Shown here piece after piece: positions 1 to 64,000 of a DNA stretch of 64,000 nucleotides. Within the stretch, counting starts at the first letter, position 1. Each line of letters opens with the position of its first letter. The translations under genes were made by a program, and so were the position numbers. The notes beneath the pieces were generated by a model. That model did not search any database, had not been told where the DNA came from, and saw nothing but the letters and a program-made list of their open reading frames with translations. Source of the stretch: an uncultured Candidatus Saccharibacteria bacterium (GTDB taxonomy: Bacteria > Patescibacteriota > Minisyncoccia > Phycocordibacterales > JACOZG01); contig CAZYLF010000001.1 of NCBI GenBank assembly GCA_964648765.1, positions 229,797 to 293,796 on the forward strand. The letters are read 5' to 3'.

Positions 1-413
1 TACTACCCAACAAAACTTGTTATGAAAACATTGCGTTTACAATGGAGGCGGCTGGCCGGAGTGAAAATGAGATTCGTACTGACGTGCCTCACGTGCTTGA
101 GTTGGTGGGGCTTGGCGACAAGGCTTGGAATTTCCCTAGTGAATTGTCGGGGGGTGAGAAGCAACGTTTAGCTTTAGCCCGCTCGATTGTTAATCAGCCG
201 GATCTCTTAATTGCAGACGAACCCACTGGTAATCTCGATCCAGTCAATACTTTTGAGGTAATTCAGATTTTTAAAAAAATTAATGAGATTGGCACAACGA
301 TTATTTTAACTACTCATAATAAAAATGTGATTGATTCTTTGGGTAAGAGAGTACTGACTATGGAGAATGGCAAAGTGGTAAGAGATGACGCCAATGGGCG
401 TTATGTACTATAA
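1..413 (+). CDS. ftsE: Cell division ATP-binding protein FtsE (5'-truncated by window edge)
   Basis: The frame stays open to position 3. It carries the ABC signature LSGGEKQRLALAR, the Walker B motif LLIADEPTGNLD and an H-loop. An FtsX gene lies immediately downstream. Confidence 0.85.
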   Translation, partial: LPNKTCYENIAFTMEAAGRSENEIRTDVPHVLELVGLGDKAWNFPSELSGGEKQRLALARSIVNQPDLLIADEPTGNLDPVNTFEVIQIFKKINEIGTTIILTTHNKNVIDSLGKRVLTMENGKVVRDDANGRYVL

Positions 414-422
414 TTAGAACTT

Positions 423-1346
423 ATGTTTTTCACCAATATTAAAAGAGTTATAAAAGCTGGGTTAATAAATTTTTGGCGTAATGGCAGCGTGTCGCTTGCT
501 TCTGTTGTTGTGATCACCATCACTCTTTTTGTTATCGGTTCTATTTTGGCAAGTCGAGCTTTCCTTGTTTCATCTTTGGATGATTTAAAAAGTAAAGTTG
601 ATATCAGTGTTTCTTTCTTACCACAAGTGGAGGAGAGTGTGGTTGAACAGTTTAAACAAGAGATCAGTCTACTCCCTGAGGTTAAGGAAGTCACAATGAG
701 CACTCGTGAGGAGGAACTAACTGATTTTAAAGATCGGAATAAAGACAATGCCCTGATTTTGCAATCACTTGAGGAGGTGGGTAATCCTTTTGGTGCACGG
801 ATAAATATTGTGGCCAATGATCCATCTCAGTACGAAAGTATCGTCAAATTTCTCAATACTAAAGATGACAGTGCTTTAGCGGGAACAAATAAAAATTTAA
901 TTGATGATGTGAGTTTTAAAAAAGATAGCGCTGAAAAGTTGATCAAGATTATTAATATGAGCGAGCGGATGGGTTTGGCGGTCAGTTTGATTTTGGTATT
1001 TATGTCGGTGATCGTAACCTTTAATACAATTGCTTTGGCCATCTACGTTTCTCGTGAGGAAATTGGCGTGATGCGACTGGTGGGAGCAGATGATACTTAC
1101 ATTCGTGGCCCATTCGTGATTGAAGGAGCACTTTCGGGTTTAATTGGAGCCTTTTTAGCTCAGGGGATGCTGTATCCAGCCACACTTTGGGTGCGTAATG
1201 TGACGGCTGGTGTTTATGGAGGTTTAGATCTTTTGGCGTATTATCTGGTAAATTTTGTCCCACTATTTTTCACCTTACTTGTTATCGGAATATTTTTAGG
1301 CGTGGCGGCCAGTTTCTTGGCAGTAAGGCGCCACCTAAAGATATAA
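423..1346 (+). CDS. ftsX: Cell division permease FtsX
   Basis: 307 aa with one N-terminal TM segment, a periplasmic domain and three C-terminal TM helices typical of FtsX. It is adjacent to ftsE. Confidence 0.8.
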   Translation: MFFTNIKRVIKAGLINFWRNGSVSLASVVVITITLFVIGSILASRAFLVSSLDDLKSKVDISVSFLPQVEESVVEQFKQEISLLPEVKEVTMSTREEELTDFKDRNKDNALILQSLEEVGNPFGARINIVANDPSQYESIVKFLNTKDDSALAGTNKNLIDDVSFKKDSAEKLIKIINMSERMGLAVSLILVFMSVIVTFNTIALAIYVSREEIGVMRLVGADDTYIRGPFVIEGALSGLIGAFLAQGMLYPATLWVRNVTAGVYGGLDLLAYYLVNFVPLFFTLLVIGIFLGVAASFLAVRRHLKI

Positions 1347-1353
1347 AATTAAT

Positions 1354-2988
1354 ATGCCGGCACACAAATACATTTTCGTAATCGGGGGAGTGATGTCGGG
1401 GGTTGGTAAAGGAGTCAGCGCCTCGTCGATCGGGAAAATTTTAAAAGCTCGTGGTTTCAAGGTCAATCCCATGAAGATTGACCCTTATTTAAACGTTGAT
1501 GCCGGCACCATGAATCCGGTGGAACATGGCGAGGTCTTCGTGCTCGATTCTGGTCTTGAGTGCGATCAGGACATGGGGAATTATGAAAGGTTTTTAGACA
1601 TTTCCGTGCCGGCAGAGAATTATATGACGAGTGGAATGGTGTACAAACATGTGATTGATAAGGAGCGGGCGCTTGGTTACGGTGGCAAATGTGTGGATCC
1701 AATTCCTGCTTTGCCTGATGAAATTATGCGCCGTATCGCGCTATCAGTGAACAAAACTAAAACCGATATTTCAGTAATTGAAGTTGGTGGTACAGCGGGG
1801 GAATATCAAAATGCCATCTTTTTTGAATCTGCAAGAATTTTGAAATTACGTCACCCGGATGACGTAATTTTTGTACTCGTGAGTTATCTACCAGTGCCGA
1901 GTAAAATTGGTGAGATGAAGACTAAGCCGACACAATACGCCGTGCGCACATTAAACTCTTACGGCATCCACCCAGATATAATTATTGCTCGTAGCGATAG
2001 GCCGCTTGATAATAAACGCAAAGAGAAGTTAGCCTTCTCGAGTAACGTGCGGGTGGAGAGTATTATTTCGGCGCCGGATATTGATAGCATTTATGATATT
2101 CCAATAAATTTTGAGAAAGATGGTTTGAGCGACACGGTTTTAAAATTATTGAAGACTAAACCAAAAACCACTGATCTTAAAGATTGGCGGCGCGCTTCCG
2201 AGCGGATTAAGAATGCTACTGATGAGGTAAAGATTGGAATTGTGGGTAAATACTTTAAAACTGGTGACTTCATACTTTCGGATGTTTACATTTCTGTTAT
2301 TGAATCGCTCAAGCATGCCTCGGGTAAACTAAATAAAAAGCTAAAAATCACTTGGCTAGATGCTGGTGACTACGAAGTCGAAAATGTTGATCTGAATTAT
2401 CTGAAACAATATGACGGTATTTTGGTACCAGGCGGATTTGGTAATCGGGGAGTGGTGGGGATAAAGAAGGTGATCAAGTTTGCTAGAGAAAATAAGATTC
2501 CTTATTTTGGTCTTTGTTATGGTATGCAACTCGCAGTTGTGGAATTCGCCGAGAACGTGCTCGGGCTTAAAGGTGCGAACACTGTGGAGATTGATCCTAA
2601 AACTCCATATCCAATCATTGATGAAATGCTTGAGCAAAAAGAATTAATTAAAAATAAAAATTATGGTGGCACGATGCGCCTCGGCGCCTACCCATGTGTG
2701 CTTAAGCCAAAAACTTTAGCTTATAAAGCCTATCAAGCCGATAAAATTAGTGAACGCCACCGCCATCGTTATGAGGTGAATAATGCTTATATTGAACAAT
2801 TAGAAAGTGGTGGCCTAATTTTCTCTGGTACTTCACCAAATGGCAAATTGATGGAAATCGCCGAACTCCCCACCAGTGTCCACCCCTTTTTCCTCGGCGT
2901 GCAATTCCATCCCGAATTTAAATCTACCCTTTTAAACCCTCACCCACTTTTCCTCGCTTTTATTAAAGCCTCTTCAAATAAAAAATAA
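1354..2988 (+). CDS. pyrG: CTP synthase
   Basis: 544 aa. The N-terminus KYIFVIGGVMSGVGKG is the PyrG P-loop, and the C-terminal GATase domain has GLCYGMQ and HRHRYEVN. Confidence 0.95.
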   Translation: MPAHKYIFVIGGVMSGVGKGVSASSIGKILKARGFKVNPMKIDPYLNVDAGTMNPVEHGEVFVLDSGLECDQDMGNYERFLDISVPAENYMTSGMVYKHVIDKERALGYGGKCVDPIPALPDEIMRRIALSVNKTKTDISVIEVGGTAGEYQNAIFFESARILKLRHPDDVIFVLVSYLPVPSKIGEMKTKPTQYAVRTLNSYGIHPDIIIARSDRPLDNKRKEKLAFSSNVRVESIISAPDIDSIYDIPINFEKDGLSDTVLKLLKTKPKTTDLKDWRRASERIKNATDEVKIGIVGKYFKTGDFILSDVYISVIESLKHASGKLNKKLKITWLDAGDYEVENVDLNYLKQYDGILVPGGFGNRGVVGIKKVIKFARENKIPYFGLCYGMQLAVVEFAENVLGLKGANTVEIDPKTPYPIIDEMLEQKELIKNKNYGGTMRLGAYPCVLKPKTLAYKAYQADKISERHRHRYEVNNAYIEQLESGGLIFSGTSPNGKLMEIAELPTSVHPFFLGVQFHPEFKSTLLNPHPLFLAFIKASSNKK

Positions 2989-2989
2989 A

Positions 2990-3030
2990 AAGACCCCGCG
3001 AACAAAAGTTCGCGGGGTGTTAGTTTTTTG
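2990..3030. terminator. Bidirectional intrinsic terminator (10-bp GC stem CCCCGCGAAC/GTTCGCGGGG)
   Basis: A perfect hairpin at 2994-3017 is flanked by an A-run upstream and a T-run downstream. It sits between the convergent pyrG gene and the AAA-CYTH gene. Confidence 0.6.
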
Positions 3031-3036
3031 CTTTAA

Positions 3037-4179
3037 TCAATCGTACGGTAACGCTGTATTTTTTGGTGGTCCAAATCGAGAGAGCTGATAGTTTGAGTAT
3101 CTGTCGTCGCCGGTGACTTCCTTACCTATGTCTAACCAAGGAGGTAAAACAATTGGTGCAGAGATATCAGAAACTTCAGCTTCGAGCAAAATTAAACCAT
3201 CGAGTTCAGGGTCCTTACTTACAAAATGATCAAGTTCAAAACGTTGATCACCCAAAATAAAGCAAACTCGAATTTTGGCGATCGGTGAGCAGTCAGGATC
3301 TTTTCGATTTAAGTAATACTCATACTCATTGCGGCCGATTCGCCACTCCTCCTCATCGCGTATACCGAGTGACACTTTTCGCTTTATTGTGCGAAAATAT
3401 AATCCCACTCCTTTGTATGACCAAAGTCTCACTCGCTCTTCATCACCCTCATTACTTGGAAGAAGATAATGTTGCTTGATCTGAATAACTTCATAGTGAA
3501 CAGGAAAGTTATCAAAATCGGGCAGAGAATTTACTTTCCATTTTCGTTCTTTTTCAAGTGGTTTTGGGATTCCGATGATGTTGCAAACATGGTCAAGCGT
3601 TTTTTTGTACTTAAGCTCAAAATCATCTTCAGCTGGAATGATGACGTGATGTGGATGACCACACCAAGCATTTTGTACTTTGGCATCACGCTCACGAGCC
3701 AAACTCTCATTTTCAGTACGTGCCGGATTATTAGCTCGAGTATAGTGAGCCTCAGCACCACAAGCAGCACTGCGTAAGTGGAGTACGGCGTCATAACGAT
3801 TAATCAATTCTCCAACTTCAGTACCAAGCTCACGAGCAATGATCTGAAACTCATGCGGTTCCACATAAGCCAAACAATCAAGAGCCGCACGATCACAAAG
3901 GAGAATGCTTTGTTCACCATCTTTAACCATCTGCTCTAAACTGTGGAGCATAATATCTTCAAGATGAAGAATGGTGGCCAATACTGAATACTGAAAAAAA
4001 GTAATCTTTAACCCCTTCTCGCCAACATTTACTCCGTGGGTTAGCAGTAAAGTGGCCGTTTCCGGCACCAAAACCACACGCACTCCACGCTCACCCAAAA
4101 ACTGGATTAAACGAGTCATTATGGTAGTTTTGCCACCACCAGGGCCGCCAGTAAGCACAATTACTTTAGGTTTTATCAA
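3037..4179 (-). CDS. P-loop ATPase/kinase (AAA_28/NadR-like) fused to C-terminal CYTH (triphosphate tunnel metalloenzyme) domain
   Basis: The start is TTG with an AGGAGGTG RBS. The N-terminus has Walker A VLTGGPGGGKTT. The C-terminal half has EKERKWKV (the CYTH ExExK signature), a later LLEAEV acidic strand and other CYTH-like strands. Confidence 0.6.
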   Translation of the reverse strand: MIKPKVIVLTGGPGGGKTTIMTRLIQFLGERGVRVVLVPETATLLLTHGVNVGEKGLKITFFQYSVLATILHLEDIMLHSLEQMVKDGEQSILLCDRAALDCLAYVEPHEFQIIARELGTEVGELINRYDAVLHLRSAACGAEAHYTRANNPARTENESLARERDAKVQNAWCGHPHHVIIPAEDDFELKYKKTLDHVCNIIGIPKPLEKERKWKVNSLPDFDNFPVHYEVIQIKQHYLLPSNEGDEERVRLWSYKGVGLYFRTIKRKVSLGIRDEEEWRIGRNEYEYYLNRKDPDCSPIAKIRVCFILGDQRFELDHFVSKDPELDGLILLEAEVSDISAPIVLPPWLDIGKEVTGDDRYSNYQLSRFGPPKNTALPYD

Positions 4180-4264
4180 GGTCCACCTCCTATTTAAAGG
4201 CCAAATTTTGTTTCTTTCAAGAAACTCTAACTCGAATATAGTTTAAGGAAGCGCAATTTGCAAG

Positions 4265-4297
4265 CAATAAAAAATCGCGCTCGGGGTGAGCGCGATA
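4265..4297 (-). terminator. Intrinsic terminator downstream of NUDIX gene
   Basis: A 9-bp stem ATCGCGCTC/GAGCGCGAT is followed by a T-run on the minus strand. Confidence 0.5.
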
Positions 4298-4306
4298 ATA
4301 CAAGTG

Positions 4307-4891
4307 TTACATATTCATTAGCAATTTTACCCTTGGATCGTTGACGACACTAAAAAGTTTGATGTCCACTAGTACTCCAGGTGGTGGGTGATGCAGAAAG
4401 TGATCTGCCTTATCTAGTGGAATGCGGAGCACTTCAATATCCTCACCAGTTTCAAGTTTTGGCTCAATCACTTTAACCGCGTTGAGGCCCAAGTAAACCA
4501 CCATTTGGTCTTCAAGTAACCCAGCATTGAACGGTCCCTGAAAGAGTGGCCCTGGCATAATCGTGGCCGTGTAACCCGTTTCCTCAAGCAGTTCTCGCCC
4601 GGCAAGTTCCACCTCACTTTCCCCGGATTGATCCATTAGCCCGGCGCAAAGTTCTATAACCCAAGCCTGGGCGGGCACACGATAAGTTTTGGTGAGGATG
4701 ATCTCACGATCCGCGGTGACTGCGGCCACGGCGACGATTCTTCCGTGTGTTTTACGTTTAACGCATTCCCATAAACCTTTACCTCCGTCTCGTTTATTAA
4801 CAAAACGGCGGCTAACAACTGAAATGAATTTGCCACTGAAAACTGTTTCTTCCTCCGTGACGATAATCGTTGACTCTCTTTGCTCTGGCAC
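4307..4891 (-). CDS. NUDIX hydrolase
   Basis: A Nudix box GX5EX7RELLEETGY is present (GESEVELAGRELLEETGYTA). Confidence 0.8.
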   Translation of the reverse strand: MPEQRESTIIVTEEETVFSGKFISVVSRRFVNKRDGGKGLWECVKRKTHGRIVAVAAVTADREIILTKTYRVPAQAWVIELCAGLMDQSGESEVELAGRELLEETGYTATIMPGPLFQGPFNAGLLEDQMVVYLGLNAVKVIEPKLETGEDIEVLRIPLDKADHFLHHPPPGVLVDIKLFSVVNDPRVKLLMNM

Positions 4892-4968
4892 TTTTTGATC
4901 CTCCTTAAAAAATTATCTCCACAATGAACAACTTTTTGGAGTCTAGCCTAATAGTAAACGCCAGTCAA

Positions 4969-5640
4969 TTATTTAGCGTTATGGATTTCACCGTCAGCGA
5001 GAGTGATCACGCGGTCGGCGAGTTCGGCAAATTCTGGCTCGTGAGTTACCATCACAATTGTTTGGCCGGCTTTGTTTAATTCCACAAAAGCGTTGAGCAC
5101 CACTTTAGAAGTTTCGCTATCTAGGTTAGCCGTAGGCTCATCAGCAAAAATGATTTTAGGATCATGGCCAATCGCGCGAGCAATTGAAACGCGTTGTTGT
5201 TGACCGCCTGAGAGTTGACTGGGGAGGTTAATTAATTTATCACCCAGACCTACGCGTTCCATCGCCTTCTGGGCTTTGGCTGCGGCTTCGCTTTTTGTTA
5301 AGCCTTGCATTAAGAGAGGGATCATCACGTTCTCAAGCGCGGTGAGGGAGGGGATGAGGGCGTAATCTTGGAAAACGTAACCAAGATCCTCAAGGCGCAT
5401 TTGGGTGCGCTCGTTGCTCGATAAATTAGCAGTTTCAATTCCGTCTATCACAATTGACCCAGAGTTTGGTTGATCAAGTAGACCAAGCTGATAAAGTAAA
5501 GTGCTTTTACCAGACCCAGAGCGCCCGGTAACGGCCAAGAATTCTCCAGCTTTAACGTCTAGGCTCACACCTTTAAGCACCACGAGTTCGCTCGAGTCTC
5601 CGCTTTTAAATGATTTAAATAAATTTTTGACTTGGATCAT
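4969..5640 (-). CDS. ABC transporter ATP-binding protein (MacB/LolD-like)
   Basis: Walker A GRSGSGKST, signature LSGGQQQRVSIARA and Walker B IIFADEPT are all present. Confidence 0.9.
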   Translation of the reverse strand: MIQVKNLFKSFKSGDSSELVVLKGVSLDVKAGEFLAVTGRSGSGKSTLLYQLGLLDQPNSGSIVIDGIETANLSSNERTQMRLEDLGYVFQDYALIPSLTALENVMIPLLMQGLTKSEAAAKAQKAMERVGLGDKLINLPSQLSGGQQQRVSIARAIGHDPKIIFADEPTANLDSETSKVVLNAFVELNKAGQTIVMVTHEPEFAELADRVITLADGEIHNAK

Positions 5641-5644
5641 TTTT

Positions 5645-6913
5645 TTATCTGCCCAATATGGCGTCTAAAGTATTTTGCCTCACCACAATTTTAGCAGGGA
5701 TGTAACCGGCAATAACTGTGGCGATCATTAATAATGCAACCCTGATTGCGGTGCCAGCAGCCGTAACCACCAAGATTCCGTCGCTGAAAGGGAAGTTGAT
5801 AGGGTTAGCATCAAAGTATGGCTTAAGTAATCCAAAAATAATTATGAGTCCAAGTGCCGTACCAAGTACACCATAAAAGATTGCTTGAAGCATATAAGAA
5901 AATTCAATGGCGGTGGCGCTAATTCCAATACCTTTTAAGATTCCAATAAACTTTCGGCGGGTGATAGCGTTAACGAAGATGACAATAAAGATGGTGATGG
6001 AGGCCACCGCGAGACCGATGGAACCAATCACATTGCCGAGCAAGGCGAAAGTTAATTTAATATCGTTTAAGAACTTTGGTTCGGCGTCGTCCGCGGTTTG
6101 CACCTTGGCATAGGTGCCCACACCAGAACCTAAGAGTGAAGCTTTAACTTGGTCAGGAGTAAATCCCGGTTTGGCTTTAATGGCAATTTCATCAACGTTA
6201 AAATCTCCACGGCCAATAAGTTGGCGGAATTGGGTATCAACCATAAAGATGCGCTGATCCACTTCACCAACTTTACTTTTGAGTACACCTTTAATAGTAA
6301 CCTCGCGTTTAATATCGCCAATCGCCAGACGGACTTTGGTGCCGGCGCCCACATTCTCAAGTGTGCGATAACTTGGAGTATCAATAGGCGTGTACTTAAA
6401 TAGCAAATCAGCGCCGATCATAATTTGATCAAAATCAGTGCGAGTTAAATATTCACCCTCGATAATATAATCAGCAATACCGGTGACAGCATTTTCTTCT
6501 TCTGGATTTATCCCTGACACTAAACCACCAGCACTTTCGGTGATGTCGGTTTCTCGTAGCTTAGTTTTGTAATTGGCTTCAATTTTGCCGCCTTGGATGT
6601 AGCGACTAGTGAGTTTGTCTACACTTGGTAGGCTTTTGGCTAGATTGATAATGTCTTGGCTGTGCTCAACAAAAGTGCGTTGGCGAAGAGGGGAGATGAT
6701 GACGTCTGAAGTGTAGCGGCCCTTGTTTGCCTCTACCGAACCCTCAATTAAGCCCACTAAAATTCCGCTAATCACTACTAAGTTTAAAAAAGTGATGGTC
6801 ATCACGAAGATGATGAGCAGGGTTGTCCAGATGTTAGCGCGACGGATGTCGCGGAAGGCCAAAAATGTGCCCACTTTGAGCGAGGTGAGATAATTACTTG
6901 TTGACCTTTTCAT
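5645..6913 (-). CDS. ABC transporter permease, FtsX/MacB-like
   Basis: 422 aa with an N-terminal TM, a large periplasmic domain and a C-terminal three-helix FtsX-like domain. It shares an operon with the ATPase above. Confidence 0.8.
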   Translation of the reverse strand: MKRSTSNYLTSLKVGTFLAFRDIRRANIWTTLLIIFVMTITFLNLVVISGILVGLIEGSVEANKGRYTSDVIISPLRQRTFVEHSQDIINLAKSLPSVDKLTSRYIQGGKIEANYKTKLRETDITESAGGLVSGINPEEENAVTGIADYIIEGEYLTRTDFDQIMIGADLLFKYTPIDTPSYRTLENVGAGTKVRLAIGDIKREVTIKGVLKSKVGEVDQRIFMVDTQFRQLIGRGDFNVDEIAIKAKPGFTPDQVKASLLGSGVGTYAKVQTADDAEPKFLNDIKLTFALLGNVIGSIGLAVASITIFIVIFVNAITRRKFIGILKGIGISATAIEFSYMLQAIFYGVLGTALGLIIIFGLLKPYFDANPINFPFSDGILVVTAAGTAIRVALLMIATVIAGYIPAKIVVRQNTLDAILGR

Positions 6914-6935
6914 CCTAATAAACTATCATAGTTCA

Positions 6936-7172
6936 ATGAAAAACGTAACAATTTATAGCACACCTACTTGCCATTATTGCCACGCCGCCAAAGATTTTTT
7001 TAAGGAAAATAATATTACTTTCACAGATAAAGATGTGGTGGTGGATCGCGCTGCTGGTCAGGAGGCGATTAAAAAGTCAGGTCAGATGGGCGTGCCGGTG
7101 ATTGATGTGGATGGAGAAATTGTTATCGGCTTTGATGAAGAAAAGCTCCGAGAACTTTTGGGAGTGAAGTAG
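6936..7172 (+). CDS. Glutaredoxin-like protein (NrdH/Grx family)
   Basis: 78 aa with a CHYC active-site CxxC motif after a beta-strand (IYSTPTCHYCHAAK), indicating a thioredoxin fold. Confidence 0.75.
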   Translation: MKNVTIYSTPTCHYCHAAKDFFKENNITFTDKDVVVDRAAGQEAIKKSGQMGVPVIDVDGEIVIGFDEEKLRELLGVK

Positions 7173-7182
7173 ATTTTTAAAG

Positions 7183-7231
7183 CAAAAAAAGATCCCCGAC
7201 GGCGCGTACGCACCGTCGGGGATTCTCGTTT
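7183..7231. terminator. Bidirectional terminator, copy 1 of the palindromic repeat CCCCGACGG-N10-CCGTCGGGG
   Basis: A hairpin at 7194-7221 has an A-run upstream and a T-rich tract downstream. A near-identical sequence recurs at 8392-8421. Confidence 0.65.
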
Positions 7232-7235
7232 TGCA

Positions 7236-8297
7236 CTAATGGCCAAAAAATCCTCGGCCAAAAGTGTCAGGCATCATGAGGAGCTTAATCCTACGGGCGG
7301 TACAAAGATCAATTACTTTTTGATCATTTTTTGACCCGCTGGTGGTAAAAATCATTTCTACCCCGGCATCAATCAAATGTGCCACGGCATCATTAAATGG
7401 AAAGAATGAGTCGCTATACGCAACGGCACCTCTCATGTGGTGACCGGCGTCTTTTGCGATCATTACCGCAAGTTTAGCTGCCAGCTTCCTGCTTGTTTGC
7501 CCAGAGGCATTGGCGATGATCTGATCGTGCTTGGCAAGTGTGATGGTGTTACTTTTGCTGGTTGATCCAACGGCATAAGCCAGAAGGGCGTTTTTCATCA
7601 TATGTGGCTCAATCTTATCTACGCTGTGGTCAACGATTTCTGACATCATCCCTGGAATTGGGATAAAAGTAAAATTATCCTGCATCAATACTCCACCACG
7701 AACATGGCGAAGAAGACATTCTCGGTCTAAACTCTCCCGACTTAAATTCCGCAATGCTTCATTTTTGGCTAGTCTGGGACGTTTACCTGATTTGCTCTCA
7801 AGAATTTGTAGCACCTCGTCTCGGTCTTCAAAATCTGGAGCCACAACACATGAAAGCATTTTAGCTGCGCTCAAAGCCCTGGCCTCTTTTGGCGTGACTG
7901 TGAAGTTACAAATTACTCCACCACCAAAGATTGCTTCGCGGTCACCACTTAGCATGTGCCAGATTGCATCATACGCTTCGTGCGCTATGCCAGCTCCGCA
8001 CACAGTGCTATGCTTGGCACCTACGCAGATCAGTGGCATGGCATTGTAATTTGCATGCATCACAGCTCCAATTGTGGCGACGGTGCGTACCAGTGCATCA
8101 TGTTGGCATATGTCGTTGTACCCTAACGTCTCAAGACTGGGATGAAAAAGAAACTTACAAAACGAAAGTGGATCGTCATTTTCTCCTTCCGTTTCAAGAT
8201 GGAGAGTGGCCTGTTGTCGAGGGTTCTCACCGTATTTTAGTTTATGGGTTTTCCACCCCGGCTGAACCAACGTATGACCTTTTTCTTCATCTGCCAT
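7236..8297 (-). CDS. Stand-alone AICAR transformylase domain protein (PurH C-terminal domain homologue)
   Basis: The KYGENPRQ motif matches PurH LRYGENPHQ. The C-terminus SDSFFPFNDAV...GVEMIFTTSGSKNDQKVIDLC...RGFFGH matches the PurH C-terminus. No IMP cyclohydrolase (MGS) domain is present. GC content is visibly higher than in neighbouring genes. Confidence 0.7.
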   Translation of the reverse strand: MADEEKGHTLVQPGWKTHKLKYGENPRQQATLHLETEGENDDPLSFCKFLFHPSLETLGYNDICQHDALVRTVATIGAVMHANYNAMPLICVGAKHSTVCGAGIAHEAYDAIWHMLSGDREAIFGGGVICNFTVTPKEARALSAAKMLSCVVAPDFEDRDEVLQILESKSGKRPRLAKNEALRNLSRESLDRECLLRHVRGGVLMQDNFTFIPIPGMMSEIVDHSVDKIEPHMMKNALLAYAVGSTSKSNTITLAKHDQIIANASGQTSRKLAAKLAVMIAKDAGHHMRGAVAYSDSFFPFNDAVAHLIDAGVEMIFTTSGSKNDQKVIDLCTARRIKLLMMPDTFGRGFFGH

Positions 8298-8382
8298 CCT
8301 TATTACCTCCTCAAGAGTTAAAGACCGTATTAGGCATACAATGCCTATCTTCGCTCAGGCTAGCAAAAATCACAATTTTTTA

Positions 8383-8422
8383 CAAAAAAATCCCCCGACG
8401 GCGCGTACGCGCCGTCGGGGGA
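8383..8422 (-). terminator. Terminator, copy 2 of the palindromic repeat (perfect 13-bp stem CCCCCGACGGCGC/GCGCCGTCGGGGG)
   Basis: A perfect palindrome at 8392-8421 is followed by a T-run on the minus strand. It lies downstream of the 8436-8750 gene and upstream of the AICARFT gene. Confidence 0.55.
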
Positions 8423-8435
8423 TTGTGTCATCGGC

Positions 8436-8750
8436 CTAGTGGGCCGCAACTATCTGCTTTATGAGTTTGGAAAGTTGGTGGCAGATTTCATCTGTGGTTT
8501 CTTCGGGCATCGCTTTGAGCACCGGCTCAAGGGTTAGGCGGATACGGTGTATCAACCAGAGGGTTTCAGGATCGCCACCGCTTGTGCGATCCTCAAAGTG
8601 TTCTGGCATCTCAAAATACGAAGACAACATTCCCAGAAACAAGCATGCCTTTTTGATATTTGCTGGTAAGGCAAGCAGCTTCCTCATGTGCACATCATAC
8701 TCATCCAACGTCATACCACTTCGTTCTTCTGCCATTACAATTTCCCCCAA
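8436..8750 (-). CDS. Hypothetical protein
   Basis: A 104-aa ORF with a terminator immediately downstream. I recognise no motif. Confidence 0.4.
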   Translation of the reverse strand: MGEIVMAEERSGMTLDEYDVHMRKLLALPANIKKACLFLGMLSSYFEMPEHFEDRTSGGDPETLWLIHRIRLTLEPVLKAMPEETTDEICHQLSKLIKQIVAAH

Positions 8751-8821
8751 AATCGTTAATGTTCTATTGATGCGACGATCGCACCTTCTAAAAATAAAGC
8801 TTAGCCTTTATCTGGAGGAAG

Positions 8822-9181
8822 TCAAATTTTATGATCATTTACTTCTGGCCCGGCAAGTAAGTGAAGATGGAGGTGAGGCACACGCAAAAAATTCCCCGCG
8901 TTGAAGATCAGTTTAAAATCACTGATACTTTTTTCTATTGCGAGTTTGGCGGCGGTTAAGTTTAGCTTTCCAATTATCTCTGCATCCTCGTTGTTTGCCT
9001 CAGTGATAGAAACTATTAATTTTTTAGGAATGATTAACCAATGGGTAGAGGCAGCAGGGAACTTACTTTTAATTACGATCAAATCATTGTCTTCATAAAT
9101 AAATTCCGCCGGTTCCTCCTTATCAATAATTTTTTGGAATATCGTTTTCATAATTCTATTTAAAATCATGGCTATCGCCAC
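8822..9181 (-). CDS. HIT family (histidine triad) protein
   Basis: The histidine triad HLHLHLL lies near the C-terminus. Confidence 0.8.
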   Translation of the reverse strand: MAIAMILNRIMKTIFQKIIDKEEPAEFIYEDNDLIVIKSKFPAASTHWLIIPKKLIVSITEANNEDAEIIGKLNLTAAKLAIEKSISDFKLIFNAGNFLRVPHLHLHLLAGPEVNDHKI

Positions 9182-9791
9182 TTAACATTTTAATAAACTT
9201 TAAATTAAAGTTAGGTAAAATCCGCTGGCAAAAGTCTTGGGCAAAACTTGGGCCAATGCCGTCGTGCACACCGAAGGCGATTTGGGGTTTGAGTAAAATC
9301 GCGTAATCAATTGCCTGCGAGACCTTCATCCACGGTCCGGCCACGGGGAGAGCGAGTATCTCAACTTCACGATCGGGGTTGGTAAAAGCGTCGCCCGGGT
9401 ACCACAGTCTCCCGTCGATAAAGAATCCGATATTATCTGCCTGCGGCACCGATGAATGCATTTGAGCGTGCTTCTCGCCAATACCAACCACTCGGATTTC
9501 TCCTAGAGTAAAGTTCTGGTTGTGATCGATTTTCTCGTGAGCAATATTTTCTTTAGTTAAAAGCGCGCTCAGGGAATGATTGGTGTAAATTTTTACCTGG
9601 GGATTTTTAGTAAGTAAAATTTTAAGTGACTCAAGATGGTAGTGGTCTTGGTGCTCATGAGTAAATAAAATGTAATCCAAATTTTCAAGTTTGGAGTGAG
9701 CTTCCGCCGTATAAAACCCCGGGTCGGTGAGAATTCTCTTTCCTTTCGTTTCAATCAATAAACAGCAATGTCCAAATTTAGTAATTTTCAT
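9156..9791 (-). CDS. MBL-fold metallo-hydrolase
   Basis: The HEHQDH (HxHxDH) motif is present. The gene overlaps the downstream HIT gene by 26 nt, which suggests an operon. Confidence 0.8.
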   Translation of the reverse strand: MKITKFGHCCLLIETKGKRILTDPGFYTAEAHSKLENLDYILFTHEHQDHYHLESLKILLTKNPQVKIYTNHSLSALLTKENIAHEKIDHNQNFTLGEIRVVGIGEKHAQMHSSVPQADNIGFFIDGRLWYPGDAFTNPDREVEILALPVAGPWMKVSQAIDYAILLKPQIAFGVHDGIGPSFAQDFCQRILPNFNLKFIKMLSGDSHDFK

Positions 9792-9938
9792 GACCCTATT
9801 TTATCATATCTAAATTTTGAAGACTGAGCGTTGCCAAGTTACACAAAACATGATAGTCAGAAGATGGAAATAGACCAGTTGGTGTGCGCTGACTTGGTAA
9901 AATATTGATCATTGTTACTTAACCTAAGGAGTTTGATC

Positions 9939-10631
9939 ATGGCGAAAAAAGCCACAAAGGCTGCGAGAAAGACGTGTTCGGGTTTTAAGGCTGCGGATGT
10001 TAAGCGAACTTGCAAGCGTTTGAGCAGTCTTGGATTCTTCACGGTGGATAAGATTGAGGTCTATCAGGCGTTGGGCTCAGACCAATATCTTAAAGATACG
10101 GATATCTTACTTGGCCGTATGGCTGATTACTTGCTTCCGACAGATGGCTGGGACCTTAAAAGAATCATCTTGGCTGCGCCCAAAAGTAGTGATTTAGTGA
10201 AGCGAGCACAAAAAATGTTGACTAAGCTGGTCAGATCCGAACTGGAGAAGGACAAGAATCTCAGTGAACTCTACATTCTCCGCCAGAAGACAATCTCAGG
10301 TACAAAACTGGAGCAGGCTGTTGAAGAGAGAATTATTGCGATTTACCAGGAACAGATGGCGCGCATCAGGAGTGTTAAGGACGCCTTCTATTTTTGGTTT
10401 GGTCTGCGGGATGTGAACCCCCCAGCGGTTATCAAAACCGAGGCGGCGGAAACCTTTGTTCGCCAAATTCAGAAAGAGGTGGGAAGTGCTGACTTGGTTG
10501 AATGCTCCACTATGCTCAGTTGGGATCTCAGGATGATTGAGAAAGAGATACCGCCGAGTTGTGTGGCGGCACGGGCTACGGTGATTCGGCGTGTGGCTGA
10601 GCTCCTGCGTCCTTCAGAAAAAAAGAAGTAG
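9939..10631 (+). CDS. Hypothetical protein (basic N-terminus)
   Basis: An ATG at 9939 is preceded by AAGGAG at -8. The longer ORF listed in the track starts at TTG 9912. Confidence 0.5.
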   Translation: MAKKATKAARKTCSGFKAADVKRTCKRLSSLGFFTVDKIEVYQALGSDQYLKDTDILLGRMADYLLPTDGWDLKRIILAAPKSSDLVKRAQKMLTKLVRSELEKDKNLSELYILRQKTISGTKLEQAVEERIIAIYQEQMARIRSVKDAFYFWFGLRDVNPPAVIKTEAAETFVRQIQKEVGSADLVECSTMLSWDLRMIEKEIPPSCVAARATVIRRVAELLRPSEKKK

Positions 10632-10717
10632 TTTTGTTTTCAATATAATCGCCTCGAGGGTTTACTGTCGTAAGTTTACGGCGTCAAATCCCGGGGCGGT
10701 TTTTTATCTTGATATTA

Positions 10718-11092
10718 TTATTTAGTGCTTGCTGATTTTTTACTTACACGCTTTGGGGCTTTGGTTGTTGTAAGGTCAGCCTTAATGTTTTTCCAGTGGC
10801 GTTTGAGATCGCTAGCCAAAGACATTACCTCATTTGGGTCTAGAGATTTCAGCATTTTGTATTTGTTCATCACGGTATCAACAACGGCATAATAGCGATC
10901 CTCATTTACTTCCTTCAAATTCTCAAATTTCTCTAAAACTTCACCTTTAGCTTTAAGCATCCAACCCTTTATCACTTTACGATTTTTTGGCGCATCTTTG
11001 CTTCCGTAGAGAAAGTAGGCGGCGGCTAAAGTCACTAAAACTCCTGCGCCCACACCGGCAATTGTTGCATTATTGTTTGTTTCTTTCTTCAT
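10718..11092 (-). CDS. YtxH-like membrane-anchored protein
   Basis: An N-terminal TM helix with a glycine zipper is followed by a coiled-coil and a lysine-rich tail. Confidence 0.45.
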   Translation of the reverse strand: MKKETNNNATIAGVGAGVLVTLAAAYFLYGSKDAPKNRKVIKGWMLKAKGEVLEKFENLKEVNEDRYYAVVDTVMNKYKMLKSLDPNEVMSLASDLKRHWKNIKADLTTTKAPKRVSKKSASTK

Positions 11093-11336
11093 TTTTTATA
11101 TTTTTACGATTAAAAAATTTTTTAAAATTCATACCTTTTTCCTTTAACCATTTGTGAAATTTGCGAATGTCGTTAATTGCCTCTTCACCTTCTTGCCGAA
11201 TGCTGTGAGATAACATTACACCGTGACGTAAAATTCGAATTAGATAAATAAAAGCTATTACAACAACAACGGTGATTATTATCACCGCAATAGTTGATAC
11301 AAAAAAGAAAATATCAGATTTTAGTACTTCTGCCAT
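11070..11336 (-). CDS. Small membrane protein
   Basis: 88 aa with one hydrophobic helix and a basic tail. It overlaps the downstream gene by 23 nt. Confidence 0.4.
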   Translation of the reverse strand: MAEVLKSDIFFFVSTIAVIIITVVVVIAFIYLIRILRHGVMLSHSIRQEGEEAINDIRKFHKWLKEKGMNFKKFFNRKNIKNEERNKQ

Positions 11337-11441
11337 TAACCCACTCTAGCACACAATCTAAGTTGACGTGGGCGAAAAATTAAAGTACTTTCAATTGTAG
11401 TGTAGGTCTTCGAAAGACTTTTTTAACGAAAGGAGGTAATT

Positions 11442-12632
11442 ATGGGTTTTAAGTTCCGTTACCTTGATCCAGTGTATGCCGCGATTTTTAGTCGTCATGC
11501 AGTGCTTAGTGAACAAGAGACAAACACCCTTATTGATGAGTTCAAAAGAGCTAAATCCAAAACTAAAAAAGCAAAGTTAATGAATCTTTTAGTTTTGGGT
11601 CACCAGAGATTAGTCGCCTCCATTGCTTTGCGTTACTCGGGGCGCGGAGTCCCACCTGATGATCTTATTCAAGAGGGCAATTTTGGTTTGATGAGGGCAG
11701 TGGAAAAATTTAACTTCACAGAAGCAAAATTTTCTACTTATGCCAGTCTTTGGATTAGATCGAAGGTCCGTCGTGCTTTGATTAACCAAAACGGTAGCCC
11801 GTGTGGTGTGTCAGTTTACGGTTACTATAAATCACCCAGACCAATCCGTGGTGAGTTGTCAAATTGTAATCTTGTGCAAGATAAATCATCTGCTTTACCT
11901 GAAACAAACACTATCGCTCGTGAAGAGTTGGCAGAATGTACACTGAGGCTGAGTAATTTTTTGGGTCTTGTGGCGATAGTTCCGACTAAAGCCAAGTCAC
12001 TCAAGGCTTTCAGACTTTACTATGGGCTAGGGCAATTTAATCCTAGGGCGCATGAAGATGTTGGTAAGATCATGGGTGTAACTCGTCAGAGAGTAAGTCA
12101 GTGGAATGCTCGCACTTGGCACATGCTCACCGTGATGGGTAACACATACGATGATTTGAGTTTGAAGCGGGAGTTCAAAAAGTTTGAGGAGCTTCAAAGC
12201 CTTCTGGGGGAGTTTAAAAAACCAGGCTTGATCAAACCTAAAAAATTCTCTCGCGCTGAAAAGGCGGGAATTTTAAATCGCCTACTCACACTGAAATGGG
12301 GCAAGTCATCTCAGGGTGAGGTCTGGGTAATTGTGTGTGAAATCGCAGATGCATTTGGTGTTTTGCCCGAGGAAGTATATGGACCCGTGAAGGATACACA
12401 TAATCGATCTAAGTCCTGGGTAAGAAAAATCGCAATGTATCTAGTAAGACTTGACCTCGGTCTTACTTGTGAGCGAGTGGCACATTTACTCAGGCTCGGA
12501 AATCCTGGAAAAGTGTCGTCTGCTTTTAACCACTTAAAATCAGAAGTTGATTTTAAGCCTGATTTGGCAAAAAAGATCGAGGCAATCCGGCGAAAGTATC
12601 TGCCGTTGATTAAGAAAGGAGAAACAACCTAA
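11442..12632 (+). CDS. Sigma-70 family RNA polymerase sigma factor with C-terminal DnaA-domain-IV-like extension
   Basis: The RBS is AAGGAGG. Region 2 (DDLIQEGNFGLMRAVEKF...YASLWIRSKVRRAL) and region 4 (VGKIMGVTRQRVSQWNAR) are both recognisable. An extra ~150-aa tail contains KIAMYLVRLDLGLTCERVAHLL...KVSSAFNHLK, which resembles the DnaA C-terminal HTH. Confidence 0.75.
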   Translation: MGFKFRYLDPVYAAIFSRHAVLSEQETNTLIDEFKRAKSKTKKAKLMNLLVLGHQRLVASIALRYSGRGVPPDDLIQEGNFGLMRAVEKFNFTEAKFSTYASLWIRSKVRRALINQNGSPCGVSVYGYYKSPRPIRGELSNCNLVQDKSSALPETNTIAREELAECTLRLSNFLGLVAIVPTKAKSLKAFRLYYGLGQFNPRAHEDVGKIMGVTRQRVSQWNARTWHMLTVMGNTYDDLSLKREFKKFEELQSLLGEFKKPGLIKPKKFSRAEKAGILNRLLTLKWGKSSQGEVWVIVCEIADAFGVLPEEVYGPVKDTHNRSKSWVRKIAMYLVRLDLGLTCERVAHLLRLGNPGKVSSAFNHLKSEVDFKPDLAKKIEAIRRKYLPLIKKGETT

Positions 12633-12670
12633 ACCACCGACTTACTTGCGTAAGCCGGTGGTCTTTTTAT
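12632..12670 (+). terminator. Intrinsic terminator
   Basis: A 12-bp stem with one mismatch (CCACCGACTTAC/GTAAGCCGGTGG) is followed by TCTTTTT. Confidence 0.6.
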
Positions 12671-12683
12671 ATTTATTTAACTT

Positions 12684-13427
12684 TTACTTTCCGTCGTTTT
12701 TGAATCCAGCGTAAGCCTTCATGATTTCAAGTGGCACGGTGAAGACGATTGTGTTGGAAGCATCTGAAGAAATGTCATTGATGGATTGCAGTGTGCGCAA
12801 GTGGAGGGCTCCAGGCACAGCCGCAAGCATTTGGGCAGCCTCGGCCATATTTTTAGATGCTGCCAATTCTCCCTCAGAATTGATAATCACCGCGCGCTTC
12901 TCGCGTTCGGCCTCGGCTTGTTTGGCGATGGTGCGTTCCATATTTTCAGGTAAAGAAATATCTTTGAGTTCTACGTTGTTAACCTTTAAGCCCCAAGCTT
13001 CAGTCTCTTGGTCAACAATTTCTCTAATCCGATCGGCAATTTTGTCGCGACCAGCCAAAAGTTCATCGAGTGTAACTTCACCCACAATGTTTCGCATTGT
13101 GGTTTGGGCGTATTGCGAGATGGCATAATAAAAATTTTCAACTTCAATGATGGCCTTCTCCGCGGAAGCTACGCGATAATAAATTACGGCGTTCACGGTT
13201 ACAGAAACGTTATCACGCGTGATGGCGCGTTGGTCAGGCACGTCCACAGCCTTCACCCGCATGTCTACTTTGTGATAACTTTGGAAGACGGGAATTACTA
13301 AACGCCAACCAGGATTCATGATCCCGCTGTAGCGACCCATCGTAAACTTTACTCCGCGCTGATATTGATTAACTTGTCTTAAACTAATAAAAATTACAAA
13401 AACAATCGCGAAAATTAAATAAAACAT
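12684..13427 (-). CDS. SPFH/band-7 (stomatin/prohibitin-like) protein
   Basis: An N-terminal TM is followed by an SPFH core (YQRGVKFTMGRY...RDNVSVTVNAVIYYRV) and an EAE-rich coiled coil. Confidence 0.85.
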   Translation of the reverse strand: MFYLIFAIVFVIFISLRQVNQYQRGVKFTMGRYSGIMNPGWRLVIPVFQSYHKVDMRVKAVDVPDQRAITRDNVSVTVNAVIYYRVASAEKAIIEVENFYYAISQYAQTTMRNIVGEVTLDELLAGRDKIADRIREIVDQETEAWGLKVNNVELKDISLPENMERTIAKQAEAEREKRAVIINSEGELAASKNMAEAAQMLAAVPGALHLRTLQSINDISSDASNTIVFTVPLEIMKAYAGFKNDGK

Positions 13428-13462
13428 ATTCTGATATTAGCTTAAGTCGACGATATTTTCAA

Positions 13463-13494
13463 TAAAAAAAATGACCGAGCGCGCGGCTCGGTCG
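13463..13494 (-). terminator. Intrinsic terminator (module AAAAAAATGACCGAGC...GCTCGGTC), copy 1
   Basis: Stem GACCGAGC/GCTCGGTC with loop GCGCG is followed by a T-run on the minus strand. Confidence 0.6.
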
Positions 13495-13504
13495 GGGTGT
13501 TTTG

Positions 13505-13945
13505 CTAAATTAACTTACGCAACGCTTTTGTTGTTGATCTTACGGCTTTACGGAAACAGGGTTCACTGAAGCGGCACTGTGAGCAACCCGACACATCAGA
13601 AGCCTTTTTGTTTTTATATAGCCACGCACCAGGTGACCAGTGTCGATTTTCGTTGTAAACGAGTATCGGACCGCCCAGGATACTTACCGGGTACACATCC
13701 ACAATATTGTTGCTTTTGAGGAGCAGCCAAGAGTGATTGCAATTTGGGTAAAAGAAGCCATCTTTGACTTGGAGGTCAAACACTTTCCCCGTGGCCCTAG
13801 CCAAAATGTGACAAGACATGATTATCTTATTTCCGTTAGGATAATCTCCAAGTTCAAGATCGGGGAGTGCCTCAACCGCAGCGCGTATGCGTTTAAAAAT
13901 TTCAATATCAGCCTCCGGAATTCGTGACTGTATCCATGGTGTCAT
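13505..13945 (-). CDS. Hypothetical protein, small paralogous family (GGP[IP][LI][YV] motif) member 1
   Basis: The RBS is AGGAGGTG. The segment HSWLLLKSNNIVDVYPVSILGGPILV aligns with HTFLQLDNNLIVDITADQYGGPPIYV of the 14517-14876 gene. Confidence 0.5.
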   Translation of the reverse strand: MTPWIQSRIPEADIEIFKRIRAAVEALPDLELGDYPNGNKIIMSCHILARATGKVFDLQVKDGFFYPNCNHSWLLLKSNNIVDVYPVSILGGPILVYNENRHWSPGAWLYKNKKASDVSGCSQCRFSEPCFRKAVRSTTKALRKLI

Positions 13946-14007
13946 TCCACACCTCCTTTCTAAAATTTAAACTACTCCTTCTTAGAAAAATGTAAAGGAT
14001 TTAGTGA

Positions 14008-14040
14008 TAAAAAAATGACCGAGCTGCGCTAGCTCGGTCG
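14008..14040 (-). terminator. Intrinsic terminator, copy 2 of the TGACCGAGC module
   Basis: Stem GACCGAGCT/AGCTCGGTC is followed by a T-run. It shares the AAAAAAATGACCGAGC...GCTCGGTCG flanks with copy 1. Confidence 0.6.
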
Positions 14041-14194
14041 AGAGTTACTTCTTTTTCGGTTTTGGTTTAATTCTCCGTCTTATTGACCTGGTTTTTTTCT
14101 TGAGTGGTTTTCGTAAGCAGAGGGGATTATTTTCCTCATTCCATTTTCTCTGCCATATTTCCATGATCTGAGTTACTGTAAGCATCAGTGTCTC

Positions 14195-14461
14195 CTAAAA
14201 AATACCCTTTAATTTGTTATGGTGAAAGACTTGGCGTCCATCCCAAACCCCACAACCCACAGCCGCTGTCTCACAAAAACGATCTTCACCACTTGTGGGG
14301 TCTAGATGATATCCAGCATGCACCAAACCTCCTCGGCTTGGCTCGGCAACATACTGGCCAATAAATATCGGTCCACCGCATATGATACATTTTTCTCGCC
14401 GATACCAAGGAGTGGATTTACAGAGTTTTCGCGCCCGCCATTTTCTTACCCATTTAAACAT
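14195..14461 (-). CDS. Small Cys-rich hypothetical protein (possible zinc ribbon)
   Basis: The start is ATG 14461 with AGGAGG 8 nt upstream, not the longer 14593 start in the track. The protein reads MFKWVRKWRARK...CIICGGP...CETAAVGCG. Confidence 0.5.
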   Translation of the reverse strand: MFKWVRKWRARKLCKSTPWYRREKCIICGGPIFIGQYVAEPSRGGLVHAGYHLDPTSGEDRFCETAAVGCGVWDGRQVFHHNKLKGIF

Positions 14462-14472
14462 TACTATCCTCC

Positions 14473-14521
14473 TAAAAAGTGCCTCAACTTTTATCATATC
14501 CCACCCTTTATAATTTTCAAT
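14473..14521 (-). promoter_or_regulatory. Promoter/5'UTR module copy 1 (TTGAAA-N16-TATGAT then conserved leader and RBS)
   Basis: Read on the minus strand it gives TTGAAAATTATAAAGGGTGGGATATGATAAAAGTTGAGGCACTTTTTAGGAGG-ATG. An approximately 49-bp direct repeat recurs at 14895-14943. Confidence 0.5.
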
Positions 14522-14876
14522 ATTTTCGATAGGGCGGGGTGATTGGTCCAACGTAGATTGGAGGACCGCCATATTGGTCGGCCGTGATATCAACTATTAG
14601 ATTGTTATCAAGTTGCAAGAAGGTGTGCGACTCATCAGCGTATTTACCTTTGATTATTTCTCCTTTTTTGAATAGGTGTTTAAGATAAACCGAGGCTAAT
14701 CCGCAATTTAGATTTGGGAACATCTTTTGTGCTCTAGTGACAAACTCTCGCGGATTTTTCAGCCGGTTATAACTTTGGTATAAATCGATCAATAACTTGG
14801 TATCGAGCGCTCCATTCTCAAAATCCTGTCGAGTTTTCGTCGCAATCAATCTTACCTCATTTATTTGTTTGGACAT
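14517..14876 (-). CDS. Hypothetical protein, small paralogous family member 2
   Basis: An internal ATG at 14876 follows AAGGTGG. The longer ORF start at 14909 lies inside the repeated leader. It is a paralogue of the 13505-13945 gene. Confidence 0.5.
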   Translation of the reverse strand: MSKQINEVRLIATKTRQDFENGALDTKLLIDLYQSYNRLKNPREFVTRAQKMFPNLNCGLASVYLKHLFKKGEIIKGKYADESHTFLQLDNNLIVDITADQYGGPPIYVGPITPPYRKY

Positions 14877-14894
14877 ATACCACCTTACTTTCTG

Positions 14895-14943
14895 TAAAAA
14901 GTGCCTCAACTTTTATCGTATCTCACCCTTTATAATTTTCAAT
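14895..14943 (-). promoter_or_regulatory. Promoter/5'UTR module copy 2
   Basis: Read on the minus strand it gives TTGAAAATTATAAAGGGTGAGATACGATAAAAGTTGAGGCACTTTTTA. It differs from copy 1 at 3 positions. Confidence 0.5.
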
Positions 14944-14982
14944 GATTTAACGCGTCAAAGTTTCTTTTCAGCACTTTTTGAT

Positions 14983-15240
14983 TTAATTACCCCTCGCTAC
15001 GCTCAGAGTGACAATACAATTTTCCACTGCATCTTCTTTGGAGGGGAAGTACTCCTCAAAAGTCTCTGCCCTCCAGTGCCAAGATTTAGTTGTAGGACTA
15101 TACGTACTCCAACTTAGGCACTTTAGTTCTTGGTCGTAGGCATCACTGCCCAAGGGTTGGACTTTCTGAGACTTGCGCCAAAAATAGCCTGTTGTACTCA
15201 GCAAAATGATAACTAAAATTATCAAAATCTTATTTAGCAT
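14983..15240 (-). CDS. Small secreted/membrane-anchored hypothetical protein
   Basis: 85 aa with an N-terminal hydrophobic helix (ILIILVIILLSTTGYF). Confidence 0.4.
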   Translation of the reverse strand: MLNKILIILVIILLSTTGYFWRKSQKVQPLGSDAYDQELKCLSWSTYSPTTKSWHWRAETFEEYFPSKEDAVENCIVTLSVARGN

Positions 15241-15379
15241 GAAATGATATTACCACAGGAATGATCCGATAAAAATACTAGGGCTCTTGAGAGTAATCTG
15301 ATCCTAGTCCTATTACCCTGTTAGGTTTTTATGTGGTTTAACAAAAAAGTTACGTTTTGAATATATTAATTTAGTAGAA

Positions 15380-15736
15380 TCATTTACTGTATAACAGGTA
15401 TGCATGTTTTATAAGTATGTTGTTTATTTGAGCATTTTGTAGTTCCATACTTCCGTGTTCAATAGAGAAAGTACTTTTTATGTTTTTGATAAAGTCATCT
15501 TTGGAATCCAGTAAAACAATTCTGGATAGGTCTCTAAGTTCGTTAGGATTTAGATTTTTTCTGAAGACATTAGCTATCTGGGATAAATCTTCTTGTGTGT
15601 CCAAATTAGAACCACCGATCACAACATCCCACAATGCGTTATCATCTCTTTTAACAATAATAAAAGTAGAAATATCCTTAGTGTTTCTAATTTCACTTAA
15701 GGAAGAACTGAGTTTGTTGATTATTTCTTTTTCCAT
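15380..15736 (-). CDS. Hypothetical protein, downstream partner of HEPN-like gene
   Basis: A 118-aa ORF begins 5 nt after the HEPN-like gene ends. It carries no MNT GSxxRG motif. Confidence 0.45.
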   Translation of the reverse strand: MEKEIINKLSSSLSEIRNTKDISTFIIVKRDDNALWDVVIGGSNLDTQEDLSQIANVFRKNLNPNELRDLSRIVLLDSKDDFIKNIKSTFSIEHGSMELQNAQINNILIKHAYLLYSK

Positions 15737-15740
15737 TTAA

Positions 15741-16157
15741 TTATATTTCTTTCCACAAATACCTCGCTATCCGCTGAGCTGATTTGACCGCCCCACTGGC
15801 TTGGCTGAGCATCATTTTACCCTTAATCGGAGCGTAACGCATTTCAGGATTCCACTGCAACAATATACTCCAGTCAGCTAGATAAGTGCTTTTTATCTTA
15901 TTGCCAATATGCGGCGGAACTTGTTTTAAAAGTTCTTCAAGATTATGAGTCTTTATCCTGGCCACAGCGTTAAACTCTTCATTAGTGTGAGGAATGCCAG
16001 ACAGGCAAATATTTTTACAAATTATTGCCTTTAAAGCTATTTCAATTGCGTATCCGGAGATATACAAAGACCCCTCATACGATTTGTTCTTGAGTAGAAT
16101 TTTTGAGTCTTTGATGCGAGCCCTGGATATTTTATCTAACTCTTGAGTGGATATCAT
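15741..16157 (-). CDS. HEPN-like domain protein
   Basis: 138 aa, all alpha-helical. SYEGSLYISGYAIEIALKAIICK matches the HEPN helix-1/2 pattern, and ARIKTHNLEEL gives an R-x3-HN motif, which is imperfect against Rx4-6H. Confidence 0.45.
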   Translation of the reverse strand: MISTQELDKISRARIKDSKILLKNKSYEGSLYISGYAIEIALKAIICKNICLSGIPHTNEEFNAVARIKTHNLEELLKQVPPHIGNKIKSTYLADWSILLQWNPEMRYAPIKGKMMLSQASGAVKSAQRIARYLWKEI

Positions 16158-16177
16158 GGATTCATTAACTCTCTTGC

Positions 16178-16615
16178 TTAGCGAACCCGTCTTACTTGTA
16201 CAGTTTCGCTCATACCATCTACACTTAGCTCTGTACCATTAATACCGTCAATAACCGTCGCTTCTGGTCTATAGGCGTAATGGTAACTGTATTTGTATTC
16301 AGACTGTTCCCAGATGGTACCATTTTGAAATTCAAATTTTGCATCTTGAAAAAAACCTTTGAAATCAGAGACAATGGGGCCACTCTGAAGCTTGCTTACA
16401 CGGATTACTTCAATAGGTGGGCAACCACTAATCTGGACCTCCAATACCCATTTTCCCGCAGATTTATAAATGCGCACATATGGACGATATGCATATTTGT
16501 ACATGTATTTATAACGCCTTTGCTGCCACACCTGCCCATTGGTCAAATTAAAAACAGCCCCACCGTTAAAACCAGTGAATGCCCCAGAAATCTGACTATT
16601 AATTTCTTGGTCCAT
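16178..16615 (-). CDS. Hypothetical protein with two tandem ~60-aa repeats (F.F.NG.[VI]W.Q..YKY.Y.YAYRP)
   Basis: The internal duplication is visible directly in the translation. Confidence 0.5.
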   Translation of the reverse strand: MDQEINSQISGAFTGFNGGAVFNLTNGQVWQQRRYKYMYKYAYRPYVRIYKSAGKWVLEVQISGCPPIEVIRVSKLQSGPIVSDFKGFFQDAKFEFQNGTIWEQSEYKYSYHYAYRPEATVIDGINGTELSVDGMSETVQVRRVR

Positions 16616-16639
16616 TTTTATAGATTATATCAAAATATT

Positions 16640-16930
16640 AAGTAATAAATGGCCCGCACAAAGCAAGGATATCTTTGTAAAGTTTTTCGAGTGTGACATG
16701 GCTTAACTGCCGGCCAGGACTCTCCCGCGCCTCTTGTCTCGCCGCCGCTCGACTCGGGCTGGGCACCGCCTCGCGAATTTATTTGCTAATAAATTAACGC
16801 TCCGGCGTCCTCGTCCCTGGCGCGAGTGAAGCAGTTCACTCGCTGCCGGCAGTTATCCGCTACGCTCCTAACTGGGGCTCTTGTCTGACGTTAGAACCCT
16901 TTTACTACAAGGTGAGAGCGAGTTTTATTA
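16640..16930. ncRNA. GC-rich, ORF-free, highly structured region; candidate structured RNA of unknown class
   Basis: GC content is well above the ~40% background. A perfect 9-bp hairpin GCGAGTGAA/TTCACTCGC sits at 16821-16842. An AT hairpin AATTTATT/AATAAATT is also present. CTTAACTGCCGGCC (16698-16711) pairs with GCTGCCGGCAGTTA (16844-16857) over long range. No ORF of 60 aa or more is present. Confidence 0.4.
16703..16720. repeat. Direct repeat of the tRNA-Gln 3' end (CTGCCGGCCAGG-ACTC); candidate att site
   Basis: A 12-nt exact match plus ACTC to the plus-strand sequence 26113-26131 (CTGCCGGCCAGGGACTC), which forms the 3' acceptor/T-arm of tRNA-Gln. Confidence 0.45.
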
Positions 16931-16957
16931 TCGTTGCCCAGCATTTGCTATGCAGAG

Positions 16958-17476
16958 CTAAACACCTTTAACCCCACTCTGCTTTTCACTATTGTTCAAG
17001 GTGGCGTTTATTTTCTCCAAGAGTTCACTCGTATTGAAACGTCCGTGATTTTCCAATCTCAATAACGGCAACCCTGCATCTTTGAGCACTCGTTCAACTT
17101 CAACATCTCGGCCCTTGCGGTCCTGCCTCTCGTGCGTGCGGTCATCAAGTTCTATTGCGAGTTTCGGTGAGAGGTATGACTTATCGCACAAAACAAAATC
17201 CACTGATTTCTGGCTTATATGCCGAAAAGCTCCTCGCCAATTTTGCCCCACAACTTTATTGTCTACGATGGATGGAAGATGGACCTGTGGAAAGATGAGA
17301 TATTTTTCTCCCACTGCGACGACAAGAGCATCGTAGCACTCGTGTTCAGCACGAGACATAAAAAAGTTTTTCTGCTTGTATTTATATTTCCGTGGCTCAT
17401 CCACTTTGCCTCGTAAAATCTCTACGAGAACGCCGATGACCACAATGACTGCAACAATAATGAGTATCTTTATCAC
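16958..17476 (-). CDS. DUF2726-like (NERD/restriction-endonuclease-like fold) protein with N-terminal TM
   Basis: The segment FVLCDK...LAIELDDRTHERQDRKGRDVEVERVLKDAGLPLLR resembles the DUF2726 core. Confidence 0.55.
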   Translation of the reverse strand: MIKILIIVAVIVVIGVLVEILRGKVDEPRKYKYKQKNFFMSRAEHECYDALVVAVGEKYLIFPQVHLPSIVDNKVVGQNWRGAFRHISQKSVDFVLCDKSYLSPKLAIELDDRTHERQDRKGRDVEVERVLKDAGLPLLRLENHGRFNTSELLEKINATLNNSEKQSGVKGV

Positions 17477-17523
17477 AAAGACATTTTAACTTATTTTGAT
17501 GATTTACCCCACCCTCGCTCTCA

Positions 17524-18165
17524 CTATAAACTTTGGTATGCCTCTACTTGCTGGTTGTATTCGTATTGGACCATCTGATAATTGGTTCCCCATTTTTGTT
17601 TTGCTTTCGCCATAATATCTGGGTATTTTGTCTGTGCCATTATCCATTCATACGCTTCTACCTGTTGATTGTATTCATACTGGACCATTTGGTAGTTGTT
17701 GCCCCACTTCTGCTTTGCCTTAGCCATTATGTCGGGATACTTTGTTTGAGCCACTACCCAGTCGTATGCTTCAACCTGCTGGTCATACTCGTATTTAACC
17801 ATCTGATAGTTATCGCCCCATTTTGCCGAAGCATTTGATTTCAAAACCACAAGAACGCTGGCTCTGTCTGATTGTGTCGCTGGTGCTGGAGTTGGTGTGG
17901 GAGCTGGGGTCGTCGGCACTGTTGCAGGTTTGGGAGTTGTCTTTGGGGTTTGCTTAACTGGAGCAACTGCTTCTGTGGTTTTAACAGCTTCTGCCGTTTT
18001 TTGATTTTCTACTGGAGCTGGCGTTGTTGTTTCAGATGCCACTTGTGAACTGGTGCTATCGCCACCCAACGAACCAAGAAAGCCGAGGAAAATAATAATG
18101 GCGAGAGTAATGAACCACCATCGCTTGTAAAAAGGTTTCTTTGCTTTGTTGATTTGTGTGTCCAT
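17524..18165 (-). CDS. Membrane-anchored repeat protein (Pro/Thr-rich linker + 3 tandem 33-aa repeats AKAKQKWGxNYQMVQYEYNQQVEAYEWIMAQTKYPDIM)
   Basis: An N-terminal TM is followed by a PT-rich low-complexity linker and three near-identical repeats. Confidence 0.55.
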   Translation of the reverse strand: MDTQINKAKKPFYKRWWFITLAIIIFLGFLGSLGGDSTSSQVASETTTPAPVENQKTAEAVKTTEAVAPVKQTPKTTPKPATVPTTPAPTPTPAPATQSDRASVLVVLKSNASAKWGDNYQMVKYEYDQQVEAYDWVVAQTKYPDIMAKAKQKWGNNYQMVQYEYNQQVEAYEWIMAQTKYPDIMAKAKQKWGTNYQMVQYEYNQQVEAYQSL

Positions 18166-18189
18166 ATTTTTATAAAGTTATTTTAATAA

Positions 18190-19245
18190 TTATTGGCACT
18201 GCGGACTTTTAGTTCTTGATGGATACGCGGCTAAAAGAGCATCCAACGTGTCGTAGGATTTCAAATAGCTGGCACTCAAACTTTTCCATCCATCGCACGC
18301 TTCTGGGTAGTAGTATTTTGAGCTGTAATATGAGGACGTATAAAACTTTCCAGTTGATTGCGTAGTAGCTGGAGGGGCTGTCTGGGTGCTTGTGTTTGAG
18401 CTTGTCGTGTCTCCATTACAAGTAGTCGGGGACCAAAGACCCAACTGGGCTGTCTGTGCGGATTTTTGTGCCGTCTTAAACTCCGCTTGGTATTTGTAAG
18501 GAGTGTTGTAGGTGTACTCGTGAGCATACCCCTGCTCAATCATAGATTTGTTGTAGAAAAGCCCGTCATCCCGATAGACATAGGCAAGGAGGCGGTCATA
18601 CTTATCTCTCTCGCCTTGAGTTGGGTCTATTTCTATCCGCACCTTTTTTCCAGAGAGCAATTCTTTTCCTTTGTTTGATGCCTCTTTACCGAAACACTGA
18701 ACGGGCTTTCTTGGGTCCACTGTCTCTGGTGTATCCAATCCGATGAGGCGTAGCGTTTCCACTTTCCCATTCATACTGATTTTAATCGTGTCTCCGTCTA
18801 CAACTTCTGTAACAGAGTAGTAGGTATATTGAGACGAAGATGGCTGTGCGGTTGCAGGTTTGGTCGTAACTACTGGTGTCTCCGTCTTTGCTTGCGTTAC
18901 GGCAGGAGCTGGAGCATTAGGAGTTGTTGTAGCAGTATCTATTGGGTTTGGTGCAACATTATTTTGGCTCTGCGTCTGTGTTGAGATGACATTATCTGCC
19001 ACCTGCGTAGGCGTAGTGTTTCCAGAAATCAATAAAATGGCAGAGAAAAAAGTGATGAGACAGAGAGCTCCTGTCGCTGTGTATTTCCAGCTTTTCTTAT
19101 CTATGAGCTTGTAAGCAACGAACGCTCCTACTGCATACACTATCGTATTGGGTAAAGCGATGATTGCGATTATAAAAATGATGAGGGCGATACCCATCTG
19201 GTATCCAGTGGAGAGTGCTTTATATTTTGAGATTATATTTTTCAT
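18190..19245 (-). CDS. Membrane-anchored secreted thermonuclease (SNase/micrococcal nuclease family)
   Basis: The C-terminal domain LRLIGLDTPETVDP...CFGKEAS...GKKVRIEIDPTQGERDKYDRLLAYVY matches the SNase fold with catalytic D/E/R residues. A Thr-rich linker and TM helix precede it. The start is taken at the internal ATG 19245 before the TM helix. The ORF extends to 19395. Confidence 0.7.
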   Translation of the reverse strand: MKNIISKYKALSTGYQMGIALIIFIIAIIALPNTIVYAVGAFVAYKLIDKKSWKYTATGALCLITFFSAILLISGNTTPTQVADNVISTQTQSQNNVAPNPIDTATTTPNAPAPAVTQAKTETPVVTTKPATAQPSSSQYTYYSVTEVVDGDTIKISMNGKVETLRLIGLDTPETVDPRKPVQCFGKEASNKGKELLSGKKVRIEIDPTQGERDKYDRLLAYVYRDDGLFYNKSMIEQGYAHEYTYNTPYKYQAEFKTAQKSAQTAQLGLWSPTTCNGDTTSSNTSTQTAPPATTQSTGKFYTSSYYSSKYYYPEACDGWKSLSASYLKSYDTLDALLAAYPSRTKSPQCQ

Positions 19246-19525
19246 AGTAATAGTAATAAAAAATCGCCCTAATAGTTTGGGCAATTTGTTTTTTTCCAAC
19301 AAAAAGCCCATCACAAGGAAGGTCCTTTCGGATACCTCTGCACGAGTTTCCCCGTGCAACGACGTGAACGCCCTTATGATGGGTTCTCTGTTCACGTCGT
19401 TTTATGACCATATCTCAAGAAAATCTCTTGAGGGTTAGGTCCCACTGCATATTCAGTTGTGCCTACATTTAACCACACTTCTTATCAATTTCAAAGAAAA
19501 ATGATAGGATGCTGTTACTATTACT

Positions 19526-20260
19526 ATGACAATTACGATTGAAGAAAAGTTCATAAAGGATGCACGCTTGATATTGGACGAGCTCCAAGCGGAGCTTATA
19601 GCTTCCAAAGACGGCATCATACGTTACCTTTTTATAAAGGAAGACAAAGCACCCAACGAGCGAGAGCAGAGACGTATCATTCGTTGGCTTATAAACGCAG
19701 GGGCACTTCAATCTATTGGAGAAATACACGAAGACCTACCATCTATTTTTGTTACGCTTAATCCATTCGTTAAAACTGCTACTATCGGATTTCGGTTAGG
19801 TATAGATAAAACACTTTTTGCCGAGGTGAGAAAAATCTGCGAAAGTGATTTGAGTAAAAAATCAGCCAAAGAACTTTTGGACCAAGTAGAAACACTGGGC
19901 AGAGCGAAACGCCTTGAAACTCAAAAACTAACGGAGCCAGAGAAAGTCGTCATCAAACCATTTCTTGATGAACCAAGTAAGACAGTCATTCTTGCTGGAA
20001 AAAAATCTACAATCCCCGTTGGCAATCAGTGGGTTTTATGCAAAGAGCTTTTTAATAAACCAGCAAGCGATTGGGTGAAAGAAAATGATGTGGTCCACCT
20101 TTTTAACAAAGACGGCAAGCAGAGTTTCTACGATGCACAGCGTCTACTCAATGCTCGCATAGAAAAAGATTTGGGCATAAAGGATTTCATTGAATATGAG
20201 ACAGCTATGGCGAGGATAAACCCAAAAACGATTGAAAAACTGAACCATTCAGAAAAATAG
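19526..20260 (+). CDS. Hypothetical protein
   Basis: A 244-aa ORF. It is the first plus-strand gene of the element after a divergent intergenic region. Confidence 0.5.
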   Translation: MTITIEEKFIKDARLILDELQAELIASKDGIIRYLFIKEDKAPNEREQRRIIRWLINAGALQSIGEIHEDLPSIFVTLNPFVKTATIGFRLGIDKTLFAEVRKICESDLSKKSAKELLDQVETLGRAKRLETQKLTEPEKVVIKPFLDEPSKTVILAGKKSTIPVGNQWVLCKELFNKPASDWVKENDVVHLFNKDGKQSFYDAQRLLNARIEKDLGIKDFIEYETAMARINPKTIEKLNHSEK

Positions 20261-20309
20261 AGATTTCTGACTCACGAATGAGTCAAACGAACACAGGTAC
20301 GCTCAAGGC

Positions 20310-20663
20310 GTGCCTTTTTCGTTCCCAAAAATTGCACACATTATTAGCCAATATCCAATTACAATGACCAACAAAAAAACCAAAAGGTCATCAACAACCG
20401 ATGGACAAAAAGAAGCTCCGCCAAATGACCCCACGGCGGTGTTCACTACTTATGACCTCGGTGTATCCACCGCACTTTTGTGTGCGGATTTTGAGCTTGT
20501 CTCGGTAGACAAAGAGAACCCACGAAAAGCATTATTCATCTTCAAGAAAGCAGACGGCATTGAAGATGTTGCGAACCGATACTTTTCGGACAGGTTAGAA
20601 GTCAAAGCAAGGTCGTTCTTTGACCATCTCAAAGCTCTCAAGAATAAGCTTTATTCCGAGTAG
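20310..20663 (+). CDS. Hypothetical protein
   Basis: A GTG start at 20310. An alternative ATG lies at 20364. Confidence 0.4.
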   Translation: MPFSFPKIAHIISQYPITMTNKKTKRSSTTDGQKEAPPNDPTAVFTTYDLGVSTALLCADFELVSVDKENPRKALFIFKKADGIEDVANRYFSDRLEVKARSFFDHLKALKNKLYSE

Positions 20664-20665
20664 CT

Positions 20666-20851
20666 ATGCAGTTAGCGGATGAACATATCAAAGAGTTTCA
20701 GGTGCTCTACAAAAAGCACTACGGCGTTGAAATAAGCACTGCCGAAGCTCTGGAAAAAGGCATACGTCTCATCCGCTTGATGGAGATTGTTTTGAAGCAC
20801 GAAGCAAAGAAACAAGCGACACAGACGGTCCCAACTCCGATTACCAATTAA
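20666..20851 (+). CDS. Small hypothetical protein (61 aa, helical)
   Basis: The ORF is tightly packed between its neighbours. Confidence 0.35.
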   Translation: MQLADEHIKEFQVLYKKHYGVEISTAEALEKGIRLIRLMEIVLKHEAKKQATQTVPTPITN

Positions 20852-20861
20852 AAAAATAATT

Positions 20862-23051
20862 ATGAACCTATCAAACATTACAATCAAAGAATATCTTACC
20901 GAGAAAGGCATACCCTTTCGTGAGAGTGGCAAAGAGCTCATCGCCAAGTGCCTTTTCAATGATTGCGACAGAGACAGCAAAGGTGATGAAGCTCACCTTT
21001 ATTTCAGCACGGAAACAGGACAATATGATTGCAAAAAATGCGGCGAAAAAGGAAACCTGCTTACGCTCGCAAAACATCTTGGCGATACAGGACCGAAACC
21101 ACGCAAGGCAAATGCTTTCAATGCCGAGCTCGTAGAGAAATGTCATCTTGCACTGCCACCCCATATCAGAGAGTACCTGCACAAGCGTGGGCTTACGGAT
21201 GCCGTTATAGACGATTATAAGCTCGGTTACGGGCAGTTCTACCGCAAGCCGTGGATTACTATCCCTATCAAAGACATCTACGGCAACTATTCATTTTTCA
21301 AATTGAGACAGGACCCAGCGTTCGGCAACGACAAAATCACTTTCCCGAAAGGAGCGGAAGCCCAGCTTTATGATTGGGAAACTCTCGTAAAAAGTGATGT
21401 GAACAAGCCAATGATTATCAGTGAGGGTGAGATGGACCGATTGCTTCTCATTTCAAAAGGAGTGCCAGCGATAACCTCCACTCACGGAGCGATGACATTC
21501 AAAGATGAGTGGGTTGAAAAAGTCGGCAAAGACAGAAAAATCTACATCTGCTTTGATAACGACGACGCTGGCAAAAAAGGGTCCGAACGAGTAGCAAAGA
21601 TGGTGGAAAATGGTGGATGCGAGACACACATCATCACACTTCCCGAAGAAGTCGGAGAGCACGGAGACATCACAGATTATTTCGTGAAGCTCAATGGGTC
21701 CGTAGATGATTTGTTCAGCAAATACGCAAAGCCATACCCAGAAAAAATTGATACCACACAATTTTCTGCGATGAGTTCGGAGCAACTCTTGGACACCCTC
21801 GGACTTACCATCAAATACGATGCCGAAAATAAGCTGGCTACTTTCCTTTGCGAGCTGTCGGCTTATACAGAAAGCTCACAGTTTAATATCAGTTATAATG
21901 CACCATCTTCAACAGGTAAAAGCTATATACCGACAGAGATAGCTCGCCTATTCCCAGAGGATGACGTGATGGAGATTGCTTACTGCTCACCCACAGCTTT
22001 TTTCCACGATGTCGGGCAGTATGACAAGGAAAAGAACAGCTACTTGGTAGACCTCTCACACAAGATACTCATCTTCTTGGACCAACCGCACAACGAACTG
22101 CTTGCCCGATTGCGTCCACTCCTGTCGCACGACAAGAAAGAGATTGCTATCAAAATCACCGACAAGACCCAAAAGAATGGGACCAAAACAAAGAACATCC
22201 TTTTGCGTGGCTATCCATCCGTTATTTTCTGCACGGCTGGGCTCCGCATAGACGAGCAAGAAGCGACACGTTTTCTGCTTCTCTCTCCAGAGGTCAATCA
22301 AGACAAAATACAGCAAGGTATCAGTGCCACTATTCTCAAAGAAGCAGACACTGATAGTTTCAAAAGCTGGCTTGAAGAAAACCCAGACCGAGCATTACTC
22401 AAAGAGCGTATCCGTGCTATCAAACTGGAGAACGTTAAAGAGATAAACATCGCATCGCACGAAACTATCAAAGAGAGGTTTCTGAAAAATAACAAGACAC
22501 TCAAGCCACGCCACCAACGAGACATCAAACGTCTTTTGTCTCTCATCAAATCCTTTGCCATCCTCAATGTCTGGTGGCGAGAAAGAGATGGGTCCACGAT
22601 TACTGCGAATGAAGATGACATCAATGATGCTTTCAAGCTCTGGGACAAAATATCTGTGAGTCAGGAGTTGAACTTGCCCCCTTACATCTACAATCTCTAC
22701 AAAGAGGTCATATTGCCAGCGTGGGAGGCAAAAAACGACAGCAGGAGCGAGGCGTTTGAGGAACTCACAGGCAAGCTCGGGCTCTCACGCCAAGAGGTCC
22801 TCGGGAAGCATTTTGCGGTATACGGCAGGATGCTTGATAGCCATCAACTCCGTCAACAGATACTCCCTATGCTTGAAACAGCAGGGCTTATTGTGCAGGA
22901 ACAAGACCCGAGCGATAAACGCAAGATGATGATTTTCCCCTCTACCCTGTATCAACTTTCTGAACCAAAAGGAAATAGTGAGACGGACAGTGGGGTAAAA
23001 AACACCGAACAGAAAGACGATGAGATTATTAGCGATAACATAGATTTTTAA
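20862..23051 (+). CDS. DNA primase: zinc-binding domain + TOPRIM + C-terminal P-loop domain
   Basis: An N-terminal Cys cluster CLFNDC...CKKCGEKGN forms a primase-type zinc finger. TOPRIM motifs IISEGEMD and ICFDNDDAGKKG are present. Downstream lie a Walker-A-like APSSTGKS and a Walker-B-like ILIFLDQ. Confidence 0.7.
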   Translation: MNLSNITIKEYLTEKGIPFRESGKELIAKCLFNDCDRDSKGDEAHLYFSTETGQYDCKKCGEKGNLLTLAKHLGDTGPKPRKANAFNAELVEKCHLALPPHIREYLHKRGLTDAVIDDYKLGYGQFYRKPWITIPIKDIYGNYSFFKLRQDPAFGNDKITFPKGAEAQLYDWETLVKSDVNKPMIISEGEMDRLLLISKGVPAITSTHGAMTFKDEWVEKVGKDRKIYICFDNDDAGKKGSERVAKMVENGGCETHIITLPEEVGEHGDITDYFVKLNGSVDDLFSKYAKPYPEKIDTTQFSAMSSEQLLDTLGLTIKYDAENKLATFLCELSAYTESSQFNISYNAPSSTGKSYIPTEIARLFPEDDVMEIAYCSPTAFFHDVGQYDKEKNSYLVDLSHKILIFLDQPHNELLARLRPLLSHDKKEIAIKITDKTQKNGTKTKNILLRGYPSVIFCTAGLRIDEQEATRFLLLSPEVNQDKIQQGISATILKEADTDSFKSWLEENPDRALLKERIRAIKLENVKEINIASHETIKERFLKNNKTLKPRHQRDIKRLLSLIKSFAILNVWWRERDGSTITANEDDINDAFKLWDKISVSQELNLPPYIYNLYKEVILPAWEAKNDSRSEAFEELTGKLGLSRQEVLGKHFAVYGRMLDSHQLRQQILPMLETAGLIVQEQDPSDKRKMMIFPSTLYQLSEPKGNSETDSGVKNTEQKDDEIISDNIDF

Positions 23052-23055
23052 CACT

Positions 23056-23634
23056 ATGGAAGAAACATCACAAAAACAAATTGATGCCAACCGAGAGAAC
23101 GGCAAGAAAGGCGGAGTGAAGACCGACGAGGGCAAAGCTGTGAGCAAATATAACGCTATCAAACACGGTATTTTGAAAGAGGTCGTCTCTGATTACGAGC
23201 AGAGTTTCTACGAGGACATTATCGAACGTCTCAATGACCAATTCAGCCCCGTAGGAGTGCTTGAGAAGATGCTCGTGGACCGAGTGGGTGTGTATTACCT
23301 CAAGCTCTACCGAGTAGCAAAGGCAGAGAATGAGTATATGCAGTCGGTCCTCAATCCGAGAAAGGTTACAGTCAGAGACACCCTTGATATTGGGATGAAC
23401 TACACTGAAACCATAATAGAAAATGAGGGCTACATTCCAAAGGTCGGTTTGGGTCCAGTAGAAAAACTCTCCGACACTTATCTCCGCTACGAAATAGCGA
23501 TTGAGAACAGATTGTACAAAGCACTTCACGAACTCCAACGATTACAGTCAGCAAGAAATGGTGAAAAGGTCCCACCCCCATTAGCATTAGATATTGATGT
23601 GTCAGGAGAAAAGGAAAATGGGTTCGTTTCGTAA
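23056..23634 (+). CDS. Hypothetical protein
   Basis: A 192-aa ORF placed 4 nt after the primase stop. Confidence 0.45.
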   Translation: MEETSQKQIDANRENGKKGGVKTDEGKAVSKYNAIKHGILKEVVSDYEQSFYEDIIERLNDQFSPVGVLEKMLVDRVGVYYLKLYRVAKAENEYMQSVLNPRKVTVRDTLDIGMNYTETIIENEGYIPKVGLGPVEKLSDTYLRYEIAIENRLYKALHELQRLQSARNGEKVPPPLALDIDVSGEKENGFVS

Positions 23635-23773
23635 AAGTGAAAAACGCCATCCGTATTTGGTGTATTCACTCAAAAAGACGAAAAAAGCTCTCAACACAAA
23701 CGTAAAATGTCGGTTTTATTAGGGAAAATAGGGTAACAATCTCAAATGATTTCGGCAATTTATTTCCAAAACT

Positions 23774-24370
23774 ATGAGTAAAAGCGAAGCAGACAACGTG
23801 AAAAAAATCTCTACGGCTTTCCTAAAAAAGCACGGCTACTTCAAAGGGTGGAGGTCAGGTACGATTACTTGGACCAACAACGGCTTATGGGGTGAAAATA
23901 AAAGCAGTGTGGGGGTAGAGGTTTCTACATCAGATGGAGTGAGTCATCTCCGTATTACCTACACCCAGACAGACAGGGATACGGACGAAAAGAAAGAGTT
24001 TGATTACAAAGTACCACTCACCACTACCCCGTGCCGTTATGGAGGCGAGAGATACTGGTTTCTCTGTCCTCTGGTTAAAAATAATGTGCATTGTGGCAAA
24101 CGAGTAGGCACACTCTACAAAGACGGAGATTACTTTGGCTGTCGCCACTGCTATGACCTCGGCTATAGTTCTCAAAAAACCAATCACCGATACAAAATGC
24201 TACCCCTGTTCAACGTGTTCACGATTGAGAAGAAAATTGAGGAACTTCAAGGGCAGATAAAGCGTCCCCACTACGCTGGCAAGCCAACAAGAAAAGAAAG
24301 ACAGCTTGAAAAGCTATATGAACAGGTAAACACCAACTATGCTCAACTTTTACAAAAAAAATTGTTATAA
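23774..24370 (+). CDS. Hypothetical protein with Cys4 cluster (C..C...C..C)
   Basis: 198 aa. CPLVKNNVHCGKRVG...CRHC suggests a zinc ribbon. Confidence 0.45.
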   Translation: MSKSEADNVKKISTAFLKKHGYFKGWRSGTITWTNNGLWGENKSSVGVEVSTSDGVSHLRITYTQTDRDTDEKKEFDYKVPLTTTPCRYGGERYWFLCPLVKNNVHCGKRVGTLYKDGDYFGCRHCYDLGYSSQKTNHRYKMLPLFNVFTIEKKIEELQGQIKRPHYAGKPTRKERQLEKLYEQVNTNYAQLLQKKLL

Positions 24371-24519
24371 TGCTTATGTTGTCCCAGTTAGTAATTGTTT
24401 TGCCAGAGGTTTTTTATTGCAAAATGGAACCCGAGAGGGGCGTTCTGCCAACTATTTTGCAGTCCTCTGGATTACACTTATAGCTGGGACAACCAGAGCG
24501 TCCCTTTCGGGTTTTTAAT

Positions 24520-26172
24520 ATGAAAAAAGATAACGAAAAAATAAAATACTTTGTCTATGTGCGAAAATCTACCGAGGGCGTAGAGCGACAAGCACTCTCC
24601 ATTCCTGCACAGAAAGACCAGCTCGTAAAAGTGTTTGGACACTTGGATATTGAGTTCGTGGAAGACCGAGCAAGTGCTTTCAAGCCATTCAACCGCCCAG
24701 CTTTTGCAGATATGCTTGAGCGTATAAGAAAAGGAGAAAGGACTGGGCTTATTGCTTGGCATCCAGACCGCCTTTCACGAAATGAAAAAGACGCTGGCGA
24801 AATAACTTATATGATACGCACTGGCGTGATTGCAGAACTCAAGCTCGCTACCTACCAGTTTGAAAACACTCCCGAGGGTATTTGGATGCTCCAGATGGCA
24901 CTCTCTCAATCTCAATACGAAAGTGCAAAGAAAGGGCGAGACGTGAAGCGTGGGCTTGAACAGAGTGCAAAAATGGGCTTTTACCCTGCACCAGCACCTC
25001 TAGGTTACTTGGATGACAAATACAGCGAACGAGGTAAGAAAAAGAAATTGCCAGACCCAGACAGATTTGACCTTGTTCGTAAGATGTTTGATTTGATGCT
25101 CACTGGAGAACATACCCCACCTCAAATCAGAAGAATAGTGAACGAGGAGTGGGGGTTCAGAGGACCATACGGAAAAAAGATGAGTAACAGTGCCATCTAT
25201 AACCTTTTTACTCGCACATATTACTACGGCGAGTTTGAGTATCCTGTCGCAAGTGGAAAGTTTTACATTGGAAGTCATAAGCCGATGATTACCAGAGACG
25301 AGTACGAGAGGATACAGATATTGCTCGGTAGGAAAAATGCAACGAGATTGAAACAGCACGATATTATTTACCGAGGTCCAATGAGGTGTGGCGAATGTGG
25401 GGCGATGATTACTGCCGAAGAAAAGACAAAATATCAGAAGAACGGAAACACACATCACTACACCTACTACCACTGCACAAAGAGAAAGGACCCTAACTGT
25501 TCTCAAAAATCTATTGAGGAAAAGGAGCTTGAAAAACAAATTGCTAAAGAGCTTGGAAAGATAGAGATACCTGCGGACTTCAAAAACTGGGCTCTGGCAC
25601 GCTTGAAAACACAAAACTCACAAGAGGTTGATGACAGAGAAAAGATATATGGGTCCCAGAGGCGTGGATATGAGGCAGTAGTGCGAAAAATAGACAACCT
25701 CATTGATATGCGTGCAGACCAAGAAATAACCGAGGATGAGTTCAAACACAGAAAAGAAGTGTTGCTTGCAGAAAAATCCAAGTTCAAAGAGCTCCTCAAG
25801 GATACAGACACAAGAATTGATAAGTGGCTTGAGATAGCAGAGCGTGGCTTCAATTATTCAGAAAAAGCATCGGCTGTTTTTGCAGACATTGAAGACCCAA
25901 ACACTCTTGAAGCCAAGAAAGAGATATTTGCCACATTAGGTTCGGACCTCATCCTAAAAGACAGAATGTTGAGCTTTGAGTGGGATAAACTGCTATTTCC
26001 AATAAAAGAGATGGCAAAAGAGGTTCGTGGTATTCACGAAAGGTTAGAACCTCCGAAAAAGCCAATGACTACAAAGGAAATGGAAGAAATCTACTCACAA
26101 AATCCTAGATTGCTGCCGGCCAGGGACTCGAACCCCAATACCATCCTCCAGAGGGATGTGTCCTACCATTAG
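24520..26172 (+). CDS. Large serine recombinase (integrase)
   Basis: The N-terminal resolvase domain has a catalytic Ser in YVRKSTEG. A recombinase domain follows, then a zinc ribbon (CGECGAM...HHYTYYHCTKRKDPNC) and a coiled coil. The last ~20 codons are antisense to tRNA-Gln. Confidence 0.85.
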   Translation: MKKDNEKIKYFVYVRKSTEGVERQALSIPAQKDQLVKVFGHLDIEFVEDRASAFKPFNRPAFADMLERIRKGERTGLIAWHPDRLSRNEKDAGEITYMIRTGVIAELKLATYQFENTPEGIWMLQMALSQSQYESAKKGRDVKRGLEQSAKMGFYPAPAPLGYLDDKYSERGKKKKLPDPDRFDLVRKMFDLMLTGEHTPPQIRRIVNEEWGFRGPYGKKMSNSAIYNLFTRTYYYGEFEYPVASGKFYIGSHKPMITRDEYERIQILLGRKNATRLKQHDIIYRGPMRCGECGAMITAEEKTKYQKNGNTHHYTYYHCTKRKDPNCSQKSIEEKELEKQIAKELGKIEIPADFKNWALARLKTQNSQEVDDREKIYGSQRRGYEAVVRKIDNLIDMRADQEITEDEFKHRKEVLLAEKSKFKELLKDTDTRIDKWLEIAERGFNYSEKASAVFADIEDPNTLEAKKEIFATLGSDLILKDRMLSFEWDKLLFPIKEMAKEVRGIHERLEPPKKPMTTKEMEEIYSQNPRLLPARDSNPNTILQRDVSYH

Positions 26173-26183
26173 ACGAGCCGGCA
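26113..26183 (-). tRNA. tRNA-Gln (anticodon CUG)
   Basis: The minus-strand sequence TGCCGGC-TC-GTCT-AATGGTA-GGAC-A-CATCC-CTCTGGA-GGATG-GTAT-TGGGG-TTCGAGT-CCCTG-GCCGGCA-G folds as a cloverleaf. It has a U1-A72 pair, U8, GG in the D-loop, a TTCGAGT T-loop and a G73 discriminator. CCA is not encoded. Confidence 0.75.
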
Positions 26184-26244
26184 ATGATGTCCACAATCTA
26201 ACACAATATTGGTAGTTTATGAAGACGTAAAAGGGGTGGAGGGG

Positions 26245-26892
26245 CTAAGCTTTCTCTAACGTAAAGATATACACCAACGATCCAACTTCTTCTGAATCTC
26301 TAATTTTTAAACCTGCTTTAATGGCTAATTGGCTGAATTCTTCTTTTGAAAATTGTTCAGAGGTATATGTTTCGTCTTTCCCATTAATTACTACGCAGCT
26401 ATTTTGGGTGACCTCCTTTATTGGTAAACCGATTTGTTTATAAATCTCAAGTCTACTCTCGAGCGCTTTTTCAGAATAAACGCTCACAATAATTTTCCCA
26501 TCATCTTTTATAACCCTTTTCATTTCTTCCAGTGCTTTTTGTTTTCCATCAGCTAAATTCACCAAGGTCATTAATAAAAGTGAATAATCAAAAGTTTTTT
26601 CAGCAAACGGGAGATCCAGAGCGTTGGCAACCAAAAACTTGATGTCTGGATGGCCCTCGAGATTTTTCTTCGCGTCTTCAATTGCTTTCGGATCGTTATC
26701 GACTCCAGTAATATCTTGCGTGGTATCTAAAAGCGACACAATATTTCTTCCATCGCCACAACCAATGTCTAAAACTTTAGAGTTTGATTTAATATTCTTC
26801 CTTAAATATTCTTTTTCTTTTGTGAACAGATTCTCAAATTGTGGAGTTGGGGATTTTATTATCAGCTCCCAATAATCAATGTTGGCGCTCAT
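26245..26892 (-). CDS. Class I SAM-dependent methyltransferase
   Basis: Motif I is VLDIGCGDGRN. Confidence 0.8.
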   Translation of the reverse strand: MSANIDYWELIIKSPTPQFENLFTKEKEYLRKNIKSNSKVLDIGCGDGRNIVSLLDTTQDITGVDNDPKAIEDAKKNLEGHPDIKFLVANALDLPFAEKTFDYSLLLMTLVNLADGKQKALEEMKRVIKDDGKIIVSVYSEKALESRLEIYKQIGLPIKEVTQNSCVVINGKDETYTSEQFSKEEFSQLAIKAGLKIRDSEEVGSLVYIFTLEKA

Positions 26893-26987
26893 GCGGAAAA
26901 TCCTAACAGAAAAATCTTTTCGAGTGAAGTCGTTTGAAATAGCTAGGTGTGTTATATTCTATTCTAGTAAAAGGAAAATTAATTTAG

Positions 26988-27476
26988 ATGAAAACTAAAA
27001 TAATTATTTTAATAGTTCTCGCGATAGGTGTAATTTTATTATTTAAATTTCTCGATAAATCTGAAGAGGATTATAAAAATATTGAATACTTAATTGAAGG
27101 TGGAAATGCTCATTACTTTGGCTATGAATTAAAAACTGATTTAGACGCTGATGGTGATGAGGACGTTGTGTTTATCGTCACCCAAGAGCTTGGCGGCTCC
27201 GGAACATTCTTCTACGCTGTTGCTGCGCTTAAAACTGATCATGGATATGTTGGCTCGGATGGATATTTATTAGGAGACAGAATAGCTCCGCAGTCTACTG
27301 AAGTTAGCCCGAATCCCAGACACAAGAATGTGATTGTGGTAAATTACGCCGACCGCGCGGTAGGAGAGCCAATGACCACACCTCCCTCTGTTGGCAAGAG
27401 TGTTTACTTAAAGATCGACTCAGCAAGCATGCGCTGGGGAATCGTAGAGCCAAACTTTGAGGGTGAATCGCGCTAG
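26988..27476 (+). CDS. Hypothetical exported protein
   Basis: An N-terminal TM/signal-anchor helix is present. Confidence 0.45.
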   Translation: MKTKIIILIVLAIGVILLFKFLDKSEEDYKNIEYLIEGGNAHYFGYELKTDLDADGDEDVVFIVTQELGGSGTFFYAVAALKTDHGYVGSDGYLLGDRIAPQSTEVSPNPRHKNVIVVNYADRAVGEPMTTPPSVGKSVYLKIDSASMRWGIVEPNFEGESR

Positions 27477-27505
27477 CGTAAATTCTGTGCTAAACTACAG
27501 GTAAT

Positions 27506-28423
27506 ATGAAAAATTTAATTATTGTATTGATCGTGATCGTGCTAGTAGGGGTTGGGGCTTACTTTTTAACTCGCCCAGATGGTGAGCCAACACCCACACC
27601 AGATCCAGTAGGAACCATTCCTACACCATTACCAAATGGATCAACCACTCCTCCTGTGGGCACAACTCCAGTAGATGACACCAAAACAGTAATTGGTAAA
27701 TCCGTAGAAGGTCGCGATATTACAGCTTTCCATTTCGGTAAAGGCGCTGATGAACTTATCTTCGTGGGAGGCGTACACGGCGGTTACTCATGGAACACCG
27801 CGCTAGTGGCGTATGAGCTCATGGATTATCTTGGCTCCGCTTCATCCACAACTATTCCGAGTAATGTGAAGGTTACTGTTATCCCAGTTTTTAACCCGGA
27901 TGGTTTATATAAAGTAGTTGGTAAAGAAGGACGTTTTGCTGCAGCCGATGTGCCGACTGCGTCGGGTGCCACAGTGCCTGGGCGTTATAATGCTAATAAA
28001 GTGGACTTAAATCGTAACTTCGACTGCGATTGGGCCGCTACGAGCAAATGGCAAAACACTGATGTGAGCGGAGGCACTGCAGCCTTCTCTGAACCTGAAG
28101 CCCTCGCCTTTAAAAATTATATTGAAAGTAAAAATCCTAAAGCCGTGGTGGTGTGGTATAGCGCCGCCGGCGGAGTCTTCGCTTCAGAATGTCACAACGG
28201 CGTACTTGCCGAAACTCGCACTCTCACTACCGCTTATGCCAAAGCTTCTGGCTACAAACCTTATGAGACCTTCGACTTTTACGAGATCACTGGCGATATG
28301 GTTAATTGGCTTGCAGGTGAGAAGATCCCCGCCATCAGCGTACTTCTCACTGATCACAAAAATACGGAGTGGACTAAAAACAAAGCCGGTATCGACGCTT
28401 TACTTAAAAATTACGCTAAATAG
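27506..28423 (+). CDS. M14-like zinc carboxypeptidase/deacylase superfamily protein, copy 1
   Basis: A TM and Pro-rich linker precede FVGGVHGGYSWN, NPDG and VDLNRNFDCDW, which are M14-like substrate/zinc motifs. Confidence 0.55.
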   Translation: MKNLIIVLIVIVLVGVGAYFLTRPDGEPTPTPDPVGTIPTPLPNGSTTPPVGTTPVDDTKTVIGKSVEGRDITAFHFGKGADELIFVGGVHGGYSWNTALVAYELMDYLGSASSTTIPSNVKVTVIPVFNPDGLYKVVGKEGRFAAADVPTASGATVPGRYNANKVDLNRNFDCDWAATSKWQNTDVSGGTAAFSEPEALAFKNYIESKNPKAVVVWYSAAGGVFASECHNGVLAETRTLTTAYAKASGYKPYETFDFYEITGDMVNWLAGEKIPAISVLLTDHKNTEWTKNKAGIDALLKNYAK

Positions 28424-28431
28424 TTCTCGAG

Positions 28432-29325
28432 GTGAAGAAGTTTTTAATTCTCTTTTTAATCCTTGTAGCGCTCGGCTTGGGCGCTTACTTGGTGTTTAAA
28501 AAGGAACCACCAGCGCCAGTTCCGGCTCCTATCGTGGTCGTTCCGGAACCATCACCTAAACGCGTGGTGATCGGCAAATCAGTGGAGGGTCGCGAGATTG
28601 AGAGCTTTACTTATGGTACAAGTTTACCCGACCAATCGGCGGGTACGAAAAATCTTCTCTTTGTAGGTGGAGTGCATGGCGGTTATGAGTGGAACAGCGT
28701 GCTGCTAGCTTACGAATTCATGGATTATCTCAAAGCTAATCCTGCGGTGGTGCCGAGTAACGTAAGCGTCACAGTAATCCCTTCCCTTAATCCTGATGGC
28801 GTTTTTAAAGTTATAAAAAAAGAGGGGAGATTCGCGCTTGCCGATATCCCGGCTGATGCGGAGGAACCGCTGGGTAAAGGACGTTTCAACGCTCACGACG
28901 TGGATCTCAATCGCAACTTCGATTGTAAATGGCAACCAGAAGCTACTTGGAGACAGCAGAAGGTGAGTGCGGGCACGGCGGCATTTTCAGAACCTGAAGC
29001 CGCGGCCCTTCGCGATTATGTTCTCTCAAGCAAACCTTCGGCGGTAATCTTCTGGCACAGCCAAGCCAATGCCGTTTACGCTTCAGAGTGTGAAGCGGGG
29101 ATTCTCCCCGACACGCGCGAGATTATGAACGCATACTCGCAAGCTTCGGGTTATCCGCCGGTTGACTCTTTCACTGCCTATCCAGTTTCTGGTGATGCAG
29201 AAGGTTGGCTTGCCTCCATCGGCATTCCGGCTATCACGGTGGAACTTAAAACTCATGAGACCATCGAGTGGACCCAAAATCTCGCCGGCACCAAAGCGGT
29301 GATGGATTATTATAAAAATAATTAA
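28432..29325 (+). CDS. M14-like zinc carboxypeptidase/deacylase superfamily protein, copy 2 (tandem paralogue)
   Basis: It has the same architecture, with FVGGVHGGYEWN, NPDG and VDLNRNFDCKW. Confidence 0.55.
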   Translation: MKKFLILFLILVALGLGAYLVFKKEPPAPVPAPIVVVPEPSPKRVVIGKSVEGREIESFTYGTSLPDQSAGTKNLLFVGGVHGGYEWNSVLLAYEFMDYLKANPAVVPSNVSVTVIPSLNPDGVFKVIKKEGRFALADIPADAEEPLGKGRFNAHDVDLNRNFDCKWQPEATWRQQKVSAGTAAFSEPEAAALRDYVLSSKPSAVIFWHSQANAVYASECEAGILPDTREIMNAYSQASGYPPVDSFTAYPVSGDAEGWLASIGIPAITVELKTHETIEWTQNLAGTKAVMDYYKNN

Positions 29326-29327
29326 AC

Positions 29328-30077
29328 ATGCTAAATTTTAAACAAATTATTTTCGGGGCGATTGTCGGAATCTTTATTATTAATATCTCACCAGCTCGAG
29401 CCACGGTGGGTGGGCCGACGATTATAAGTGAGGTGAGGGCGAATGCGGCTGGAGAGGTAATTTATGTAGAGCAGAGCATGAGCGGTCGTGGCTGTCCGCC
29501 AATAATCTATTCTCTCAATACTGAAACGGGTGCGAAGAATGTGGTAGTCTCGTGTGATTTATCTGAGCAAAATTTGGATGGTTACACCGAACTTTTTTCT
29601 CAAACCTTAGCGCAATTCCCTGCTGTGCTTGAGTCTGTGGCCTTTGAGAGTATGGGTGTGGAGATGCGCGCGAAGGTAAACGTGGTGCAAGAAGTGGTAG
29701 AGGATTTAGAAAATAATATTTTCCCTCGCACGGACTACAGTGTAGATATTTTAAGAAATGGCGAAAAGTTGGGGACGCTAGAATATTCTGGTTGCCGGCC
29801 AGATCAGGCACATCAATTTAGTGTTTACTCATCAGTAAATCCGGAGAAGTTATTAATTAAATCCACGAGCATTGGTGACTGCTTTGAGGGAGGTTACCTT
29901 GTTGACCGTCTCCATCTTTTGGATGTGCCCACTTCTCCAAACGTGGTGGCAACTACCACGCAAACTGGTGGAGGTTTAGGAATCCCATCCTACGTTTACC
30001 AAATCATCATCGTGCTCATTCTCGGCATTCTCGCCTGGTTTGCATATGGGAAGAAGGGTGGAGAAGGTTCAAATTAA
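29328..30077 (+). CDS. Hypothetical exported protein with C-terminal TM anchor
   Basis: A signal peptide AxA and a C-terminal hydrophobic helix are present. Confidence 0.45.
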   Translation: MLNFKQIIFGAIVGIFIINISPARATVGGPTIISEVRANAAGEVIYVEQSMSGRGCPPIIYSLNTETGAKNVVVSCDLSEQNLDGYTELFSQTLAQFPAVLESVAFESMGVEMRAKVNVVQEVVEDLENNIFPRTDYSVDILRNGEKLGTLEYSGCRPDQAHQFSVYSSVNPEKLLIKSTSIGDCFEGGYLVDRLHLLDVPTSPNVVATTTQTGGGLGIPSYVYQIIIVLILGILAWFAYGKKGGEGSN

Positions 30078-30677
30078 ATGGATCTTAAACAGCAAACAAT
30101 AGAAACTTATAACAAAAGCGCCAAAGCTTTGGCAGATAAGTTTGATAGTTTGGGTGTTCGAGTTTCTGATATTGATGAGACTTTTAAATTGGTAGAGAAG
30201 GAGAATCCTGTGGTTTTAGAGATTGGTTGCGGCAATGGGCGGGATGCGCAGGAAATCTTGAAGCGGACGAACAATTATTTCGGTATTGATATCTCTACTG
30301 AGCTTATAAAATTAGCACAAGAAAAAAATCCTGAAGGCAGATTTAAAGTCGCGGATGTTGAATCATTCCAGTTTCCTGCTGGTGTCGATATTATCTTTGC
30401 TTTCGTTTCTTTGTTGCATGTTAATCGTGAGAGTTTAAAAGATATTATAGGGAAAATATTTAATGCTTTAAACCCGAAGGGTGTTGTAAGAATTTCTTTA
30501 AAGTATGGTGGGGGTTATCGTGAGGTGACTAAAGAAGATGAGTTTGGCGTTCGAACTTACTATTATTATTCCGATCAAGATATTAGAGAACTCTCGAAGG
30601 ATTTTGTAATCATAAAAAATGAGATCAGTAGTTTAAGAGACCAAGATTATCTTGAAGTTATTTTGAAAAAAGTATGA
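30078..30677 (+). CDS. Class I SAM-dependent methyltransferase
   Basis: Motif I is VLEIGCGNGRD. Confidence 0.75.
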   Translation: MDLKQQTIETYNKSAKALADKFDSLGVRVSDIDETFKLVEKENPVVLEIGCGNGRDAQEILKRTNNYFGIDISTELIKLAQEKNPEGRFKVADVESFQFPAGVDIIFAFVSLLHVNRESLKDIIGKIFNALNPKGVVRISLKYGGGYREVTKEDEFGVRTYYYYSDQDIRELSKDFVIIKNEISSLRDQDYLEVILKKV

Positions 30678-30741
30678 ACATGTTTAAGGCCGTGAAGGTT
30701 GGGTTGGTGATGAGTAAGTGATTTGCTATAGTGGGGGTAAT

Positions 30742-31539
30742 ATGAACAAGCAAATTTTAATTGTTTTAGCAATTATTGTGATCGGATTTGGGGTCTGGTT
30801 TGTGAGTGATAAAAAAGCGCCAGAAGTGGCCGAGGTGAAGAATGCCGACATGATGGATAATGGGAGTGAGGTAGCGATTGTTAAACAAGAGGTGGATTAT
30901 TTTACTGGTGCTAAAGGTTATTTTGTAAAGCCGGAGGTGGCCGGAGTTTACCCGGGCGTGGTGATGATCCACGAGAACAGGGGTTTGCGTCCGGAGATCC
31001 GCGATACGGCTGAGACGCTCGCACGCGAGGGTTATATGGTGCTGGCCGTGGACCTTTTGGGTGGCACAGCTGAAGATCAAACTGGCGCACGGGCTCTAAC
31101 GGCTAATTTTAAGCAAGATGTTGGTGTGGCCAATATGCAGGCCGCGGCTGATTATCTTAAAGAGCAAGGGGCTACCAAACTTGCCTCACTCGGCTGGTGT
31201 TTTGGTGGACGGCAATCGCTTGAACTTGCGATGTCGGGCGAGATGCTTGATGCCACGGTGGTTTATTATGGTGGGGGCATGGCCACCACCACGGCTCGTT
31301 TGGCACCGATCAAGTGGCCAGTGCTCGGCATCTTCGGTGATCAGGATCAGGCAATCCCACTTACTATGGTGGAGCAATTCCGCTCGTCGCTTAATACACT
31401 TGGCGTGCCTAATGAGATCCACATTTACCCTGGAGTCGGTCACGCCTTCGCAAATCCATCTGGCGCCAACTATGCTCCTGAAGCTACGATGGACGCTTGG
31501 AGTAAAACCCTCGCCTTTCTTGAAATAAATCTGAAATAG
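30742..31539 (+). CDS. Dienelactone hydrolase family protein
   Basis: The nucleophile elbow GWCFGG and the DLH-like layout (VMIHENRGL, GVGHAF) are present. The start is the internal ATG at 30742. Confidence 0.8.
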   Translation: MNKQILIVLAIIVIGFGVWFVSDKKAPEVAEVKNADMMDNGSEVAIVKQEVDYFTGAKGYFVKPEVAGVYPGVVMIHENRGLRPEIRDTAETLAREGYMVLAVDLLGGTAEDQTGARALTANFKQDVGVANMQAAADYLKEQGATKLASLGWCFGGRQSLELAMSGEMLDATVVYYGGGMATTTARLAPIKWPVLGIFGDQDQAIPLTMVEQFRSSLNTLGVPNEIHIYPGVGHAFANPSGANYAPEATMDAWSKTLAFLEINLK

Positions 31540-31567
31540 TAATAAACTATAGGCACAACTAAATAAG

Positions 31568-31666
31568 TAGTTATTAAGAGTGTGGCGAGAGAATTGGCTC
31601 GATGACCCACCAGCAACCCTTATCAATAAGAAGGTGCTCCCAACCCCGTAAGCGGGGGAAGATAAT
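31568..31666 (+). promoter_or_regulatory. SAM-I (S-box) riboswitch-like aptamer upstream of metK
   Basis: The sequence TTATTAAGAGTGTGGCGAGAGA...GGCTCGATGACCC...GCAACC...GGTGC...CCCCGTAAGCGGGGG...AGATAA matches the conserved SAM-I blocks UUAUCAAGAG, GGCCCGAUGA, GCAACC, GGUGC, a P4 hairpin and the 3' P1 strand. Confidence 0.5.
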
Positions 31667-31672
31667 TTTTTT

Positions 31673-31699
31673 CCTCTGCATCTCGGGCAGAGTTTTTTT
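31673..31699 (+). terminator. Intrinsic terminator (riboswitch expression platform)
   Basis: Stem CTCTGC/GCAGAG is followed by TTTTTTT, 21 nt before the metK ATG. Confidence 0.5.
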
Positions 31700-31720
31700 A
31701 TTATTAATTATAAAAATATT

Positions 31721-32656
31721 ATGCAAAAAACAGCTGAATTTGTGAGCCCAAGTCATCCAGACAAAAAATGTGATTTTATTGCCGACAGTATTTTAGATGC
31801 GTATCTTAAGGGTGATAAGGAGAGCAGAGTGGCCGTGGAGGTGATGGGCGGACATAAATTAATTTGTGTTAATGGCGAAGTGACGTCATTGGCGAAGCCA
31901 GATATTAAGTTATTGGTAAAACAAATTGTGGGTAGTGAGTACAAAGTAATCGTTAATCTTGTGACACAAAGCAGAGAAATTTCTCAAGGTGTGGACACTG
32001 GTGGGGCTGGTGATCAGGGGATAATGAAGGGCTTTGCAACTTCCGAGACGAAGACTTTAATGCCGAGAGAGTATGAACTTGCGCGCACGCTTTGCCAAAA
32101 AATTTATGAGGTTTACCCATTTGACGGAAAGACTCAAGTAACTTTGGAAGGTGAAAAAATTAAAACAGTGGTGGCGAGTTTTCAAAATAGTAAAAACAAA
32201 GACTTGTTGAATTTGGTGAAAAAAATAGTAAAAGCTGAAGAATATTTTATTAATCCCGCTGGCGAGTGGAAGCAAGGTGGCTTTGATGCTGATACGGGGT
32301 TATCGGGTAGAAAGTTGATCGTGGATAATTATGGTCCAGAGATTACGATTGGTGGTGGGTCATTCTCGGGTAAAGATTACACCAAAGTGGATCGGTCGGG
32401 AGCCTATATGGCCAGGCGCGTGGCGGTGGATTTGCTTAAAGCGCGTAAGGCCAAAAATGTTTATACCAAACTTGCTTATGCGATAGGCAAAAGTGAGCCG
32501 GTGATGGCGGTGGCACTTGTGGATGGCAAGGAAGAGATAATTACGGGTTACGATTTATCTCCACTTGGGATCCGTAAGGCATTAAAATTGGATAAGGTTA
32601 AATATACTAATACTTGTGTTTGGGGACATTTTGGCCGCAAATTCCCTTGGGATTAG
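31721..32656 (+). CDS. metK: S-adenosylmethionine synthetase (short form, 311 aa)
   Basis: SHPDKKCDFIADSILDAYL, GDQGIMKGFA and GGGSFSGKDYTKVDRSGAYMARRVA match MetK signatures. The protein is about 75 aa shorter than typical MetK. Confidence 0.8.
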   Translation: MQKTAEFVSPSHPDKKCDFIADSILDAYLKGDKESRVAVEVMGGHKLICVNGEVTSLAKPDIKLLVKQIVGSEYKVIVNLVTQSREISQGVDTGGAGDQGIMKGFATSETKTLMPREYELARTLCQKIYEVYPFDGKTQVTLEGEKIKTVVASFQNSKNKDLLNLVKKIVKAEEYFINPAGEWKQGGFDADTGLSGRKLIVDNYGPEITIGGGSFSGKDYTKVDRSGAYMARRVAVDLLKARKAKNVYTKLAYAIGKSEPVMAVALVDGKEEIITGYDLSPLGIRKALKLDKVKYTNTCVWGHFGRKFPWD

Positions 32657-32757
32657 TTCCGTTGATTTTTAGTATAAAAAAAGATGCCGTAACGTGACGA
32701 TCTTTAGGGGACAGCCCTAAGTAATCATCAAGCGCCACGGCATTTCTATATATTACC

Positions 32758-33111
32758 TCAACGCAGGCTACTGTCAAATAATTGGAGTTGACCCGGCACA
32801 TCTCGGATTCGGCGCCACTCATCCAGTTTTGACCAAAGTCCATCAAGATCTTGGATTAACAGTACTTCCTCCAGAAAATCAATTTTTTCCCCGCGCCAGC
32901 CGCAACCGTAGCAGAAAAAATCATAGAAGCAGGAACCGGGAGGGTAAAGTACTAATGATGCCGTCTTCTCACAATGTTTTACGCACAAACAGTAGAGTTT
33001 GCCATTACCTTGAACCCGGTACTTTATCCCAAGTTGACTCGCGATTTCTTCCCAAGCCAATTTGTTGGCTTCCCGAGAAACTGCTTCTCTTTTGTCGTAT
33101 TCTCTTGCCAC
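32758..33111 (-). CDS. Stand-alone CHC2-type (primase-like) zinc-finger protein
   Basis: CLCVKHCEKTASLVLYPPGSCFYDFFCYGCGWRGEKIDFL matches the pattern of the DnaG zinc-binding domain. Confidence 0.55.
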   Translation of the reverse strand: MAREYDKREAVSREANKLAWEEIASQLGIKYRVQGNGKLYCLCVKHCEKTASLVLYPPGSCFYDFFCYGCGWRGEKIDFLEEVLLIQDLDGLWSKLDEWRRIRDVPGQLQLFDSSLR

Positions 33112-33201
33112 TTTGCACCTCCCTTTCTGCTCTTCAGATTATCATCTAAAAAATTTAAAACAAGAATGGACTTTGGTTAAGATGAAAGGTATATTTTTAC
33201 C

Positions 33202-33630
33202 GTGCTTACTAAATACCTCTCGTTTTCATTTTTCAAACTCTACATTTTTTTGTTCTTTCTTGGCGCCCAATCGTTTTTAGTTTTTTGGATTGGGGTTACA
33301 CTTTTCCTCTTTCCACCTTTCGCGTTGTTTGGATTAATTATGTATTTGTTAATGTTTCTAATCCAAAAGGTTATCCAAACTCGAGCGGGAGAGATGATTC
33401 CAGAAAATATTCAAAAACCAAATACAGCACCAGACCCCTTTTTGCCAATTTTCTTCCTCATTATGATTATCTTCGTTGTGGCTTATATTTTGGTTGTTTA
33501 TTGGATGCAAAATTTAGTTATTGCACATTTTGGCGTGCCAGAAAAAATATTTTCTTACGTCTCCTCATCCCTCAACGCGATTTCCTTCATTCTTTCCTTC
33601 TACTTTTCGTTTGTAACTAAACGGAAATAG
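33202..33630 (+). CDS. Polytopic membrane protein, hypothetical
   Basis: Four hydrophobic helices. Confidence 0.45.
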   Translation: MLTKYLSFSFFKLYIFLFFLGAQSFLVFWIGVTLFLFPPFALFGLIMYLLMFLIQKVIQTRAGEMIPENIQKPNTAPDPFLPIFFLIMIIFVVAYILVVYWMQNLVIAHFGVPEKIFSYVSSSLNAISFILSFYFSFVTKRK

Positions 33631-33636
33631 TTTTCT

Positions 33637-34179
33637 ATGCAAAGGGAAATAAACGGAATTACATACACGCTGCGGAATAGTGGTCGGGGAAGGCGAGTGG
33701 TGATAAGCGTGAGGTCGGGTGGGGAGGTGGTGGTGAGTAAGTCACCGCGTGTGACGCTTGCCAGCGTGGAGCGCTTAATGAGAGAGCGATGGGCGTGGCT
33801 AACGGAGAAGGTGCGAGAGCAGAGGTTGAAGCCAGCTAAATTACTTGGGCATTATTCGGTGAAAGACTTTAAGGTAAATAAGGAGAAGGCGCGCGAGCTT
33901 ACGCTCGCGCGCCTGACCTACTTTAATCAATTTTACAATTTTAAATTTAATCGAGTTTTTATAAGGAATCAGAAGTCGAGGTGGGGGAGTTGTTCGAGTA
34001 GGAGGAATTTAAGCTTTAATTATAAAATCATTTTCCTCCCGCCACCGCTCGCGGATTATTTAATCGTCCACGAACTGTGCCACTTAGGGCAGATGAATCA
34101 CAGCCCCAATTTTTGGCATCTTGTCGCTCTCCAAATTCCGGATTATAAAAAGCTACGAAGAGAGTTAAAGTTGTATTAA
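33637..34179 (+). CDS. YgjP/DUF45 family metal-dependent hydrolase
   Basis: A HELCH zinc motif (VHELCHLGQMNHSPNFW) lies near the C-terminus. Confidence 0.7.
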   Translation: MQREINGITYTLRNSGRGRRVVISVRSGGEVVVSKSPRVTLASVERLMRERWAWLTEKVREQRLKPAKLLGHYSVKDFKVNKEKARELTLARLTYFNQFYNFKFNRVFIRNQKSRWGSCSSRRNLSFNYKIIFLPPPLADYLIVHELCHLGQMNHSPNFWHLVALQIPDYKKLRRELKLY

Positions 34180-35135
34180 CTATTCAATAAGAATTCTATA
34201 AACACAAAAACCATCCATAAGGAGACCAGGAGTTCCGCTTCACTCTTGGTAAGAGATCGGCCGGAGCGCATGAAGCGAAGGAGAAAGAAAGCGGAAATAA
34301 CCATCAAGAGGCCAGTGAAGTAGACAATGCGCTTGGGGAAGTCGAAGGGGTGAACGACCGAAATAATACCCACCACAAGTGTGGCGTCGGCAAGTACGGT
34401 GCCGAGGATGTCGCCGATGGCGAGAGAGTCGTCTCCTTTTTTAATAGATTTGAGAGAAAAAATTAATTCTGGCATTGTGGTGCCTAAGCCTACCACGAGC
34501 ATGCCGATCAAGATTGGACTCACGCCCCAAGCAAACGCGAGGGCTGAAGCAGAAGTGACGGTGAAGTGCGAGCCAACTAAAAGAATAACCATACTGCAGA
34601 GGAGAAGACCGAAATTTTTTAGTTTATGATTTTTAACTGGCGCTAATTCTTCTCCATTCCCGCCATTTTTAAACGCCATGTAATAAAATATTCCACCCAC
34701 CACCATGAGCGCGAGACCTTCAAGACGTGAGTAGTGACCGTCGAAGCCGAGGATGAGAGGAAAGATTAATATAAGCGGATAAGTGGCGTGATTTTTTATA
34801 ATCTTACTTTCCACCTTAATACTCCGGCGACTTAAATAAATTATTAAAGCGAAGACGAGTGTGAGATCGGCGATGTTGGAACCGAAGAGTACGCTCAAGC
34901 CGAATTCTGGCACACCGCGGAGAGCGGCTGTAACGGAGATGAAAGTTTCTGGCAAAATGGAAATGAGCGCCACCACCATAAATCCCACCACATAAGAGGA
35001 GAGTCGATAACTTTGAGCCAGTGCCGAAGCGTAGCGCGTGGCCAACGTGGCGCCTTTAATCAGTAAAAATATTGCCACAACGAAGATGAAAATTTGATTA
35101 ACCATACCCACAAATGTTAGCAAAACATAGATCAA
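34176..35135 (-). CDS. Ca2+/cation antiporter (CaCA family)
   Basis: Two alpha-repeats GSNIADL and GTTMPELIFS sit within about 10 TM helices. Confidence 0.8.
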   Translation of the reverse strand: MIYVLLTFVGMVNQIFIFVVAIFLLIKGATLATRYASALAQSYRLSSYVVGFMVVALISILPETFISVTAALRGVPEFGLSVLFGSNIADLTLVFALIIYLSRRSIKVESKIIKNHATYPLILIFPLILGFDGHYSRLEGLALMVVGGIFYYMAFKNGGNGEELAPVKNHKLKNFGLLLCSMVILLVGSHFTVTSASALAFAWGVSPILIGMLVVGLGTTMPELIFSLKSIKKGDDSLAIGDILGTVLADATLVVGIISVVHPFDFPKRIVYFTGLLMVISAFFLLRFMRSGRSLTKSEAELLVSLWMVFVFIEFLLNS

Positions 35136-35174
35136 ACTGCTACAATTTAGGCATTAGAAGTTTTTAAAAATAAT

Positions 35175-35588
35175 ATGCATAAAATAAATAAGTGGGTGGA
35201 GAATTTAGATAATCCAGACTTTGGTAAATTGGCAATTCGTGTCGCGCTCGGTGTGGTGTTTATTGTTGCTGGTTGGTTAAAGGTTAATAATCTCGAGATG
35301 GTTATTGGCGGTTTTGCCACTAGTGGTTTACCAGTGTGGACGGCCTACTTTGTATCTTATGCGGAATTAATTTGTGGAATCTTAATGATCCTCGGTCTTT
35401 GGGTGCGTCATGCAGGTATTGTGATCGCCGTCATTATGGCGGTGGCGATTTATAAAGCTCACTGGGCCAATGGTTTTGCTTTGGCAAATGGTGGTTATGA
35501 GTACACCTTAGTTTTACTCTTGGTTGCACTTGGAGTGGTAACTCTCGGCGCCGGCAAACACACCATTGCAAAATTGATGAAGAAGTAA
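35175..35588 (+). CDS. DoxX family membrane protein
   Basis: 137 aa with four TM helices in a DoxX-like arrangement. Confidence 0.65.
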   Translation: MHKINKWVENLDNPDFGKLAIRVALGVVFIVAGWLKVNNLEMVIGGFATSGLPVWTAYFVSYAELICGILMILGLWVRHAGIVIAVIMAVAIYKAHWANGFALANGGYEYTLVLLLVALGVVTLGAGKHTIAKLMKK

Positions 35589-35616
35589 GAAAAGAATTTA
35601 AAATTTAAACAAACAA

Positions 35617-35652
35617 AAAGCCCCGTACCACAGAAAGCACGGGGCTTTTTGC
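35617..35652. terminator. Bidirectional intrinsic terminator
   Basis: Stem AGCCCCGT/ACGGGGCT is followed by TTTTT. An A-run on the opposite side sits between the convergent genes. Confidence 0.65.
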
Positions 35653-35672
35653 AATACGGGGCGAGGGATTAA

Positions 35673-36176
35673 CTAACAAATCACTTCGTACTCTCGTCGG
35701 AAAAATTCAAAAAGTTCCCGAGTTGCATGTTGTGTGAGTTCAGGCAAAGGAGCCTCACTCTTAGGCGCACTTCGACCCCATGGCTTACCCGTGAGCATTA
35801 GCGACATCACTGGGATATTTAGTGGTCGAACATAATGCCAGCCATCTTGGTCGGTCATTTCGTACACCGTTTTTGCGGGTAACTCAATTCTTAAGGAAAC
35901 TGGCGGCGCTTTCTCTCCCGCGCTGACACCATATCCCATCTCATAGCTACCCTCTAATACACGCATGATTGAGGGCCAGGGGTGCGGATGGAAAAGAGCC
36001 TCTTCTCTATTGCACGGCAATATCCGATGGAGGTAGACGCGGTAATCTCCCCAGGGGCACCAGAGCCTTTCGACGACGGGTGGGTGATAATTCACCAACA
36101 CCCCATTCCACATTGATGGGATCCTCAACAGGTGGGGCAATTCATCCTGCTCTAATCTTTCAAGTACCTCGCGCAT
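35673..36176 (-). CDS. Hypothetical protein (possible cupin-like), GC-richer than neighbours
   Basis: A 167-aa ORF containing HPHPW and a His/Cys cluster. I cannot assign a family. Confidence 0.4.
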   Translation of the reverse strand: MREVLERLEQDELPHLLRIPSMWNGVLVNYHPPVVERLWCPWGDYRVYLHRILPCNREEALFHPHPWPSIMRVLEGSYEMGYGVSAGEKAPPVSLRIELPAKTVYEMTDQDGWHYVRPLNIPVMSLMLTGKPWGRSAPKSEAPLPELTQHATRELFEFFRREYEVIC

Positions 36177-36317
36177 TTGTTTTCCTTTCTGTTTGGGGAA
36201 CTAGATTAACTTCTACCTATTTACTACTATATTTATGTATTTTTTACAATACTCTAAATTATGGCTTTTGACATGAGAGTGTTGCGTAGGATAAGGTAAT
36301 AAAGTCTATTACATAAA

Positions 36318-36644
36318 ATGAAATCCCTTAAGTTCACCAACGATTTAGCTGAAAAAATTTTGGCGGGGGAGAAGGATTCAACCTGGCGGCTTTTTGATGA
36401 CAAAAATTTAACGGTTGGAGATGAATTAGCGCTTGTAAATCGCGACACCGGGCAAGAGTTTGCTAAGGCGACGATCATTTCAATTAAAGAAAAGAAGATG
36501 GGGGAGATTAAAGAATCAGATTTTTCCGGTCATGAGAAATATAAAAGTGAAGAAGAAATGTATCAATTTTACAAAAGTTATTACGGCGACAAAGTGACCC
36601 CCGAAAGTGTGGTGAAGATTGTTAGGTTTAAACTTAATAAATAA
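36318..36644 (+). CDS. ASCH domain protein
   Basis: It begins with K at positions 2-3 then S, then TWRLFDDK...GDELALV, which is the ASCH GxKxxExR-like beta-barrel start. Confidence 0.55.
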   Translation: MKSLKFTNDLAEKILAGEKDSTWRLFDDKNLTVGDELALVNRDTGQEFAKATIISIKEKKMGEIKESDFSGHEKYKSEEEMYQFYKSYYGDKVTPESVVKIVRFKLNK

Positions 36645-37110
36645 TAAAGTGACAGAAGTTACCCTTAAACCAGCCACAGAGAAAGATATTGACCTTTTTC
36701 TGGAGATAGAGAGAAGTGTTGATAATTCTAGAACTTTTTCGGCCACCACAACGAGAGAGGAGGCAGAGGAAGAATTCAAAGCAAATAAAATCTTTTTTAT
36801 TGAAAATAAGGGAGAAGTTGTCGGCCTCATTTCTTACGAACCTAAAAACCAAGACTTGGCATATTTAAGTGATTTTATTGTTTTGCCAAAACTGCAAGGA
36901 CGGGGGATTGGAAGAGAAGCGCTGAGACAAATACTTGATGAATTAAAATGGGCAAAAAGAATATATTTTGTGACTCATCCGGATAATGTTCGAGGTTTAG
37001 CTTTATACAAATCCTTCGGTTTTCAAGTTGAAGAACGAAAAGAAAATTATTTTGGTGATGGCGAACCCAGATTAGTGATGGCAAGAATTAATAGCCATGC
37101 TACAATTTAG
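36619..37110 (+). CDS. GNAT family N-acetyltransferase
   Basis: The acetyl-CoA binding motif is LQGRGIGREALRQIL. Confidence 0.75.
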   Translation: MLGLNLINNKVTEVTLKPATEKDIDLFLEIERSVDNSRTFSATTTREEAEEEFKANKIFFIENKGEVVGLISYEPKNQDLAYLSDFIVLPKLQGRGIGREALRQILDELKWAKRIYFVTHPDNVRGLALYKSFGFQVEERKENYFGDGEPRLVMARINSHATI

Positions 37111-37226
37111 GTAAATAAATTTATGGGAAAAGGAAATTTTAGAGAGAGAAAAGAAAAGAAGAAACCTAAGAAGGTTGTCGCGAAATAATTGCTAATCGCC
37201 CTTGACTTAGGTATCCTTTAATACCT

Positions 37227-38684
37227 ATGGCTAAAGGCGAGATCGTGGTTAGGTTCGAGGAAGTTTTCTTCGGCTATAAACATTCTAAACCCCTCTTGGA
37301 GGAGGTGAGCTTTTCTGTGCGCCGTGGCACCAAGTCGACCATTATGGGTCAAAATGGCGCTGGCAAAAGCACGATTTTTAGTTTGATTACTGGCGCTGCT
37401 AACCCCGCCGTTGGCGGGGCGAGGCCCGAGAGTGGGAGGGTGATTGTGGGCAATGACGTCTCAATTGCCATCTCGCGGCAGGTGATCCCGCGCGCCGATC
37501 TCGAGCTCTCGGTGCGAGAGTTCTTCCTCAAATGTTTTGCGCATAAAGTTTATGATATCGATCCGAAGATTGAAGAAGTTTTGGAGGTCGTCAATTTGCA
37601 CGCGCCGCTTGAGCGACTTATTAAAACTTTTTCTGGTGGTCAGCAGGCGCGTTTACTTTTAGCCTCCGCGCTTATCCAAGATCCTGACCTTCTCCTTCTC
37701 GACGAGCCCACAAATAATCTAGACAAAGCGGGGATTGAGCATCTCACTAAATTTTTGGTGGATTATAAAAAGACTTGTTTGGTGATCTCCCACGATGCCG
37801 ACTTCTTAAACGCCTTCACCGACGGTGTGCTTTATTTAGATATTTTTACGCGCAAAGTTGAGTCTTATGTGGGTAACTATTTTGATGTGGTGGAACAAAT
37901 TAAAATTAGGGTAGAGAAGGAGAATAGTAAAAACGCGCAATTGGCTAAAGAAATTCAGGCCAAAAAAGATAAGGCCAACTTTTTTGCTCACAAGGGTGGC
38001 AAAATGCGTTTGGTGGCTAAGCGCATGCGCGAAACAGCCGAGGAGCTCGAGGAGGAGAAGGTGGATATTAGGCGTGAAGATAAAACCATTCATACCTTCA
38101 CCATTCCTTTACAACCAGATCTTGTCGGTGAGATTTTAAAAATTCCGAAACATAACATTTCACTTAAACGTAATCGCCATTTACTTTTGGCCGGGCCAAA
38201 CGGCATCGGCAAAAGCACAATGCTTGAGGCGATTGTTAAAGGCTTGCCCGACCACAAAGGTGGGCGGGTGGCTGAGATTTCTCCCGGCGTGCGTGTGGGT
38301 TATTATCGCCAGGACTTCTCTAATTTAAATTTTGAAGACACGGTGCATAAAACTTTATTTTCGGCGATGGCGCGACCAGTGGAGGAGGAGATGCGTAAAG
38401 TGGCGGCCGGCTTTCTTATTACTTCAGAATTAATCCACGCCACGATCGGTAGCCTCTCGGAGGGGCAAAAGGGTTTGGTGGCCTTTGCCCGCCTCGTACT
38501 CGAGCGCCCAGGCTTACTTTTACTCGACGAGCCTACTAACCACATCAACTTTCGCCATTTGCCGATCATTGCTGAAGCGCTCAATAAATATGACGGCGCG
38601 ATGATCCTCGTCTCCCACGTCCCCGAATTCGTCTCCAAAATCCGCATCGACGAAATTTTAGATTTAGGAAAAGCTAAAAAATAA
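37227..38684 (+). CDS. ABC-F family ATPase (tandem ABC domains, no TMD)
   Basis: There are two Walker A motifs (GQNGAGKST, GPNGIGKST) and two signature motifs (FSGGQQARL, LSEGQKGLV), with a charged linker between the domains. Confidence 0.85.
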   Translation: MAKGEIVVRFEEVFFGYKHSKPLLEEVSFSVRRGTKSTIMGQNGAGKSTIFSLITGAANPAVGGARPESGRVIVGNDVSIAISRQVIPRADLELSVREFFLKCFAHKVYDIDPKIEEVLEVVNLHAPLERLIKTFSGGQQARLLLASALIQDPDLLLLDEPTNNLDKAGIEHLTKFLVDYKKTCLVISHDADFLNAFTDGVLYLDIFTRKVESYVGNYFDVVEQIKIRVEKENSKNAQLAKEIQAKKDKANFFAHKGGKMRLVAKRMRETAEELEEEKVDIRREDKTIHTFTIPLQPDLVGEILKIPKHNISLKRNRHLLLAGPNGIGKSTMLEAIVKGLPDHKGGRVAEISPGVRVGYYRQDFSNLNFEDTVHKTLFSAMARPVEEEMRKVAAGFLITSELIHATIGSLSEGQKGLVAFARLVLERPGLLLLDEPTNHINFRHLPIIAEALNKYDGAMILVSHVPEFVSKIRIDEILDLGKAKK

Positions 38685-38766
38685 TTTAGGTAAAAGGAAA
38701 TGGCGTATCCATAAGGATACGCCATGCCTAACTTTTTGTTGAGCGGTGTTAACTAACCGCTTAAGA

Positions 38767-39261
38767 TCAAGATTGACAATCGGCCGGATCATTTACAACT
38801 TTGTGGGCAGAGACCCATGTCTTCTCCTTTGTCGGACTGAGTTCCTCAATCACAATCTGATTACCTGGAGGTTTGGATTCGTCAAATCTTATTATCTTTG
38901 ACGGTCCGGAGATTGTGTAGATTCTAACCTCGTCTCCAACAGCCATGTGGTTGGCGGTATCATGATAAGCTCGATGTTCACCACTCTCCGTCTCCACAGT
39001 TATCGTCCCAAATTTGGGATTACTGCTGTCGATAATTTCCACAACCGTGGCGATCTCCCCACTGTACACCTTCTCAACCGGAAGACGATTTGTGCTGATG
39101 ATTAAATAAACTAGCAACGACAGCCCACAAAACACCAAAAAGCCTATAGCTGTATCGATCGGTGTAATTCCGCGTCTACGATTCAACATGTACCTATCCC
39201 TTGTTCTTGTGATAATCTGGCCAGCGGACACCCGCTGTAACCAGAGCAATTCACCATTCAT
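38767..39261 (-). CDS. Hypothetical membrane-anchored protein
   Basis: One TM helix. Confidence 0.4.
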   Translation of the reverse strand: MNGELLWLQRVSAGQIITRTRDRYMLNRRRGITPIDTAIGFLVFCGLSLLVYLIISTNRLPVEKVYSGEIATVVEIIDSSNPKFGTITVETESGEHRAYHDTANHMAVGDEVRIYTISGPSKIIRFDESKPPGNQIVIEELSPTKEKTWVSAHKVVNDPADCQS

Positions 39262-39265
39262 AGGC

Positions 39266-39592
39266 CTAATTGCCTTCTGTCACTGCCAACACAAAGGAAA
39301 CTTGGTCGACTAACGCCTTTTTCGATATGAACACTGGGGTGAATCCATGTTTGGGACTGCCGTCGTCGTTGTAGGAATTCTTTCCACGGCGCCTGCTTTC
39401 CCATCCGATATTCTCCCACTCGGCTTCCGACCCGACATCGCACAGATGAACTTCCCCCTCCACCATTTCTGGATGGGTCAGTTTGATCCCTAACTTACTC
39501 GCTATTGATCCGGTCATTTTTTCTATCTCCGCTTGCAAGGTCCAGAGGCTTGATGGAACCCCCATCAACGCCGTGTTTTCAACTTCCACCAT
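39266..39592 (-). CDS. Hypothetical protein
   Basis: A 108-aa ORF located 5 nt upstream of the previous gene. Confidence 0.35.
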   Translation of the reverse strand: MVEVENTALMGVPSSLWTLQAEIEKMTGSIASKLGIKLTHPEMVEGEVHLCDVGSEAEWENIGWESRRRGKNSYNDDGSPKHGFTPVFISKKALVDQVSFVLAVTEGN

Positions 39593-39671
39593 ACTAGCAT
39601 AAAAGATAGGTGTTTGTCAAGTCCAAAAAATCATTGTTTTTGGGCGTATTTTAGGGCATTATGAGAGACAT

Positions 39672-40646
39672 ATGGCATTCACTGACGAATTAACGATTCA
39701 TATTAAAGCCGGCAAGGGCGGCGACGGCGTGCTACGTTGGCTGCATGAAAAGGGTAAAGACCTAGCCGGACCGGCTGGCGGCAACGGTGGTCGCGGTGCT
39801 GATGTGTACGCACTTGCTCGCCGTGACACGCATCTTCTTGCGCGTTATAAAGCGGAGAAGGAATTCCGCGGACAAAACGGCGGCGACGGTGGGAGCAAAA
39901 GTAAACACGGGGCCAATGGTGACGACTACAATATTGAATTCCCTGTCGGTTCAATTATTACTAACTTGCGCACAGGTGAGAAAATTAATTTATTGAAGGA
40001 TGGCGAGCGCGTACTCTTGCTTAAAGGTGGTGACGGCGGACGGGGCAATGAATCTTACAAAAGTTCGGTGAATCGTTCACCTACAAAAACCACTAAAGGT
40101 AAAGTGGGTGAAGAGGCTGATTTTTATATTGAAGTAGAGTTGATCGCCGATATTGGCTTAATTGGTTTACCAAACGCCGGCAAAACTAGTTTGCTTAACG
40201 AGCTCACTCGGAGCCAAGGCAAAGTTGGCGCTTACCCCTTCACCACTCTTGAGCCCGCACTTGGCGACATGTACGGCTACATCATCGCCGACATCCCCGG
40301 GCTGATTGAAGGCGCGGCCGAAGGCAAAGGTTTGGGTCATAAATTCCTCCGTCATATTCGCCGGACTAAAGTTCTCGCGCATTTACTCTCGCTTGAGAAT
40401 GAAGATATCGTGGCCGCTTATAAGACTATCCGCGCCGAGCTTGAGCGTTACGATAAAACTTTAATGGATAAAAAGGAAATTATAATTCTCACCAAAACGG
40501 ATTTAATAGAAGATCCTAAAAAGCTAAAGAGCTTAATAACTAAAATAAAAAAACTAAATAAAGATATCCTCACCGTGACAGTGTATGATGATGCCAGTAT
40601 CAAAAATTTAACTGACGAGTTGATGAAAGAACTGAAGGATGAATAA
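39672..40646 (+). CDS. obg: GTPase Obg (short form lacking C-terminal extension)
   Basis: The Obg fold Gly-rich repeats are present (GGDGV, GGNGGRGADV, GGDGGSKSKHGANGDD). The GTPase motifs G1 GLPNAGKTS, G3 DIPGL and G4 TKTD are also present. Confidence 0.9.
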   Translation: MAFTDELTIHIKAGKGGDGVLRWLHEKGKDLAGPAGGNGGRGADVYALARRDTHLLARYKAEKEFRGQNGGDGGSKSKHGANGDDYNIEFPVGSIITNLRTGEKINLLKDGERVLLLKGGDGGRGNESYKSSVNRSPTKTTKGKVGEEADFYIEVELIADIGLIGLPNAGKTSLLNELTRSQGKVGAYPFTTLEPALGDMYGYIIADIPGLIEGAAEGKGLGHKFLRHIRRTKVLAHLLSLENEDIVAAYKTIRAELERYDKTLMDKKEIIILTKTDLIEDPKKLKSLITKIKKLNKDILTVTVYDDASIKNLTDELMKELKDE

Positions 40647-40686
40647 AAAAACAGCGCGTTCAATAAATCTTGAACGCGCTGTGACG

Positions 40687-41073
40687 TTAGTTGGCAGTAG
40701 ATAAAGGTTGGCAAGTGTAGATGAATTCTTGTTTTCCAACCCTATCGGTGTTGACCGGCGTCTGATAAACGACGATCATCTTGTTTACTTCCCGATACTC
40801 TGGATTGGCACATTTTACCATTTGATTCTCTTTGGATTTGTCGATCATTTCGACTTGCAGAAAAGTGGAATTACTGTCGTTGGTTACCTCTCTCACCACG
40901 CCGATCCCGTGCACTGTAGATTTGTCGTGGGACTGGAGTTTGATTTTATCGTACTCCGTTCCGTAAATAATACAAAAAATGAAAACAACCATAACCGCCA
41001 GAACAATGGAAATCCCTACCACATGTTCTCCTCTAACCTCAATACCGGCACGTCTCTTTTTTGGTCCCGACAT
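40687..41073 (-). CDS. Membrane-anchored hypothetical protein
   Basis: The start is the internal ATG 41073 before the TM helix. The longer ORF extends to 41238. Confidence 0.4.
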   Translation of the reverse strand: MSGPKKRRAGIEVRGEHVVGISIVLAVMVVFIFCIIYGTEYDKIKLQSHDKSTVHGIGVVREVTNDSNSTFLQVEMIDKSKENQMVKCANPEYREVNKMIVVYQTPVNTDRVGKQEFIYTCQPLSTAN

Positions 41074-41167
41074 CTTTACCTGCCTTTCTTTTTTTGACAA
41101 AATTAACTCTGTTGTTACCCTAACACATATTATTTTTTTTGCAATAAGCCTCAATTTGTGATATTGT

Positions 41168-41758
41168 TTGGCGATGCAAATTAGGTACGTAAATGGCTTT
41201 CTGATCAGGAATACCCTCGATGATGATTTTGGGATCATTCATGAACCAACCCAAGATATTAGTCATTTTGCTACTAAATTTTATATTCCTGAGGGCGAAG
41301 TTTGGATTGACCACTGTTTTAAAGATGAAGAAAAGTTTTTACTCGATTTAGAAAGTTATAAAGTTTCTGGCGAGCCAGCGCCCAATTACGTTATTAAATC
41401 AGAGATGATCGATGGATTAAATGTGAAGGATGTGGACGGCGCTCTGGTGAGGCAGTATCTTGATCCTGAATTTATTTTTGGTGGTCATGATTTGGTTTAC
41501 CCGAGCTATATTCCCGCGGGTGAAATTTGGTTGGATAATAAAATGGATCCGAGCGAGCGCGAATTTATTTTGCTTCATGAGCAGGTGGAGCGTGAGTTGA
41601 TGAGTAAAGGCAAGAGTTATGATGTGGCGCATGAGTTTGCCACCGTGAGCGACAAGGAGCTCCGCCGCGCGCGTGGCGTGGGATGTTACCCAGGAGACGC
41701 TAATTATCCGTGGCGCGATTTAAGTAATGAAGAAATAATTAAAAAATATTATGCCTGA
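41168..41758 (+). CDS. Hypothetical protein with internal duplication (YIPxGE[VI]W[IL]D...F[LI]L)
   Basis: Two homologous ~60-aa halves are visible in the translation. Confidence 0.45.
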   Translation: MAMQIRYVNGFLIRNTLDDDFGIIHEPTQDISHFATKFYIPEGEVWIDHCFKDEEKFLLDLESYKVSGEPAPNYVIKSEMIDGLNVKDVDGALVRQYLDPEFIFGGHDLVYPSYIPAGEIWLDNKMDPSEREFILLHEQVERELMSKGKSYDVAHEFATVSDKELRRARGVGCYPGDANYPWRDLSNEEIIKKYYA

Positions 41759-42254
41759 AAAGAGCGCCAACATTGCGGTTAAAAATTATTTTCAAACTGC
41801 TGGGCTGTGTGGACCGGCGTCGCTCAAAATTCTTTTTTCATACTTTGGCAAAGATTTTACTGAAGCCCAACTTGCTCAATTGGCCAGCGCCACGCAAGAG
41901 AGTGGTACAGAGCATGAAGGGATGATTAAGGCAGTTAAGGAGATTGGGGCTTACCCATTTGTAAAAGAAAACGGCACGATTGAAGAACTCGAGTATTTTA
42001 TTAAGGAGGAAAAGTTGCCCGTGATAATTGGTTGGTTTGATAAAGATGGCGATCACTATAGTGTGGTAGTAAACATTACTGACAAAAATATTATTATTGT
42101 GGACCCAGCCGTTAATGAGCCAGAGCGCTGGCTTGATCGTGAGACTTTTCCGCAGATTTGGTTTGATTTTGTGGGTAAAGACAATCGAACTGTCTCTTGG
42201 GGATGGTATTTGGTCGCAACGTTTGAGAAAAAAGAATTTAAGATTAAAAAATAA
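41751..42254 (+). CDS. Peptidase C39-like (papain-fold) domain protein
   Basis: QTAGLCGPASLKILFSY contains the Cys of a C39-like Q..CG motif. A downstream GDHYSVVV matches the catalytic His region. Confidence 0.5.
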   Translation: MPEKSANIAVKNYFQTAGLCGPASLKILFSYFGKDFTEAQLAQLASATQESGTEHEGMIKAVKEIGAYPFVKENGTIEELEYFIKEEKLPVIIGWFDKDGDHYSVVVNITDKNIIIVDPAVNEPERWLDRETFPQIWFDFVGKDNRTVSWGWYLVATFEKKEFKIKK

Positions 42255-42498
42255 AATTTTATTTTTTAATTTCATAAAACATAAAAAAATTTTTCGCTAG
42301 TAGACGGGCGTGAGTGATTAGTGCAAGCTTACTTAAATTATTAATCAGCCGGTGGGCTTGGTTGTTTATAAAATCAGTGGTGGCCGGTCAAAATTGAACA
42401 CTTTTACCCAAAACCCGCCAGATTGGCTGGTTTTGGGGCTGTGATATAATTCATCAAGTTAGGACCCTGGCAGTATTAACATTAATCAGTAATCTAAT

Positions 42499-43179
42499 AT
42501 GAAAAACAAAAGCAATTTAATTATTTTTATTATCATCATTATCCTCGCCATCTTACTTATTTGGCCAGCAATCAAGGGCCCAAGCGATGATGTGGTGACC
42601 GATAGTGAAGATGTAATGACCGAAGATTCAAGTGATGACGCAATTACAGAAGTGGACGATAAGGGCAGCGATGATGTAATGGTAGAGGTTAAAGATACTA
42701 CAACCTCAAGTGATGTAATGGTTAAGCCAATTACTACAACTCCAAATGGAGACGTAATGGTAAAGCTCACTCCGGTTACTCCAAGCAACTCCATGACCGT
42801 TAACGCTTACTTTACTGCCACGGTGGAAGGTGACACGAGCACTGATTGTTCAGTTGTTTATGCTACCCCCCGCACAATTGCTCGCACTCAAGCTCCTGCT
42901 CGCGCTGCTTTGATGGAACTTTTCAAAGGAGTAACTACCATGGAAGCTTCACAAGGTGTGTCAACAGCTATTGGTTCAGGAGTTAAAATTAATAGTTTGA
43001 TGATTAATAACGGTATTGCCAAGGTTGATTTAAGCAGCGAGCTTGAAGCCAATGTGGCCGGTTCATGCCGAGTTACCGCTATCCGCTCTCAGATTGAGAA
43101 GACTCTTTTGCAATTTCCTACCGTTACGGGCGTCTTAATTTCTGTAGATGGCAAAACCGCAGGGATTTTACAGCCGTAA
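42499..43179 (+). CDS. GerMN-like domain lipoprotein/exported protein
   Basis: A TM is followed by an acidic low-complexity region and a C-terminal ~130-aa domain ending VTGVLISVDGK, which is GerMN-like. Confidence 0.4.
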   Translation: MKNKSNLIIFIIIIILAILLIWPAIKGPSDDVVTDSEDVMTEDSSDDAITEVDDKGSDDVMVEVKDTTTSSDVMVKPITTTPNGDVMVKLTPVTPSNSMTVNAYFTATVEGDTSTDCSVVYATPRTIARTQAPARAALMELFKGVTTMEASQGVSTAIGSGVKINSLMINNGIAKVDLSSELEANVAGSCRVTAIRSQIEKTLLQFPTVTGVLISVDGKTAGILQP

Positions 43180-43227
43180 TTATTAAGAGTCTGTCCAGTC
43201 GGGCAGGGATTAATTAAAATAAATTAA

Positions 43228-44031
43228 ATGAGTGAACGAACAAAAAACTTTTTAGGTTGGGCAATTATCATCGCCGTGCTCGCCGTCGGCTTCTCTTCTG
43301 TTAGCTATGTACGATCGTTTGGCAAAACGATTCGCCCAGACTCTTTCCGTAGCTTTGCGGTAACAGGCGAGGGTAAAGCCGTTGGCATTCCGGATGTAGC
43401 AGAATTTAGCTTTACTGTGCTCACTGAGGGTGGCAAAGATATTGCTGCACTAAGGAAGACAAATGATGAAAAGTCTAATAAGGCAATTGAGTTCTTAAAA
43501 AAAGAGGGAGTAGAGAGTGCTGATATTAAAACAGCTAGTTATAATCTCTCACCTCGTTACCAAAATTCTACTTGTGGTTATTCAGCTGAAGCTGGAAGAC
43601 AAGTTTGCCCTCCACCAGAGATCGTTGGTTACTCAATCTCCAATACTGTAGAAGTAAAGATGAGAAAAGAGATGTTTAATAAAGTGGGCACTGTGCTCTC
43701 GGGCGTAGTTTCTGCCGGAGCCAATACCGTGTCACAACTTAGCTTCACCATGGATGATCCTACTGAGGTGGAGAACGAGGCTCGCGCTATGGCTATCACT
43801 AAAGCTGAGGCTAAGGCCAAAGCCATTGCTAAAGCCGGAGGTTTCTCAGTTGGCCGCTTGCTCGACATTAGCGAGGGAGGATTTACTCCTTACTATCGCG
43901 AGTCACTCTATGATCTAGATTCTAAAGTTATGAATATGGCCGGAGGAGTAGCCGCCAGCCCAGCCCCAACAATTGAACCCGGCTCCCGCGACGTGGTTGT
44001 AAGCGTTACTCTCCGCTACGAGATTGATTAA
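43228..44031 (+). CDS. SIMPL domain (DUF541/YggE-like) protein
   Basis: A TM anchor is followed by a SIMPL-like duplicated alpha/beta layout and an AEAKAKAIAKAGGFSVGRL motif. Confidence 0.6.
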   Translation: MSERTKNFLGWAIIIAVLAVGFSSVSYVRSFGKTIRPDSFRSFAVTGEGKAVGIPDVAEFSFTVLTEGGKDIAALRKTNDEKSNKAIEFLKKEGVESADIKTASYNLSPRYQNSTCGYSAEAGRQVCPPPEIVGYSISNTVEVKMRKEMFNKVGTVLSGVVSAGANTVSQLSFTMDDPTEVENEARAMAITKAEAKAKAIAKAGGFSVGRLLDISEGGFTPYYRESLYDLDSKVMNMAGGVAASPAPTIEPGSRDVVVSVTLRYEID

Positions 44032-44032
44032 A

Positions 44033-44485
44033 TTAAACTAAGAGTTTTTCAGCAATAGACTTAACCATCATACCGTCAGCCTTACCCTTTAAGTCTTTCA
44101 TTAAAGCCGACATCAGCTTGCCTGAGTCGGCTTTTGTGGTGACACCAAGCTCTGCCATTTTGGCTTTCACCGCTTTCTCCACATCTGCCTCGCTCATCAT
44201 TGTTGGCAAATAAACTTCCACAAATTTAAGCTCGGCTTCTTCCACTTCCACAAGGTCGGTGCGGCCAGCTTCGCGGAATTGAGCAATAGAGTCTTTACGT
44301 TGTTTGGCACTGCGCTGAATGACTGCCATTGTGTCTTCGTCGCTCAACCAGTCGGTGGGCATTTTGCCTTTGGATACTAATTCATTGGTGAAGGCGGTTA
44401 CCAATCCGCGCACCACGCCCAACTTGACGCTATTTTTCTCCATCATTGCTTGTTTAATTTCCCCTTTGATTTGTTCGTGTAGCAT
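44033..44485 (-). CDS. GatB/YqeY domain protein
   Basis: The YqeY N-terminal pattern is present (MLHEQIKGEIKQAMMEK...VRGLVTAFTNE). The start is ATG 44485, which has a TTATAAT box about 11 nt upstream. Confidence 0.75.
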   Translation of the reverse strand: MLHEQIKGEIKQAMMEKNSVKLGVVRGLVTAFTNELVSKGKMPTDWLSDEDTMAVIQRSAKQRKDSIAQFREAGRTDLVEVEEAELKFVEVYLPTMMSEADVEKAVKAKMAELGVTTKADSGKLMSALMKDLKGKADGMMVKSIAEKLLV

Positions 44486-44509
44486 AGTGCGAAGATTATA
44501 ACAAAAAAA

Positions 44510-44529
44510 CACCCCAGGCAAAAGGGGTG
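44510..44529 (-). terminator. Hairpin CACCCC-N8-GGGGTG followed by T-run on minus strand
   Basis: It lies between the small ORF 44555-44752 and yqeY. Confidence 0.45.
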
Positions 44530-44554
44530 CTGAACGAGCGGTTCCTCCTGTGCT

Positions 44555-44752
44555 TTAAGGTTTTGGAGCGTCAATTGCCCTTGTTAGTTTCTCCACAAAG
44601 ACTCGGGGATTAACTCTGCCACTGGCGAGTTCTGAGGACTCCAACATCGCCATCATTATTTCTGGAGATAAAATCAAAACCTTTCCACCAAAAAGGGCAG
44701 ATGTGTCGCAGATAACAAGTGGTTCTTGTTTCTGATCATTTCCGTTAACCAT
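44555..44752 (-). CDS. Small hypothetical ORF (65 aa)
   Basis: The only support is a downstream hairpin with a T-run. Confidence 0.25.
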   Translation of the reverse strand: MVNGNDQKQEPLVICDTSALFGGKVLILSPEIMMAMLESSELASGRVNPRVFVEKLTRAIDAPKP

Positions 44753-44851
44753 TAAAGTTTCCTTAAAAAAGAACCAAGGTTTGATAACTAACCAAAAGCT
44801 ACCACAGCAAACTCTTATCAGTCAACCTTAATTACGGGCTATAATAATGAT

Positions 44852-47791
44852 GTGAGCAAAGGTAAATTCAATCAACTTTTTAAACAGCTTAATCCAGCGC
44901 AGGCGCAAGCGGTGGAGGCGATTGATGGTCCCGTGATGGTGATCGCGGGCCCCGGCACGGGTAAAACCCAGATTCTTACTCTGCGGATCGCCAACATTTT
45001 ACTTAAAACCGACACGCCGCCAGACGCTGTGCTCGCGCTTACCTTTACACGCTCGGGTGTGCACTCAATGCGAAAGCGTTTGGTGGAGATTATTGGCTCG
45101 GCTGGTTACCGCGTAGCCATTCACACCTTCCATGGTTTTTGTAATAACATCATCCGTGATTACGCTGAAGAATTCCCACGCATTATTGGTTCGGCCCAAG
45201 CTACGATTATTGATCAAGTAAAAATCTTACGCGAGATTATTCACCCCGCCAAGGGCGGGGTTGATACTCTAAAGCTCAATGTGCTCAAACCTTACGGCAA
45301 TCCGTATTATCACCTCGTCTCAATTTTGGGCGAGATTGAGAGATTTAAACGCGAGAACGTTTCGCCGGCTGATTTACTTCGACTTCTGAAAGCCAACGAG
45401 AAGCATTTTAAGGAGAACACCCCCGATCTTTATTATGAGAAAGGCGCTCGGGCTGGCCAGATGCGCGGTAAGTATCGGGCGATGGTCAAGAGTTTGGCTA
45501 AGAATCTTGAGCTTTACCAAGTTTATAAAAAGTATGAGGAAGCGCTCCGCGATCGTAAACTCTACGACTTCGGCGACATGGTGATGGAAGTGTTGCGTGA
45601 ACTTCGCGAGAATAAAGATTTATTGTTGACGCTGCAAGAAGAATATCAATATCTCTTGGCAGATGAACATCAAGATGCCAACCAAGCGCAGAATGAATTA
45701 TTGAAATTATTGGCTTCATATTACGACGAGCCGAACCTTTTTATTGTAGGTGATGACAAGCAAGCTATTTTCCAATTCCAAGGCGCGTCGCTTGATAACT
45801 TTAATTATTTTAAAAAGTTATTTCCAACTGCTAAATTAATTGTGCTTACGGACAATTACCGTTCGACCCAAACAATCCTTGATGCCGCTCACAGCTTAAT
45901 TCAGGCCGACAGCGCGCTTTCAGCTGAAACGCGCGGCATACTTTTGGCAAAAAATAAAATAAAAGGCGAGATTAAGAAAGCTAAATTATTAGCTTTCAGT
46001 ACTCTGGAGCAGGAGGTTAATTATTTAATTGGTGAGGCAAGAGAAAGGTTAAAAAACGATCAAGAATCGGTGGCGATTATTTATCGTGATAATGCCGACG
46101 CGCGGCCGCTGGTGGCGGCCCTTGAACGCGCCGGGTTAGCTTTTACGCTGTATGCCGAAGAAAGTTTATTTGCCGATCGAGATATTGCTAAATTACTGAC
46201 TTTGCTCCGCGCGGTGAGCGACTTCGGCGACGAAACATATTTGGCGGCCAGTCTTCAGCTCGATTTTATTGGCTTACCGCTCAATATTATCTATGAACTT
46301 TTCCATCGGGCTAAAGAGGATAAGAAAAAGTTATTTCAAGTGATTGCGGAAAGTGAGGAGAAGAAAGTAAAAAAGTTTTACGATAATTACAGCGCCTGGC
46401 ATAAATTGGCGCAGAATGCCACGCTGATCAATTTTTTCGAAACGATAATTAAAGAGTCGGGCTTTGTGGACGATTTATTAAAAAAGCCTGAAGTGGCTGA
46501 TAAATTAAATAAGTTGCGCGGGCTGTTTGACTTGGTGAAAAATTTATCCGAGAAGCATCACGAGGCGCGGTTGGGTGAATTGGTAGAATATCTTGATCTG
46601 GCGATCGCGCATAATCTAAAAATTGGTGAAGCCTCACCGCTCTCGGGTGGTGGCGTGCAACTTCTAACGGCGCATAAATCTAAAGGTTTGGAGTTTGATC
46701 ACGTTTATATTATTAATTCGCGCGATGGCCATTGGGGGAACAGGCGCAAACGCTCGTTCTCAATTCCGCTGCGCGGGTTAGCTACTGTTGTTTCAGGCGA
46801 TGACAATGCCGACGAGAGGCGACTGTTTTATGTGGCGCTCACACGGGCTAAAAAGTCGGTGACGATTACTTATCCGGTCACTGGTGAAGCGGGGCAAAAT
46901 TATCTGCAAACGCAGTTTGTGGAGGAGATGAATAAAGAATTAATTGAAGTGGTGACACCGGAAGAAATAAAAAAAGAACCGGAATTTCTTACTCCGCGAC
47001 GTTACACGGGGCCGAAGTTTAGTGATAAGGAATATTTGAAGGATTTATTTTTAACTCAAGGTTTGTCGGTGACGGCACTTAACAACTACTTAGATTGCCC
47101 GTGGAAGTACTTCTTCCAAAATATGCTCAGGATGCCAGCGGCGAAAACGCGTTACTTAATTTATGGTACAGCCGTGCACGCTGGGCTTGCGACCTTCTTC
47201 GATAATTATAAAAATACGGAAAAGTTAGATAAAAAATTGCTTTTAAAAACTTTTGAAACTTCACTTGAATCTGAACCACTTTCACCAGGCGACTTTAAAA
47301 TTTTAAAAGAGAAGGGCGAGAAGTCTTTGGCTGGTTACTTTAAGCTATATCAGAAAGCTTGGCCCGTGCCGCTTTATAACGAATTCCAAGTGAAGGGGAT
47401 TAAGCTCACGCCGGAGATAAAGCTGAAAGGCGTGATTGATAAAATTGAACCGGGGTTAGATGACACCGTGCATGTGGTGGATTATAAAACTGGTAAGCCA
47501 AAGCCTCGAAGTGATAAAAATTATTTTCGGCAATTAGTTTTCTATAAAATTCTGCTGGAGAGATTCTCGGATAAATTTAAAGTAAATTCTGGCACGTTAG
47601 ATTATATTGAACCGAATGACCGAGGGATTTATAAAAAAGAAGAATTTGAATTAAAGACTGAAGATGCGGAAAAAGTGGTTGAACAAATTAAAAGTGTGGC
47701 CGAAGAAATCCTTACTCTCAAATTCTGGCGCACCCGCTGCGGCAAACCCGATTGCGAATTTTGCCGTCTCCGTAACGCGATGAAGGATTAG
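44852..47791 (+). CDS. UvrD/PcrA-type helicase fused to C-terminal PD-(D/E)xK (RecB/Cas4-like, Cys-cluster) nuclease domain
   Basis: The start is GTG, 6 nt after a TATAAT box. The helicase motifs are I AGPGTGKT, II LLADEHQD and VI VALTRAK. The C-terminus has YLDCPWKY...VDYKTGKP...CGKPDCEFC, which is typical of AddA/AddB-type nuclease domains with an iron-sulfur cluster. Confidence 0.85.
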   Translation: MSKGKFNQLFKQLNPAQAQAVEAIDGPVMVIAGPGTGKTQILTLRIANILLKTDTPPDAVLALTFTRSGVHSMRKRLVEIIGSAGYRVAIHTFHGFCNNIIRDYAEEFPRIIGSAQATIIDQVKILREIIHPAKGGVDTLKLNVLKPYGNPYYHLVSILGEIERFKRENVSPADLLRLLKANEKHFKENTPDLYYEKGARAGQMRGKYRAMVKSLAKNLELYQVYKKYEEALRDRKLYDFGDMVMEVLRELRENKDLLLTLQEEYQYLLADEHQDANQAQNELLKLLASYYDEPNLFIVGDDKQAIFQFQGASLDNFNYFKKLFPTAKLIVLTDNYRSTQTILDAAHSLIQADSALSAETRGILLAKNKIKGEIKKAKLLAFSTLEQEVNYLIGEARERLKNDQESVAIIYRDNADARPLVAALERAGLAFTLYAEESLFADRDIAKLLTLLRAVSDFGDETYLAASLQLDFIGLPLNIIYELFHRAKEDKKKLFQVIAESEEKKVKKFYDNYSAWHKLAQNATLINFFETIIKESGFVDDLLKKPEVADKLNKLRGLFDLVKNLSEKHHEARLGELVEYLDLAIAHNLKIGEASPLSGGGVQLLTAHKSKGLEFDHVYIINSRDGHWGNRRKRSFSIPLRGLATVVSGDDNADERRLFYVALTRAKKSVTITYPVTGEAGQNYLQTQFVEEMNKELIEVVTPEEIKKEPEFLTPRRYTGPKFSDKEYLKDLFLTQGLSVTALNNYLDCPWKYFFQNMLRMPAAKTRYLIYGTAVHAGLATFFDNYKNTEKLDKKLLLKTFETSLESEPLSPGDFKILKEKGEKSLAGYFKLYQKAWPVPLYNEFQVKGIKLTPEIKLKGVIDKIEPGLDDTVHVVDYKTGKPKPRSDKNYFRQLVFYKILLERFSDKFKVNSGTLDYIEPNDRGIYKKEEFELKTEDAEKVVEQIKSVAEEILTLKFWRTRCGKPDCEFCRLRNAMKD

Positions 47792-47792
47792 T

Positions 47793-48965
47793 TTACTTAG
47801 TATCTTTTAATCTCAAACTTTGGGTGAGGCCGAGAGCAACGATGATGGATAGGGCTACGAAGATAAAACGGTAGGGGAAGAAGATGAGGAAAATGGAGGC
47901 CAGCAGTGGGGCAATGGAGTGGGCAAGTGGCGCCATCAAACGCGAAGTTGAGAGCACGTCGAGATCGTTGCCATCGATTTTTTTAAATAAATAAGTCTCC
48001 TTCATAATCTCCACTGTGGCTGCTCCCACACGAGTGAGGAAGAGGATCAGCGCCCACACGACTACAATTTTTCCGGTAAAAAAAGCCACAGGCAAAGTGG
48101 CGAGTGCCATAATGGCGAGACCTGCTGTAAGCAACTCCTTTTCCCCCAGCCACTTATCTGCAATAAGCCCAAGCGGATAATCAAAGATTACAAAGGGGAT
48201 CAACATGATAGTTAAGATTTGCCCGATTGTGCCCCAATCAAAACCAAGATAAGTGTTGAGATAAAATGGTGCGTAAATCACCATTATTGAGTAAAAAAAG
48301 TTAAGTAAAAATTCAATAACTAAAATTCTTCTTAAGTTTATTTTGATACTCGTTCGCTCTCCACCAAAAATTTTTGTAAAAGTTTTAAGACTGAAGGGGT
48401 GTTGACCGTGCGTACTTACGCGCGGTGAGTGTGTTTGATAATAAATGGCGATCGCAAGTACTGGCAAGAGAGCAAGTGAGGAGGCGAGATAAACATTTTG
48501 ATAATTATTATTACCAACCAAAATTCCAGCCAAAAGCGGTGAGGCAAGCCACGCGGTGTTTACACAAGTCCAGTAAAGTCCCCGAATGCCACCAGTTTTA
48601 GAGTTTGAAGATGTTTGCTCGAGTAAGAGATCAAGGGTGAGACTCATCAAAATATTGCCGACAAAATAAACACTAAAAGCGCCCACAATAATAATTAAAT
48701 TTTTTGTGTGGCCAAAGGTAGCGAGCGTCACGAGTGAGGCGAGGCTAATTGTGCCTGCGTACAAAATAAATCTGGCCGGTCGGAAGCTCCTAATGAGCGG
48801 CGAGATAAAAAGTATGCCGAGTACGGCAAAAATTGAAGCAACGGTAAAGATTAAACCAACCCTTTTTTCGCCCACTGTGAGGGCTAAAAATGATGAGTTC
48901 ACATAGGCCGGCAAGGCGGCCGTGAGCGCAAGCCAAAAACCAGCTACATAAATTAACCAACGCAT
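47793..48965 (-). CDS. MFS transporter
   Basis: Twelve predicted TM helices in an MFS arrangement. Confidence 0.75.
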   Translation of the reverse strand: MRWLIYVAGFWLALTAALPAYVNSSFLALTVGEKRVGLIFTVASIFAVLGILFISPLIRSFRPARFILYAGTISLASLVTLATFGHTKNLIIIVGAFSVYFVGNILMSLTLDLLLEQTSSNSKTGGIRGLYWTCVNTAWLASPLLAGILVGNNNYQNVYLASSLALLPVLAIAIYYQTHSPRVSTHGQHPFSLKTFTKIFGGERTSIKINLRRILVIEFLLNFFYSIMVIYAPFYLNTYLGFDWGTIGQILTIMLIPFVIFDYPLGLIADKWLGEKELLTAGLAIMALATLPVAFFTGKIVVVWALILFLTRVGAATVEIMKETYLFKKIDGNDLDVLSTSRLMAPLAHSIAPLLASIFLIFFPYRFIFVALSIIVALGLTQSLRLKDTK

Positions 48966-48981
48966 TATTTTATTATAACCT

Positions 48982-50712
48982 CTAAACTTCGATCAAAACA
49001 GGTAAAACGATTGGTCGGTTGTTAGTCTTTTGGTAGAGATAGCGTCCAATATCTTCTCGTACCACGTTTTTAACATAGTCAAAGTTGATTGGATGCATTT
49101 TGGCTGTAGTTTCTTCAATCTTCTTTTTGGCTAAGATTCGCACTTGTCTTAAGAGGTCTTGAGATTCTTTAAGATAAATAAATCCTCGAGAAATAATGTC
49201 TGGTGACTTCACGATCTTACCCGTCTTAATGTCGATCAAAGCAATGATTACGAACATCCCTTCTTGGGCAAGCATCACGCGATCTTTAATCACCACATCC
49301 TTCACATTATTTTTACCCATACCGTCTACCATAATGAGGTTTGAGGAAACCTTTTCTTTAAGCATGTGGATTTTCTCACCGCCATCGGTGATGTCAATCA
49401 CTGAGCCGTTGTCGGGCACTACAATATGATTCGCAGGCATGCCAAGTTCCAGAGCCAATTCTTCATGCAGGCGGAGTTTGTGATGTGAGCCGTGGTTAGG
49501 GATAAAGAATTTAGGTTTAACCTTTTTATGTAACCATTCAATTTCTCCGCGATTGCCGTGACCGGAGGAGTGGATATAAACTTCTGAAGTTCGGTAGCTC
49601 ACAATCTTCGCACCTTGTCGGGCAATATTATCTTTTAGTTTTTGTACGGTGATTTCGTTGCCAGGGATAATAGATGAAGAAAGGAGTACGGTGTCACCTT
49701 TTTTAAATCGTAAGAATTTATGAGTCTTATTCGACATTCTCATTAGTGCGGCAAATTCTTCACCTTGAGCGCCAGTGGCAAGCACCACAATTTTATCTTC
49801 TGGATAATTTCCGATTTCTTGAGTTGGGATTATCACGCCCTTACCCACAGTAAGTAAGCCAGCTTGTGTGGCCACTTCCACGTTAGTTTTCATGCTTCTG
49901 CCTTCAATTACCAATTTACGTCCGTAGCGTTCCACGGCGCCAATGATCTTGATCATACGCTCAAGCTGTGAGGCGAAGGTGCCGATAATTAATCGTCCTT
50001 TAATATTTTTAATTATCTCTTCAAGATTTCTGTTAGTTTCGCCTTCTGGTACGGAGAAGCCTGGATTCTCAATGTTGGTTGAGTCCGCCATTAAAAGCAG
50101 AACCTTCATCTCAGAAAAGATTTTGTAAGTATTTTCTTCAGCCTCGGTGGGTACGCCGTCTACTTTATCAAGATCGAGTTTAAAGTCGCTTGGATTAACA
50201 ATCGCGCCATAAGGAGTATCTATAACTACACCCATGGAGTCGGGGATAGTGTGAGTAACACCGAAAAAGCTAATTGGAATTTGCCCAGCTTTAATTTTAG
50301 TATCCTTTTCTACTTCAATAATATTGAGTGGTGGCAAGTGAGGGAATTCGGCCATGCGCTTCTTCACAAAGAGCGCGGTTAAATTACGAGTATAAAGTGG
50401 GGGATTTCCGATCCGATTCATTACATAAGGAATACCGCCAGTGTGGTCTAAGTGGCCGTGAGTAATAATCACCGCACGCACGCGCGACTTATTCTCCTCC
50501 AAGTAAGTGGTGTCGGGGATGAGGTAATCCACGCCAGGCATGTCGCTGGTAGGGAAGGCGAGACCAATATCAATCACCACAATATCTTCGCCGATTTCCA
50601 CAGCGGTCATATTTTTGCCAATTTCTTCCACACCTCCAAGCGGAATAATTCGGATATTACCTGCTTCTAATTTCGGCACTTTCTTTATTGGTTTTCGGTT
50701 ATCTTGAAACAT
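48982..50712 (-). CDS. rnj: Ribonuclease J (beta-CASP MBL-fold RNase)
   Basis: The HGHLDHTGG motif, a beta-CASP domain and a C-terminal domain are present. The 576-aa length fits RNase J. Confidence 0.9.
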   Translation of the reverse strand: MFQDNRKPIKKVPKLEAGNIRIIPLGGVEEIGKNMTAVEIGEDIVVIDIGLAFPTSDMPGVDYLIPDTTYLEENKSRVRAVIITHGHLDHTGGIPYVMNRIGNPPLYTRNLTALFVKKRMAEFPHLPPLNIIEVEKDTKIKAGQIPISFFGVTHTIPDSMGVVIDTPYGAIVNPSDFKLDLDKVDGVPTEAEENTYKIFSEMKVLLLMADSTNIENPGFSVPEGETNRNLEEIIKNIKGRLIIGTFASQLERMIKIIGAVERYGRKLVIEGRSMKTNVEVATQAGLLTVGKGVIIPTQEIGNYPEDKIVVLATGAQGEEFAALMRMSNKTHKFLRFKKGDTVLLSSSIIPGNEITVQKLKDNIARQGAKIVSYRTSEVYIHSSGHGNRGEIEWLHKKVKPKFFIPNHGSHHKLRLHEELALELGMPANHIVVPDNGSVIDITDGGEKIHMLKEKVSSNLIMVDGMGKNNVKDVVIKDRVMLAQEGMFVIIALIDIKTGKIVKSPDIISRGFIYLKESQDLLRQVRILAKKKIEETTAKMHPINFDYVKNVVREDIGRYLYQKTNNRPIVLPVLIEV

Positions 50713-50737
50713 ATTTATTATTTATTAATTTTATTGA

Positions 50738-52471
50738 TTATTTTTTTGTGAAAAACCCCCAAACTTTTTCTGTTGTGATGTACCATTCATTAATGTTGGT
50801 AAAGCGTTCTGCTGCTAAATTAATTGGTGGTAAATCCTTATTTTTAATTTTGTCTGGTGCTAAATACATAAAGTATGGTTGATAGAGGAAGATGGCTGGA
50901 GTTTCTTTTATTATTTCTTCAGAAATCTCGGCTGACTTGGCTCGTCTGGCACTTGAGTCAGATAGCTTTCGGAGTTCTTCTAACTTTTTATCAACTGTGA
51001 GGTTGGTGTAAAGCGCGATGTTTGAGCCTGGGTCGAGACGTTGTGATGAATGCCAAAATGAGTAGGGGTCGGTATTGCGACCCAACACTTCACCAAAAAA
51101 TAAAGCTTCATATTGACGAGGACGAATTACGTTTTGGTTTAAGTCAGCAATTTCAAAAACTTTAAGTTCCACTTTAGCGCCAATTTCCCCCCAAGTTTTT
51201 TTGAGATTTTCTGCGACTTGCTTTAATTCTGGCACGTCGGATGTGGCCAAACTAAAACTCAAACTAGTGACTTCTTTAGCTTTGTTCGTTTTCTCCATTA
51301 CGCCAGTTTCTGCATTTGGCTTCCAGCCCGCATCGGTTAAAATTTCAATCGGTTTGCCAATTTTCGTGCTACTGGCATTTAGTTCAACACTTTCTGTACT
51401 GTTTTGTGGTGGATCAAAAATTAATAGTGGATCATACACAGCTTGGCCGTAACCTGCTAAAGTACTTTCGATAATTTGTTCACGATTTACCGCCGCATTT
51501 AAGGCGCGTCTTACTTCAGCGTTTGCAAAAAGTGGAGCATGATTTTGGTTAAAAAAGACAGCAAACATTCTTGGTAGTGGTACAGTAAGAATTTTAGCTC
51601 CATCGTCTTCTAACTTTTTGGCCAGGGTCGGTGAGAGACCGCTCACGTTCTCAACCTCGCCACTTTGATACGCTGTGAGCAGTTCAAGTTCATTTGGGTA
51701 AAATTTAACTCGGATGTTACTAATTTTGGCAGCCCCGAGAGTAAAGTTTTCAAACGGTTCTAATTCATAATATTCTGGCAAAGTTGAGGCTCCGCGACGG
51801 AACCTAATGTCGGTAACGAGGTAAGGTCCAGAACCAACTGCTTCAATATTTAGATCGCTGAAGGGGAAGGCCTCTGGTTCAATTTGCTCCCATAAATGTT
51901 TTGGCAAAATTCCGAGCGTGAGATTTTCTAAAAAGGCGTGATAAGGTTGCTTTAAAGTGAATGAGATTTTTCTATCACTTAACTTTTCAACTTTTACGCT
52001 TTCCCAAGTGGACCAACGAGGACTTTTCACCGTTGGATTTTGGATTCGGTTGATTGTAAAGATTACATCATCAGCAGTAATTGACTTTTTGTCGTGAAAG
52101 CGCAAATCATCTTTTAAAGTAATTGTGTAGGTGAGTCCGTCTGGGGAAACTTCGTAACCTTGGGCAAGATCGGGGACTAATTCGCCTTTGGCATTGAGTC
52201 GCATTAAGCCGGAGTATATGAGCATGCTCAGATCACGGTCCACATCAGACACAGCCAACACTGGGTTCACAAATCTTGGTGAACCAATTATCCCTTCCAC
52301 AAAACTTCCACCACGAGTTGGTACGCGATTTAAATAACTACCGTTTAAAATAAGTAGGAGGGCAATTACACTTCCAATTAAAATAATTACTCCCGCCACC
52401 ACTAAATACCATTGCTTGCGAGGCATAGTTTTAATAGCTAAATCAATTTCGGCTTGAGAGGGCCGTTTCAT
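50738..52471 (-). CDS. ABC transporter substrate-binding protein, family 5 (peptide/nickel, OppA-like), membrane-anchored
   Basis: An N-terminal TM anchor is followed by a ~540-aa SBP_bac_5-like layout. Confidence 0.8.
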   Translation of the reverse strand: MKRPSQAEIDLAIKTMPRKQWYLVVAGVIILIGSVIALLLILNGSYLNRVPTRGGSFVEGIIGSPRFVNPVLAVSDVDRDLSMLIYSGLMRLNAKGELVPDLAQGYEVSPDGLTYTITLKDDLRFHDKKSITADDVIFTINRIQNPTVKSPRWSTWESVKVEKLSDRKISFTLKQPYHAFLENLTLGILPKHLWEQIEPEAFPFSDLNIEAVGSGPYLVTDIRFRRGASTLPEYYELEPFENFTLGAAKISNIRVKFYPNELELLTAYQSGEVENVSGLSPTLAKKLEDDGAKILTVPLPRMFAVFFNQNHAPLFANAEVRRALNAAVNREQIIESTLAGYGQAVYDPLLIFDPPQNSTESVELNASSTKIGKPIEILTDAGWKPNAETGVMEKTNKAKEVTSLSFSLATSDVPELKQVAENLKKTWGEIGAKVELKVFEIADLNQNVIRPRQYEALFFGEVLGRNTDPYSFWHSSQRLDPGSNIALYTNLTVDKKLEELRKLSDSSARRAKSAEISEEIIKETPAIFLYQPYFMYLAPDKIKNKDLPPINLAAERFTNINEWYITTEKVWGFFTKK

Positions 52472-52482
52472 TAAATATAAAT

Positions 52483-52728
52483 TTAGAGAAACAAAGCGAT
52501 AATTGCGGACACGATGAAAAGAATTGCAACAATAATTGTGGCAATAAAGATGGTTCGTTCGATTCCGCGCTTGGTGTGGGCAAAGCTTGCGCTCGCACCA
52601 CCGAAGGCACTGCCGAGACTTGCTTCATTTTGCTGAATGAGCACTAGGGCAATGAGGACTACGGACAAACCTACTTGTATCCAAGGTAAAATACTCGCTA
52701 GCATTTCCATTAACGTACACTCTACCAA
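52483..52728 (-). CDS. secG: Preprotein translocase subunit SecG
   Basis: Two TM helices and a Gly-rich loop (LGSAFGGASASFAH) are present. The true start is probably ATG 52710 or 52704. Confidence 0.7.
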   Translation of the reverse strand: MVECTLMEMLASILPWIQVGLSVVLIALVLIQQNEASLGSAFGGASASFAHTKRGIERTIFIATIIVAILFIVSAIIALFL

Positions 52729-52810
52729 AAGTCAAAACGGAATGCAAACTGCATATTTATCCCCCGTTTTTTGTATTTATGTTGGTGTTTATTTGTTATA
52801 ATTTGTCATC

Positions 52811-55800
52811 ATGCCTAAATATAGTCTCGGCGCGAAGTTAATTCTGGTTGGAATATTTTTTTACTCAGCCTACGCCGGGAGTACGATTTACGAGGCTTAT
52901 CTCAACAGCGACTTTTTAGGAAATCTTAAATTAACCGCGCAAACTTACACTCCGCCACCTTCTACACTTAATGCTGTGGCTGACACACAGGTCCGTCAGG
53001 GGGTAAGCACAAACAGTAATGCTAACCTTGAGTACGCAATCTCTAATGACTCAAGTGCCGGCAATCGTCAGACGTATTTAAAATTTGATCTCTCAAATAT
53101 TTCTGGAACAATTTCTTCAGCGAAGTTGAAGGTTTATGTAATTAATACTGACGCCAAACCTATCACAGTCTCTTCTGTTGCAAACGACGCTTGGCAAGAA
53201 TCAACAATGGTTTGGAATACTAAGCCGGCACCAGTTACCTCGCTGGGGACATTAGATGTCTCTACTATTAATTCATATTCCACTGAATTTGATGTTACTA
53301 ACTTTGTTAAGTCTGCAGAAAATTTAAGTGATAAACTAGTTTCCTTTTCTCTTTCATATCCAACTGCCGACAATACAGCCAAGCCGTTTGTGGCGATTAA
53401 CCCAAAAGAAAAAGGTAACGGAGCTCAATTAATAATCACCTACAACTCTGTAACCACCACAACCCCACCACCGACTGCACCGGTCACTCAATCCACTCAA
53501 ACGACACAAACAACTCAGACAACCCAAAATCAAACCGGAGTCGGCGCTTTGGCTGCGGCCGCCCCAGAAACTTACAATCTCACGTTCTCAAATATTTTTG
53601 GCGGATCAGCAGATGATCAAACTCGCGATGTGGCATATGACAGCGCAGGAAATATTTACGCCGTTGGCGGCTCAACAGCCCCAGGGTTTGTGGCAACCGG
53701 AAGTGTTTTTGATACGTCACACAACGGCAACATGGACGCATTTTTGGTTAAACTAAATTCTAGTGGACAAGTACTCTGGTCAACGTTTATTGGCGGGCCA
53801 AATTATGACCGAGCTTATGCGGTGGAAGTAGATTCGGCTGGCAATGTGTTTGTGGCAGGAAGATCTGGCGCCGGTTTCCCAACTACTTTCGGTCCAGGCT
53901 TTCTAAATCAAAATATTAATGGCCCTGGCTATGATGCCAATCCTTACGGTCATCAAAATGCTTTTCTAGCTAAGTTTGATAGCTCCGGCCAGCGTCTCTG
54001 GGCTCGCTACAATCAAAAGACTGGGAACGAGGTTGGATTGTTTCGTGATATTGCCCTTGATTCAAATGGGAATATTTATGGTGTGACTACTGGTTATGGT
54101 TTATTTAAATTTAAAGCAGATGGTACAAACGATTGGGACTTACCATTAAAGGGAAATGGCTCTATTAATATGAATGTCCCTTCTGTTCGGGTTGATGGAC
54201 AAAATAACATTTACGTTTCTGGAGGAACAAACTCAACAAGCGGGTTAACGGTTGGTGGTTATCAATCAACTAATGGGGGAGGTTCAGCAGATATTTATTT
54301 GGCCAAAGTAAATTCAAATGGCAGTGTTGTTTGGGGTACATATGTGGGTGGTACCGGCGAGGAATTTGGCGAGACGCACAACTTGGCAGTCGACCCACAG
54401 AGAAATATTTACTTAGCTTACTCCACTAGGTCAAACGATCTTATCCCGGCCAGCGCCACATTGGATGCCACAAGTTACGATGTTAATTTTGGTGGTGGGG
54501 CAGATGGTTTTATTGCAAAGATCGATACTAATGGAAATTTGAAAGGTGCAACTTATCTCGGTGGTAGCGACGTGGAAGAATTTCAAGGTGTAGATACAGA
54601 TTCGGCTGGCAATGTTTACGTTTCGGGGAAGTCTAAGTCTAATCTTTCTTTAAATAATCCTTTATTCCCCGCCAAACCTTCATCTGTAGGTAATGAAGAT
54701 ATTATTTTTGCCAAGTTTAGTAGTGATCTTGGGAGTTTAGTTTTTGGAACGTATTTTGGGGGTAGTACTAGTGAGAGTGGTCGCTCGCTCGATGTGCATA
54801 CCTCTGGCGCAGTGGCGGTTGGTGGCCAGAACTCTGCTTCCGGTAACAGTGGTGTAGTTTTAGGATATGTGCAAGGTTCAGCTCCAACTGGTGATCAAAC
54901 TCCACCAACACTCTCCAACCTTTTACCTTCTGGCACAATTGCGGCCTTACCTTTACCTATTCTGTCAGTAACGACTAACGAGGCTGCAACTTGTCGTTGG
55001 AGCACCACTGCCAATGCCAGTTTCAGTAATATGAATGCCATGACAGCGCTTGGCAATGTGCACACCTCACTTGGACTCTCAGGTTTACTTGCTGGTAGTT
55101 CTTACAACCGTTATGTTCGTTGCCAAGACACTTCTGCTAATCAGAACATGAGTGCCGAGTCGACGATTACTTTTACGATTTCTATTACTGTCGGTGGTAG
55201 TCTCCCGCAATGTGTTGCCGCCGCTAACCACGATTTGCCAGCCACCGGTACTTCAATTGGTTCTGGTTTGCCCTCGAATTTCGAGGGCAGCGGAGTGGAG
55301 TGGCATTCAGTTAGAAATAGCTTCTTTCTTGTTCATGATGGAGGCACGCTCTTTGAGCGAAGGGCAGACGGAACGGCGGTGGCCCAATGGAGTATTGGTG
55401 GAGATCTAGAGGGCGTGACGGTTGCCGACCCAAATAGTAATTTTATTTATGTGGGAGTTGAGGACCCAGACAGTATTAGAGAAATTAATTTAATAAATGG
55501 GCAAGTCACGCGTACCTTCGACCTTACGCCTTGGATGACTGGTGCCGCTAACTCCGGACTGGAGGCGATCACTTTTGCCCCGATTGCTGGTCACCCTGAA
55601 GGCGGAATCTTTTATGCTGGTCTGCAAGCCGATGGTGATATTTACGCCTTTAGCTTGCCGATTAAATCCAGTGCCACCTCTGTCACGGTTACATCACTAA
55701 ATGATCCACTAAATCCAACTAACTATTATAAAATTACTGGCAATAGCACAAACACAGATATTGCCGGCATGGATTATGATTCATCGATAGATGTGCTCTA

Positions 55801-58800
55801 TGTTTTGTATGATTCTAATAATTTACTTCAAGCATTAAATACTAAACGTGCCGCAGTCTCTGGCGCTACCTATGGCAGTGTTATTGAGTTCTGGGACTGG
55901 AATACTACAGATGATAGAGAAGGTATAGATATACATAACTGTCAGCTTTATGTCACCACTGATCACGCGGGAGCACCAAAAGGAGACTTTTTGTATTTCC
56001 CATTTGCGGGTTGTATTGCTTCTTGCAGCGCTCCAGCGGGGGATACCACCGACCCCACAACTCCTGGCACACCTACAGCTACAGTAGTTTCAAGTTCACA
56101 AATTAATTTATCTTGGGGAGCTTCAACCGACGCTGTGGGAGTAACAGGTTACAGAATTTATTTAAACGGCACAGCTAACCCTGCCAATTTACTAACTACT
56201 GTCACAGGCCTTTCATATTCACACACTGGTCTTGCCGCCAGCACTGTACACACCTATCGCGTCACCGCCATCGACGCCGCCGGCAATGAGTCCGCCTTTG
56301 CCGGCCCCGTGAGCGCCACGACACAAGCGCCACCAACAAACGTGTCTTGCCCGCAAGGCTCGCTAGCTAGTCGTTGTTCTGGTGTGGCACCACTCGGAGT
56401 ATTCTTTGATGCCACCAATCTAACTTTTAATGGCGTTGCTAGACCATTCCATGATCTTGAGTACGAGTGGAACTTTGGTGACCTAGCTTCTGGTAACTGG
56501 AGCACGAACGGTAAAAGTAAAAATATTGCTTATGGTGCGGTAGCCGCCCACGTATTTGAAAGTGTAGGCACTTTTAATGTAAATCTTAAAGTTAGAAATG
56601 GAACTAGTATTTTGCATGACCAAAATTACCCAATTTCTGTCGGTTCATTTTTGGCCCTGCCAAGCGCCCAGACAATGTGTTTGTCTAACTCCGGCATCGA
56701 CACAAGTTGCGCGCCAAGTGCTATAGCGGAAAATAATTTCGACGAGGCGTTCGACTGGCTATTCCAGAGTGACGGCCCCAGACGAGTTTTGGTAAAAGAG
56801 GGTGAGACATTTAGCAATCTAGTTCCACGGGCGGGGAGTACACAAATATCAGATAGAACTGGCCCATTTATTTTAGGCACCTATGGAAGTGGAGCCAAAC
56901 CCGTTGTGAACATGTTGCATAATAGCTGGTTACAACTCTCTAACACCACCAAAGACGTGGTATTCGATAATATTGAATTTAAGGGTAAATATAACATGAC
57001 GAGCGCCCCGGCAACTTTTACTGGTGATAATCGTCTTAGTACTGATGGCGAACACGTACTGTTTCAGGGACTAAAGGTGAGCGGTATGAATTATGGTATC
57101 TCTTGGGGTGGTAAAAATGTATTTATCCATGACAGTGTTGTAGAACTCCAGCACGACTACAACGTCTTTGGTTCTGGCGATAACTTCTCTGCTCAAGGTC
57201 TCCGTTTGGGTAGCGTGGCCAATGAAAGTAACATGAGGAATACAAGCGCAAGAAAAGCTGTTTACTCCCATAATATATTTAAACCAACGATACACTATGT
57301 AAGATTCGAGACCAATTTCAGACTCCATGGATCTGATCAACCAGGAAAGAATACTAGATATGTGATAATTTCTGATAATGAATTTACCCGTAATCCTGGC
57401 ATAGGCAATGTTGGTGGTGGACCAAACGTGGGGCCTGGTAATGGTTCCAATCCAGACGGGAGTATACCAAGAGAGGTTGTGGACGATGTAATTGTGGAGA
57501 GGAATATGATGCGGATAACCACGTCTGAGGGCACCATGAACGCAATGGATGTTTGCACCATGAATAACCTGACTATCCGTAATAACATTTTTTCTGGACC
57601 TCATAATGGAGGAGTTGGACTGTGTAGTTCAACGTACCCGGGTTGGGATAGGGGGGCAACTCGAGTTGATGTGTACAACAACACAATGTCGGCTTCAGGT
57701 GACCCAAGATTTATTGCAGTTGGTAATTTTGGGACGGGTCCGACAACGTGGAATATCCGAAACAACATTGCCAATATTCCAAGCGCCACACAGGTTTCTA
57801 TTAATTCTCGGAGAATGGCCGTGGACAACATTAACGAATCCAATAACATTTGGTTTAAGGCTGGCCAGTATCTTGCTGAAATCCCAGTGGACAACATTCC
57901 TACGCCAGTGACTTATTCATGGAGTAAGGTGGCAGGGTCTGGGACAGTGCAGTTTTCGAGTTCCAATATTGTAAATCCTTCCGTCACCATTAGCACACCG
58001 GGCCAGTACTTACTTAGATTAACCTCCACAGATGGTTCTCGGACTGCTTCAGACGATGTATTTATTGATTATTTGAGTGCCGCTAATCCGACTACTAAGT
58101 TCAATATCGGCGCGCCAATTTCTGTGTCAGTTCCAACTGCTACAGTCTATTCGTCGGCTTCTGCAAGTAGTGCACTTGGCACACAGAATAACGGCGCTCC
58201 GGGTTTAGTTATTAGCGGTCCGGTTACTAACGCTTCAGGAACTTGGTGGGAAGTAGACTTTAACAATGGTGTGGATGGTTGGGTGGATGGGGCGGTGATT
58301 AAAATGAGGAAGTCACACATTGTTAATCCCTCGAACGCTGATCCACTGCTCGATATTACACGGCAAGGTGATATTAGCACTCAAACCGGGCAAATTTCTT
58401 TAGACCCGACGGTTGTTGAGAGATTTTCTTTAACTACTTGGAAATCTTGTGCCGTTGGCCATGCATGTAAAGGTCAGAATAGTTTTAATTCGGATCCAAA
58501 CATAGACCCAACTAATTTTAGTTTAACTTCCTCCAGTGTGGCAGCAATTAACACTGGTACATCTATGCCAGTCTGGAAGGATTTTGCTAGCAATGTTCGT
58601 CCGTTCAGCAATACAAATTACGACATTGGTGCGTATGAATCTGGCTCAACGGTTTCTCCAACTACTTACACTATCAATGCCACAGCTGGATCAAATGGTT
58701 TCATTTCTCCGTCAGGTTCAGTAAGTGTTAATTCTGGCGCTTCGCAAACTTTTATTTTTACCCCATTAAATTCAAGTTTCCAGGTTGCCACTGTCACAGT

Positions 58801-61800
58801 TAATGGTTCACTCGTTCCTAATCCAGGGGCTAGTTACACTTTTAATAATGTCACAAGTAACGGCCAAACAATAAATGTCACTTTTGCTCCTGTTTCAGTG
58901 GTTGATCTGTTGCCCCCAGTAGTTTCATTAACTAACCCATCTGCCGGTGCGATAGTTGAGGGCGTGGTTAATCTTAGTGCCGATGCCACGGATGATGTGG
59001 GGGTGCTCGATGTCCAGTTTAGGGTTGATGGAGTTAATTTAGGTAATCCGGTGATCGGCATCAATCCTTATATTAAAAGTTGGGATACAACCGCTCTGGC
59101 AAATAATTCCCAGCACATCATCACTGCTGTGGCACGTGACGCTTCTGGCAAAAGCACTACATCATTACCAATTACGGTAACAGTAAATAGAGCTCCACCG
59201 GTTGTGATTAGCGCCATGACCGCTACCACCTTTATTCCACCAACCCCAGCAATGTTGGCGGTGACGGCCGCTGATGTTACTGGCCCTGTAACTTGCCGAT
59301 TCAGTAATGTGGCCAATACCTCATTCGCCCAAATGCCAATTGGTAACACTCTTACCGCAAACGGTATCACTCATTCTTATAATTTTGGCACTTCACTCGC
59401 TGCCGGTAACTACATATATTATGTACGTTGCCAAGACTCGGCCGTTCCGCCAAACGCTAATACCCAAGATCTCACAATTAGCTTTACCGTCGGCACAACT
59501 CAAACCAACGACACCGCTGCACCATCTGTCCCACAAAATTTATCTGCCACAGCAATCTCCAGTTCACAAATTACTTTAAATTGGACTGCTTCCACTGATA
59601 ACACCGCCGTAACAGGCTACCGCATCTTCCGGGGGACTGATCTCATTAACCCAGTTGCTACTTCCACTGGCACTGGTGTTACTTTTACTGATTCAGGTTT
59701 ACAAGCGAGCACTCAGTACATCTACCGCATTGCCGCTATTGATGCTGCTAATAATCAATCAACACTCTCGGCTCAAGCGAGCGCCACAACGCAGGCACCG
59801 CCAGCAGGTGGAACAACATATTCCCTAAGTTTGATTAGTGATGATTCTGGTAGTATCACGCCAAACCCACCTCAGTCAGAATATACTCCTGGTGCAGTTG
59901 TTACTCTCACAGCTACTCCAGCGTTTGGTTATCAGTTTACTGGTTGGACTGGAGCACTCACGGGGACGACCAATCCAGCGACGCTTACTATGGATGCTAA
60001 TAAGACCGTAACTGCAAGTTTTGTGTTGGTTGGAAATGGAAACTATCAGATTGGTGATCGGATAAAGGTTGTGGACGGACCAACAGTAATTTTTGATGTT
60101 ATTTCATCAGCATCTAACAGTCAGGGTAGTCAGTATACTAGTTCGCCTGGGACAATCATTGGTGGCCCAGCAACAGCTGCAAACGGGTCAGTGTTTTGGC
60201 AAACTGATTTTGATATCAACCCCGATGGTTGGGTAGATCAATCGGATACCATTTTGTCGCCACAAAGTAACGACGCCCTTGCGCCTTATGTGGAAGTGCG
60301 GAGATTTACTCCCGAGGATGTTAGTGGAACAATTACCTTTACTGCTGACGTGCTTGACCCAGTCCTTTCCAACGAGACAACATCCGGCATAGCTGGTGTC
60401 CGCTTTATTGTTGACGGTCAGATGATTGGTGCAGAAGATACTTTTGCTCCTTATCAGATAAGCTGGAATTCTCGATCTCTCTCTAACGGTTATCACGTGG
60501 TAACGGCGATCAGTCGTGACAATGCCAGAAACACTCGGCGCGCTCCACCCACGGTTATTCATATTGTTAACCCGACCACTCCTAAAGAAATTTATTATAT
60601 TTCTAATACTGGCAGTGACACCAATGACGGTCTGCATCCAACGCAAGTGGGTCCGGGTCAGGGTCCTTGGCAAACAATCGCTAAGGTTCAAACAAATATG
60701 GGTAATCCTGGCACCAAATTTTTATTCAAACGAGGTGGAGTTTATCCTGTTACAGCTATGGTCTCTAACGACCCTGGCTTAATCAGAATTACTCATGTTC
60801 GAGACTTGAGTTTTAGTAGTTATTACAATAGTGATGGCAGTGACGATCCTTCTCTACCACGGCCGGTGATTAAGGGTGACGGCACCAAACATATTTTTGG
60901 TTATTATTATGGGGGTGTTGGTGTTAATGGGCGAAGGACACAAAATGATCTTAATTATTTGATTGAAAATCTTCGTCTCGAGAATCCAATTGGTAATAAT
61001 AGTGGTGGTGGAATGAGGCTAAATAATGATCCATTTGTTCTTGGAACCCTTACTATGCGAAATCTGGAGATAGTTGGTGGCAATGTTGCTATGGTAGTTA
61101 CTGGCACCCAGCGATACATTTTAGAAAATAGTATTATTCATGATACCTGGTCCGGCCCATTTGCTGGTGGTGCCGGTGACAGTATTATCCGGAATAATAA
61201 ATTTTACGCTTGCGGTTTAGAACCGACAGCTACACAGGGTTCTGGGTTACATCAACATTGTATTTACGCTACCGCTAATCCGGAATCATTTAACTTGCTG
61301 ATTGAAAACAATAGTTTTGAAAGTAGCCCCCTTAGCCCGGGAGTGATTGTTGTTTCTCGAGTCAAAGAAGGTAATTATATCCGCAATAATCATATTTATT
61401 CTAGTTTTGCGTCTGATTATGGGATCGGTATCGCTCCTGGGGGTACATCTGGTTCCGAAGTTAATATTCAGCATTTTCGCGATATTGAGATTTCAGGCAA
61501 TTTTGTGACCGGTAACGGTGATGCTATTAGTCTCGGTGGTGTTAGTGATGTCAGAGTTTTTAATAATATACTTAATGATCAGCAGAACAGGTTATCCTTT
61601 AGTTTGGATTTTGCAAACACCATTAATAAATATGTTCGTTTCTTTAACAACACTATTTATAATTTCGGTGGAGATAACTCTGGTGCACCAATTATCCGTG
61701 TTGATGGTAGCGTGAGTACTGCTGGTGAGCGACGGAGCACCTATGTGCAGGTGGTCAATAACGTCATCTTTGCTAACCGGCCGAAAATATTCCATTATAA

Positions 61801-64000
61801 AGCAAGTACCCCAGCAATCGATCCAACGGTTACAATTAAGAACAATTTATACCGCTTACCCAACACTGGCTCAAATATCAAACCATTTATAATTGATCCA
61901 AATTCTCCACCAGTTAATACTCCAGTTGGGAGCTATACTTTGTCGGAATTCCAAACTCAATTCGGTCAAGATTTAGCCAGTAGCTATGGTGATCCACTTT
62001 TTGTTAATTCTAGTTTGCCACTTGGTTCTGATGATTTGATCGGTACGACAGATGACGGCTTGATTATTTCTACAGCTCAAAGTCCAGCAATAAATCAAGG
62101 TGTTTCATTCTCCGGTGTTGAATTATTTAATCGAGACATATTGGATACAATTAGACCACAGGGTGCCGCTTACGATCTAGGAGCTTATGAATTTACTGGC
62201 TCTACTCCTAATCCAAGCACCTTTACCATCTCCATCACTAAACAAGGTACCGGTACTGGCACAGTAGCCGGCGGTGGAATAAATTGTGGCAACACCTGCT
62301 CAGCAACTTTAAATTCTGGGGCGAGTGTCGATCTTTTGGCTACACCTACACTTGGCCATACCTTTGCCGGCTGGAGCGGAGCAGTAACAGGTACGACCAA
62401 TCCAATCACGGTCACGATGAACGGTAACAAAGATGTTACAGCTACCTTTAATCTCACAACTCAAGATCCAGCGCCAACTGTTACTAATGCTACTTCCCCA
62501 TCATTTACTTTACCCGCTCAAGCGGTTTTGAATGTCACAACAAGCGAGAATGCTAATTGCAAATGGTCAGCTAACCAAACTGCCACTTACGCACAGATGA
62601 CCGATTTCCTTACCACTGGAAATATTTCCCACGCGCATTCACTGGGCGTTTTGGCTGGTTCTGTTTCTCCTGGTACCCCTTATACTTACTACGCACTCTG
62701 CCAAGATGGAACTGGTAATATTAGTACCCCAACCACCGCAATAACTTTTAATGTTATTTCTGCCACAGTTCAGACCAATCAACCCCCAACCGTCAATGCA
62801 GGATCAGATAATTCCATTACTCTTCCTACTAACTCTTATAGTTTAAATGCCACAGTTAGCGATGATGGATTACCTGCTTCGCCTGGCCTTGTCACAACTA
62901 GTTGGAGTCGAGTAAGCGGACCCACCAATGTCACGTTTGCTAATGCGGGCGCGGTGGATACAACCGTGAGTGGCTTAACTAATACTACGGCACCGTATGT
63001 ACTTCGATTATCGGCTGATGATGATGGCGCTGGACCCAACGCGGCGGTAATTGACGATATACAGATTACTGTCAATCCAGCTGTTGTGGTAGACAACACC
63101 CCACCTACAATTCTTAGCTCCTCACCAAGTGGCACACTTGCGGTGGGCACTACTCAAGTAACGATGCAAGTAGTAACGGATGAGAACGCCACTTGTAAAT
63201 GGGGCACTGCTTCAAACACCTATACTGGATTGCCAAACACATTCACCACCACCGGCACCACCAATCATTCACAAACCTTATCTGGTCTCATTCCAAACAG
63301 TTACACCAGGTACGTGCGTTGCCGCGACCTTTCTGCCAACTTAAACTTCAACACTACTGACACTGTAATCACCTTCACCATCCCAAATAATCCAGATACC
63401 ACTGATCCATCAGTGCCGGTAAATGTGCAAGCATCGGCTAATTCTTCTACTCAAATTAATGTGACTTGGGATGCTTCCACCGACGTGTCGCCAGCCGGGC
63501 AAGCAAGTTCTGGTGTGGCGGGTTATCGCGTGTACCGTTTACCAGACACCACTAACCCAGTTGGTTCACCTACCACTAATTCATTCTCCCACACCGGTTT
63601 AAGTCCTAACACTTCCCATCAATATCGCGTCTCAGCAATTGATAATGCGGGTAATGTTTCTAATCTTTCAATCGCGTCTGCTTCAGTAACTACACCAAAT
63701 CTCCCAGATACTGCAGCACCAAATATTACCAACACCACTCAAGCCACCTTCCCGGCGCCTACAACACAGGTGGCAGTGAGCGTGACCACCAACGAGCCTG
63801 CCACTTGTCGCATTGGCACAAGTGATGTTGCCTTCGGTTCATTACCAGCAAATTCTATGACGGCTGGAGCGGTCTCCAATAATTTTTACCCCCACCAATC
63901 AGCATTAATTTCTGGTCTAACACCAAACACGAATCATACACGTTATATTCGTTGCCAGGATTCTGTTCTTAACACTAATCAAGCAGGTGTCCGTGTAGAC
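52811..64000 (+). CDS. Giant extracellular multidomain protein (3'-truncated by window edge; >3700 aa)
   Basis: The frame is open from ATG 52811 to the window end; I checked codon continuity at several points. The domain content is:
- a signal peptide;
- an N-terminal beta-sandwich (TYLKFDLS...VWNTKP);
- SBBP-type beta-propeller repeats (D.AGN.Y..G);
- several FN3 domains;
- a PKD domain;
- a right-handed beta-helix region;
- Big-like domains;
- at least five Cys-bracketed repeats ending YVRCQD.
A TGTTATAAT box lies 9 nt before the ATG. Confidence 0.75.
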   Translation, partial: MPKYSLGAKLILVGIFFYSAYAGSTIYEAYLNSDFLGNLKLTAQTYTPPPSTLNAVADTQVRQGVSTNSNANLEYAISNDSSAGNRQTYLKFDLSNISGTISSAKLKVYVINTDAKPITVSSVANDAWQESTMVWNTKPAPVTSLGTLDVSTINSYSTEFDVTNFVKSAENLSDKLVSFSLSYPTADNTAKPFVAINPKEKGNGAQLIITYNSVTTTTPPPTAPVTQSTQTTQTTQTTQNQTGVGALAAAAPETYNLTFSNIFGGSADDQTRDVAYDSAGNIYAVGGSTAPGFVATGSVFDTSHNGNMDAFLVKLNSSGQVLWSTFIGGPNYDRAYAVEVDSAGNVFVAGRSGAGFPTTFGPGFLNQNINGPGYDANPYGHQNAFLAKFDSSGQRLWARYNQKTGNEVGLFRDIALDSNGNIYGVTTGYGLFKFKADGTNDWDLPLKGNGSINMNVPSVRVDGQNNIYVSGGTNSTSGLTVGGYQSTNGGGSADIYLAKVNSNGSVVWGTYVGGTGEEFGETHNLAVDPQRNIYLAYSTRSNDLIPASATLDATSYDVNFGGGADGFIAKIDTNGNLKGATYLGGSDVEEFQGVDTDSAGNVYVSGKSKSNLSLNNPLFPAKPSSVGNEDIIFAKFSSDLGSLVFGTYFGGSTSESGRSLDVHTSGAVAVGGQNSASGNSGVVLGYVQGSAPTGDQTPPTLSNLLPSGTIAALPLPILSVTTNEAATCRWSTTANASFSNMNAMTALGNVHTSLGLSGLLAGSSYNRYVRCQDTSANQNMSAESTITFTISITVGGSLPQCVAAANHDLPATGTSIGSGLPSNFEGSGVEWHSVRNSFFLVHDGGTLFERRADGTAVAQWSIGGDLEGVTVADPNSNFIYVGVEDPDSIREINLINGQVTRTFDLTPWMTGAANSGLEAITFAPIAGHPEGGIFYAGLQADGDIYAFSLPIKSSATSVTVTSLNDPLNPTNYYKITGNSTNTDIAGMDYDSSIDVLYVLYDSNNLLQALNTKRAAVSGATYGSVIEFWDWNTTDDREGIDIHNCQLYVTTDHAGAPKGDFLYFPFAGCIASCSAPAGDTTDPTTPGTPTATVVSSSQINLSWGASTDAVGVTGYRIYLNGTANPANLLTTVTGLSYSHTGLAASTVHTYRVTAIDAAGNESAFAGPVSATTQAPPTNVSCPQGSLASRCSGVAPLGVFFDATNLTFNGVARPFHDLEYEWNFGDLASGNWSTNGKSKNIAYGAVAAHVFESVGTFNVNLKVRNGTSILHDQNYPISVGSFLALPSAQTMCLSNSGIDTSCAPSAIAENNFDEAFDWLFQSDGPRRVLVKEGETFSNLVPRAGSTQISDRTGPFILGTYGSGAKPVVNMLHNSWLQLSNTTKDVVFDNIEFKGKYNMTSAPATFTGDNRLSTDGEHVLFQGLKVSGMNYGISWGGKNVFIHDSVVELQHDYNVFGSGDNFSAQGLRLGSVANESNMRNTSARKAVYSHNIFKPTIHYVRFETNFRLHGSDQPGKNTRYVIISDNEFTRNPGIGNVGGGPNVGPGNGSNPDGSIPREVVDDVIVERNMMRITTSEGTMNAMDVCTMNNLTIRNNIFSGPHNGGVGLCSSTYPGWDRGATRVDVYNNTMSASGDPRFIAVGNFGTGPTTWNIRNNIANIPSATQVSINSRRMAVDNINESNNIWFKAGQYLAEIPVDNIPTPVTYSWSKVAGSGTVQFSSSNIVNPSVTISTPGQYLLRLTSTDGSRTASDDVFIDYLSAANPTTKFNIGAPISVSVPTATVYSSASASSALGTQNNGAPGLVISGPVTNASGTWWEVDFNNGVDGWVDGAVIKMRKSHIVNPSNADPLLDITRQGDISTQTGQISLDPTVVERFSLTTWKSCAVGHACKGQNSFNSDPNIDPTNFSLTSSSVAAINTGTSMPVWKDFASNVRPFSNTNYDIGAYESGSTVSPTTYTINATAGSNGFISPSGSVSVNSGASQTFIFTPLNSSFQVATVTVNGSLVPNPGASYTFNNVTSNGQTINVTFAPVSVVDLLPPVVSLTNPSAGAIVEGVVNLSADATDDVGVLDVQFRVDGVNLGNPVIGINPYIKSWDTTALANNSQHIITAVARDASGKSTTSLPITVTVNRAPPVVISAMTATTFIPPTPAMLAVTAADVTGPVTCRFSNVANTSFAQMPIGNTLTANGITHSYNFGTSLAAGNYIYYVRCQDSAVPPNANTQDLTISFTVGTTQTNDTAAPSVPQNLSATAISSSQITLNWTASTDNTAVTGYRIFRGTDLINPVATSTGTGVTFTDSGLQASTQYIYRIAAIDAANNQSTLSAQASATTQAPPAGGTTYSLSLISDDSGSITPNPPQSEYTPGAVVTLTATPAFGYQFTGWTGALTGTTNPATLTMDANKTVTASFVLVGNGNYQIGDRIKVVDGPTVIFDVISSASNSQGSQYTSSPGTIIGGPATAANGSVFWQTDFDINPDGWVDQSDTILSPQSNDALAPYVEVRRFTPEDVSGTITFTADVLDPVLSNETTSGIAGVRFIVDGQMIGAEDTFAPYQISWNSRSLSNGYHVVTAISRDNARNTRRAPPTVIHIVNPTTPKEIYYISNTGSDTNDGLHPTQVGPGQGPWQTIAKVQTNMGNPGTKFLFKRGGVYPVTAMVSNDPGLIRITHVRDLSFSSYYNSDGSDDPSLPRPVIKGDGTKHIFGYYYGGVGVNGRRTQNDLNYLIENLRLENPIGNNSGGGMRLNNDPFVLGTLTMRNLEIVGGNVAMVVTGTQRYILENSIIHDTWSGPFAGGAGDSIIRNNKFYACGLEPTATQGSGLHQHCIYATANPESFNLLIENNSFESSPLSPGVIVVSRVKEGNYIRNNHIYSSFASDYGIGIAPGGTSGSEVNIQHFRDIEISGNFVTGNGDAISLGGVSDVRVFNNILNDQQNRLSFSLDFANTINKYVRFFNNTIYNFGGDNSGAPIIRVDGSVSTAGERRSTYVQVVNNVIFANRPKIFHYKASTPAIDPTVTIKNNLYRLPNTGSNIKPFIIDPNSPPVNTPVGSYTLSEFQTQFGQDLASSYGDPLFVNSSLPLGSDDLIGTTDDGLIISTAQSPAINQGVSFSGVELFNRDILDTIRPQGAAYDLGAYEFTGSTPNPSTFTISITKQGTGTGTVAGGGINCGNTCSATLNSGASVDLLATPTLGHTFAGWSGAVTGTTNPITVTMNGNKDVTATFNLTTQDPAPTVTNATSPSFTLPAQAVLNVTTSENANCKWSANQTATYAQMTDFLTTGNISHAHSLGVLAGSVSPGTPYTYYALCQDGTGNISTPTTAITFNVISATVQTNQPPTVNAGSDNSITLPTNSYSLNATVSDDGLPASPGLVTTSWSRVSGPTNVTFANAGAVDTTVSGLTNTTAPYVLRLSADDDGAGPNAAVIDDIQITVNPAVVVDNTPPTILSSSPSGTLAVGTTQVTMQVVTDENATCKWGTASNTYTGLPNTFTTTGTTNHSQTLSGLIPNSYTRYVRCRDLSANLNFNTTDTVITFTIPNNPDTTDPSVPVNVQASANSSTQINVTWDASTDVSPAGQASSGVAGYRVYRLPDTTNPVGSPTTNSFSHTGLSPNTSHQYRVSAIDNAGNVSNLSIASASVTTPNLPDTAAPNITNTTQATFPAPTTQVAVSVTTNEPATCRIGTSDVAFGSLPANSMTAGAVSNNFYPHQSALISGLTPNTNHTRYIRCQDSVLNTNQAGVRVD

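What the first reader, a model, noticed from the sequence alone, without database searches (positions are those of the whole stretch)
3037..4891. P-loop kinase/ATPase-CYTH fusion next to a NUDIX hydrolase
The 380-aa protein combines an N-terminal Walker-A NTPase (VLTGGPGGGKTT, NadR/AAA_28-like) with a C-terminal CYTH domain. The CYTH signature ExExK appears as EKERKWKV, plus a later acidic beta-strand LLEAEV. A NUDIX hydrolase with a canonical Nudix box is immediately upstream. A weakly insulating terminator lies between them.
CYTH enzymes hydrolyse triphosphates or act as cyclases, and NUDIX enzymes cleave nucleoside-diphosphate-X. The pair could be a nucleotide-signal generation/degradation couple or part of NAD salvage. 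This combination is uncommon.
Basis: partly seen in the sequence, partly recalled or inferred. Interest (0 to 1): 0.55.

Follow-up and report, generated by a model that had tools for sequence, protein, structure and literature searches.

The report
Kinase–CYTH fusion enzyme; NUDIX neighbour incidental
The gene encodes an ordinary member of a very large, biochemically uncharacterised protein family that joins a thymidylate-kinase-like P-loop domain to an intact triphosphate-tunnel (CYTH) domain, and the neighbouring NUDIX gene is a chance neighbour rather than a partner.

Summary
A 380-aa ORF (3037-4179, minus strand) joins an N-terminal AAA_28 P-loop domain to a C-terminal CYTH domain. A 194-aa NUDIX gene lies 127 bp upstream on the same strand.

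- Pfam's CYTH model misses this protein.
- The protein matches the solved CYTH enzyme NeuTTM (E 3.5e-6 alone, 2e-19 as a family profile).
- A confident AlphaFold model (pLDDT 89) has NeuTTM as its best fold match.
- The ExExK glutamates are about 90% conserved across 155 diverse homologues.

- The fusion is common: 2,677 cluster representatives at E<1e-30 and at least 311 species genomes, from Prevotella, Clostridia, Bacilli and candidate-phyla bacteria to protists.
- Automatic annotation already names it, and Drosophila TTD14 is described with the same layout.
- The NUDIX pairing is not conserved (2 of 136 immediate neighbours in 79 loci).
- A good intrinsic terminator, a promoter-like site and a ribosome-binding site separate the two genes.
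- The N-domain resembles thymidylate kinases, not NadR.

Most likely it is a stand-alone two-site enzyme: a kinase-type phosphotransferase plus a metal-dependent tripolyphosphatase-like domain. Its substrates are unknown. I class it as a new member of a known kind, of modest interest.

The parts
3037..4179 (-). Gene for the 380-aa AAA_28-CYTH two-domain protein (TTG start)
   Evidence: ORF. Identical protein P0001 is in public data. The AF2 model has pLDDT 89.4 and pTM 0.86.
3568..4179 (-). N-terminal P-loop kinase-like domain (aa 1-204), Pfam AAA_28, thymidylate-kinase/dNK fold
   Evidence: Pfam AAA_28 E 7.7e-19. Foldseek finds thymidylate kinases with target-normalised TM about 0.7. The domain profile matches TMPK 3ld9 at E 3e-5.
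4126..4149 (-). Walker A, GGPGGGKT (aa 11-18), with the family-typical Pro at the third position
   Evidence: G11, G16 and K17 are conserved in 98% and P13 in 95% of 155 homologues.
3889..3894 (-). D96-R97, the 'DRX' motif after the Walker B strand
   Evidence: D96 is 97% and R97 99% conserved. The motif aligns with the CDRF/DRY motif of thymidylate kinases.
3070..3567 (-). C-terminal CYTH / triphosphate-tunnel domain (aa 205-370), NeuTTM-like
   Evidence: phmmer vs PDB 3typ/2fbl E 3.5e-6. Family profile E 2e-19. Foldseek E 1e-10 at 31% identity. 24 of 61 family members hit Pfam CYTH.
3541..3555 (-). ExExK motif, E209-K-E211-R-K213
   Evidence: Aligns with NeuTTM E4/E6/K8. Conserved at 89%, 91% and 86% (+8% Arg).
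3175..3183 (-). Acidic strand E333-A-E335 (LLEAEV), equivalent to NeuTTM E114/E116
   Evidence: Alignment. Each residue is 92% conserved.
4186..4191 (-). Shine-Dalgarno AGGAGG, 6 nt before the TTG start
   Evidence: Sequence read.
4235..4263 (-). Promoter-like site TTGCAA-17-TATATT upstream of the fusion gene
   Evidence: Consensus scan, 9 of 12 matches. This is a pattern match only.
4264..4296 (-). Intrinsic-terminator-like hairpin plus U-run between the NUDIX gene and the fusion gene
   Evidence: 9-bp stem, 6 G-C pairs, U6 tail. -15.4 kcal/mol, z = -5.4, and 0 of 200 shuffles fold as well.
4307..4891 (-). NUDIX hydrolase gene (194 aa), ADP-ribose/ADP-sugar pyrophosphatase-like. An adjacent gene, not a demonstrated partner.
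   Evidence: PF00293. Best NCBIfam match is NudE-like, below cutoff. PDB ADP-ribose pyrophosphatase 8wv3 E 4.7e-9 and NUDT5 E 1.6e-8.
4571..4642 (-). Nudix box GLMDQSGESEVELAGRELLEETGY (aa 84-107), with GX6E spacing
   Evidence: Regex match. Aligned with a one-residue gap against 8wv3.
2993..3018 (.). Bidirectional terminator hairpin between the fusion gene and the convergent CTP synthase gene
   Evidence: 11-bp stem, 8 G-C pairs, T-runs on both strands. -22.4 kcal/mol, z = -7.3.

Best explanation
The gene encodes a typical bacterial member of a very large, conserved two-domain family: an AAA_28 P-loop domain followed by a CYTH domain. It is expressed as its own transcription unit and works independently of the NUDIX gene upstream.

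Shown:
- The N-domain has a thymidylate-kinase/deoxynucleoside-kinase-type fold. It carries a complete Walker A, an invariant Glu after strand 2 (E40), a DR motif (D96-R97) and a lid-like loop with invariant R154 and E156.
- The C-domain is a NeuTTM-like eight-stranded triphosphate tunnel with all 15 key residues present: ExExK, the Tyr-Lys dyad Y238/K266, R249, R251, K302, R304, and the acidic pairs E276/E278, E315/D317 and E333/E335.

Inferred:
- The N-domain performs a kinase-type phosphoryl transfer from an NTP to a phosphate- or hydroxyl-bearing nucleotide-like acceptor.
- The C-domain binds a triphosphate ligand and hydrolyses it in a Mg2+/Mn2+-dependent way. The ligand is most probably inorganic tripolyphosphate, as for NeuTTM.
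- The two domains are rigidly packed, so that the tunnel domain either gates the kinase site or handles its triphosphate substrate or product.

The true substrates are unknown.
For: Domain identities.

Confident single-body model: pLDDT 89.4, pTM 0.86, with 8-9 beta strands in aa 208-354 and a C-terminal helix.

Catalytic residues in 155 representatives at <=50% identity:
- P-loop set conserved at 97-100%.
- CYTH set conserved at 86-99%.
- 122 of 155 keep all 15 CYTH residues; the window protein scores 15/15 and 10/10.

Family size and spread: 2,677 representatives at E<1e-30, and the top 150 all match at full length. At least 311 loci occur in species genomes across Bacteroidota, Bacillota and many candidate-phyla lineages. 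Protists also carry it.

Independence from NUDIX:
- tblastn of the window NUDIX hits only its own locus among 84 loci.
- 136 immediate neighbours fall in 138 Pfam families, none seen more than 4 times, and NUDIX twice.
- No neighbour cluster is conserved across lineages.
- A terminator, a promoter-like site and an SD lie between the genes.

Literature:
- The DRX arginine clamps donor and acceptor phosphates in dTMPK-fold kinases (PMC12995831).
- In AtTTM1 the tunnel domain packs into the kinase substrate site (PMC9582702).
Against: - No biochemical data exist for any bacterial member, and no substrate is indicated by gene context.
- Pfam CYTH does not detect this particular protein.
- The eukaryote-type subgroup keeps the P-loop set but has lost most CYTH catalytic residues. 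In the plant fusion AtTTM1 the tunnel is also inactive (PMC9582702). Tunnel catalysis is therefore not essential to the architecture everywhere, and the domain could be mainly regulatory.
- The inter-domain geometry comes from one AlphaFold model whose coordinates and PAE I could not inspect.
- Read-through of the terminator cannot be excluded from sequence alone.
Confidence: 0.6

Rival explanations
1. Regulatory-tunnel model. The P-loop domain is the only catalytic or nucleotide-binding engine. The CYTH domain acts mainly as a sensor for a (tri)phosphate-bearing ligand that switches the P-loop domain on or off, as proposed for AtTTM1 and as implied by TTD14.
For: The P-loop residue set is retained in all subgroups, while about 11 eukaryote-type representatives have only 4-9 of the 15 CYTH residues. 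AtTTM1 has a catalytically incompetent tunnel whose loops insert into the kinase substrate site (PMC9582702). TTD14 binds GTP and phosphoinositides (PMC4624897). pTM 0.86 suggests a fixed domain interface.
Against: In the window protein and in 79% of representatives every catalytic CYTH residue is kept, including the metal-binding glutamates and the Tyr-Lys dyad. That pattern implies selection for catalysis, not binding alone.
Confidence: 0.2
2. Short-chain polyphosphate enzyme. The dTMPK-fold domain transfers phosphate between nucleotides and inorganic oligophosphates (for example NTP + PPi <-> NDP + PPPi), as PPK2 and PPK3 do with polyP. The fused tunnel domain binds or hydrolyses the tripolyphosphate.
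For: The N-domain is nearest to thymidylate kinases and keeps the P-loop, DRX motif and lid. dTMPK-fold kinases have repeatedly been recruited as polyphosphate kinases (PMC12995831). The C-domain is nearest to the specific tripolyphosphatase NeuTTM (PMC3440374).
Against: No ppk, ppx or CHAD genes appear among 136 immediate neighbours. No positively charged polyP cleft was examined. The idea rests purely on analogy.
Confidence: 0.12
3. The CYTH fusion and the NUDIX hydrolase form a couple that generates and degrades a nucleotide signal, with CYTH acting as a cyclase or triphosphatase and NUDIX as the degrader.
For: The genes are adjacent on the same strand, 127 bp apart. Some CYTH proteins are class IV adenylyl cyclases (PMC3440374, PMC8233210).
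Against: - Adjacency is not conserved.
- The genes are separated by a -15.4 kcal/mol terminator with a U6 tail, a promoter-like site and an SD.
- The nearest CYTH relatives are tripolyphosphatases, and no class IV cyclase is among the top 50 fold matches.
- There is no PADLOC defence-system match beyond the P-loop.
Confidence: 0.04
4. NAD-salvage model. The AAA_28 domain is a NadR-type ribosylnicotinamide kinase working with an ADP-ribose pyrophosphatase.
For: AAA_28 is the Pfam family that holds the NadR kinase domain (my own knowledge; Pfam hit). The NUDIX protein is most similar to ADP-ribose/ADP-sugar pyrophosphatases.
Against: The family profile matches NadR only at E 0.48 over the P-loop, whereas thymidylate kinases score 3e-5 over 100 residues. 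The NUDIX neighbour is not conserved. No NAD-related genes recur next to homologues.
Confidence: 0.04

Closest known systems
NeuTTM (NE1496, Nitrosomonas europaea; PDB 2FBL/3TYP), a specific inorganic tripolyphosphatase of the CYTH/TTM superfamily
   Same: It is the best sequence and fold match of the C-domain: E 3.5e-6 single, 2e-19 profile, Foldseek 1e-10 at 31% identity. All its named catalytic residues have equivalents: E4/E6/K8 = E209/E211/K213, Y28 = Y238, K52 = K266, K85/R87 = K302/R304, E114/E116 = E333/E335.
   Different: NeuTTM is a stand-alone protein of about 150 aa. Here the domain is fused behind a 200-aa P-loop kinase-like domain. Activity and specificity are untested.
Drosophila TTD14 (CG30118), a GTP- and phosphoinositide-binding regulator of TRPL channel trafficking
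   Same: The paper describes the same order and spacing of domains: a P-loop with Walker A at aa 73-80 and CYTH at aa 279-437. It also describes a conserved Pro at the third Walker A position (P75), matching the GGPxxGKT signature here, where P13 is 95% conserved (PMC4624897).
   Different: TTD14 is eukaryotic and has an N-terminal extension. The eukaryote-type relatives I could examine have lost most CYTH catalytic residues, whereas the window protein keeps all of them. I could not obtain the TTD14 sequence, so direct homology was not tested.
Arabidopsis AtTTM1/AtTTM2 (PDB 7Z67), a P-loop kinase plus TTM tandem module
   Same: The architecture is kinase followed by tunnel domain. 7z67 is the fifth Foldseek hit and covers both domains. 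The tunnel domain packs tightly against the kinase (PMC9582702).
   Different: The plant kinase is uridine/cytidine-kinase-like, not AAA_28. Its ExExK is QxQ and catalytically dead, and it has a C-terminal membrane anchor. Overall superposition is poor (12% identity, TM 0.28, rmsd 21 A), so this is probably an independent fusion.
Thymidylate kinases and deoxynucleoside kinases (P-loop kinase class), and the Pfam AAA_28 family that includes the NadR ribosylnicotinamide kinase domain
   Same: The fold matches (target-normalised TM about 0.7). The P-loop, the Glu after strand 2 and the DRX motif align with TMPK sequences. Pfam AAA_28 scores above its gathering threshold.
   Different: Sequence identity is only 16-20%. 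The protein reaches no dTMP kinase NCBIfam cutoff. NadR itself is barely detectable (E 0.48). The acceptor substrate is unknown.
ADP-ribose / ADP-sugar pyrophosphatases (NudF, NudE, NUDT5, B. methanolicus ACT), for the neighbouring NUDIX gene
   Same: These are the best PDB matches, at 5e-9 to 2e-8 over about 150 residues. The REx2EExG core of the Nudix box is intact.
   Different: The protein falls below the NCBIfam equivalog cutoffs. It has one extra residue in the Nudix box, and its substrate is untested.

Membership tests
CYTH / triphosphate tunnel metalloenzyme superfamily | N-terminal ExExK motif | tested here: met
   E209-K-E211-R-K213 is present and aligns with the NeuTTM ExExK. It is conserved at 89%, 91% and 86% (+8% R) in 155 homologues.
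CYTH / triphosphate tunnel metalloenzyme superfamily | Significant match to the Pfam CYTH profile PF01928 | tested here: inconclusive
   The window protein gives no hit even at E<=10. However, 24 of 61 aligned family members hit PF01928 (best 4.7e-8), and many database relatives carry precomputed PF01928.
CYTH / triphosphate tunnel metalloenzyme superfamily | Sequence homology to an experimentally characterised CYTH enzyme | tested here: met
   NeuTTM 3typ/2fbl scores E 3.5e-6 with the single sequence and 2.1e-19 with the family profile.
CYTH / triphosphate tunnel metalloenzyme superfamily | Eight-stranded beta-barrel/tunnel fold with basic residues lining it and acidic metal ligands | tested here: met
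   The AF2 model has strands at 208-216, 229-239, 246-255, 258-270, 273-281, 300-309, 312-319 and 330-335. Foldseek top hits are NeuTTM, PH1819, AtTTM3 and SaTTM. R249, R251, K266, K302, R304 and the acidic pairs are 89-99% conserved.
CYTH / triphosphate tunnel metalloenzyme superfamily | Divalent-cation-dependent hydrolysis (or cyclisation) of a triphosphate substrate | not testable with these tools
   This needs an enzyme assay.
Class IV (CyaB-type) adenylyl cyclase | Closest relatives are CyaB/AC-IV cyclases | tested here: not met
   No AC-IV structure is among the top 50 Foldseek PDB matches. The nearest relatives are tripolyphosphatases. NeuTTM has no significant cyclase activity (PMC3440374).
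Pfam AAA_28 (P-loop NTPase/kinase) | Profile match above the gathering threshold, plus Walker A | tested here: met
   68.9 bits against a cutoff of 27 over aa 7-187. GGPGGGKT is 95-98% conserved.
P-loop kinase class (dTMPK/dNK-like) | P-loop, DRX motif arginine and lid region on a dTMPK-type fold | tested here: met
   Fold match to TMPK and dCK. D96-R97 aligns with the TMPK CDRF motif. R97 is 99% and R154 100% conserved. The lid-like loop at aa 136-157 has lower pLDDT.
NadR-type ribosylnicotinamide kinase | Specific similarity to the NadR kinase domain beyond the P-loop | tested here: not met
   NadR (8x7f) scores E 0.48 over aa 5-31 only. It is absent from the list at E<=10 with the full-length profile.
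TTD14-like P-loop-CYTH proteins | Same domain order and spacing, and a GxPxxGKT Walker A | tested here: inconclusive
   Architecture and Walker A signature agree with the description in PMC4624897, and eukaryotic full-length relatives exist. No TTD14 sequence was available for direct comparison, and no hit carried that name.
NUDIX hydrolase (neighbour gene) | Pfam NUDIX above threshold, and the Nudix box GX5EX7REUXEEXGU | tested here: met
   32.3 bits against a cutoff of 21.1. The box is present with GX6E spacing, one extra residue.
Functional gene pair / operon NUDIX + AAA_28-CYTH | Conserved adjacency across genomes | tested here: not met
   The window NUDIX is found only in its own locus among 84 loci. 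A Nudix-box ORF lies within 5 kb in 3 of about 80 loci. NUDIX is 2 of 136 immediate neighbours. The closest homologues P0002, P0005 and P0006 have no NUDIX neighbour.
Functional gene pair / operon NUDIX + AAA_28-CYTH | Co-transcription | tested here: inconclusive
   The sequence suggests separate units: a terminator at -15.4 kcal/mol with U6, a promoter-like site and an SD. Transcript data are needed.

The most novel reading that the evidence does not exclude
The AAA_28-CYTH family, thousands of members from gut Bacteroidota and Firmicutes to candidate-phyla bacteria and protists, may be an unrecognised enzyme of inorganic triphosphate or short-chain polyphosphate metabolism. In this reading a dTMPK-fold kinase makes or consumes PPPi (or a nucleoside tetraphosphate-type product), and the fused NeuTTM-like tunnel binds and hydrolyses it. 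The bacterial form would be the catalytically complete ancestor of animal TTD14, whose biochemical function is unknown.
Probability: 0.12. Interest if true: 0.6.

Novelty: new member of a known kind. Interest (0 to 1): 0.28.

Why it matters
As found, it matters little for this window. The gene is one more member of a widespread family that annotation already recognises ('CYTH domain-containing protein/predicted ATPase'), and the suggested NUDIX partnership does not hold.

The family itself is a reasonable target for function discovery:
- It is very large and is present in abundant gut bacteria such as Segatella copri.
- It survives in genome-reduced candidate-phyla bacteria.
- It keeps two complete catalytic sites, yet no bacterial member has been assayed.
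- Its fly relative TTD14 has a trafficking phenotype with no known chemistry.

Knowing the substrates of a bacterial member would also bear on the long-standing question of whether inorganic triphosphate is a real metabolite.

Tried and rejected
- Pfam on the isolated C-domain at E<=10 found nothing. CYTH had to be established through PDB sequence search, the family profile and fold.
- The locus search with the 9-sequence alignment failed because no stretch was conserved enough. It worked with the 61-sequence alignment.
- PADLOC gave only P-loop noise. PHROGs gave an unknown-function CYTH family and a thymidylate kinase family.
- I looked for a split version of the fusion, meaning stand-alone AAA_28 next to stand-alone CYTH. 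Three loci of the closest stand-alone AAA_28 proteins showed none.
- Three cluster look-ups and a second database search seeded with eukaryote-type members found no protein named TTD14.
- A literature search for AAA_28/PF13521 returned only noise. COG3911/COG2954 returned nothing relevant. The founding CYTH paper (Iyer & Aravind 2002) is not held, so I cite it only through PMC8233210.
- I considered and rejected a defence-system reading and a cyclase/second-messenger reading. There is no conserved context, and the nearest relatives are tripolyphosphatases.
Full report
**1. The observation**

Both ORFs are present as described.
- The fusion ORF is 3037..4179 on the minus strand, 380 aa. It has a TTG start, and AGGAGG lies 6 nt upstream.
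- The NUDIX ORF is 4307..4891 on the same strand, 194 aa, with a GTG start.
- The quoted strings are there: VLTGGPGGGKTT at aa 8-19, EKERKWKV at aa 209-216, and LLEAEV at aa 331-336.
- An identical protein (P0001) exists in public assemblies on a 553-kb contig. The closest relative (P0002, 40% identity) is from a Patescibacteria MAG.

**2. Domain identities**

N-terminal domain:
- Pfam places aa 7-187 in AAA_28 (E 7.7e-19, 68.9 bits against a cutoff of 27).
- In the AlphaFold model the N-domain superposes on thymidylate kinases and deoxycytidine kinase (target-normalised TM about 0.7).
- A profile of the N-domain alone matches thymidylate kinases (3ld9, E 3e-5). It aligns the P-loop, 'VPExAT' with the TMPK 'TREPGGT', and 'CDRG' with the TMPK 'CDRF'.
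- NadR appears only at E 0.48 over the P-loop. 'NadR-like' is therefore true only in the sense of sharing a Pfam family.

C-terminal domain:
- Pfam's CYTH model does not see this protein, even when the C-domain is scanned alone at E<=10.
- The protein matches the solved CYTH enzyme NeuTTM (NE1496, PDB 3typ/2fbl) at E 3.5e-6 over aa 209-367.
- A profile of 61 family members matches NeuTTM at E 2.1e-19.
- 24 of those 61 members hit PF01928 directly.

AlphaFold model and fold search:
- The model was built from 9 homologues and is confident (pLDDT 89.4, pTM 0.86).
- It has a beta-rich C-domain with eight main strands and a terminal helix.
- Foldseek against the PDB ranks NeuTTM first (E 1e-10, 31% identity).
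- The Arabidopsis TTM1 kinase-plus-tunnel module (7z67) ranks fifth.
- Other tunnel enzymes follow: PH1819, AtTTM3 and SaTTM.

**3. Residue-level check**

The NeuTTM alignment maps its functional residues onto the window protein as follows.

| NeuTTM | Window protein |
|---|---|
| E4 / E6 / K8 | E209 / E211 / K213 |
| Y28 | Y238 |
| R39 / R41 | R249 / R251 |
| K52 | K266 |
| E61 / E63 | E276 / E278 |
| K85 / R87 | K302 / R304 |
| E114 / E116 | E333 / E335 |

Y28 and K52 are the proposed catalytic dyad of NeuTTM (PMC3440374).

Conservation across 155 representatives, each standing for a cluster at 50% identity:
- CYTH positions are conserved at 86-99%. E209 is 89%, E211 91%, and K213 86% plus 8% Arg.
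- The P-loop set (G11, G16, K17, E40, D96, R97, R154, E156, K190) is conserved at 97-100%.
- 122 of 155 keep all 15 CYTH residues.

**4. How common is the fusion?**

For the fusion itself this is wrong.
- An exhaustive HMM search of 1.84 billion cluster representatives found 16,446 hits at E<=0.001 and 2,677 at E<1e-30.
- The best 150 all match along the full length, and nearly all are 340-530 aa.
- Hosts include many Prevotella and Segatella copri, Muribaculaceae, Clostridia, Ruminococcus, Terrisporobacter and Bacilli.
- Candidate-phyla lineages are also represented: Saccharibacteria, Azambacteria, Taylorbacteria, Kaiserbacteria, Paceibacterota and Niyogibacteria.
- Eukaryotic members come from Cyanophora, Gloeochaete, Diphylleia, Rhodelphis and a red alga.
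- JGI annotation already names these proteins 'CYTH domain-containing protein/predicted ATPase'.
- NCBIfam has no dedicated model for the family.

**5. Is the NUDIX neighbour a partner?**

Evidence from homologous loci:
- The three closest homologues on usable contigs (P0002, P0005, P0006) have no NUDIX neighbour.
- tblastn of the window's NUDIX against 84 loci finds only its own locus.
- Nudix-box ORFs occur within 5 kb in about 3 of 80 loci. Only one of these (L013) lies close to the fusion gene (about 340 bp), and it is divergently oriented.
- The 136 immediate neighbours of 79 loci hit 138 different Pfam families. None is seen more than 4 times (dNK and ABC_tran), and NUDIX is seen twice.
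- All-against-all clustering of flanking ORFs shows no neighbour conserved across lineages.

Evidence from the window's 127-bp spacer:
- It holds a hairpin with a 9-bp stem and 6 G-C pairs, at -15.4 kcal/mol and z = -5.4, followed by U6.
- A promoter-like TTGCAA-17-TATATT and the AGGAGG ribosome-binding site follow it.

By sequence this is an ordinary, reasonably strong intrinsic terminator rather than a weak one. Its efficiency can only be measured.

The NUDIX protein itself looks like a routine ADP-ribose/ADP-sugar pyrophosphatase:
- Its best PDB matches are 8wv3 (E 4.7e-9) and NUDT5 (E 1.6e-8).
- Its best NCBIfam match is NudE-like and falls below the cutoff.
- Its Nudix box has one extra residue (GX6E).

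**6. Mechanism**

Shown:
- The protein has two complete sets of catalytic residues on two confidently predicted folds that pack as one body.
- The N-domain has the P-loop, the DRX motif and a lid-like loop characteristic of dTMPK-class kinases.
- In those kinases the DRX arginine clamps the donor and acceptor phosphates (PMC12995831).

Inferred:
- The N-domain performs a kinase-type phosphoryl transfer rather than mere NTP hydrolysis.
- The tunnel domain hydrolyses a triphosphate, most probably PPPi, using Mg2+ or Mn2+. Its nearest relative NeuTTM does this and shows no cyclase activity (PMC3440374).

What connects the two activities is unknown. I considered three options:
- Two housekeeping activities joined for co-regulation.
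- A tunnel that gates the kinase, as proposed for AtTTM1, where tunnel loops insert into the kinase substrate site (PMC9582702).
- A short-chain polyphosphate phosphotransferase-hydrolase pair, by analogy with dTMPK-fold polyphosphate kinases (PMC12995831).

One evolutionary observation bears on this. About 11 representatives keep all P-loop residues but only 4-9 of the 15 CYTH residues. Those with an identified source are protist sequences, and most carry N-terminal extensions of 75-118 aa. The P-loop activity therefore looks like the constant core, and tunnel catalysis is dispensable in that branch. In bacteria, including here, it is retained.

**7. Comparison with known systems**

- **Iyer and Aravind 2002.** CYTH fused to nucleotide kinases has been noted since this paper, as cited in PMC8233210.
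- **Drosophila TTD14.** It is described as a P-loop (Walker A at aa 73-80, with conserved P75) plus a CYTH domain (aa 279-437), and it binds GTP and PtdIns(3)P (PMC4624897). The order, the spacing and the unusual Pro at the third Walker A position all match this family, where P13 is 95% conserved. I could not obtain the TTD14 sequence, so direct homology is untested.
- **AtTTM1/2.** They share the layout but use a uridine-kinase-type domain and an inactive tunnel. Superposition is poor (12% identity, TM 0.28), so this is probably an independent fusion.

**8. Verdict**

The domain calls are right. The claims of rarity, of NUDIX coupling and of NadR or cyclase function are not supported.

The protein is a new member of a known, annotated but biochemically uncharacterised family. 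Interest is modest for this window. The family as a whole is a fair target for enzymology.

Noticed in passing
family-wide (P0008, P0009, P0038, P0108, P0127, P0140, P0141, P0147, P0150, P0161, P0166): A subgroup of the fusion family keeps 10/10 P-loop residues but only 4-9 of 15 CYTH catalytic residues (P0009 is N-terminally truncated and scores 5/10). The ExExK is replaced by, for example, RxHxV or KxFxK. Most members carry 75-118-aa N-terminal extensions, and several come from protists (Diphylleia, Cyanophora, Gloeochaete).
   Followed up: partly
family-wide (P0004, P0005, P0023, P0048, P0081): Five representatives carry a paired change of the two Mg2+-site residues: Walker A GKT->GKD, and D96->N in the DRX motif. 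All CYTH residues are kept. This may be a compensatory swap of the metal ligand.
   Followed up: no
P0183 (631 aa, JGI metagenome): One relative has protein-kinase domains (PF07714/PF00069) fused in front of the AAA_28-CYTH module.
   Followed up: no
L002:5113-10149: In the locus of homologue P0006 the fusion gene sits directly after a DHFR gene, and a dCMP deaminase gene lies about 2.5 kb downstream. Many ORFs there have no Pfam hit, so the locus may be viral or from a candidate-phyla bacterium with a nucleotide-metabolism neighbourhood. Deoxynucleoside kinase genes are immediate neighbours in 4 of 79 loci.
   Followed up: partly
window 19319-19441 (-): Rfam LOOT RNA match (72 bits against a gathering score of 46.4). 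It overlaps the annotated GTG start region of the 401-aa ORF 18190-19395, so that ORF start is probably over-extended.
   Followed up: no
window 31568-31668 (+): SAM riboswitch (S-box) aptamer, 59.8 bits, just upstream of the 311-aa ORF 31721-32656.
   Followed up: no
window 7236-8297 (-): A 353-aa ORF matches only the AICARFT/IMPCHase domain of PurH (profile positions 71-309) and appears to lack the N-terminal MGS-like part. It stands alone rather than in a purine operon.
   Followed up: no
window 2993-3018: A perfect 11-bp G+C-rich hairpin with T-runs on both strands (-22.4 kcal/mol). It serves as a bidirectional terminator between the fusion gene and the convergent CTP synthase gene.
   Followed up: yes
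window 20001-26000: Strong positive AT skew (0.19-0.22) over 6 kb, coinciding with the long plus-strand ORFs 20862-23051 and 24520-26172. tRNA-Gln lies at 26112-26183 (-) and overlaps the end of the second ORF.
   Followed up: no
L085:2626-4657 and L003:747-2063: A beta-CASP/RMMBL metallo-beta-lactamase gene (RNase J/CPSF-like) lies immediately upstream of a stand-alone AAA_28 relative (P0015). A similar gene lies about 4 kb from the fusion gene P0005. This may be coincidence.
   Followed up: no

Follow-up and report, generated by a model that had tools for sequence, protein, structure and literature searches.

An intact gene of the purV type, which encodes the C-terminal half of PurH as a stand-alone AICAR formyltransferase domain, lies in the analysed stretch of DNA (64 kb in length, hereafter the window) between two near-identical palindromes, and a sister species carries a single palindrome and no such gene at the corresponding site. 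These features are best read as a PurV-type enzyme encoded by an insulated monocistronic unit between copies of one terminator, its presence or absence having come about through recombination at the hairpin within an exchanged tract, and a probability of roughly 0.7 is assigned to this reading. According to it, the palindrome upstream of the gene (pal2) would halt transcription arriving from the small ORF and the HIT-family gene, a 91-nt leader with a strong Shine-Dalgarno sequence would lead into the purV ATG, and the downstream palindrome (pal1) would end the transcription of purV and, more weakly, that of the convergent glutaredoxin gene (grx). The two palindromes would be copies of one ancestral bidirectional terminator, and purV and the small ORF would belong to a tract exchanged with a divergent, compositionally similar relative.

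The host genome is that of a member of the Patescibacteria (CPR), class Paceibacteria; the best matches for the permease encoded in the neighbourhood carry the names Paceibacterota, Pacebacteria, Nomurabacteria and Taylorbacteria. The locus is a tidy, rather unremarkable instance of a gene gained or lost, and its value is the clean comparative picture that it offers of a reduced CPR genome gaining or losing one insulated gene at a terminator hairpin, with an empty site in the sister and sharp edges to the tract. The coordinates of the features are collected in Table 1.

Table 1. Features of the purV locus and of the second twin-terminator cassette, in window coordinates.
Feature	Coordinates	Strand	Description	Basis
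Glutaredoxin gene (grx)	6936..7172	+	convergent with purV; conserved left flank, 94% aa identity to sister
pal1, predicted intrinsic terminator of purV	7192..7223	-	14-bp stem, GUAC loop, U7 on minus-strand RNA	terminator scan
Tract unalignable to sister DNA (purV, pal2 and small ORF)	7222..8731	.	L008 blastn matches stop at 7221 and restart at 8732	alignment A2
purV-type gene, stand-alone AICAR formyltransferase domain	7236..8297	-	353 aa; TAG stop 7236-7238, ATG start 8295-8297	ORF and translation
purV 5' region	8298..8388	-	91-nt leader; Shine-Dalgarno GAGGAGG 8306-8312, 8 nt ahead of ATG	sequence
pal2, perfect 36-nt palindrome followed by U7	8389..8424	-	16 pairs, 12 of them GC	terminator scan
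Small ORF	8436..8735	-	92-99 aa, no known domain; 37% aa identity to sister counterpart; within divergent tract
HIT-family gene	8822..9181	-	conserved right flank, 83% aa identity to sister
Second twin-terminator cassette	13431..14108	-	hairpins 13473-13493 and 14017-14039 around 146-aa gene 13505-13945

The transformylase domain and its purine context

The original prediction had recognised in the product only the formyltransferase half of PurH, and the Pfam scan bears this out: PF01808 is the sole match (AICARFT_IMPCHas; profile positions 71-309, E 1.6e-33, 117 bits with a gathering score of 25), and the protein has neither an MGS/IMPCH domain nor a match to PF02142. The N-terminus lies 20 residues ahead of YGENP, and the distance from the start codon to pal2 is only 91 nt. 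The motifs quoted in the prediction (KYGENPRQ, SDSFFPFNDAV and GRGFFGH) are all present in the translation, which also keeps the invariant motifs of the family as seen in alignment A3, namely YGEN(P), KH, CG, FGG, SxSN, GQxxR, SDSFFPF and RGF..H. The motifs by which the transformylase domain was recognised, YGENP, SxSN, GQxxR, SD(A/S)FFPF and a C-terminal R-x-F..H, are all invariant columns of that alignment, and are presumed to bind substrate as in ATIC structures. Residues K95-H96 align with the catalytic Lys-His of the PurH proteins of T. maritima, C. jejuni, M. tuberculosis and of the avian enzyme; the key catalytic residues have been numbered Lys267/His268 (PMC9525906).

Homologues in the PDB are the PurH structures 1zcz, 4ehi and 3zzm. 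An AF2 model of the protein (pLDDT 82.9, pTM 0.86) was compared with known structures by Foldseek, and the top 21 matches are all PurH/ATIC, with TM values of 0.64-0.76 (approximately 0.75 to PurH transformylase domains). The protein remains below the cut-offs of the bifunctional PurH equivalogs (NCBIfam NF002049 / TIGR00355; 164.5 bits vs 402, and 127.5 vs 528), which is expected because it is of half length and divergent. Judging from the conserved catalytic residues and the modelled fold, it most likely moves the formyl group from 10-formyl-tetrahydrofolate to AICAR (ZMP), yielding FAICAR, and the step from FAICAR to IMP would depend on a cyclohydrolase, PurJ or PurO, for which a gene would have to exist at another place in the genome.

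The absence of other purine biosynthesis genes from the 64-kb window, also part of the original prediction, holds among the approximately 60 ORFs scanned with Pfam. A profile built from CPR IMPCH domains found no match in the six-frame translation of the window, and there is neither a cyclohydrolase gene nor a folate gene within these 64 kb. A search with a PurJ-like profile retrieved many stand-alone MGS proteins of Patescibacteria, none of the best 120 being located on the source contig, which is 553 kb long.

It could be argued that the domain is decaying or has been repurposed, for example for the binding of ZMP or folate or for a moonlighting activity, and that it has no role in purine synthesis. 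The protein forms a very long branch outside all the sampled members of the family, and it deviates at 25 of the 107 columns that are conserved at 90% or more, including KHGN, which has become KHST, so that altered or lost activity is possible. A partner gene is missing from the window, and the group to which the organism belongs is not generally known to make purines de novo. Moonlighting itself has a parallel in M. acetivorans, where PurH and aEF2 dimerise 50S subunits (PMC12605026). We nevertheless consider decay or repurposing improbable, given that the ORF is intact and is preceded by a strong Shine-Dalgarno sequence, that the universally conserved catalytic and substrate motifs are all kept, and that the core is confidently folded in the AF2 model; most of the changed positions, moreover, are variable in canonical PurH proteins as well, such as those in GQxxR and KHxx.

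Predicted terminator hairpins on both sides of purV

The palindrome CCCCGACGGCGCGTACGC(A/G)CCGTCGGGG, which had been noticed on both sides of the gene, has just two occurrences in the window, at 7194-7221 and 8393-8420; shuffled sequences give a chance expectation of 0.00 matches. The cores of pal1 and pal2 differ at one of 28 bases. Both show what defines an intrinsic terminator, a GC-rich hairpin with a U tract just past a stop codon; the stems lie 11-14 nt from the stop codons, each preceded by an A tract and followed by a T tract. On the minus strand pal1 folds with -38.8 kcal/mol (z -8.3). On the plus strand the value is -34.4 kcal/mol, the fold includes a C.A mismatch and the U tract is poorer, and pal1 is predicted from these features to serve the convergent grx gene as a weaker terminator. 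The fold of pal2 reaches -35.5 kcal/mol (z -6.0), and this hairpin would act as the intrinsic terminator of the minus-strand small ORF upstream (and of the HIT gene), shielding purV from read-through. The proposal that the gene is insulated by near-identical terminators is therefore sustained, with U7-bearing hairpins on both sides that are strong on the minus strand, and since both palindromes are strong predicted intrinsic terminators on that strand, purV is regarded as a monocistronic unit. The remaining strong terminators of the window show no sequence relationship to them.

The short region between pal2 and the start codon is presumed to contain a promoter, no consensus sigma-70 site being reported in 8298..8388, and it includes an inverted repeat of the 7-3-7 type (TAGGCAT-N3-ATGCCTA, 8331-8347). 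The predicted fold of the leader is of no significant stability (z -0.9), and searches up to E = 5 returned neither a ZTP (pfl) riboswitch nor any other Rfam RNA in it, besides chance matches on the hairpins. The 3' ends of purV and of the small ORF, each of which ends in ...H-TAG, were also compared for a more extended similarity, which was rejected as a coincidence, the spacers matching at chance level.

The terminator-gene-terminator arrangement is not an assembly artefact. Independent Logan contigs from two samples match the window at 100% identity, and they end within pal2 from either side. A chimeric join driven by the palindrome, with purV not truly located between grx and the small ORF, might be suspected from the fact that Logan contigs break exactly at pal2, but a k-mer assembler is expected to break at a perfect 36-nt palindrome. 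Such a join is very improbable, considering that the left junction, from purV through pal1 and grx to the permease, runs unbroken through an independent Logan contig of 11 kb seen in 3 samples, and that just two contig ends enter pal2, both of them with the pal2-specific variant (CCCCC/GGGGG, with G at the variable base) and with an overlap of 24 nt.

These hairpins resemble the bidirectional Rho-independent terminators of convergent genes in that they are GC-rich and perfect, with an A tract and a T tract, and in that the sister species has a single shared version. They differ from them in that a near-exact duplicate stands here on either side of one gene, an unusual arrangement that occurs twice in the window.

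Comparison with a sister species

The sister species (contigs L008-L011) is collinear with the window at 84-85% DNA identity. Its gene order at the locus is grx, one homologous hairpin, small ORF and HIT, with no transformylase gene. The hairpin, ATCCCCAACGGCGCGCACGCGCCGTTGGGG, lies between grx and the small ORF and has the left-hand flank of pal1 on one side and the right-hand flank of pal2 on the other; pal1 and pal2 each differ from it at 3-4 of 28 positions, including a compensatory change of a G:C pair to A:T. Because the sister has exactly one homologous hairpin and no purV, the presence or absence of the gene probably arose through recombination at the hairpin.

The tract that cannot be aligned to the sister (Table 1) is bounded by flanks of approximately 85% identity. 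Orthologues in these flanks share 83-96% of their amino acids with those of the sister, whereas the small ORF and its counterpart share 37%, and purV is therefore taken to belong to a tract that was replaced by recombination. The description of the locus as an insulated single-gene insertion is thus correct in that purV is present here and absent in a collinear sister, and too narrow in that the divergent tract also takes in the small ORF.

Composition does not single the gene out. It had been described as noticeably richer in GC than its neighbours, but its GC content is 0.465, rank 17 of 71, vs a mean of 0.438 for the ORFs (sd 0.046; z = 0.6), the immediate neighbours span 0.367-0.480, and the NUDIX gene (0.480), the ABC gene (0.467) and the small ORF (0.480) match or exceed it. 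The GC3 of purV is 0.429 vs an ORF mean of 0.432 (z = -0.04), and the fit of its synonymous codons gives z = -0.45; with GC, GC3 and codon usage all typical of the ORFs of the window, composition is no sign of a foreign origin. For this reason it is unlikely that purV is a recently acquired, compositionally foreign single-gene island of elevated GC, an idea that would agree with its absence from the sister and with the want of a close homologue (best 45%) and that has against it the z values just given and the several neighbours that are as rich in GC or richer. Horizontal acquisition, which had been called probable, keeps on its side the absence of the gene from the sister and loses the argument from composition, and gain in this lineage and loss in the sister can both be envisaged. 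The native-like GC3 and codon usage count against recent acquisition from a distant donor, and they fit long residence followed by loss in the sister equally well.

That last course of events is a serious, though tentatively held, alternative. The arrangement hairpin-purV-hairpin would be ancestral, and the sister would have deleted a unit of 1199 bp by recombination between the directly repeated hairpins, one copy being left behind. Exactly this residue is what the empty site contains, a single hairpin with the pal1 flank on its left and the pal2 flank on its right, and the native-like GC3 and codon usage of purV point the same way. Other gene-sized indels between window and sister are numerous and run both ways, so that loss is frequent, and genome reduction is typical of this group. 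Simple deletion, however, explains neither the 37% identity of the adjacent small ORF nor the origin of the twin hairpins, and the closeness of pal1 to pal2 (one difference in 28, against 3-4 in 28 to the sister) is unexpected for copies that predate the split, unless they were homogenised. As an argument for polarity, the contrast of 1 with 3-4 differences in 28 nt carries a p of roughly 0.06 (binomial estimate), and gene conversion between the hairpin copies would yield an identical pattern of similarity. No synteny was found in the more distant permease relatives (65-72% identity; L012-L014, L018-L019 and P0134), which therefore provide no outgroup with which to polarise the indel. Within the reading preferred here, recombination at the hairpin, gain in the lineage of the window is slightly favoured over loss in the sister.

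A second gene of the window is also framed by twin hairpins (GACCGAGC...GCTCGGTC, with a U tract after each). The sister species is without the entire segment 13431..14108, and its empty site has no hairpin at all. A systematic search of approximately 140 kb of related loci found no twin hairpins around single genes, and the twin-hairpin pattern is therefore not shown to be general; if it were, it would point to a simple cassette-exchange mechanism in these genomes. Searched with PADLOC, purV, the small ORF and the 146-aa gene show no match to anti-phage defence.

Two independent twin-hairpin genes within 64 kb, both of them missing in the sister, and the one hairpin kept at the empty purV site, as Campbell-type integration or excision would leave it, raise the question of whether the palindromes, beyond being terminators, serve as sites at which a cassette system recombines, or form a mobile repeat of the REP/MITE kind, and so move terminator-gene-terminator units between genomes. 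The rest of the evidence makes this improbable. Each hairpin exists in two adjacent copies only in the window, the other strong terminators of the window are unrelated to them, the empty site of the second cassette keeps no hairpin, and the 140 kb of related loci provide no further instance. The palindrome has a single match, on an unrelated Gaiellales contig, among the GTDB representative genomes (a set without the source genome), and a degenerate version has zero matches in JGI metagenomes and IMG/VR; on these grounds, and with two adjacent copies in 64 kb, a dispersed REP-like repeat was discarded. No integrase or transposase lies nearby, and the sole recombinase is a serine recombinase 16 kb away that belongs to a separate element.

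Integron attC cassettes and REP/BIME palindromes do offer a likeness, since they too have a single gene per unit bounded by perfect or imperfect palindromes, with one palindrome left at the empty site. The window differs from them in having no integron integrase, attC core sites, array or dispersed copies, and its U tracts are oriented as in terminators. An integron cassette was likewise rejected, there being no tyrosine recombinase among the scanned ORFs of the window and the palindromes being perfect and followed by U tracts.

A bolder and equally improbable proposal is that the terminator hairpins of Paceibacteria double as portable recombination sites, so that hairpin-gene-hairpin units with their own promoter integrate and excise at resident terminators, through Campbell-type exchange or template switching at the palindrome. 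Such units would explain the strain-specificity of both twin-terminator genes of the window; the orphan PurV would then be one cargo among others, and might let a host-dependent cell use scavenged AICAR/ZMP.

Relatives of the enzyme and their gene neighbourhoods

Stand-alone AICARFT genes have been named purV. A survey of 1,403 complete genomes, in which CPR is unmentioned, recorded them in 81 genomes of Bacteria and 28 of Archaea, with 55 of the 81 bacterial cases lying outside a pur gene context (Cruz et al., 2019, Genome Biol Evol, PMC6486802). The gene studied here is a very divergent CPR example of these already catalogued stand-alone transformylase genes. It agrees with the published PurV in consisting of AICARFT only, in starting approximately 20 residues before YGENP, in conserving the catalytic Lys-His and in lying, as is often the case, away from other pur genes. 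It departs from it in that the described purV genes are accompanied by purJ or purO in genomes with a purine pathway, whereas no partner is visible here in 64 kb, and in that the host has a reduced CPR genome and the protein is an outlier in sequence. A literature search on purH or AICAR in CPR retrieved nothing relevant.

Among 5.8 billion clusters, the closest homologues have 38-46% identity (best approximately 45%), and they belong to a divergent PurH-like family of Patescibacteria that combines MGS/IMPCH with AICARFT in 520-540 aa and is mostly annotated as 'hypothetical protein'. The full-length members tested score 344-361 bits and thus also fall below the NCBIfam PurH cut-off of 402. 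Stand-alone derivatives recur in this family, purV-only loci making up 16 of 80 metagenome loci and being scattered over the tree. The protein of the window, in contrast, has none of the family signatures DR..Q..TH, KHGN and GQQDRV, and in part is nearer to canonical PurH, for example in GQTSRK.

PurH-like genes are widespread in Patescibacteria, recurrently without the cyclohydrolase half and often beside purB, and they raise the question of what role the last purine steps have in organisms thought to be without the de novo pathway, the obvious hypothesis being salvage of AICAR/ZMP. The adenylosuccinate lyase gene purB directly adjoins the transformylase gene in L003, in L022 and in 9 of a further 80 loci, dispersed across the tree, and the gene order in L022 is purB / purJ / purV.

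A lone transformylase gene and its relatives

The minus-strand gene that lies between two near-identical hairpins, pal1 and pal2, encodes a protein of 353 aa in which the KYGENPRQ, SDSFFPFNDAV and C-terminal GRGFFGH motifs are present. Its sole Pfam match is PF01808 (AICARFT_IMPCHas; E 1.6e-33, profile positions 71-309) and no MGS/IMP-cyclohydrolase domain was found by Pfam, so the original prediction of an AICAR transformylase (AICARFT) domain without its cyclohydrolase partner stands. Only the C-terminal halves of the NCBIfam PurH equivalog models are matched (164.5 bits vs a cut-off of 402), and PDB sequence searches return PurH/ATIC chains exclusively. The stand-alone AICARFT gene was named purV by Cruz et al. 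(2019; PMC6486802), who surveyed 1,403 genomes and recorded it in 81 from Bacteria and 28 from Archaea, usually partnered by purJ or purO, with 55 of the 81 bacterial copies outside a pur gene context.

[quoted passage not shown] All the invariant family columns are kept (YGEN, KH, CG, FGG, SxSN, GQxxR, SDSFFPF, RGF..H), and the AlphaFold model (pLDDT 82.9, pTM 0.86) matches PurH transformylase domains in Foldseek at a TM of about 0.75, the top 21 matches all being PurH/ATIC. Judged by sequence and model, the product looks like a working transformylase. It is nonetheless an outlier, with the longest branch in two NJ trees, and it departs from the family at 25 of the 107 columns with conservation of 90% or more; several of these 25 vary in canonical PurH enzymes too. 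With this gene the known PurV class gains a very divergent new member.

The best match in 5.8 billion clusters reaches 45% identity. The nearest homologues make up a Patescibacteria family of MGS+AICARFT proteins 520-540 aa long, mostly annotated 'hypothetical', whose full-length members (n=2 tested) score 344-361 bits, under the PurH cut-off. In this PurH-like family, stand-alone proteins (about 345-352 aa) turn up in scattered parts of the tree; its 80 metagenome loci comprise 64 fused and 16 purV-only cases, with upstream DNA long enough for certainty in 11 of the latter. MGS-only (purJ-like) stand-alone proteins are common in Patescibacteria too, and purB, purJ (132 aa) and purV (333 aa) are neighbours on one contig. 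The adjacency of purB (adenylosuccinate lyase), which directly adjoins the family gene in loci L003 and L022 and in 9/80 loci spread tree-wide, ties the family to purine-nucleotide metabolism.

As originally noted, the window holds no further purine genes: Pfam on about 60 ORFs yielded CTP synthase, ABC transporters, glutaredoxin, HIT, a metallo-beta-lactamase-fold protein, a sigma factor, metK and others, with no pur gene other than purV, and a six-frame translation searched with a CPR IMPCH-domain profile gave no match. The purV product is a candidate for formylating AICAR en route to IMP, possibly in salvage; purB and a cyclohydrolase would then lie elsewhere in the genome.

In one CPR PurH-like clade the full-length gene directly follows rplJ-rplL in the same orientation, at a median distance of 68 bp from rplL (23/80 metagenome loci, within L024-L100). 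This linkage is intriguing because PurH and aEF2 dimerise 50S subunits in Methanosarcina acetivorans (PMC12605026; PDB 9ou7), and it may be the mere conserved synteny of a single lineage. A tandem pair of M14 carboxypeptidase paralogues is conserved in the window (27506-29325), in the sister contig L008 (4039-5828) and in L003 (5981-7779), the genome with the best purV match, where purB-purV lies 0.6 kb downstream of the pair.

Hairpins, leader and composition

The palindrome first noticed on either side of purV occurs exactly twice in the window (7194-7221 and 8393-8420; shuffles expect 0.00), the cores differing at one of 28 positions, and the hairpin was not found in the other public collections searched. 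As minus-strand RNA, pal1 and pal2 fold at -38.8 and -35.5 kcal/mol, each is followed by U7, and no shuffled sequence folds as stably. The first lies about 12 nt past the purV stop codon; the second lies 11 nt past the stop codon of the small minus-strand ORF upstream. They are duplicated intrinsic terminators and, to judge from the available sequence, not a dispersed repeat. For the convergent glutaredoxin gene opposite, pal1 is a weaker terminator (C.A mismatch and poorer U tract on the plus strand). The 91 nt between pal2 and the purV ATG contain a Shine-Dalgarno GAGGAGG 8 nt ahead of the ATG, no consensus promoter and no Rfam family, the ZTP riboswitch included; an inverted repeat in this leader may serve as an operator or form a small RNA hairpin. 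With a terminator at both ends and a Shine-Dalgarno leader of its own, purV is an insulated monocistronic unit, its promoter and actual termination being presumed.

Coordinates of features in the window
Feature	Position	Strand	Remarks
pal1	7192-7223		extended stem
purV	7236-8297	-
Inverted repeat TAGGCAT-ACA-ATGCCTA	8331-8347		perfect 7-3-7, about 35 nt upstream of ATG
pal2	8389-8424		extended stem
Twin hairpins	13473-13493 and 14017-14039		common stem GACCGAGC/GCTCGGTC, flanking A/T tracts, U tract
AAA_28 P-loop protein, NUDIX	2969-4980		absent from sister
Metallo-beta-lactamase-fold protein, 239-aa ORF	9150-10713		absent from sister
Accessory block	14524-26112		absent from sister; 11.6 kb, ends at tRNA-Gln(CTG)
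LOOT RNA (RF03000)	19319-19441	-	72 bits, full length
tRNA-Gln(CTG)	26112-26183		97% conserved
Methyltransferase, 162-aa ORF	26207-27486		absent from sister
Second methyltransferase	30055-30701		absent from sister
SAM riboswitch (RF00162)	31568-31668	+	59.8 bits, directly upstream of metK (31721-32656)

Composition does not bear out the claim that purV is noticeably GC-richer than its neighbours. Its GC is 46.5% vs a mean of 43.8% (sd 4.6) for 71 window ORFs (z = 0.6), its GC3 is 42.9% vs 43.2%, and the neighbours range from 36.7% (HIT) up to 48.0% (NUDIX, small ORF). Nor is codon usage atypical (leave-one-out synonymous-codon score, z = -0.45); the lowest scores include genes from the 19.5-26 kb element.

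Absence of purV from a sister species

By the best matches of the neighbouring permease, the window belongs to Patescibacteria/Paceibacteria. Contigs of a sister species (L008-L011), whose permease is 96% identical in amino acids, are collinear with positions 3-31550 at 84-85% DNA identity and carry, in order, RF-1, ABC, FtsX, CTP synthase, ABC, permease, glutaredoxin, one hairpin ATCCCCAACGGCGCGCACGCGCCGTTGGGG, a 92-aa ORF and HIT, with no transformylase gene at this locus. No purV orthologue occurs in the sister data, and the database that includes those assemblies holds nothing above 45% identity. Matches in blastn stop at the right edge of pal1 (7221) and restart at 8732; the lone sister hairpin combines the left flank of pal1 with the right flank of pal2. 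Because the small ORF between pal2 and HIT, homologous in both, is only 37% identical where flanking orthologues reach 83-96%, purV, pal2 and the small ORF make up one sharply bounded divergent tract. A pattern of this kind points to replacement through recombination with a more distant relative and not to divergence in place. The insulated insertion proposed originally holds in outline; a presence/absence polymorphism within a recombination tract, in a flexible genome region, is the more fitting description.

Since pal1 and pal2 are closer to each other than to the sister hairpin (3-4/28 differences each, including a compensatory G:C to A:T, near the background divergence of 15%), duplication after the split, and hence gain here, is mildly favoured (p of about 0.06 by our own binomial estimate). 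Gene conversion between the hairpins would mimic this pattern, and the native-like codon usage of purV points away from gain, or to a donor of similar composition. The more distant relatives examined retain no synteny and provide no outgroup. On balance gain is slightly the likelier direction.

An assembly artefact at purV was rejected. The independent Logan contigs L001 (11 kb, 3 samples), which spans pal1, purV and the left flank, and L020 and L021, which span the right flank, are 100% identical to the window; they end within pal2, and their 24-nt overlap bears pal2-specific bases. Assembly by k-mers is expected to break at a perfect 36-nt palindrome.

Other variable segments

A second gene between twin hairpins encodes 146 aa of unassigned function (no match in Pfam, NCBIfam or PADLOC), and its segment, 13431-14108, has no counterpart in the sister, whose two flanking genes are directly adjacent with no hairpin left. 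The remaining strong window terminators are all unrelated, sharing no stems, and no twin hairpins surround single genes in about 140 kb of related loci. That terminator-gene-terminator units make up 2 of roughly 7 window-specific segments is suggestive of cassette-like gene flux, which is far from established.

Blocks private to the window, together with HSP20 and HtrA, which only the sister carries, indicate gene flux in both directions. The sigma-70 family gene at 11442-12632, 24% identical in amino acids to its positional counterpart in the sister (neighbours, 79-93%), would be another replaced or hypervariable allele.

The 11.6 kb block encodes a 729-aa Toprim/primase-like protein and a large serine recombinase (24520-26172) that overlaps tRNA-Gln at its 3' end. 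AT skew in the block is strongly positive from 20 to 26 kb; the block probably represents an integrated mobile element alongside further accessory genes (HEPN, DUF2726, SNase). The LOOT RNA and the SNase-domain ORF (18190-19395) overlap at the annotated 5' end of the latter.

The plus strand from about 52800 to 64000 has no listed long closed ORF and contains internal repeats (families D2, D10 and D15). This region would be a giant repetitive surface-protein gene running past the window end, because sister contig L015 encodes, after secG, a protein of 2419 aa or more that contains CBM96, Big_7, PKD and PG_binding domains. Finally, a 54-nt direct repeat (14473-14526 and 14895-14948, 93% identity) lies at the 5' regions of two adjacent small minus-strand ORFs (14195-14593 and 14517-14909) and looks like a local tandem duplication.

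Follow-up and report, generated by a model that had tools for sequence, protein, structure and literature searches.

The gene at positions 11442 to 12632 of the window, by which we mean the whole 64-kb stretch of DNA analysed here, from a groundwater bacterium of the Patescibacteria (CPR), encodes a protein, referred to as P0001, in which the body of a sigma-70 factor is joined to a C-terminal tail that resembles domain IV, the DNA-binding domain of DnaA. The homology of this tail to DnaA domain IV is well supported, because a narrow profile of related tails, the superposition of an AlphaFold model and the strong Bac_DnaA_C domains of several relatives all lead to it. We lean towards reading P0001 as an alternative sigma factor with a built-in module that would bind upstream DNA, by the mechanism described below. 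A more tentative proposal, which we hold to be possible rather than probable, is that a family of sigma factors confined to Patescibacteria took over the DnaA DNA-binding domain to serve as a third promoter module, and that in the lineage of the window its gene is a hypervariable, specificity-swapping cassette at a fixed site.

Promoters are read by sigma2 at the −10 element, by sigma3 at the extended −10 and by sigma4 at the −35 element, with upstream elements being left to the alpha-CTD and to activators. If our reading is true, a sigma factor with its own extra helix-turn-helix (HTH) domain, taken from a replication initiator, would represent a different route to promoter specificity. The genomes of CPR bacteria are small and encode few transcription factors, and their transcription is essentially unstudied; a third sequence-reading module would be especially relevant to these organisms. 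The fusion is rare and known by prediction, and would come as a surprise to specialists in transcription.

The features of the gene and its immediate surroundings are as follows.

11432 to 11436, + strand: Shine-Dalgarno sequence GGAGG, 5 nt before the ATG, read off the sequence.
11442 to 12632, + strand: sigma/DnaA-domain-IV fusion gene (P0001), ATG start, 396 aa, from the open reading frame list and domain matches.
11463 to 11588, + strand: N-terminal segment (aa 8-49), equivalent of region 1.2, aligned to the Sigma70_r1_2 (Pfam) segments of P0122 and P0123.
11589 to 11792, + strand: sigma region 2 (aa 50-117), predicted core-binding and −10 recognition, PF04542, with the motif FSTYASLWIRS.
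11793 to 11966, + strand: short sigma2-sigma4 connector (aa 118-175), region 3 deleted, from length comparison.
11967 to 12146, + strand: sigma region 4 (aa 176-235), −35-type HTH, from a sub-threshold PF04545 match, TIGR02937 and alignment to relatives.
12147 to 12308, + strand: family-specific helical linker (aa 236-289) of about 55 aa, with the conserved motif LQxxxGE...P..F.
12309 to 12611, + strand: DnaA domain IV-like HTH (aa 290-390) of about 100 aa, from weak Pfam and NCBIfam matches, profile-against-PDB search, Foldseek and pLDDT of 85-95.
12631 to 12664, no strand assigned: terminator-like hairpin with a 15-bp stem, lying where the sigma and Band_7 genes converge, called by a consensus scan.

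The gene looks real and expressed, judging from its strong Shine-Dalgarno sequence, its uninterrupted reading frame and the occurrence of the same sequence in independent assemblies. It was found at 100% identity in two independent Logan (SRA-run) assemblies (L001 and L002), and the protein is also listed for an NCBI genome, where a contig of 553 kb carries it. A promoter scan 5' of the gene called no consensus promoter; a TTGACG at 11363-11368 was noticed upstream by eye. P0001 is the only protein of the 64-kb window in which a sigma or DnaA_C domain was found. An earlier note had proposed a fusion of a sigma factor to DnaA domain IV at exactly this reading frame, and the proposal stands, with a clear region 2 and a homologous tail.

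By its sequence P0001 belongs to the sigma-70 family, with both region 2 and region 4 recognisable. Region 2 (PF04542, Sigma70_r2) was matched over residues 50-113 with an E-value of 3.4e-17 and 62.4 bits (cut-off 24), is 53-55% identical to that of the relatives described below, and has its best NCBIfam matches in RpoD, SigA and RpoS, with 30-35% identity across the sigma half. A search of indexed proteins with the full-length sequence returned P0001 itself and generic RpoD matches confined to this half. Region 4 (PF04545, Sigma70_r4) was matched over residues 189-224 with an E-value of 2.2e-4 and 21.1 bits, just under the cut-off of 24.1; it aligns with region 4 of P0122, P0123 and P0124, and the NCBIfam model TIGR02937, spanning residues 49-225, passes its cut-off of 42.9 with 62 bits. 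The full-length AlphaFold model matches SigA, SigS and sigma32 of holoenzyme structures in Foldseek with a probability of 1.0. Sigma70_r1_2 was not called by Pfam on P0001 itself, and neither was region 3 (PF04539), the domain expected of group 1-3 sigma-70 proteins. The connector is 58 residues long, as against 110-113 in P0124, L008, P0122 and P0123, and residues 118-151 within it have pLDDT below 50 and are predicted to be disordered. Two motifs depart from the consensus that P0122 retains: 'YATWWIRQ' reads 'YASLWIRS' in P0001, the first W having become L, and 'TRERIRQ' reads 'TRQRVSQ', the second R having become S. The altered residues are important ones for recognition of the −10 and −35 elements, and the sigma activity of P0001 is a predicted one. 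Regions 2 and 4 had earlier been described as canonical; both are present, and it is the word canonical that has to be dropped, with region 3 missing and motif residues changed.

The tail is less easily recognised from a single sequence. Bac_DnaA_C (PF08299) is its sole Pfam match (residues 297-347, E 0.002, 16.5-18.6 bits), and the score of the tail alone, 18.6 bits, lies below the gathering cut-off of 31.5 bits. The best NCBIfam matches of the tail are also DnaA models (E 3e-4, model positions 342-436 of 437); the DnaA initiator model TIGR00362 gave 19.7 bits, its cut-off being 343.9, and the AAA+ domain III and full architecture of DnaA are not found in P0001. A search of PDB sequences with the single tail gave no significant match, an indexed protein search with the tail alone found no close relative, and an indexed search with a six-sequence tail alignment added nothing new, returning P0129 only. 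We then used a narrow family profile made from the three closest tails only (P0001, P0124 and P0121), a choice intended to guard against circularity. Its top four matches among PDB sequences are all DnaA proteins, in register across domain IV, with Aquifex DnaA the best (E 1.7e-4) and B. subtilis DnaA at 5e-3. The profile match expected in the earlier note is borne out by the family profile, which matches DnaA domain IV; the single sequence remains below threshold against PF08299.

Structure prediction gives the same answer. In the AlphaFold model the globular part of the tail reaches pLDDT of 85-95, and its top 12 Foldseek matches in the PDB are DnaA without exception. Domain IV structures bound to DNA superpose on the model with TM scores of 0.81-0.84 and an rmsd of 1.8 Å, among them 3PVP (TM 0.83; the superposition of 3PVP_A spans 93 columns) and 1J1V (TM 0.81). 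Among the 50 tail matches listed from a library of viral structures, all those with names are DnaA C-terminal domain proteins of uncultured phage, and about 20 are nameless. The linker that precedes the tail is predicted to form helices at residues 238-255 and 271-286, and its motif is kept in P0001, P0124, P0121/P0132, P0122 and L008. The full-length model has a pTM of 0.47 and does not predict the placement of the tail relative to sigma4.

Relatives of P0001 with the same plan are few. Used as the query of an exhaustive HMMER scan through 1.84 billion cluster representatives, the tail gave 10 matches, eight of which have Bac_DnaA_C, and three of these eight are themselves sigma factors: P0122 (692 aa, regions 1.2-4 and two DnaA_C domains), P0123 (729 aa) and P0124 (454 aa), the last with a match to Bac_DnaA_C as weak as that of P0001. 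The cut-off of PF08299 is passed by P0122 (96 bits), P0123 (64 bits), P0129 (38.9 bits) and P0121 (32 bits). The matches of the scan to a TPR protein (P0127) and a repeat protein (P0130) are spurious. P0121, of 160 aa, was at first taken for an independent protein on the strength of misleading upstream stops; its cluster includes the full-length P0132, of which it is a fragment or an assembly variant. P0132 is a complete fusion of 391 aa, 36% identical to P0001 from end to end and free of frameshifts, and it too is without region 3, the gap falling at the same place as in P0001. A profile scan of species-representative genomes (alignment A2) gave one locus, L008, in Patescibacteria group bacterium H52-bin079, where the gene is open to the contig edge and includes region 2.4 and the same linker and tail. 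P0131, the NCBI twin of P0122 and a member of its cluster, comes from Candidatus Paceibacter, assembly GCA_020697345.1. The only match in a scan of metagenome contigs, L009, is a chance one within an unrelated 492-aa protein, and a second sigma4-like domain suspected at the C-terminus of P0122 was dismissed (BLASTP E 0.34, no Pfam match).

There are thus at least six distinct fusion proteins, and in all the relatives recovered (P0124, P0132, L008, P0122/P0131 and P0123) the order is sigma body, linker and DnaA_C domain, so that the extension is conserved throughout, a point that the earlier note had made a test of its proposal. They fall into a short class without region 3 (P0001, P0132), a medium class with region 3 (P0124, L008) and a long class with regions 1.2-4 and two DnaA_C domains (P0122/P0131, P0123), the long forms P0122 and P0123 keeping the consensus sigma motifs. 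Organisms are named for two members, H52-bin079 and Ca. Paceibacter, both of them Patescibacteria (CPR), which fits the CPR setting suggested at the outset; a groundwater site is the source of two others. The family is small and very fast-evolving.

A tiny, fast-evolving family could also reflect relaxed constraint, and P0001 might on this account be a paralogue in decay or without function: a sigma fusion that was once complete, then lost region 3 together with key contacts, and now drifts. The deletion of region 3, the altered consensus residues, the disorder of residues 118-151 and the identity of only 37-39% to syntenic counterparts (74-98% for neighbouring genes) would all suit such a fate. 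We nevertheless regard it as quite improbable: the frame of 396 codons is unbroken and follows a strong Shine-Dalgarno sequence, every folded domain is predicted with confidence, and ECF sigma factors are active although they lack region 3. Moreover, P0132 retains the region-3-less form at 36% identity over its full length with no frameshifts, which points to long-term maintenance under purifying selection.

What the tail might recognise was approached by aligning it with domain IV of E. coli DnaA and with the DnaA segments of Aquifex and B. subtilis; the numbering of the E. coli sequence is self-consistent with the published P423, D433, H434, T435 and H439. The E. coli residues R399, P423, D433, H434, T435 and H439 correspond to H, E, N, P, G and S in the tail, and the DnaA signature (R/K)DHTTVxH reads GNPGKVSS; the peptide KIAMYLVRLDLGLTCERVAHLLRLGNPGKVSSAFNHLK, pointed out in the earlier note, corresponds to residues 329-366 of P0001. 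Retained are the IAMYL core, the equivalent of R407 and a basic residue at the position of K415, and the tail is basic (pI 9.6, net charge +7), as is genuine DnaA domain IV. The C-terminal helix carries a motif of the family's own, IRxxY(LP), in which R383 and Y386 are invariant. Other domains have kept more of the original: domain 2 of P0123 retains R399, H434, T435, T436 and H439 and reads NHTTAIH, and the DHTT..H signature is kept in this domain and in domain 2 of the stand-alone protein P0125, from which it follows that the tail descends from a genuine DnaA-type reader.

The earlier note had suggested a coupling of transcription initiation to DnaA-box-like sites, and in its fullest form this would mean a tail that reads DnaA boxes and anchors the sigma factor at oriC or at promoters under DnaA control, linking transcription to replication initiation. 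The homology to domain IV would favour it, as would the contact residues retained in domain 2 of P0123 and the location of the P0122/P0131 gene beside parB. In P0001, however, all six contact residues are replaced; sites resembling TTATCCACA (9-mers with no more than one mismatch), which are an indirect test of box binding, number 17 in the window against 16.2 expected; an exact TTATCCACA does not occur in the 64 kb, and not even a near-match lies upstream of the fusion gene; and neither dnaA nor an oriC-like context is present in the window. With every base-reading residue replaced and boxes at chance frequency, canonical DnaA boxes are unlikely targets of the tail, the suggested coupling finds no support as far as such boxes are concerned, and we give the wider replication model hardly any credence. 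Judged from its sequence, it is plausible that the tail binds duplex DNA with a specificity other than that for the DnaA box; that the binding is sequence-specific is assumed.

The same replacements allow a different view, in which the tail serves in regulation or in protein interactions, for example as an intramolecular anti-sigma-like domain that occludes sigma2 or sigma4 until a signal is received, and would have been co-opted from a DnaA HTH that lost its DNA-reading residues. The known C-terminal extensions of sigma factors are regulatory (SnoaL-like, TPR, Cys-rich), the six base-contact residues of DnaA are gone, and the IRxxY helix motif and the conserved linker could serve as protein interfaces. 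Against this, the fold is that of a dedicated DNA-binding HTH whose R407 and K415 equivalents and basic surface have been kept, the domains of long-form relatives retain the DnaA signature (as in domain 2 of P0123), and Pfam detects no sensor-type domain or ligand-binding feature in P0001. On this evidence we consider a purely regulatory tail unlikely.

The reading that we prefer, a sigma factor with a DNA-binding module of its own, draws on the R407 and K415 equivalents, the IAMYL core, the pI of 9.6 and the conserved linker motif as support for DNA binding; the replaced base-reading residues, the missing region 3 and the off-consensus residues for −10 and −35 recognition count against it, as do the purely regulatory character of the sigma extensions described so far and the small size and fast evolution of the family. 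Established holoenzyme structures place sigma4 on the −35 element and the beta-flap, its C-terminus directed at the upstream DNA on which the alpha-CTD and class I and II activators act. The sigma4 of P0001 would likewise lie on the −35 element and direct its C-terminus upstream, and a basic HTH tethered there by a helical linker of about 55 residues could reach duplex DNA at roughly −40 to −70. In this way the tail would give the sigma factor a built-in third module for promoter recognition or activation, with a specificity of its own that differs from that for the canonical DnaA box, and alleles of differing specificity might be swapped by recombination.

Several known systems share part of this architecture. 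DnaA domain IV (PF08299; 1J1V, 3PVP) is like the tail in its HTH fold, IAMYL core, R407 and K415 equivalents and charge, but in DnaA it is joined to the AAA+ domain III and in P0001 to a sigma factor, and the tail differs further in its sub-threshold score, its lost signature and its own IRxxY(LP) helix motif. Region 2 of P0001 is most similar to that of group 1/2 (RpoD-like) sigma-70 proteins, from which P0001 is set apart by the absence of region 3, the motif changes and a C-terminal extension of about 160 aa. The groups ECF41, ECF42, ECF56/SigG1 and ECF238 have the same plan of a minimal sigma2-connector-sigma4 body with an extra C-terminal domain; theirs, however, are SnoaL-like, TPR or Cys-rich regulators whereas that of P0001 is a DnaA_C domain, and the sigma body of P0001 is RpoD-like in sequence rather than ECF-like. 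Surveys of ECF sigma factors describe C-terminal extensions that are all regulatory, and list no DnaA-type or other DNA-binding extension. The nearest sequence relatives of the tail after the fusions are the stand-alone and tandem DnaA_C proteins (those of phage; P0125, P0126, P0128 and P0129), which have no sigma domains and neither the locus nor the linker of P0001. P0001 is neither a DnaA, nor an MzaA, nor a catalogued member of the ECF groups with extensions. In the full-text literature searched, largely that outside subscription journals, and in the ECF surveys no sigma-DnaA_C fusion is described, and the fusion is apparently rare and undescribed, although it may be catalogued in databases. 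Seen across sigma fusions, stand-alone proteins and tandem arrays, DnaA domain IV appears as a portable DNA-binding module.

The mention of MzaA above concerns a further possibility, that P0001 belongs to a mobile element or to an anti-phage defence system, for instance as an MzaA-like sigma factor, and is not a chromosomal regulator. MzaA is indeed the best NCBIfam and PADLOC match of P0001, and the surroundings are an insertion hotspot: four extra genes are present upstream relative to L003, GIY-YIG and Bro-N genes lie downstream of the sigma gene in L010, and a 12.6-kb serine-recombinase element is found 1 kb away. The match to MzaA (NF041931) is, however, limited to the generic region 2 and reaches 103 bits against a cut-off of 800; no other defence model in PADLOC matches the neighbours at meaningful E-values; 2.9 million viral contigs contained no relative of P0001; and the chromosomal position is constant in four genomes, with or without insertions. 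A mobile or defensive role is highly improbable on these grounds.

This shared position, in which a HIT-family gene lies upstream of the sigma fusion and Band_7 and/or tRNA-Gln downstream, is the basis of the more tentative proposal of an exchangeable cassette. The HIT gene adjoins the sigma gene in L003 and L010, with the four extra genes intervening in the window. Identity to the window copy is 98% (L003) and 91% (L008) for Band_7 and 74-83% for HIT, whereas the sigma fusions are 37-51% identical in all pairwise comparisons and do not track the divergence of their flanks. At the DNA level the body of the sigma gene showed no similarity in a blastn comparison of L003 with the window, and 91% identity sets in at 12616, exactly where the final 17 bp of that gene begin, and continues through Band_7. 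Divergence so extreme in one gene of near-identical loci suggests recombinational exchange of alleles with differing specificities, and since the flanks are so similar we infer that replacement by a distant allele is more parsimonious than divergence in situ. If the gene is such a cassette, recombination could rewire a regulon between near-identical genomes, and 37% identity in the sigma gene beside 98% in its neighbour would offer a natural system for the exchange of regulatory specificity between strains.

A last observation concerns annotation: the version of the fusion from Ca. Paceibacter, which has two DnaA_C domains, is recorded as a primary sigma factor, P0131 being annotated rpoD and the source entry of P0122 'RNA polymerase primary sigma factor'.

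The tRNA-Gln gene downstream of the sigma fusion gene and its Band_7 neighbour adjoins what is apparently an integrated mobile element of ~12.6 kb (window 13500-26200), whose cargo also includes an SNase-domain gene, DUF2726, DUF5659 and numerous small hypothetical ORFs. Features placed by coordinate are as follows.

19319-19441, minus strand, LOOT RNA (Rfam RF03000), score 72 bits, gathering threshold 46.4
20862-23051, Toprim primase-like protein of 729 aa
24520-26172, large serine recombinase of 550 aa
26112-26183, minus strand, tRNA-Gln

In two other genomes whose loci carry the sigma fusion at the same position, the tRNA-Gln match lies only ~1 kb (L008) or ~0.4 kb (L010) beyond Band_7 or the sigma gene, and this proximity suggests that the element is missing from both. 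The element's left end, where small ORFs lie, contains a 54-nt direct repeat (14473-14526 and 14895-14948) whose copies are 93% identical and 422 bp apart. The start of the longest SNase-domain ORF (18190-19395) overlaps with the LOOT RNA, which is located within the element and upstream of the shorter gene call. The window also holds a SAM riboswitch (RF00162; 31568-31668, plus strand, 59.8 bits), which is found upstream of a 311-aa ORF at 31721-32656.

Comparison of window 9152-12615 with 183-1638 of L003, a further locus with the fusion at this position, shows conserved flanks around a variable segment. In the window the HIT and sigma genes are separated by four genes that are missing from L003.

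9156-9791, MBL-fold hydrolase
the other three, ORFs of 239 aa, 124 aa and 88 aa

At L010 there are instead GIY-YIG and Bro-N genes downstream of the sigma gene. In the window, the sigma and Band_7 genes converge on a hairpin with a 15-bp stem (12631-12664), probably a terminator common to both.

A long form of the fusion (P0122/P0131, Ca. Paceibacter), containing two DnaA_C domains and an unassigned C-terminal region of ~125 aa, is encoded at two further loci.

L004, 10001-12079, long-form fusion
L011, 6621-8756, long-form fusion

At both loci parB and a second sigma-70 gene (274 aa) are found ~2 kb downstream, and in L004 a tyrosine recombinase comes after them. Analysis of the C-terminal region of P0122/P0131 did not support a second sigma4-like domain there.

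Outside the window, three proteins of 816-891 aa (P0126, P0128 and P0133) each contain five or six Bac_DnaA_C domains according to Pfam, which returned no AAA+ match in any of them, and one is annotated by JGI as 'DnaA'. This multi-HTH architecture is unusual in itself.
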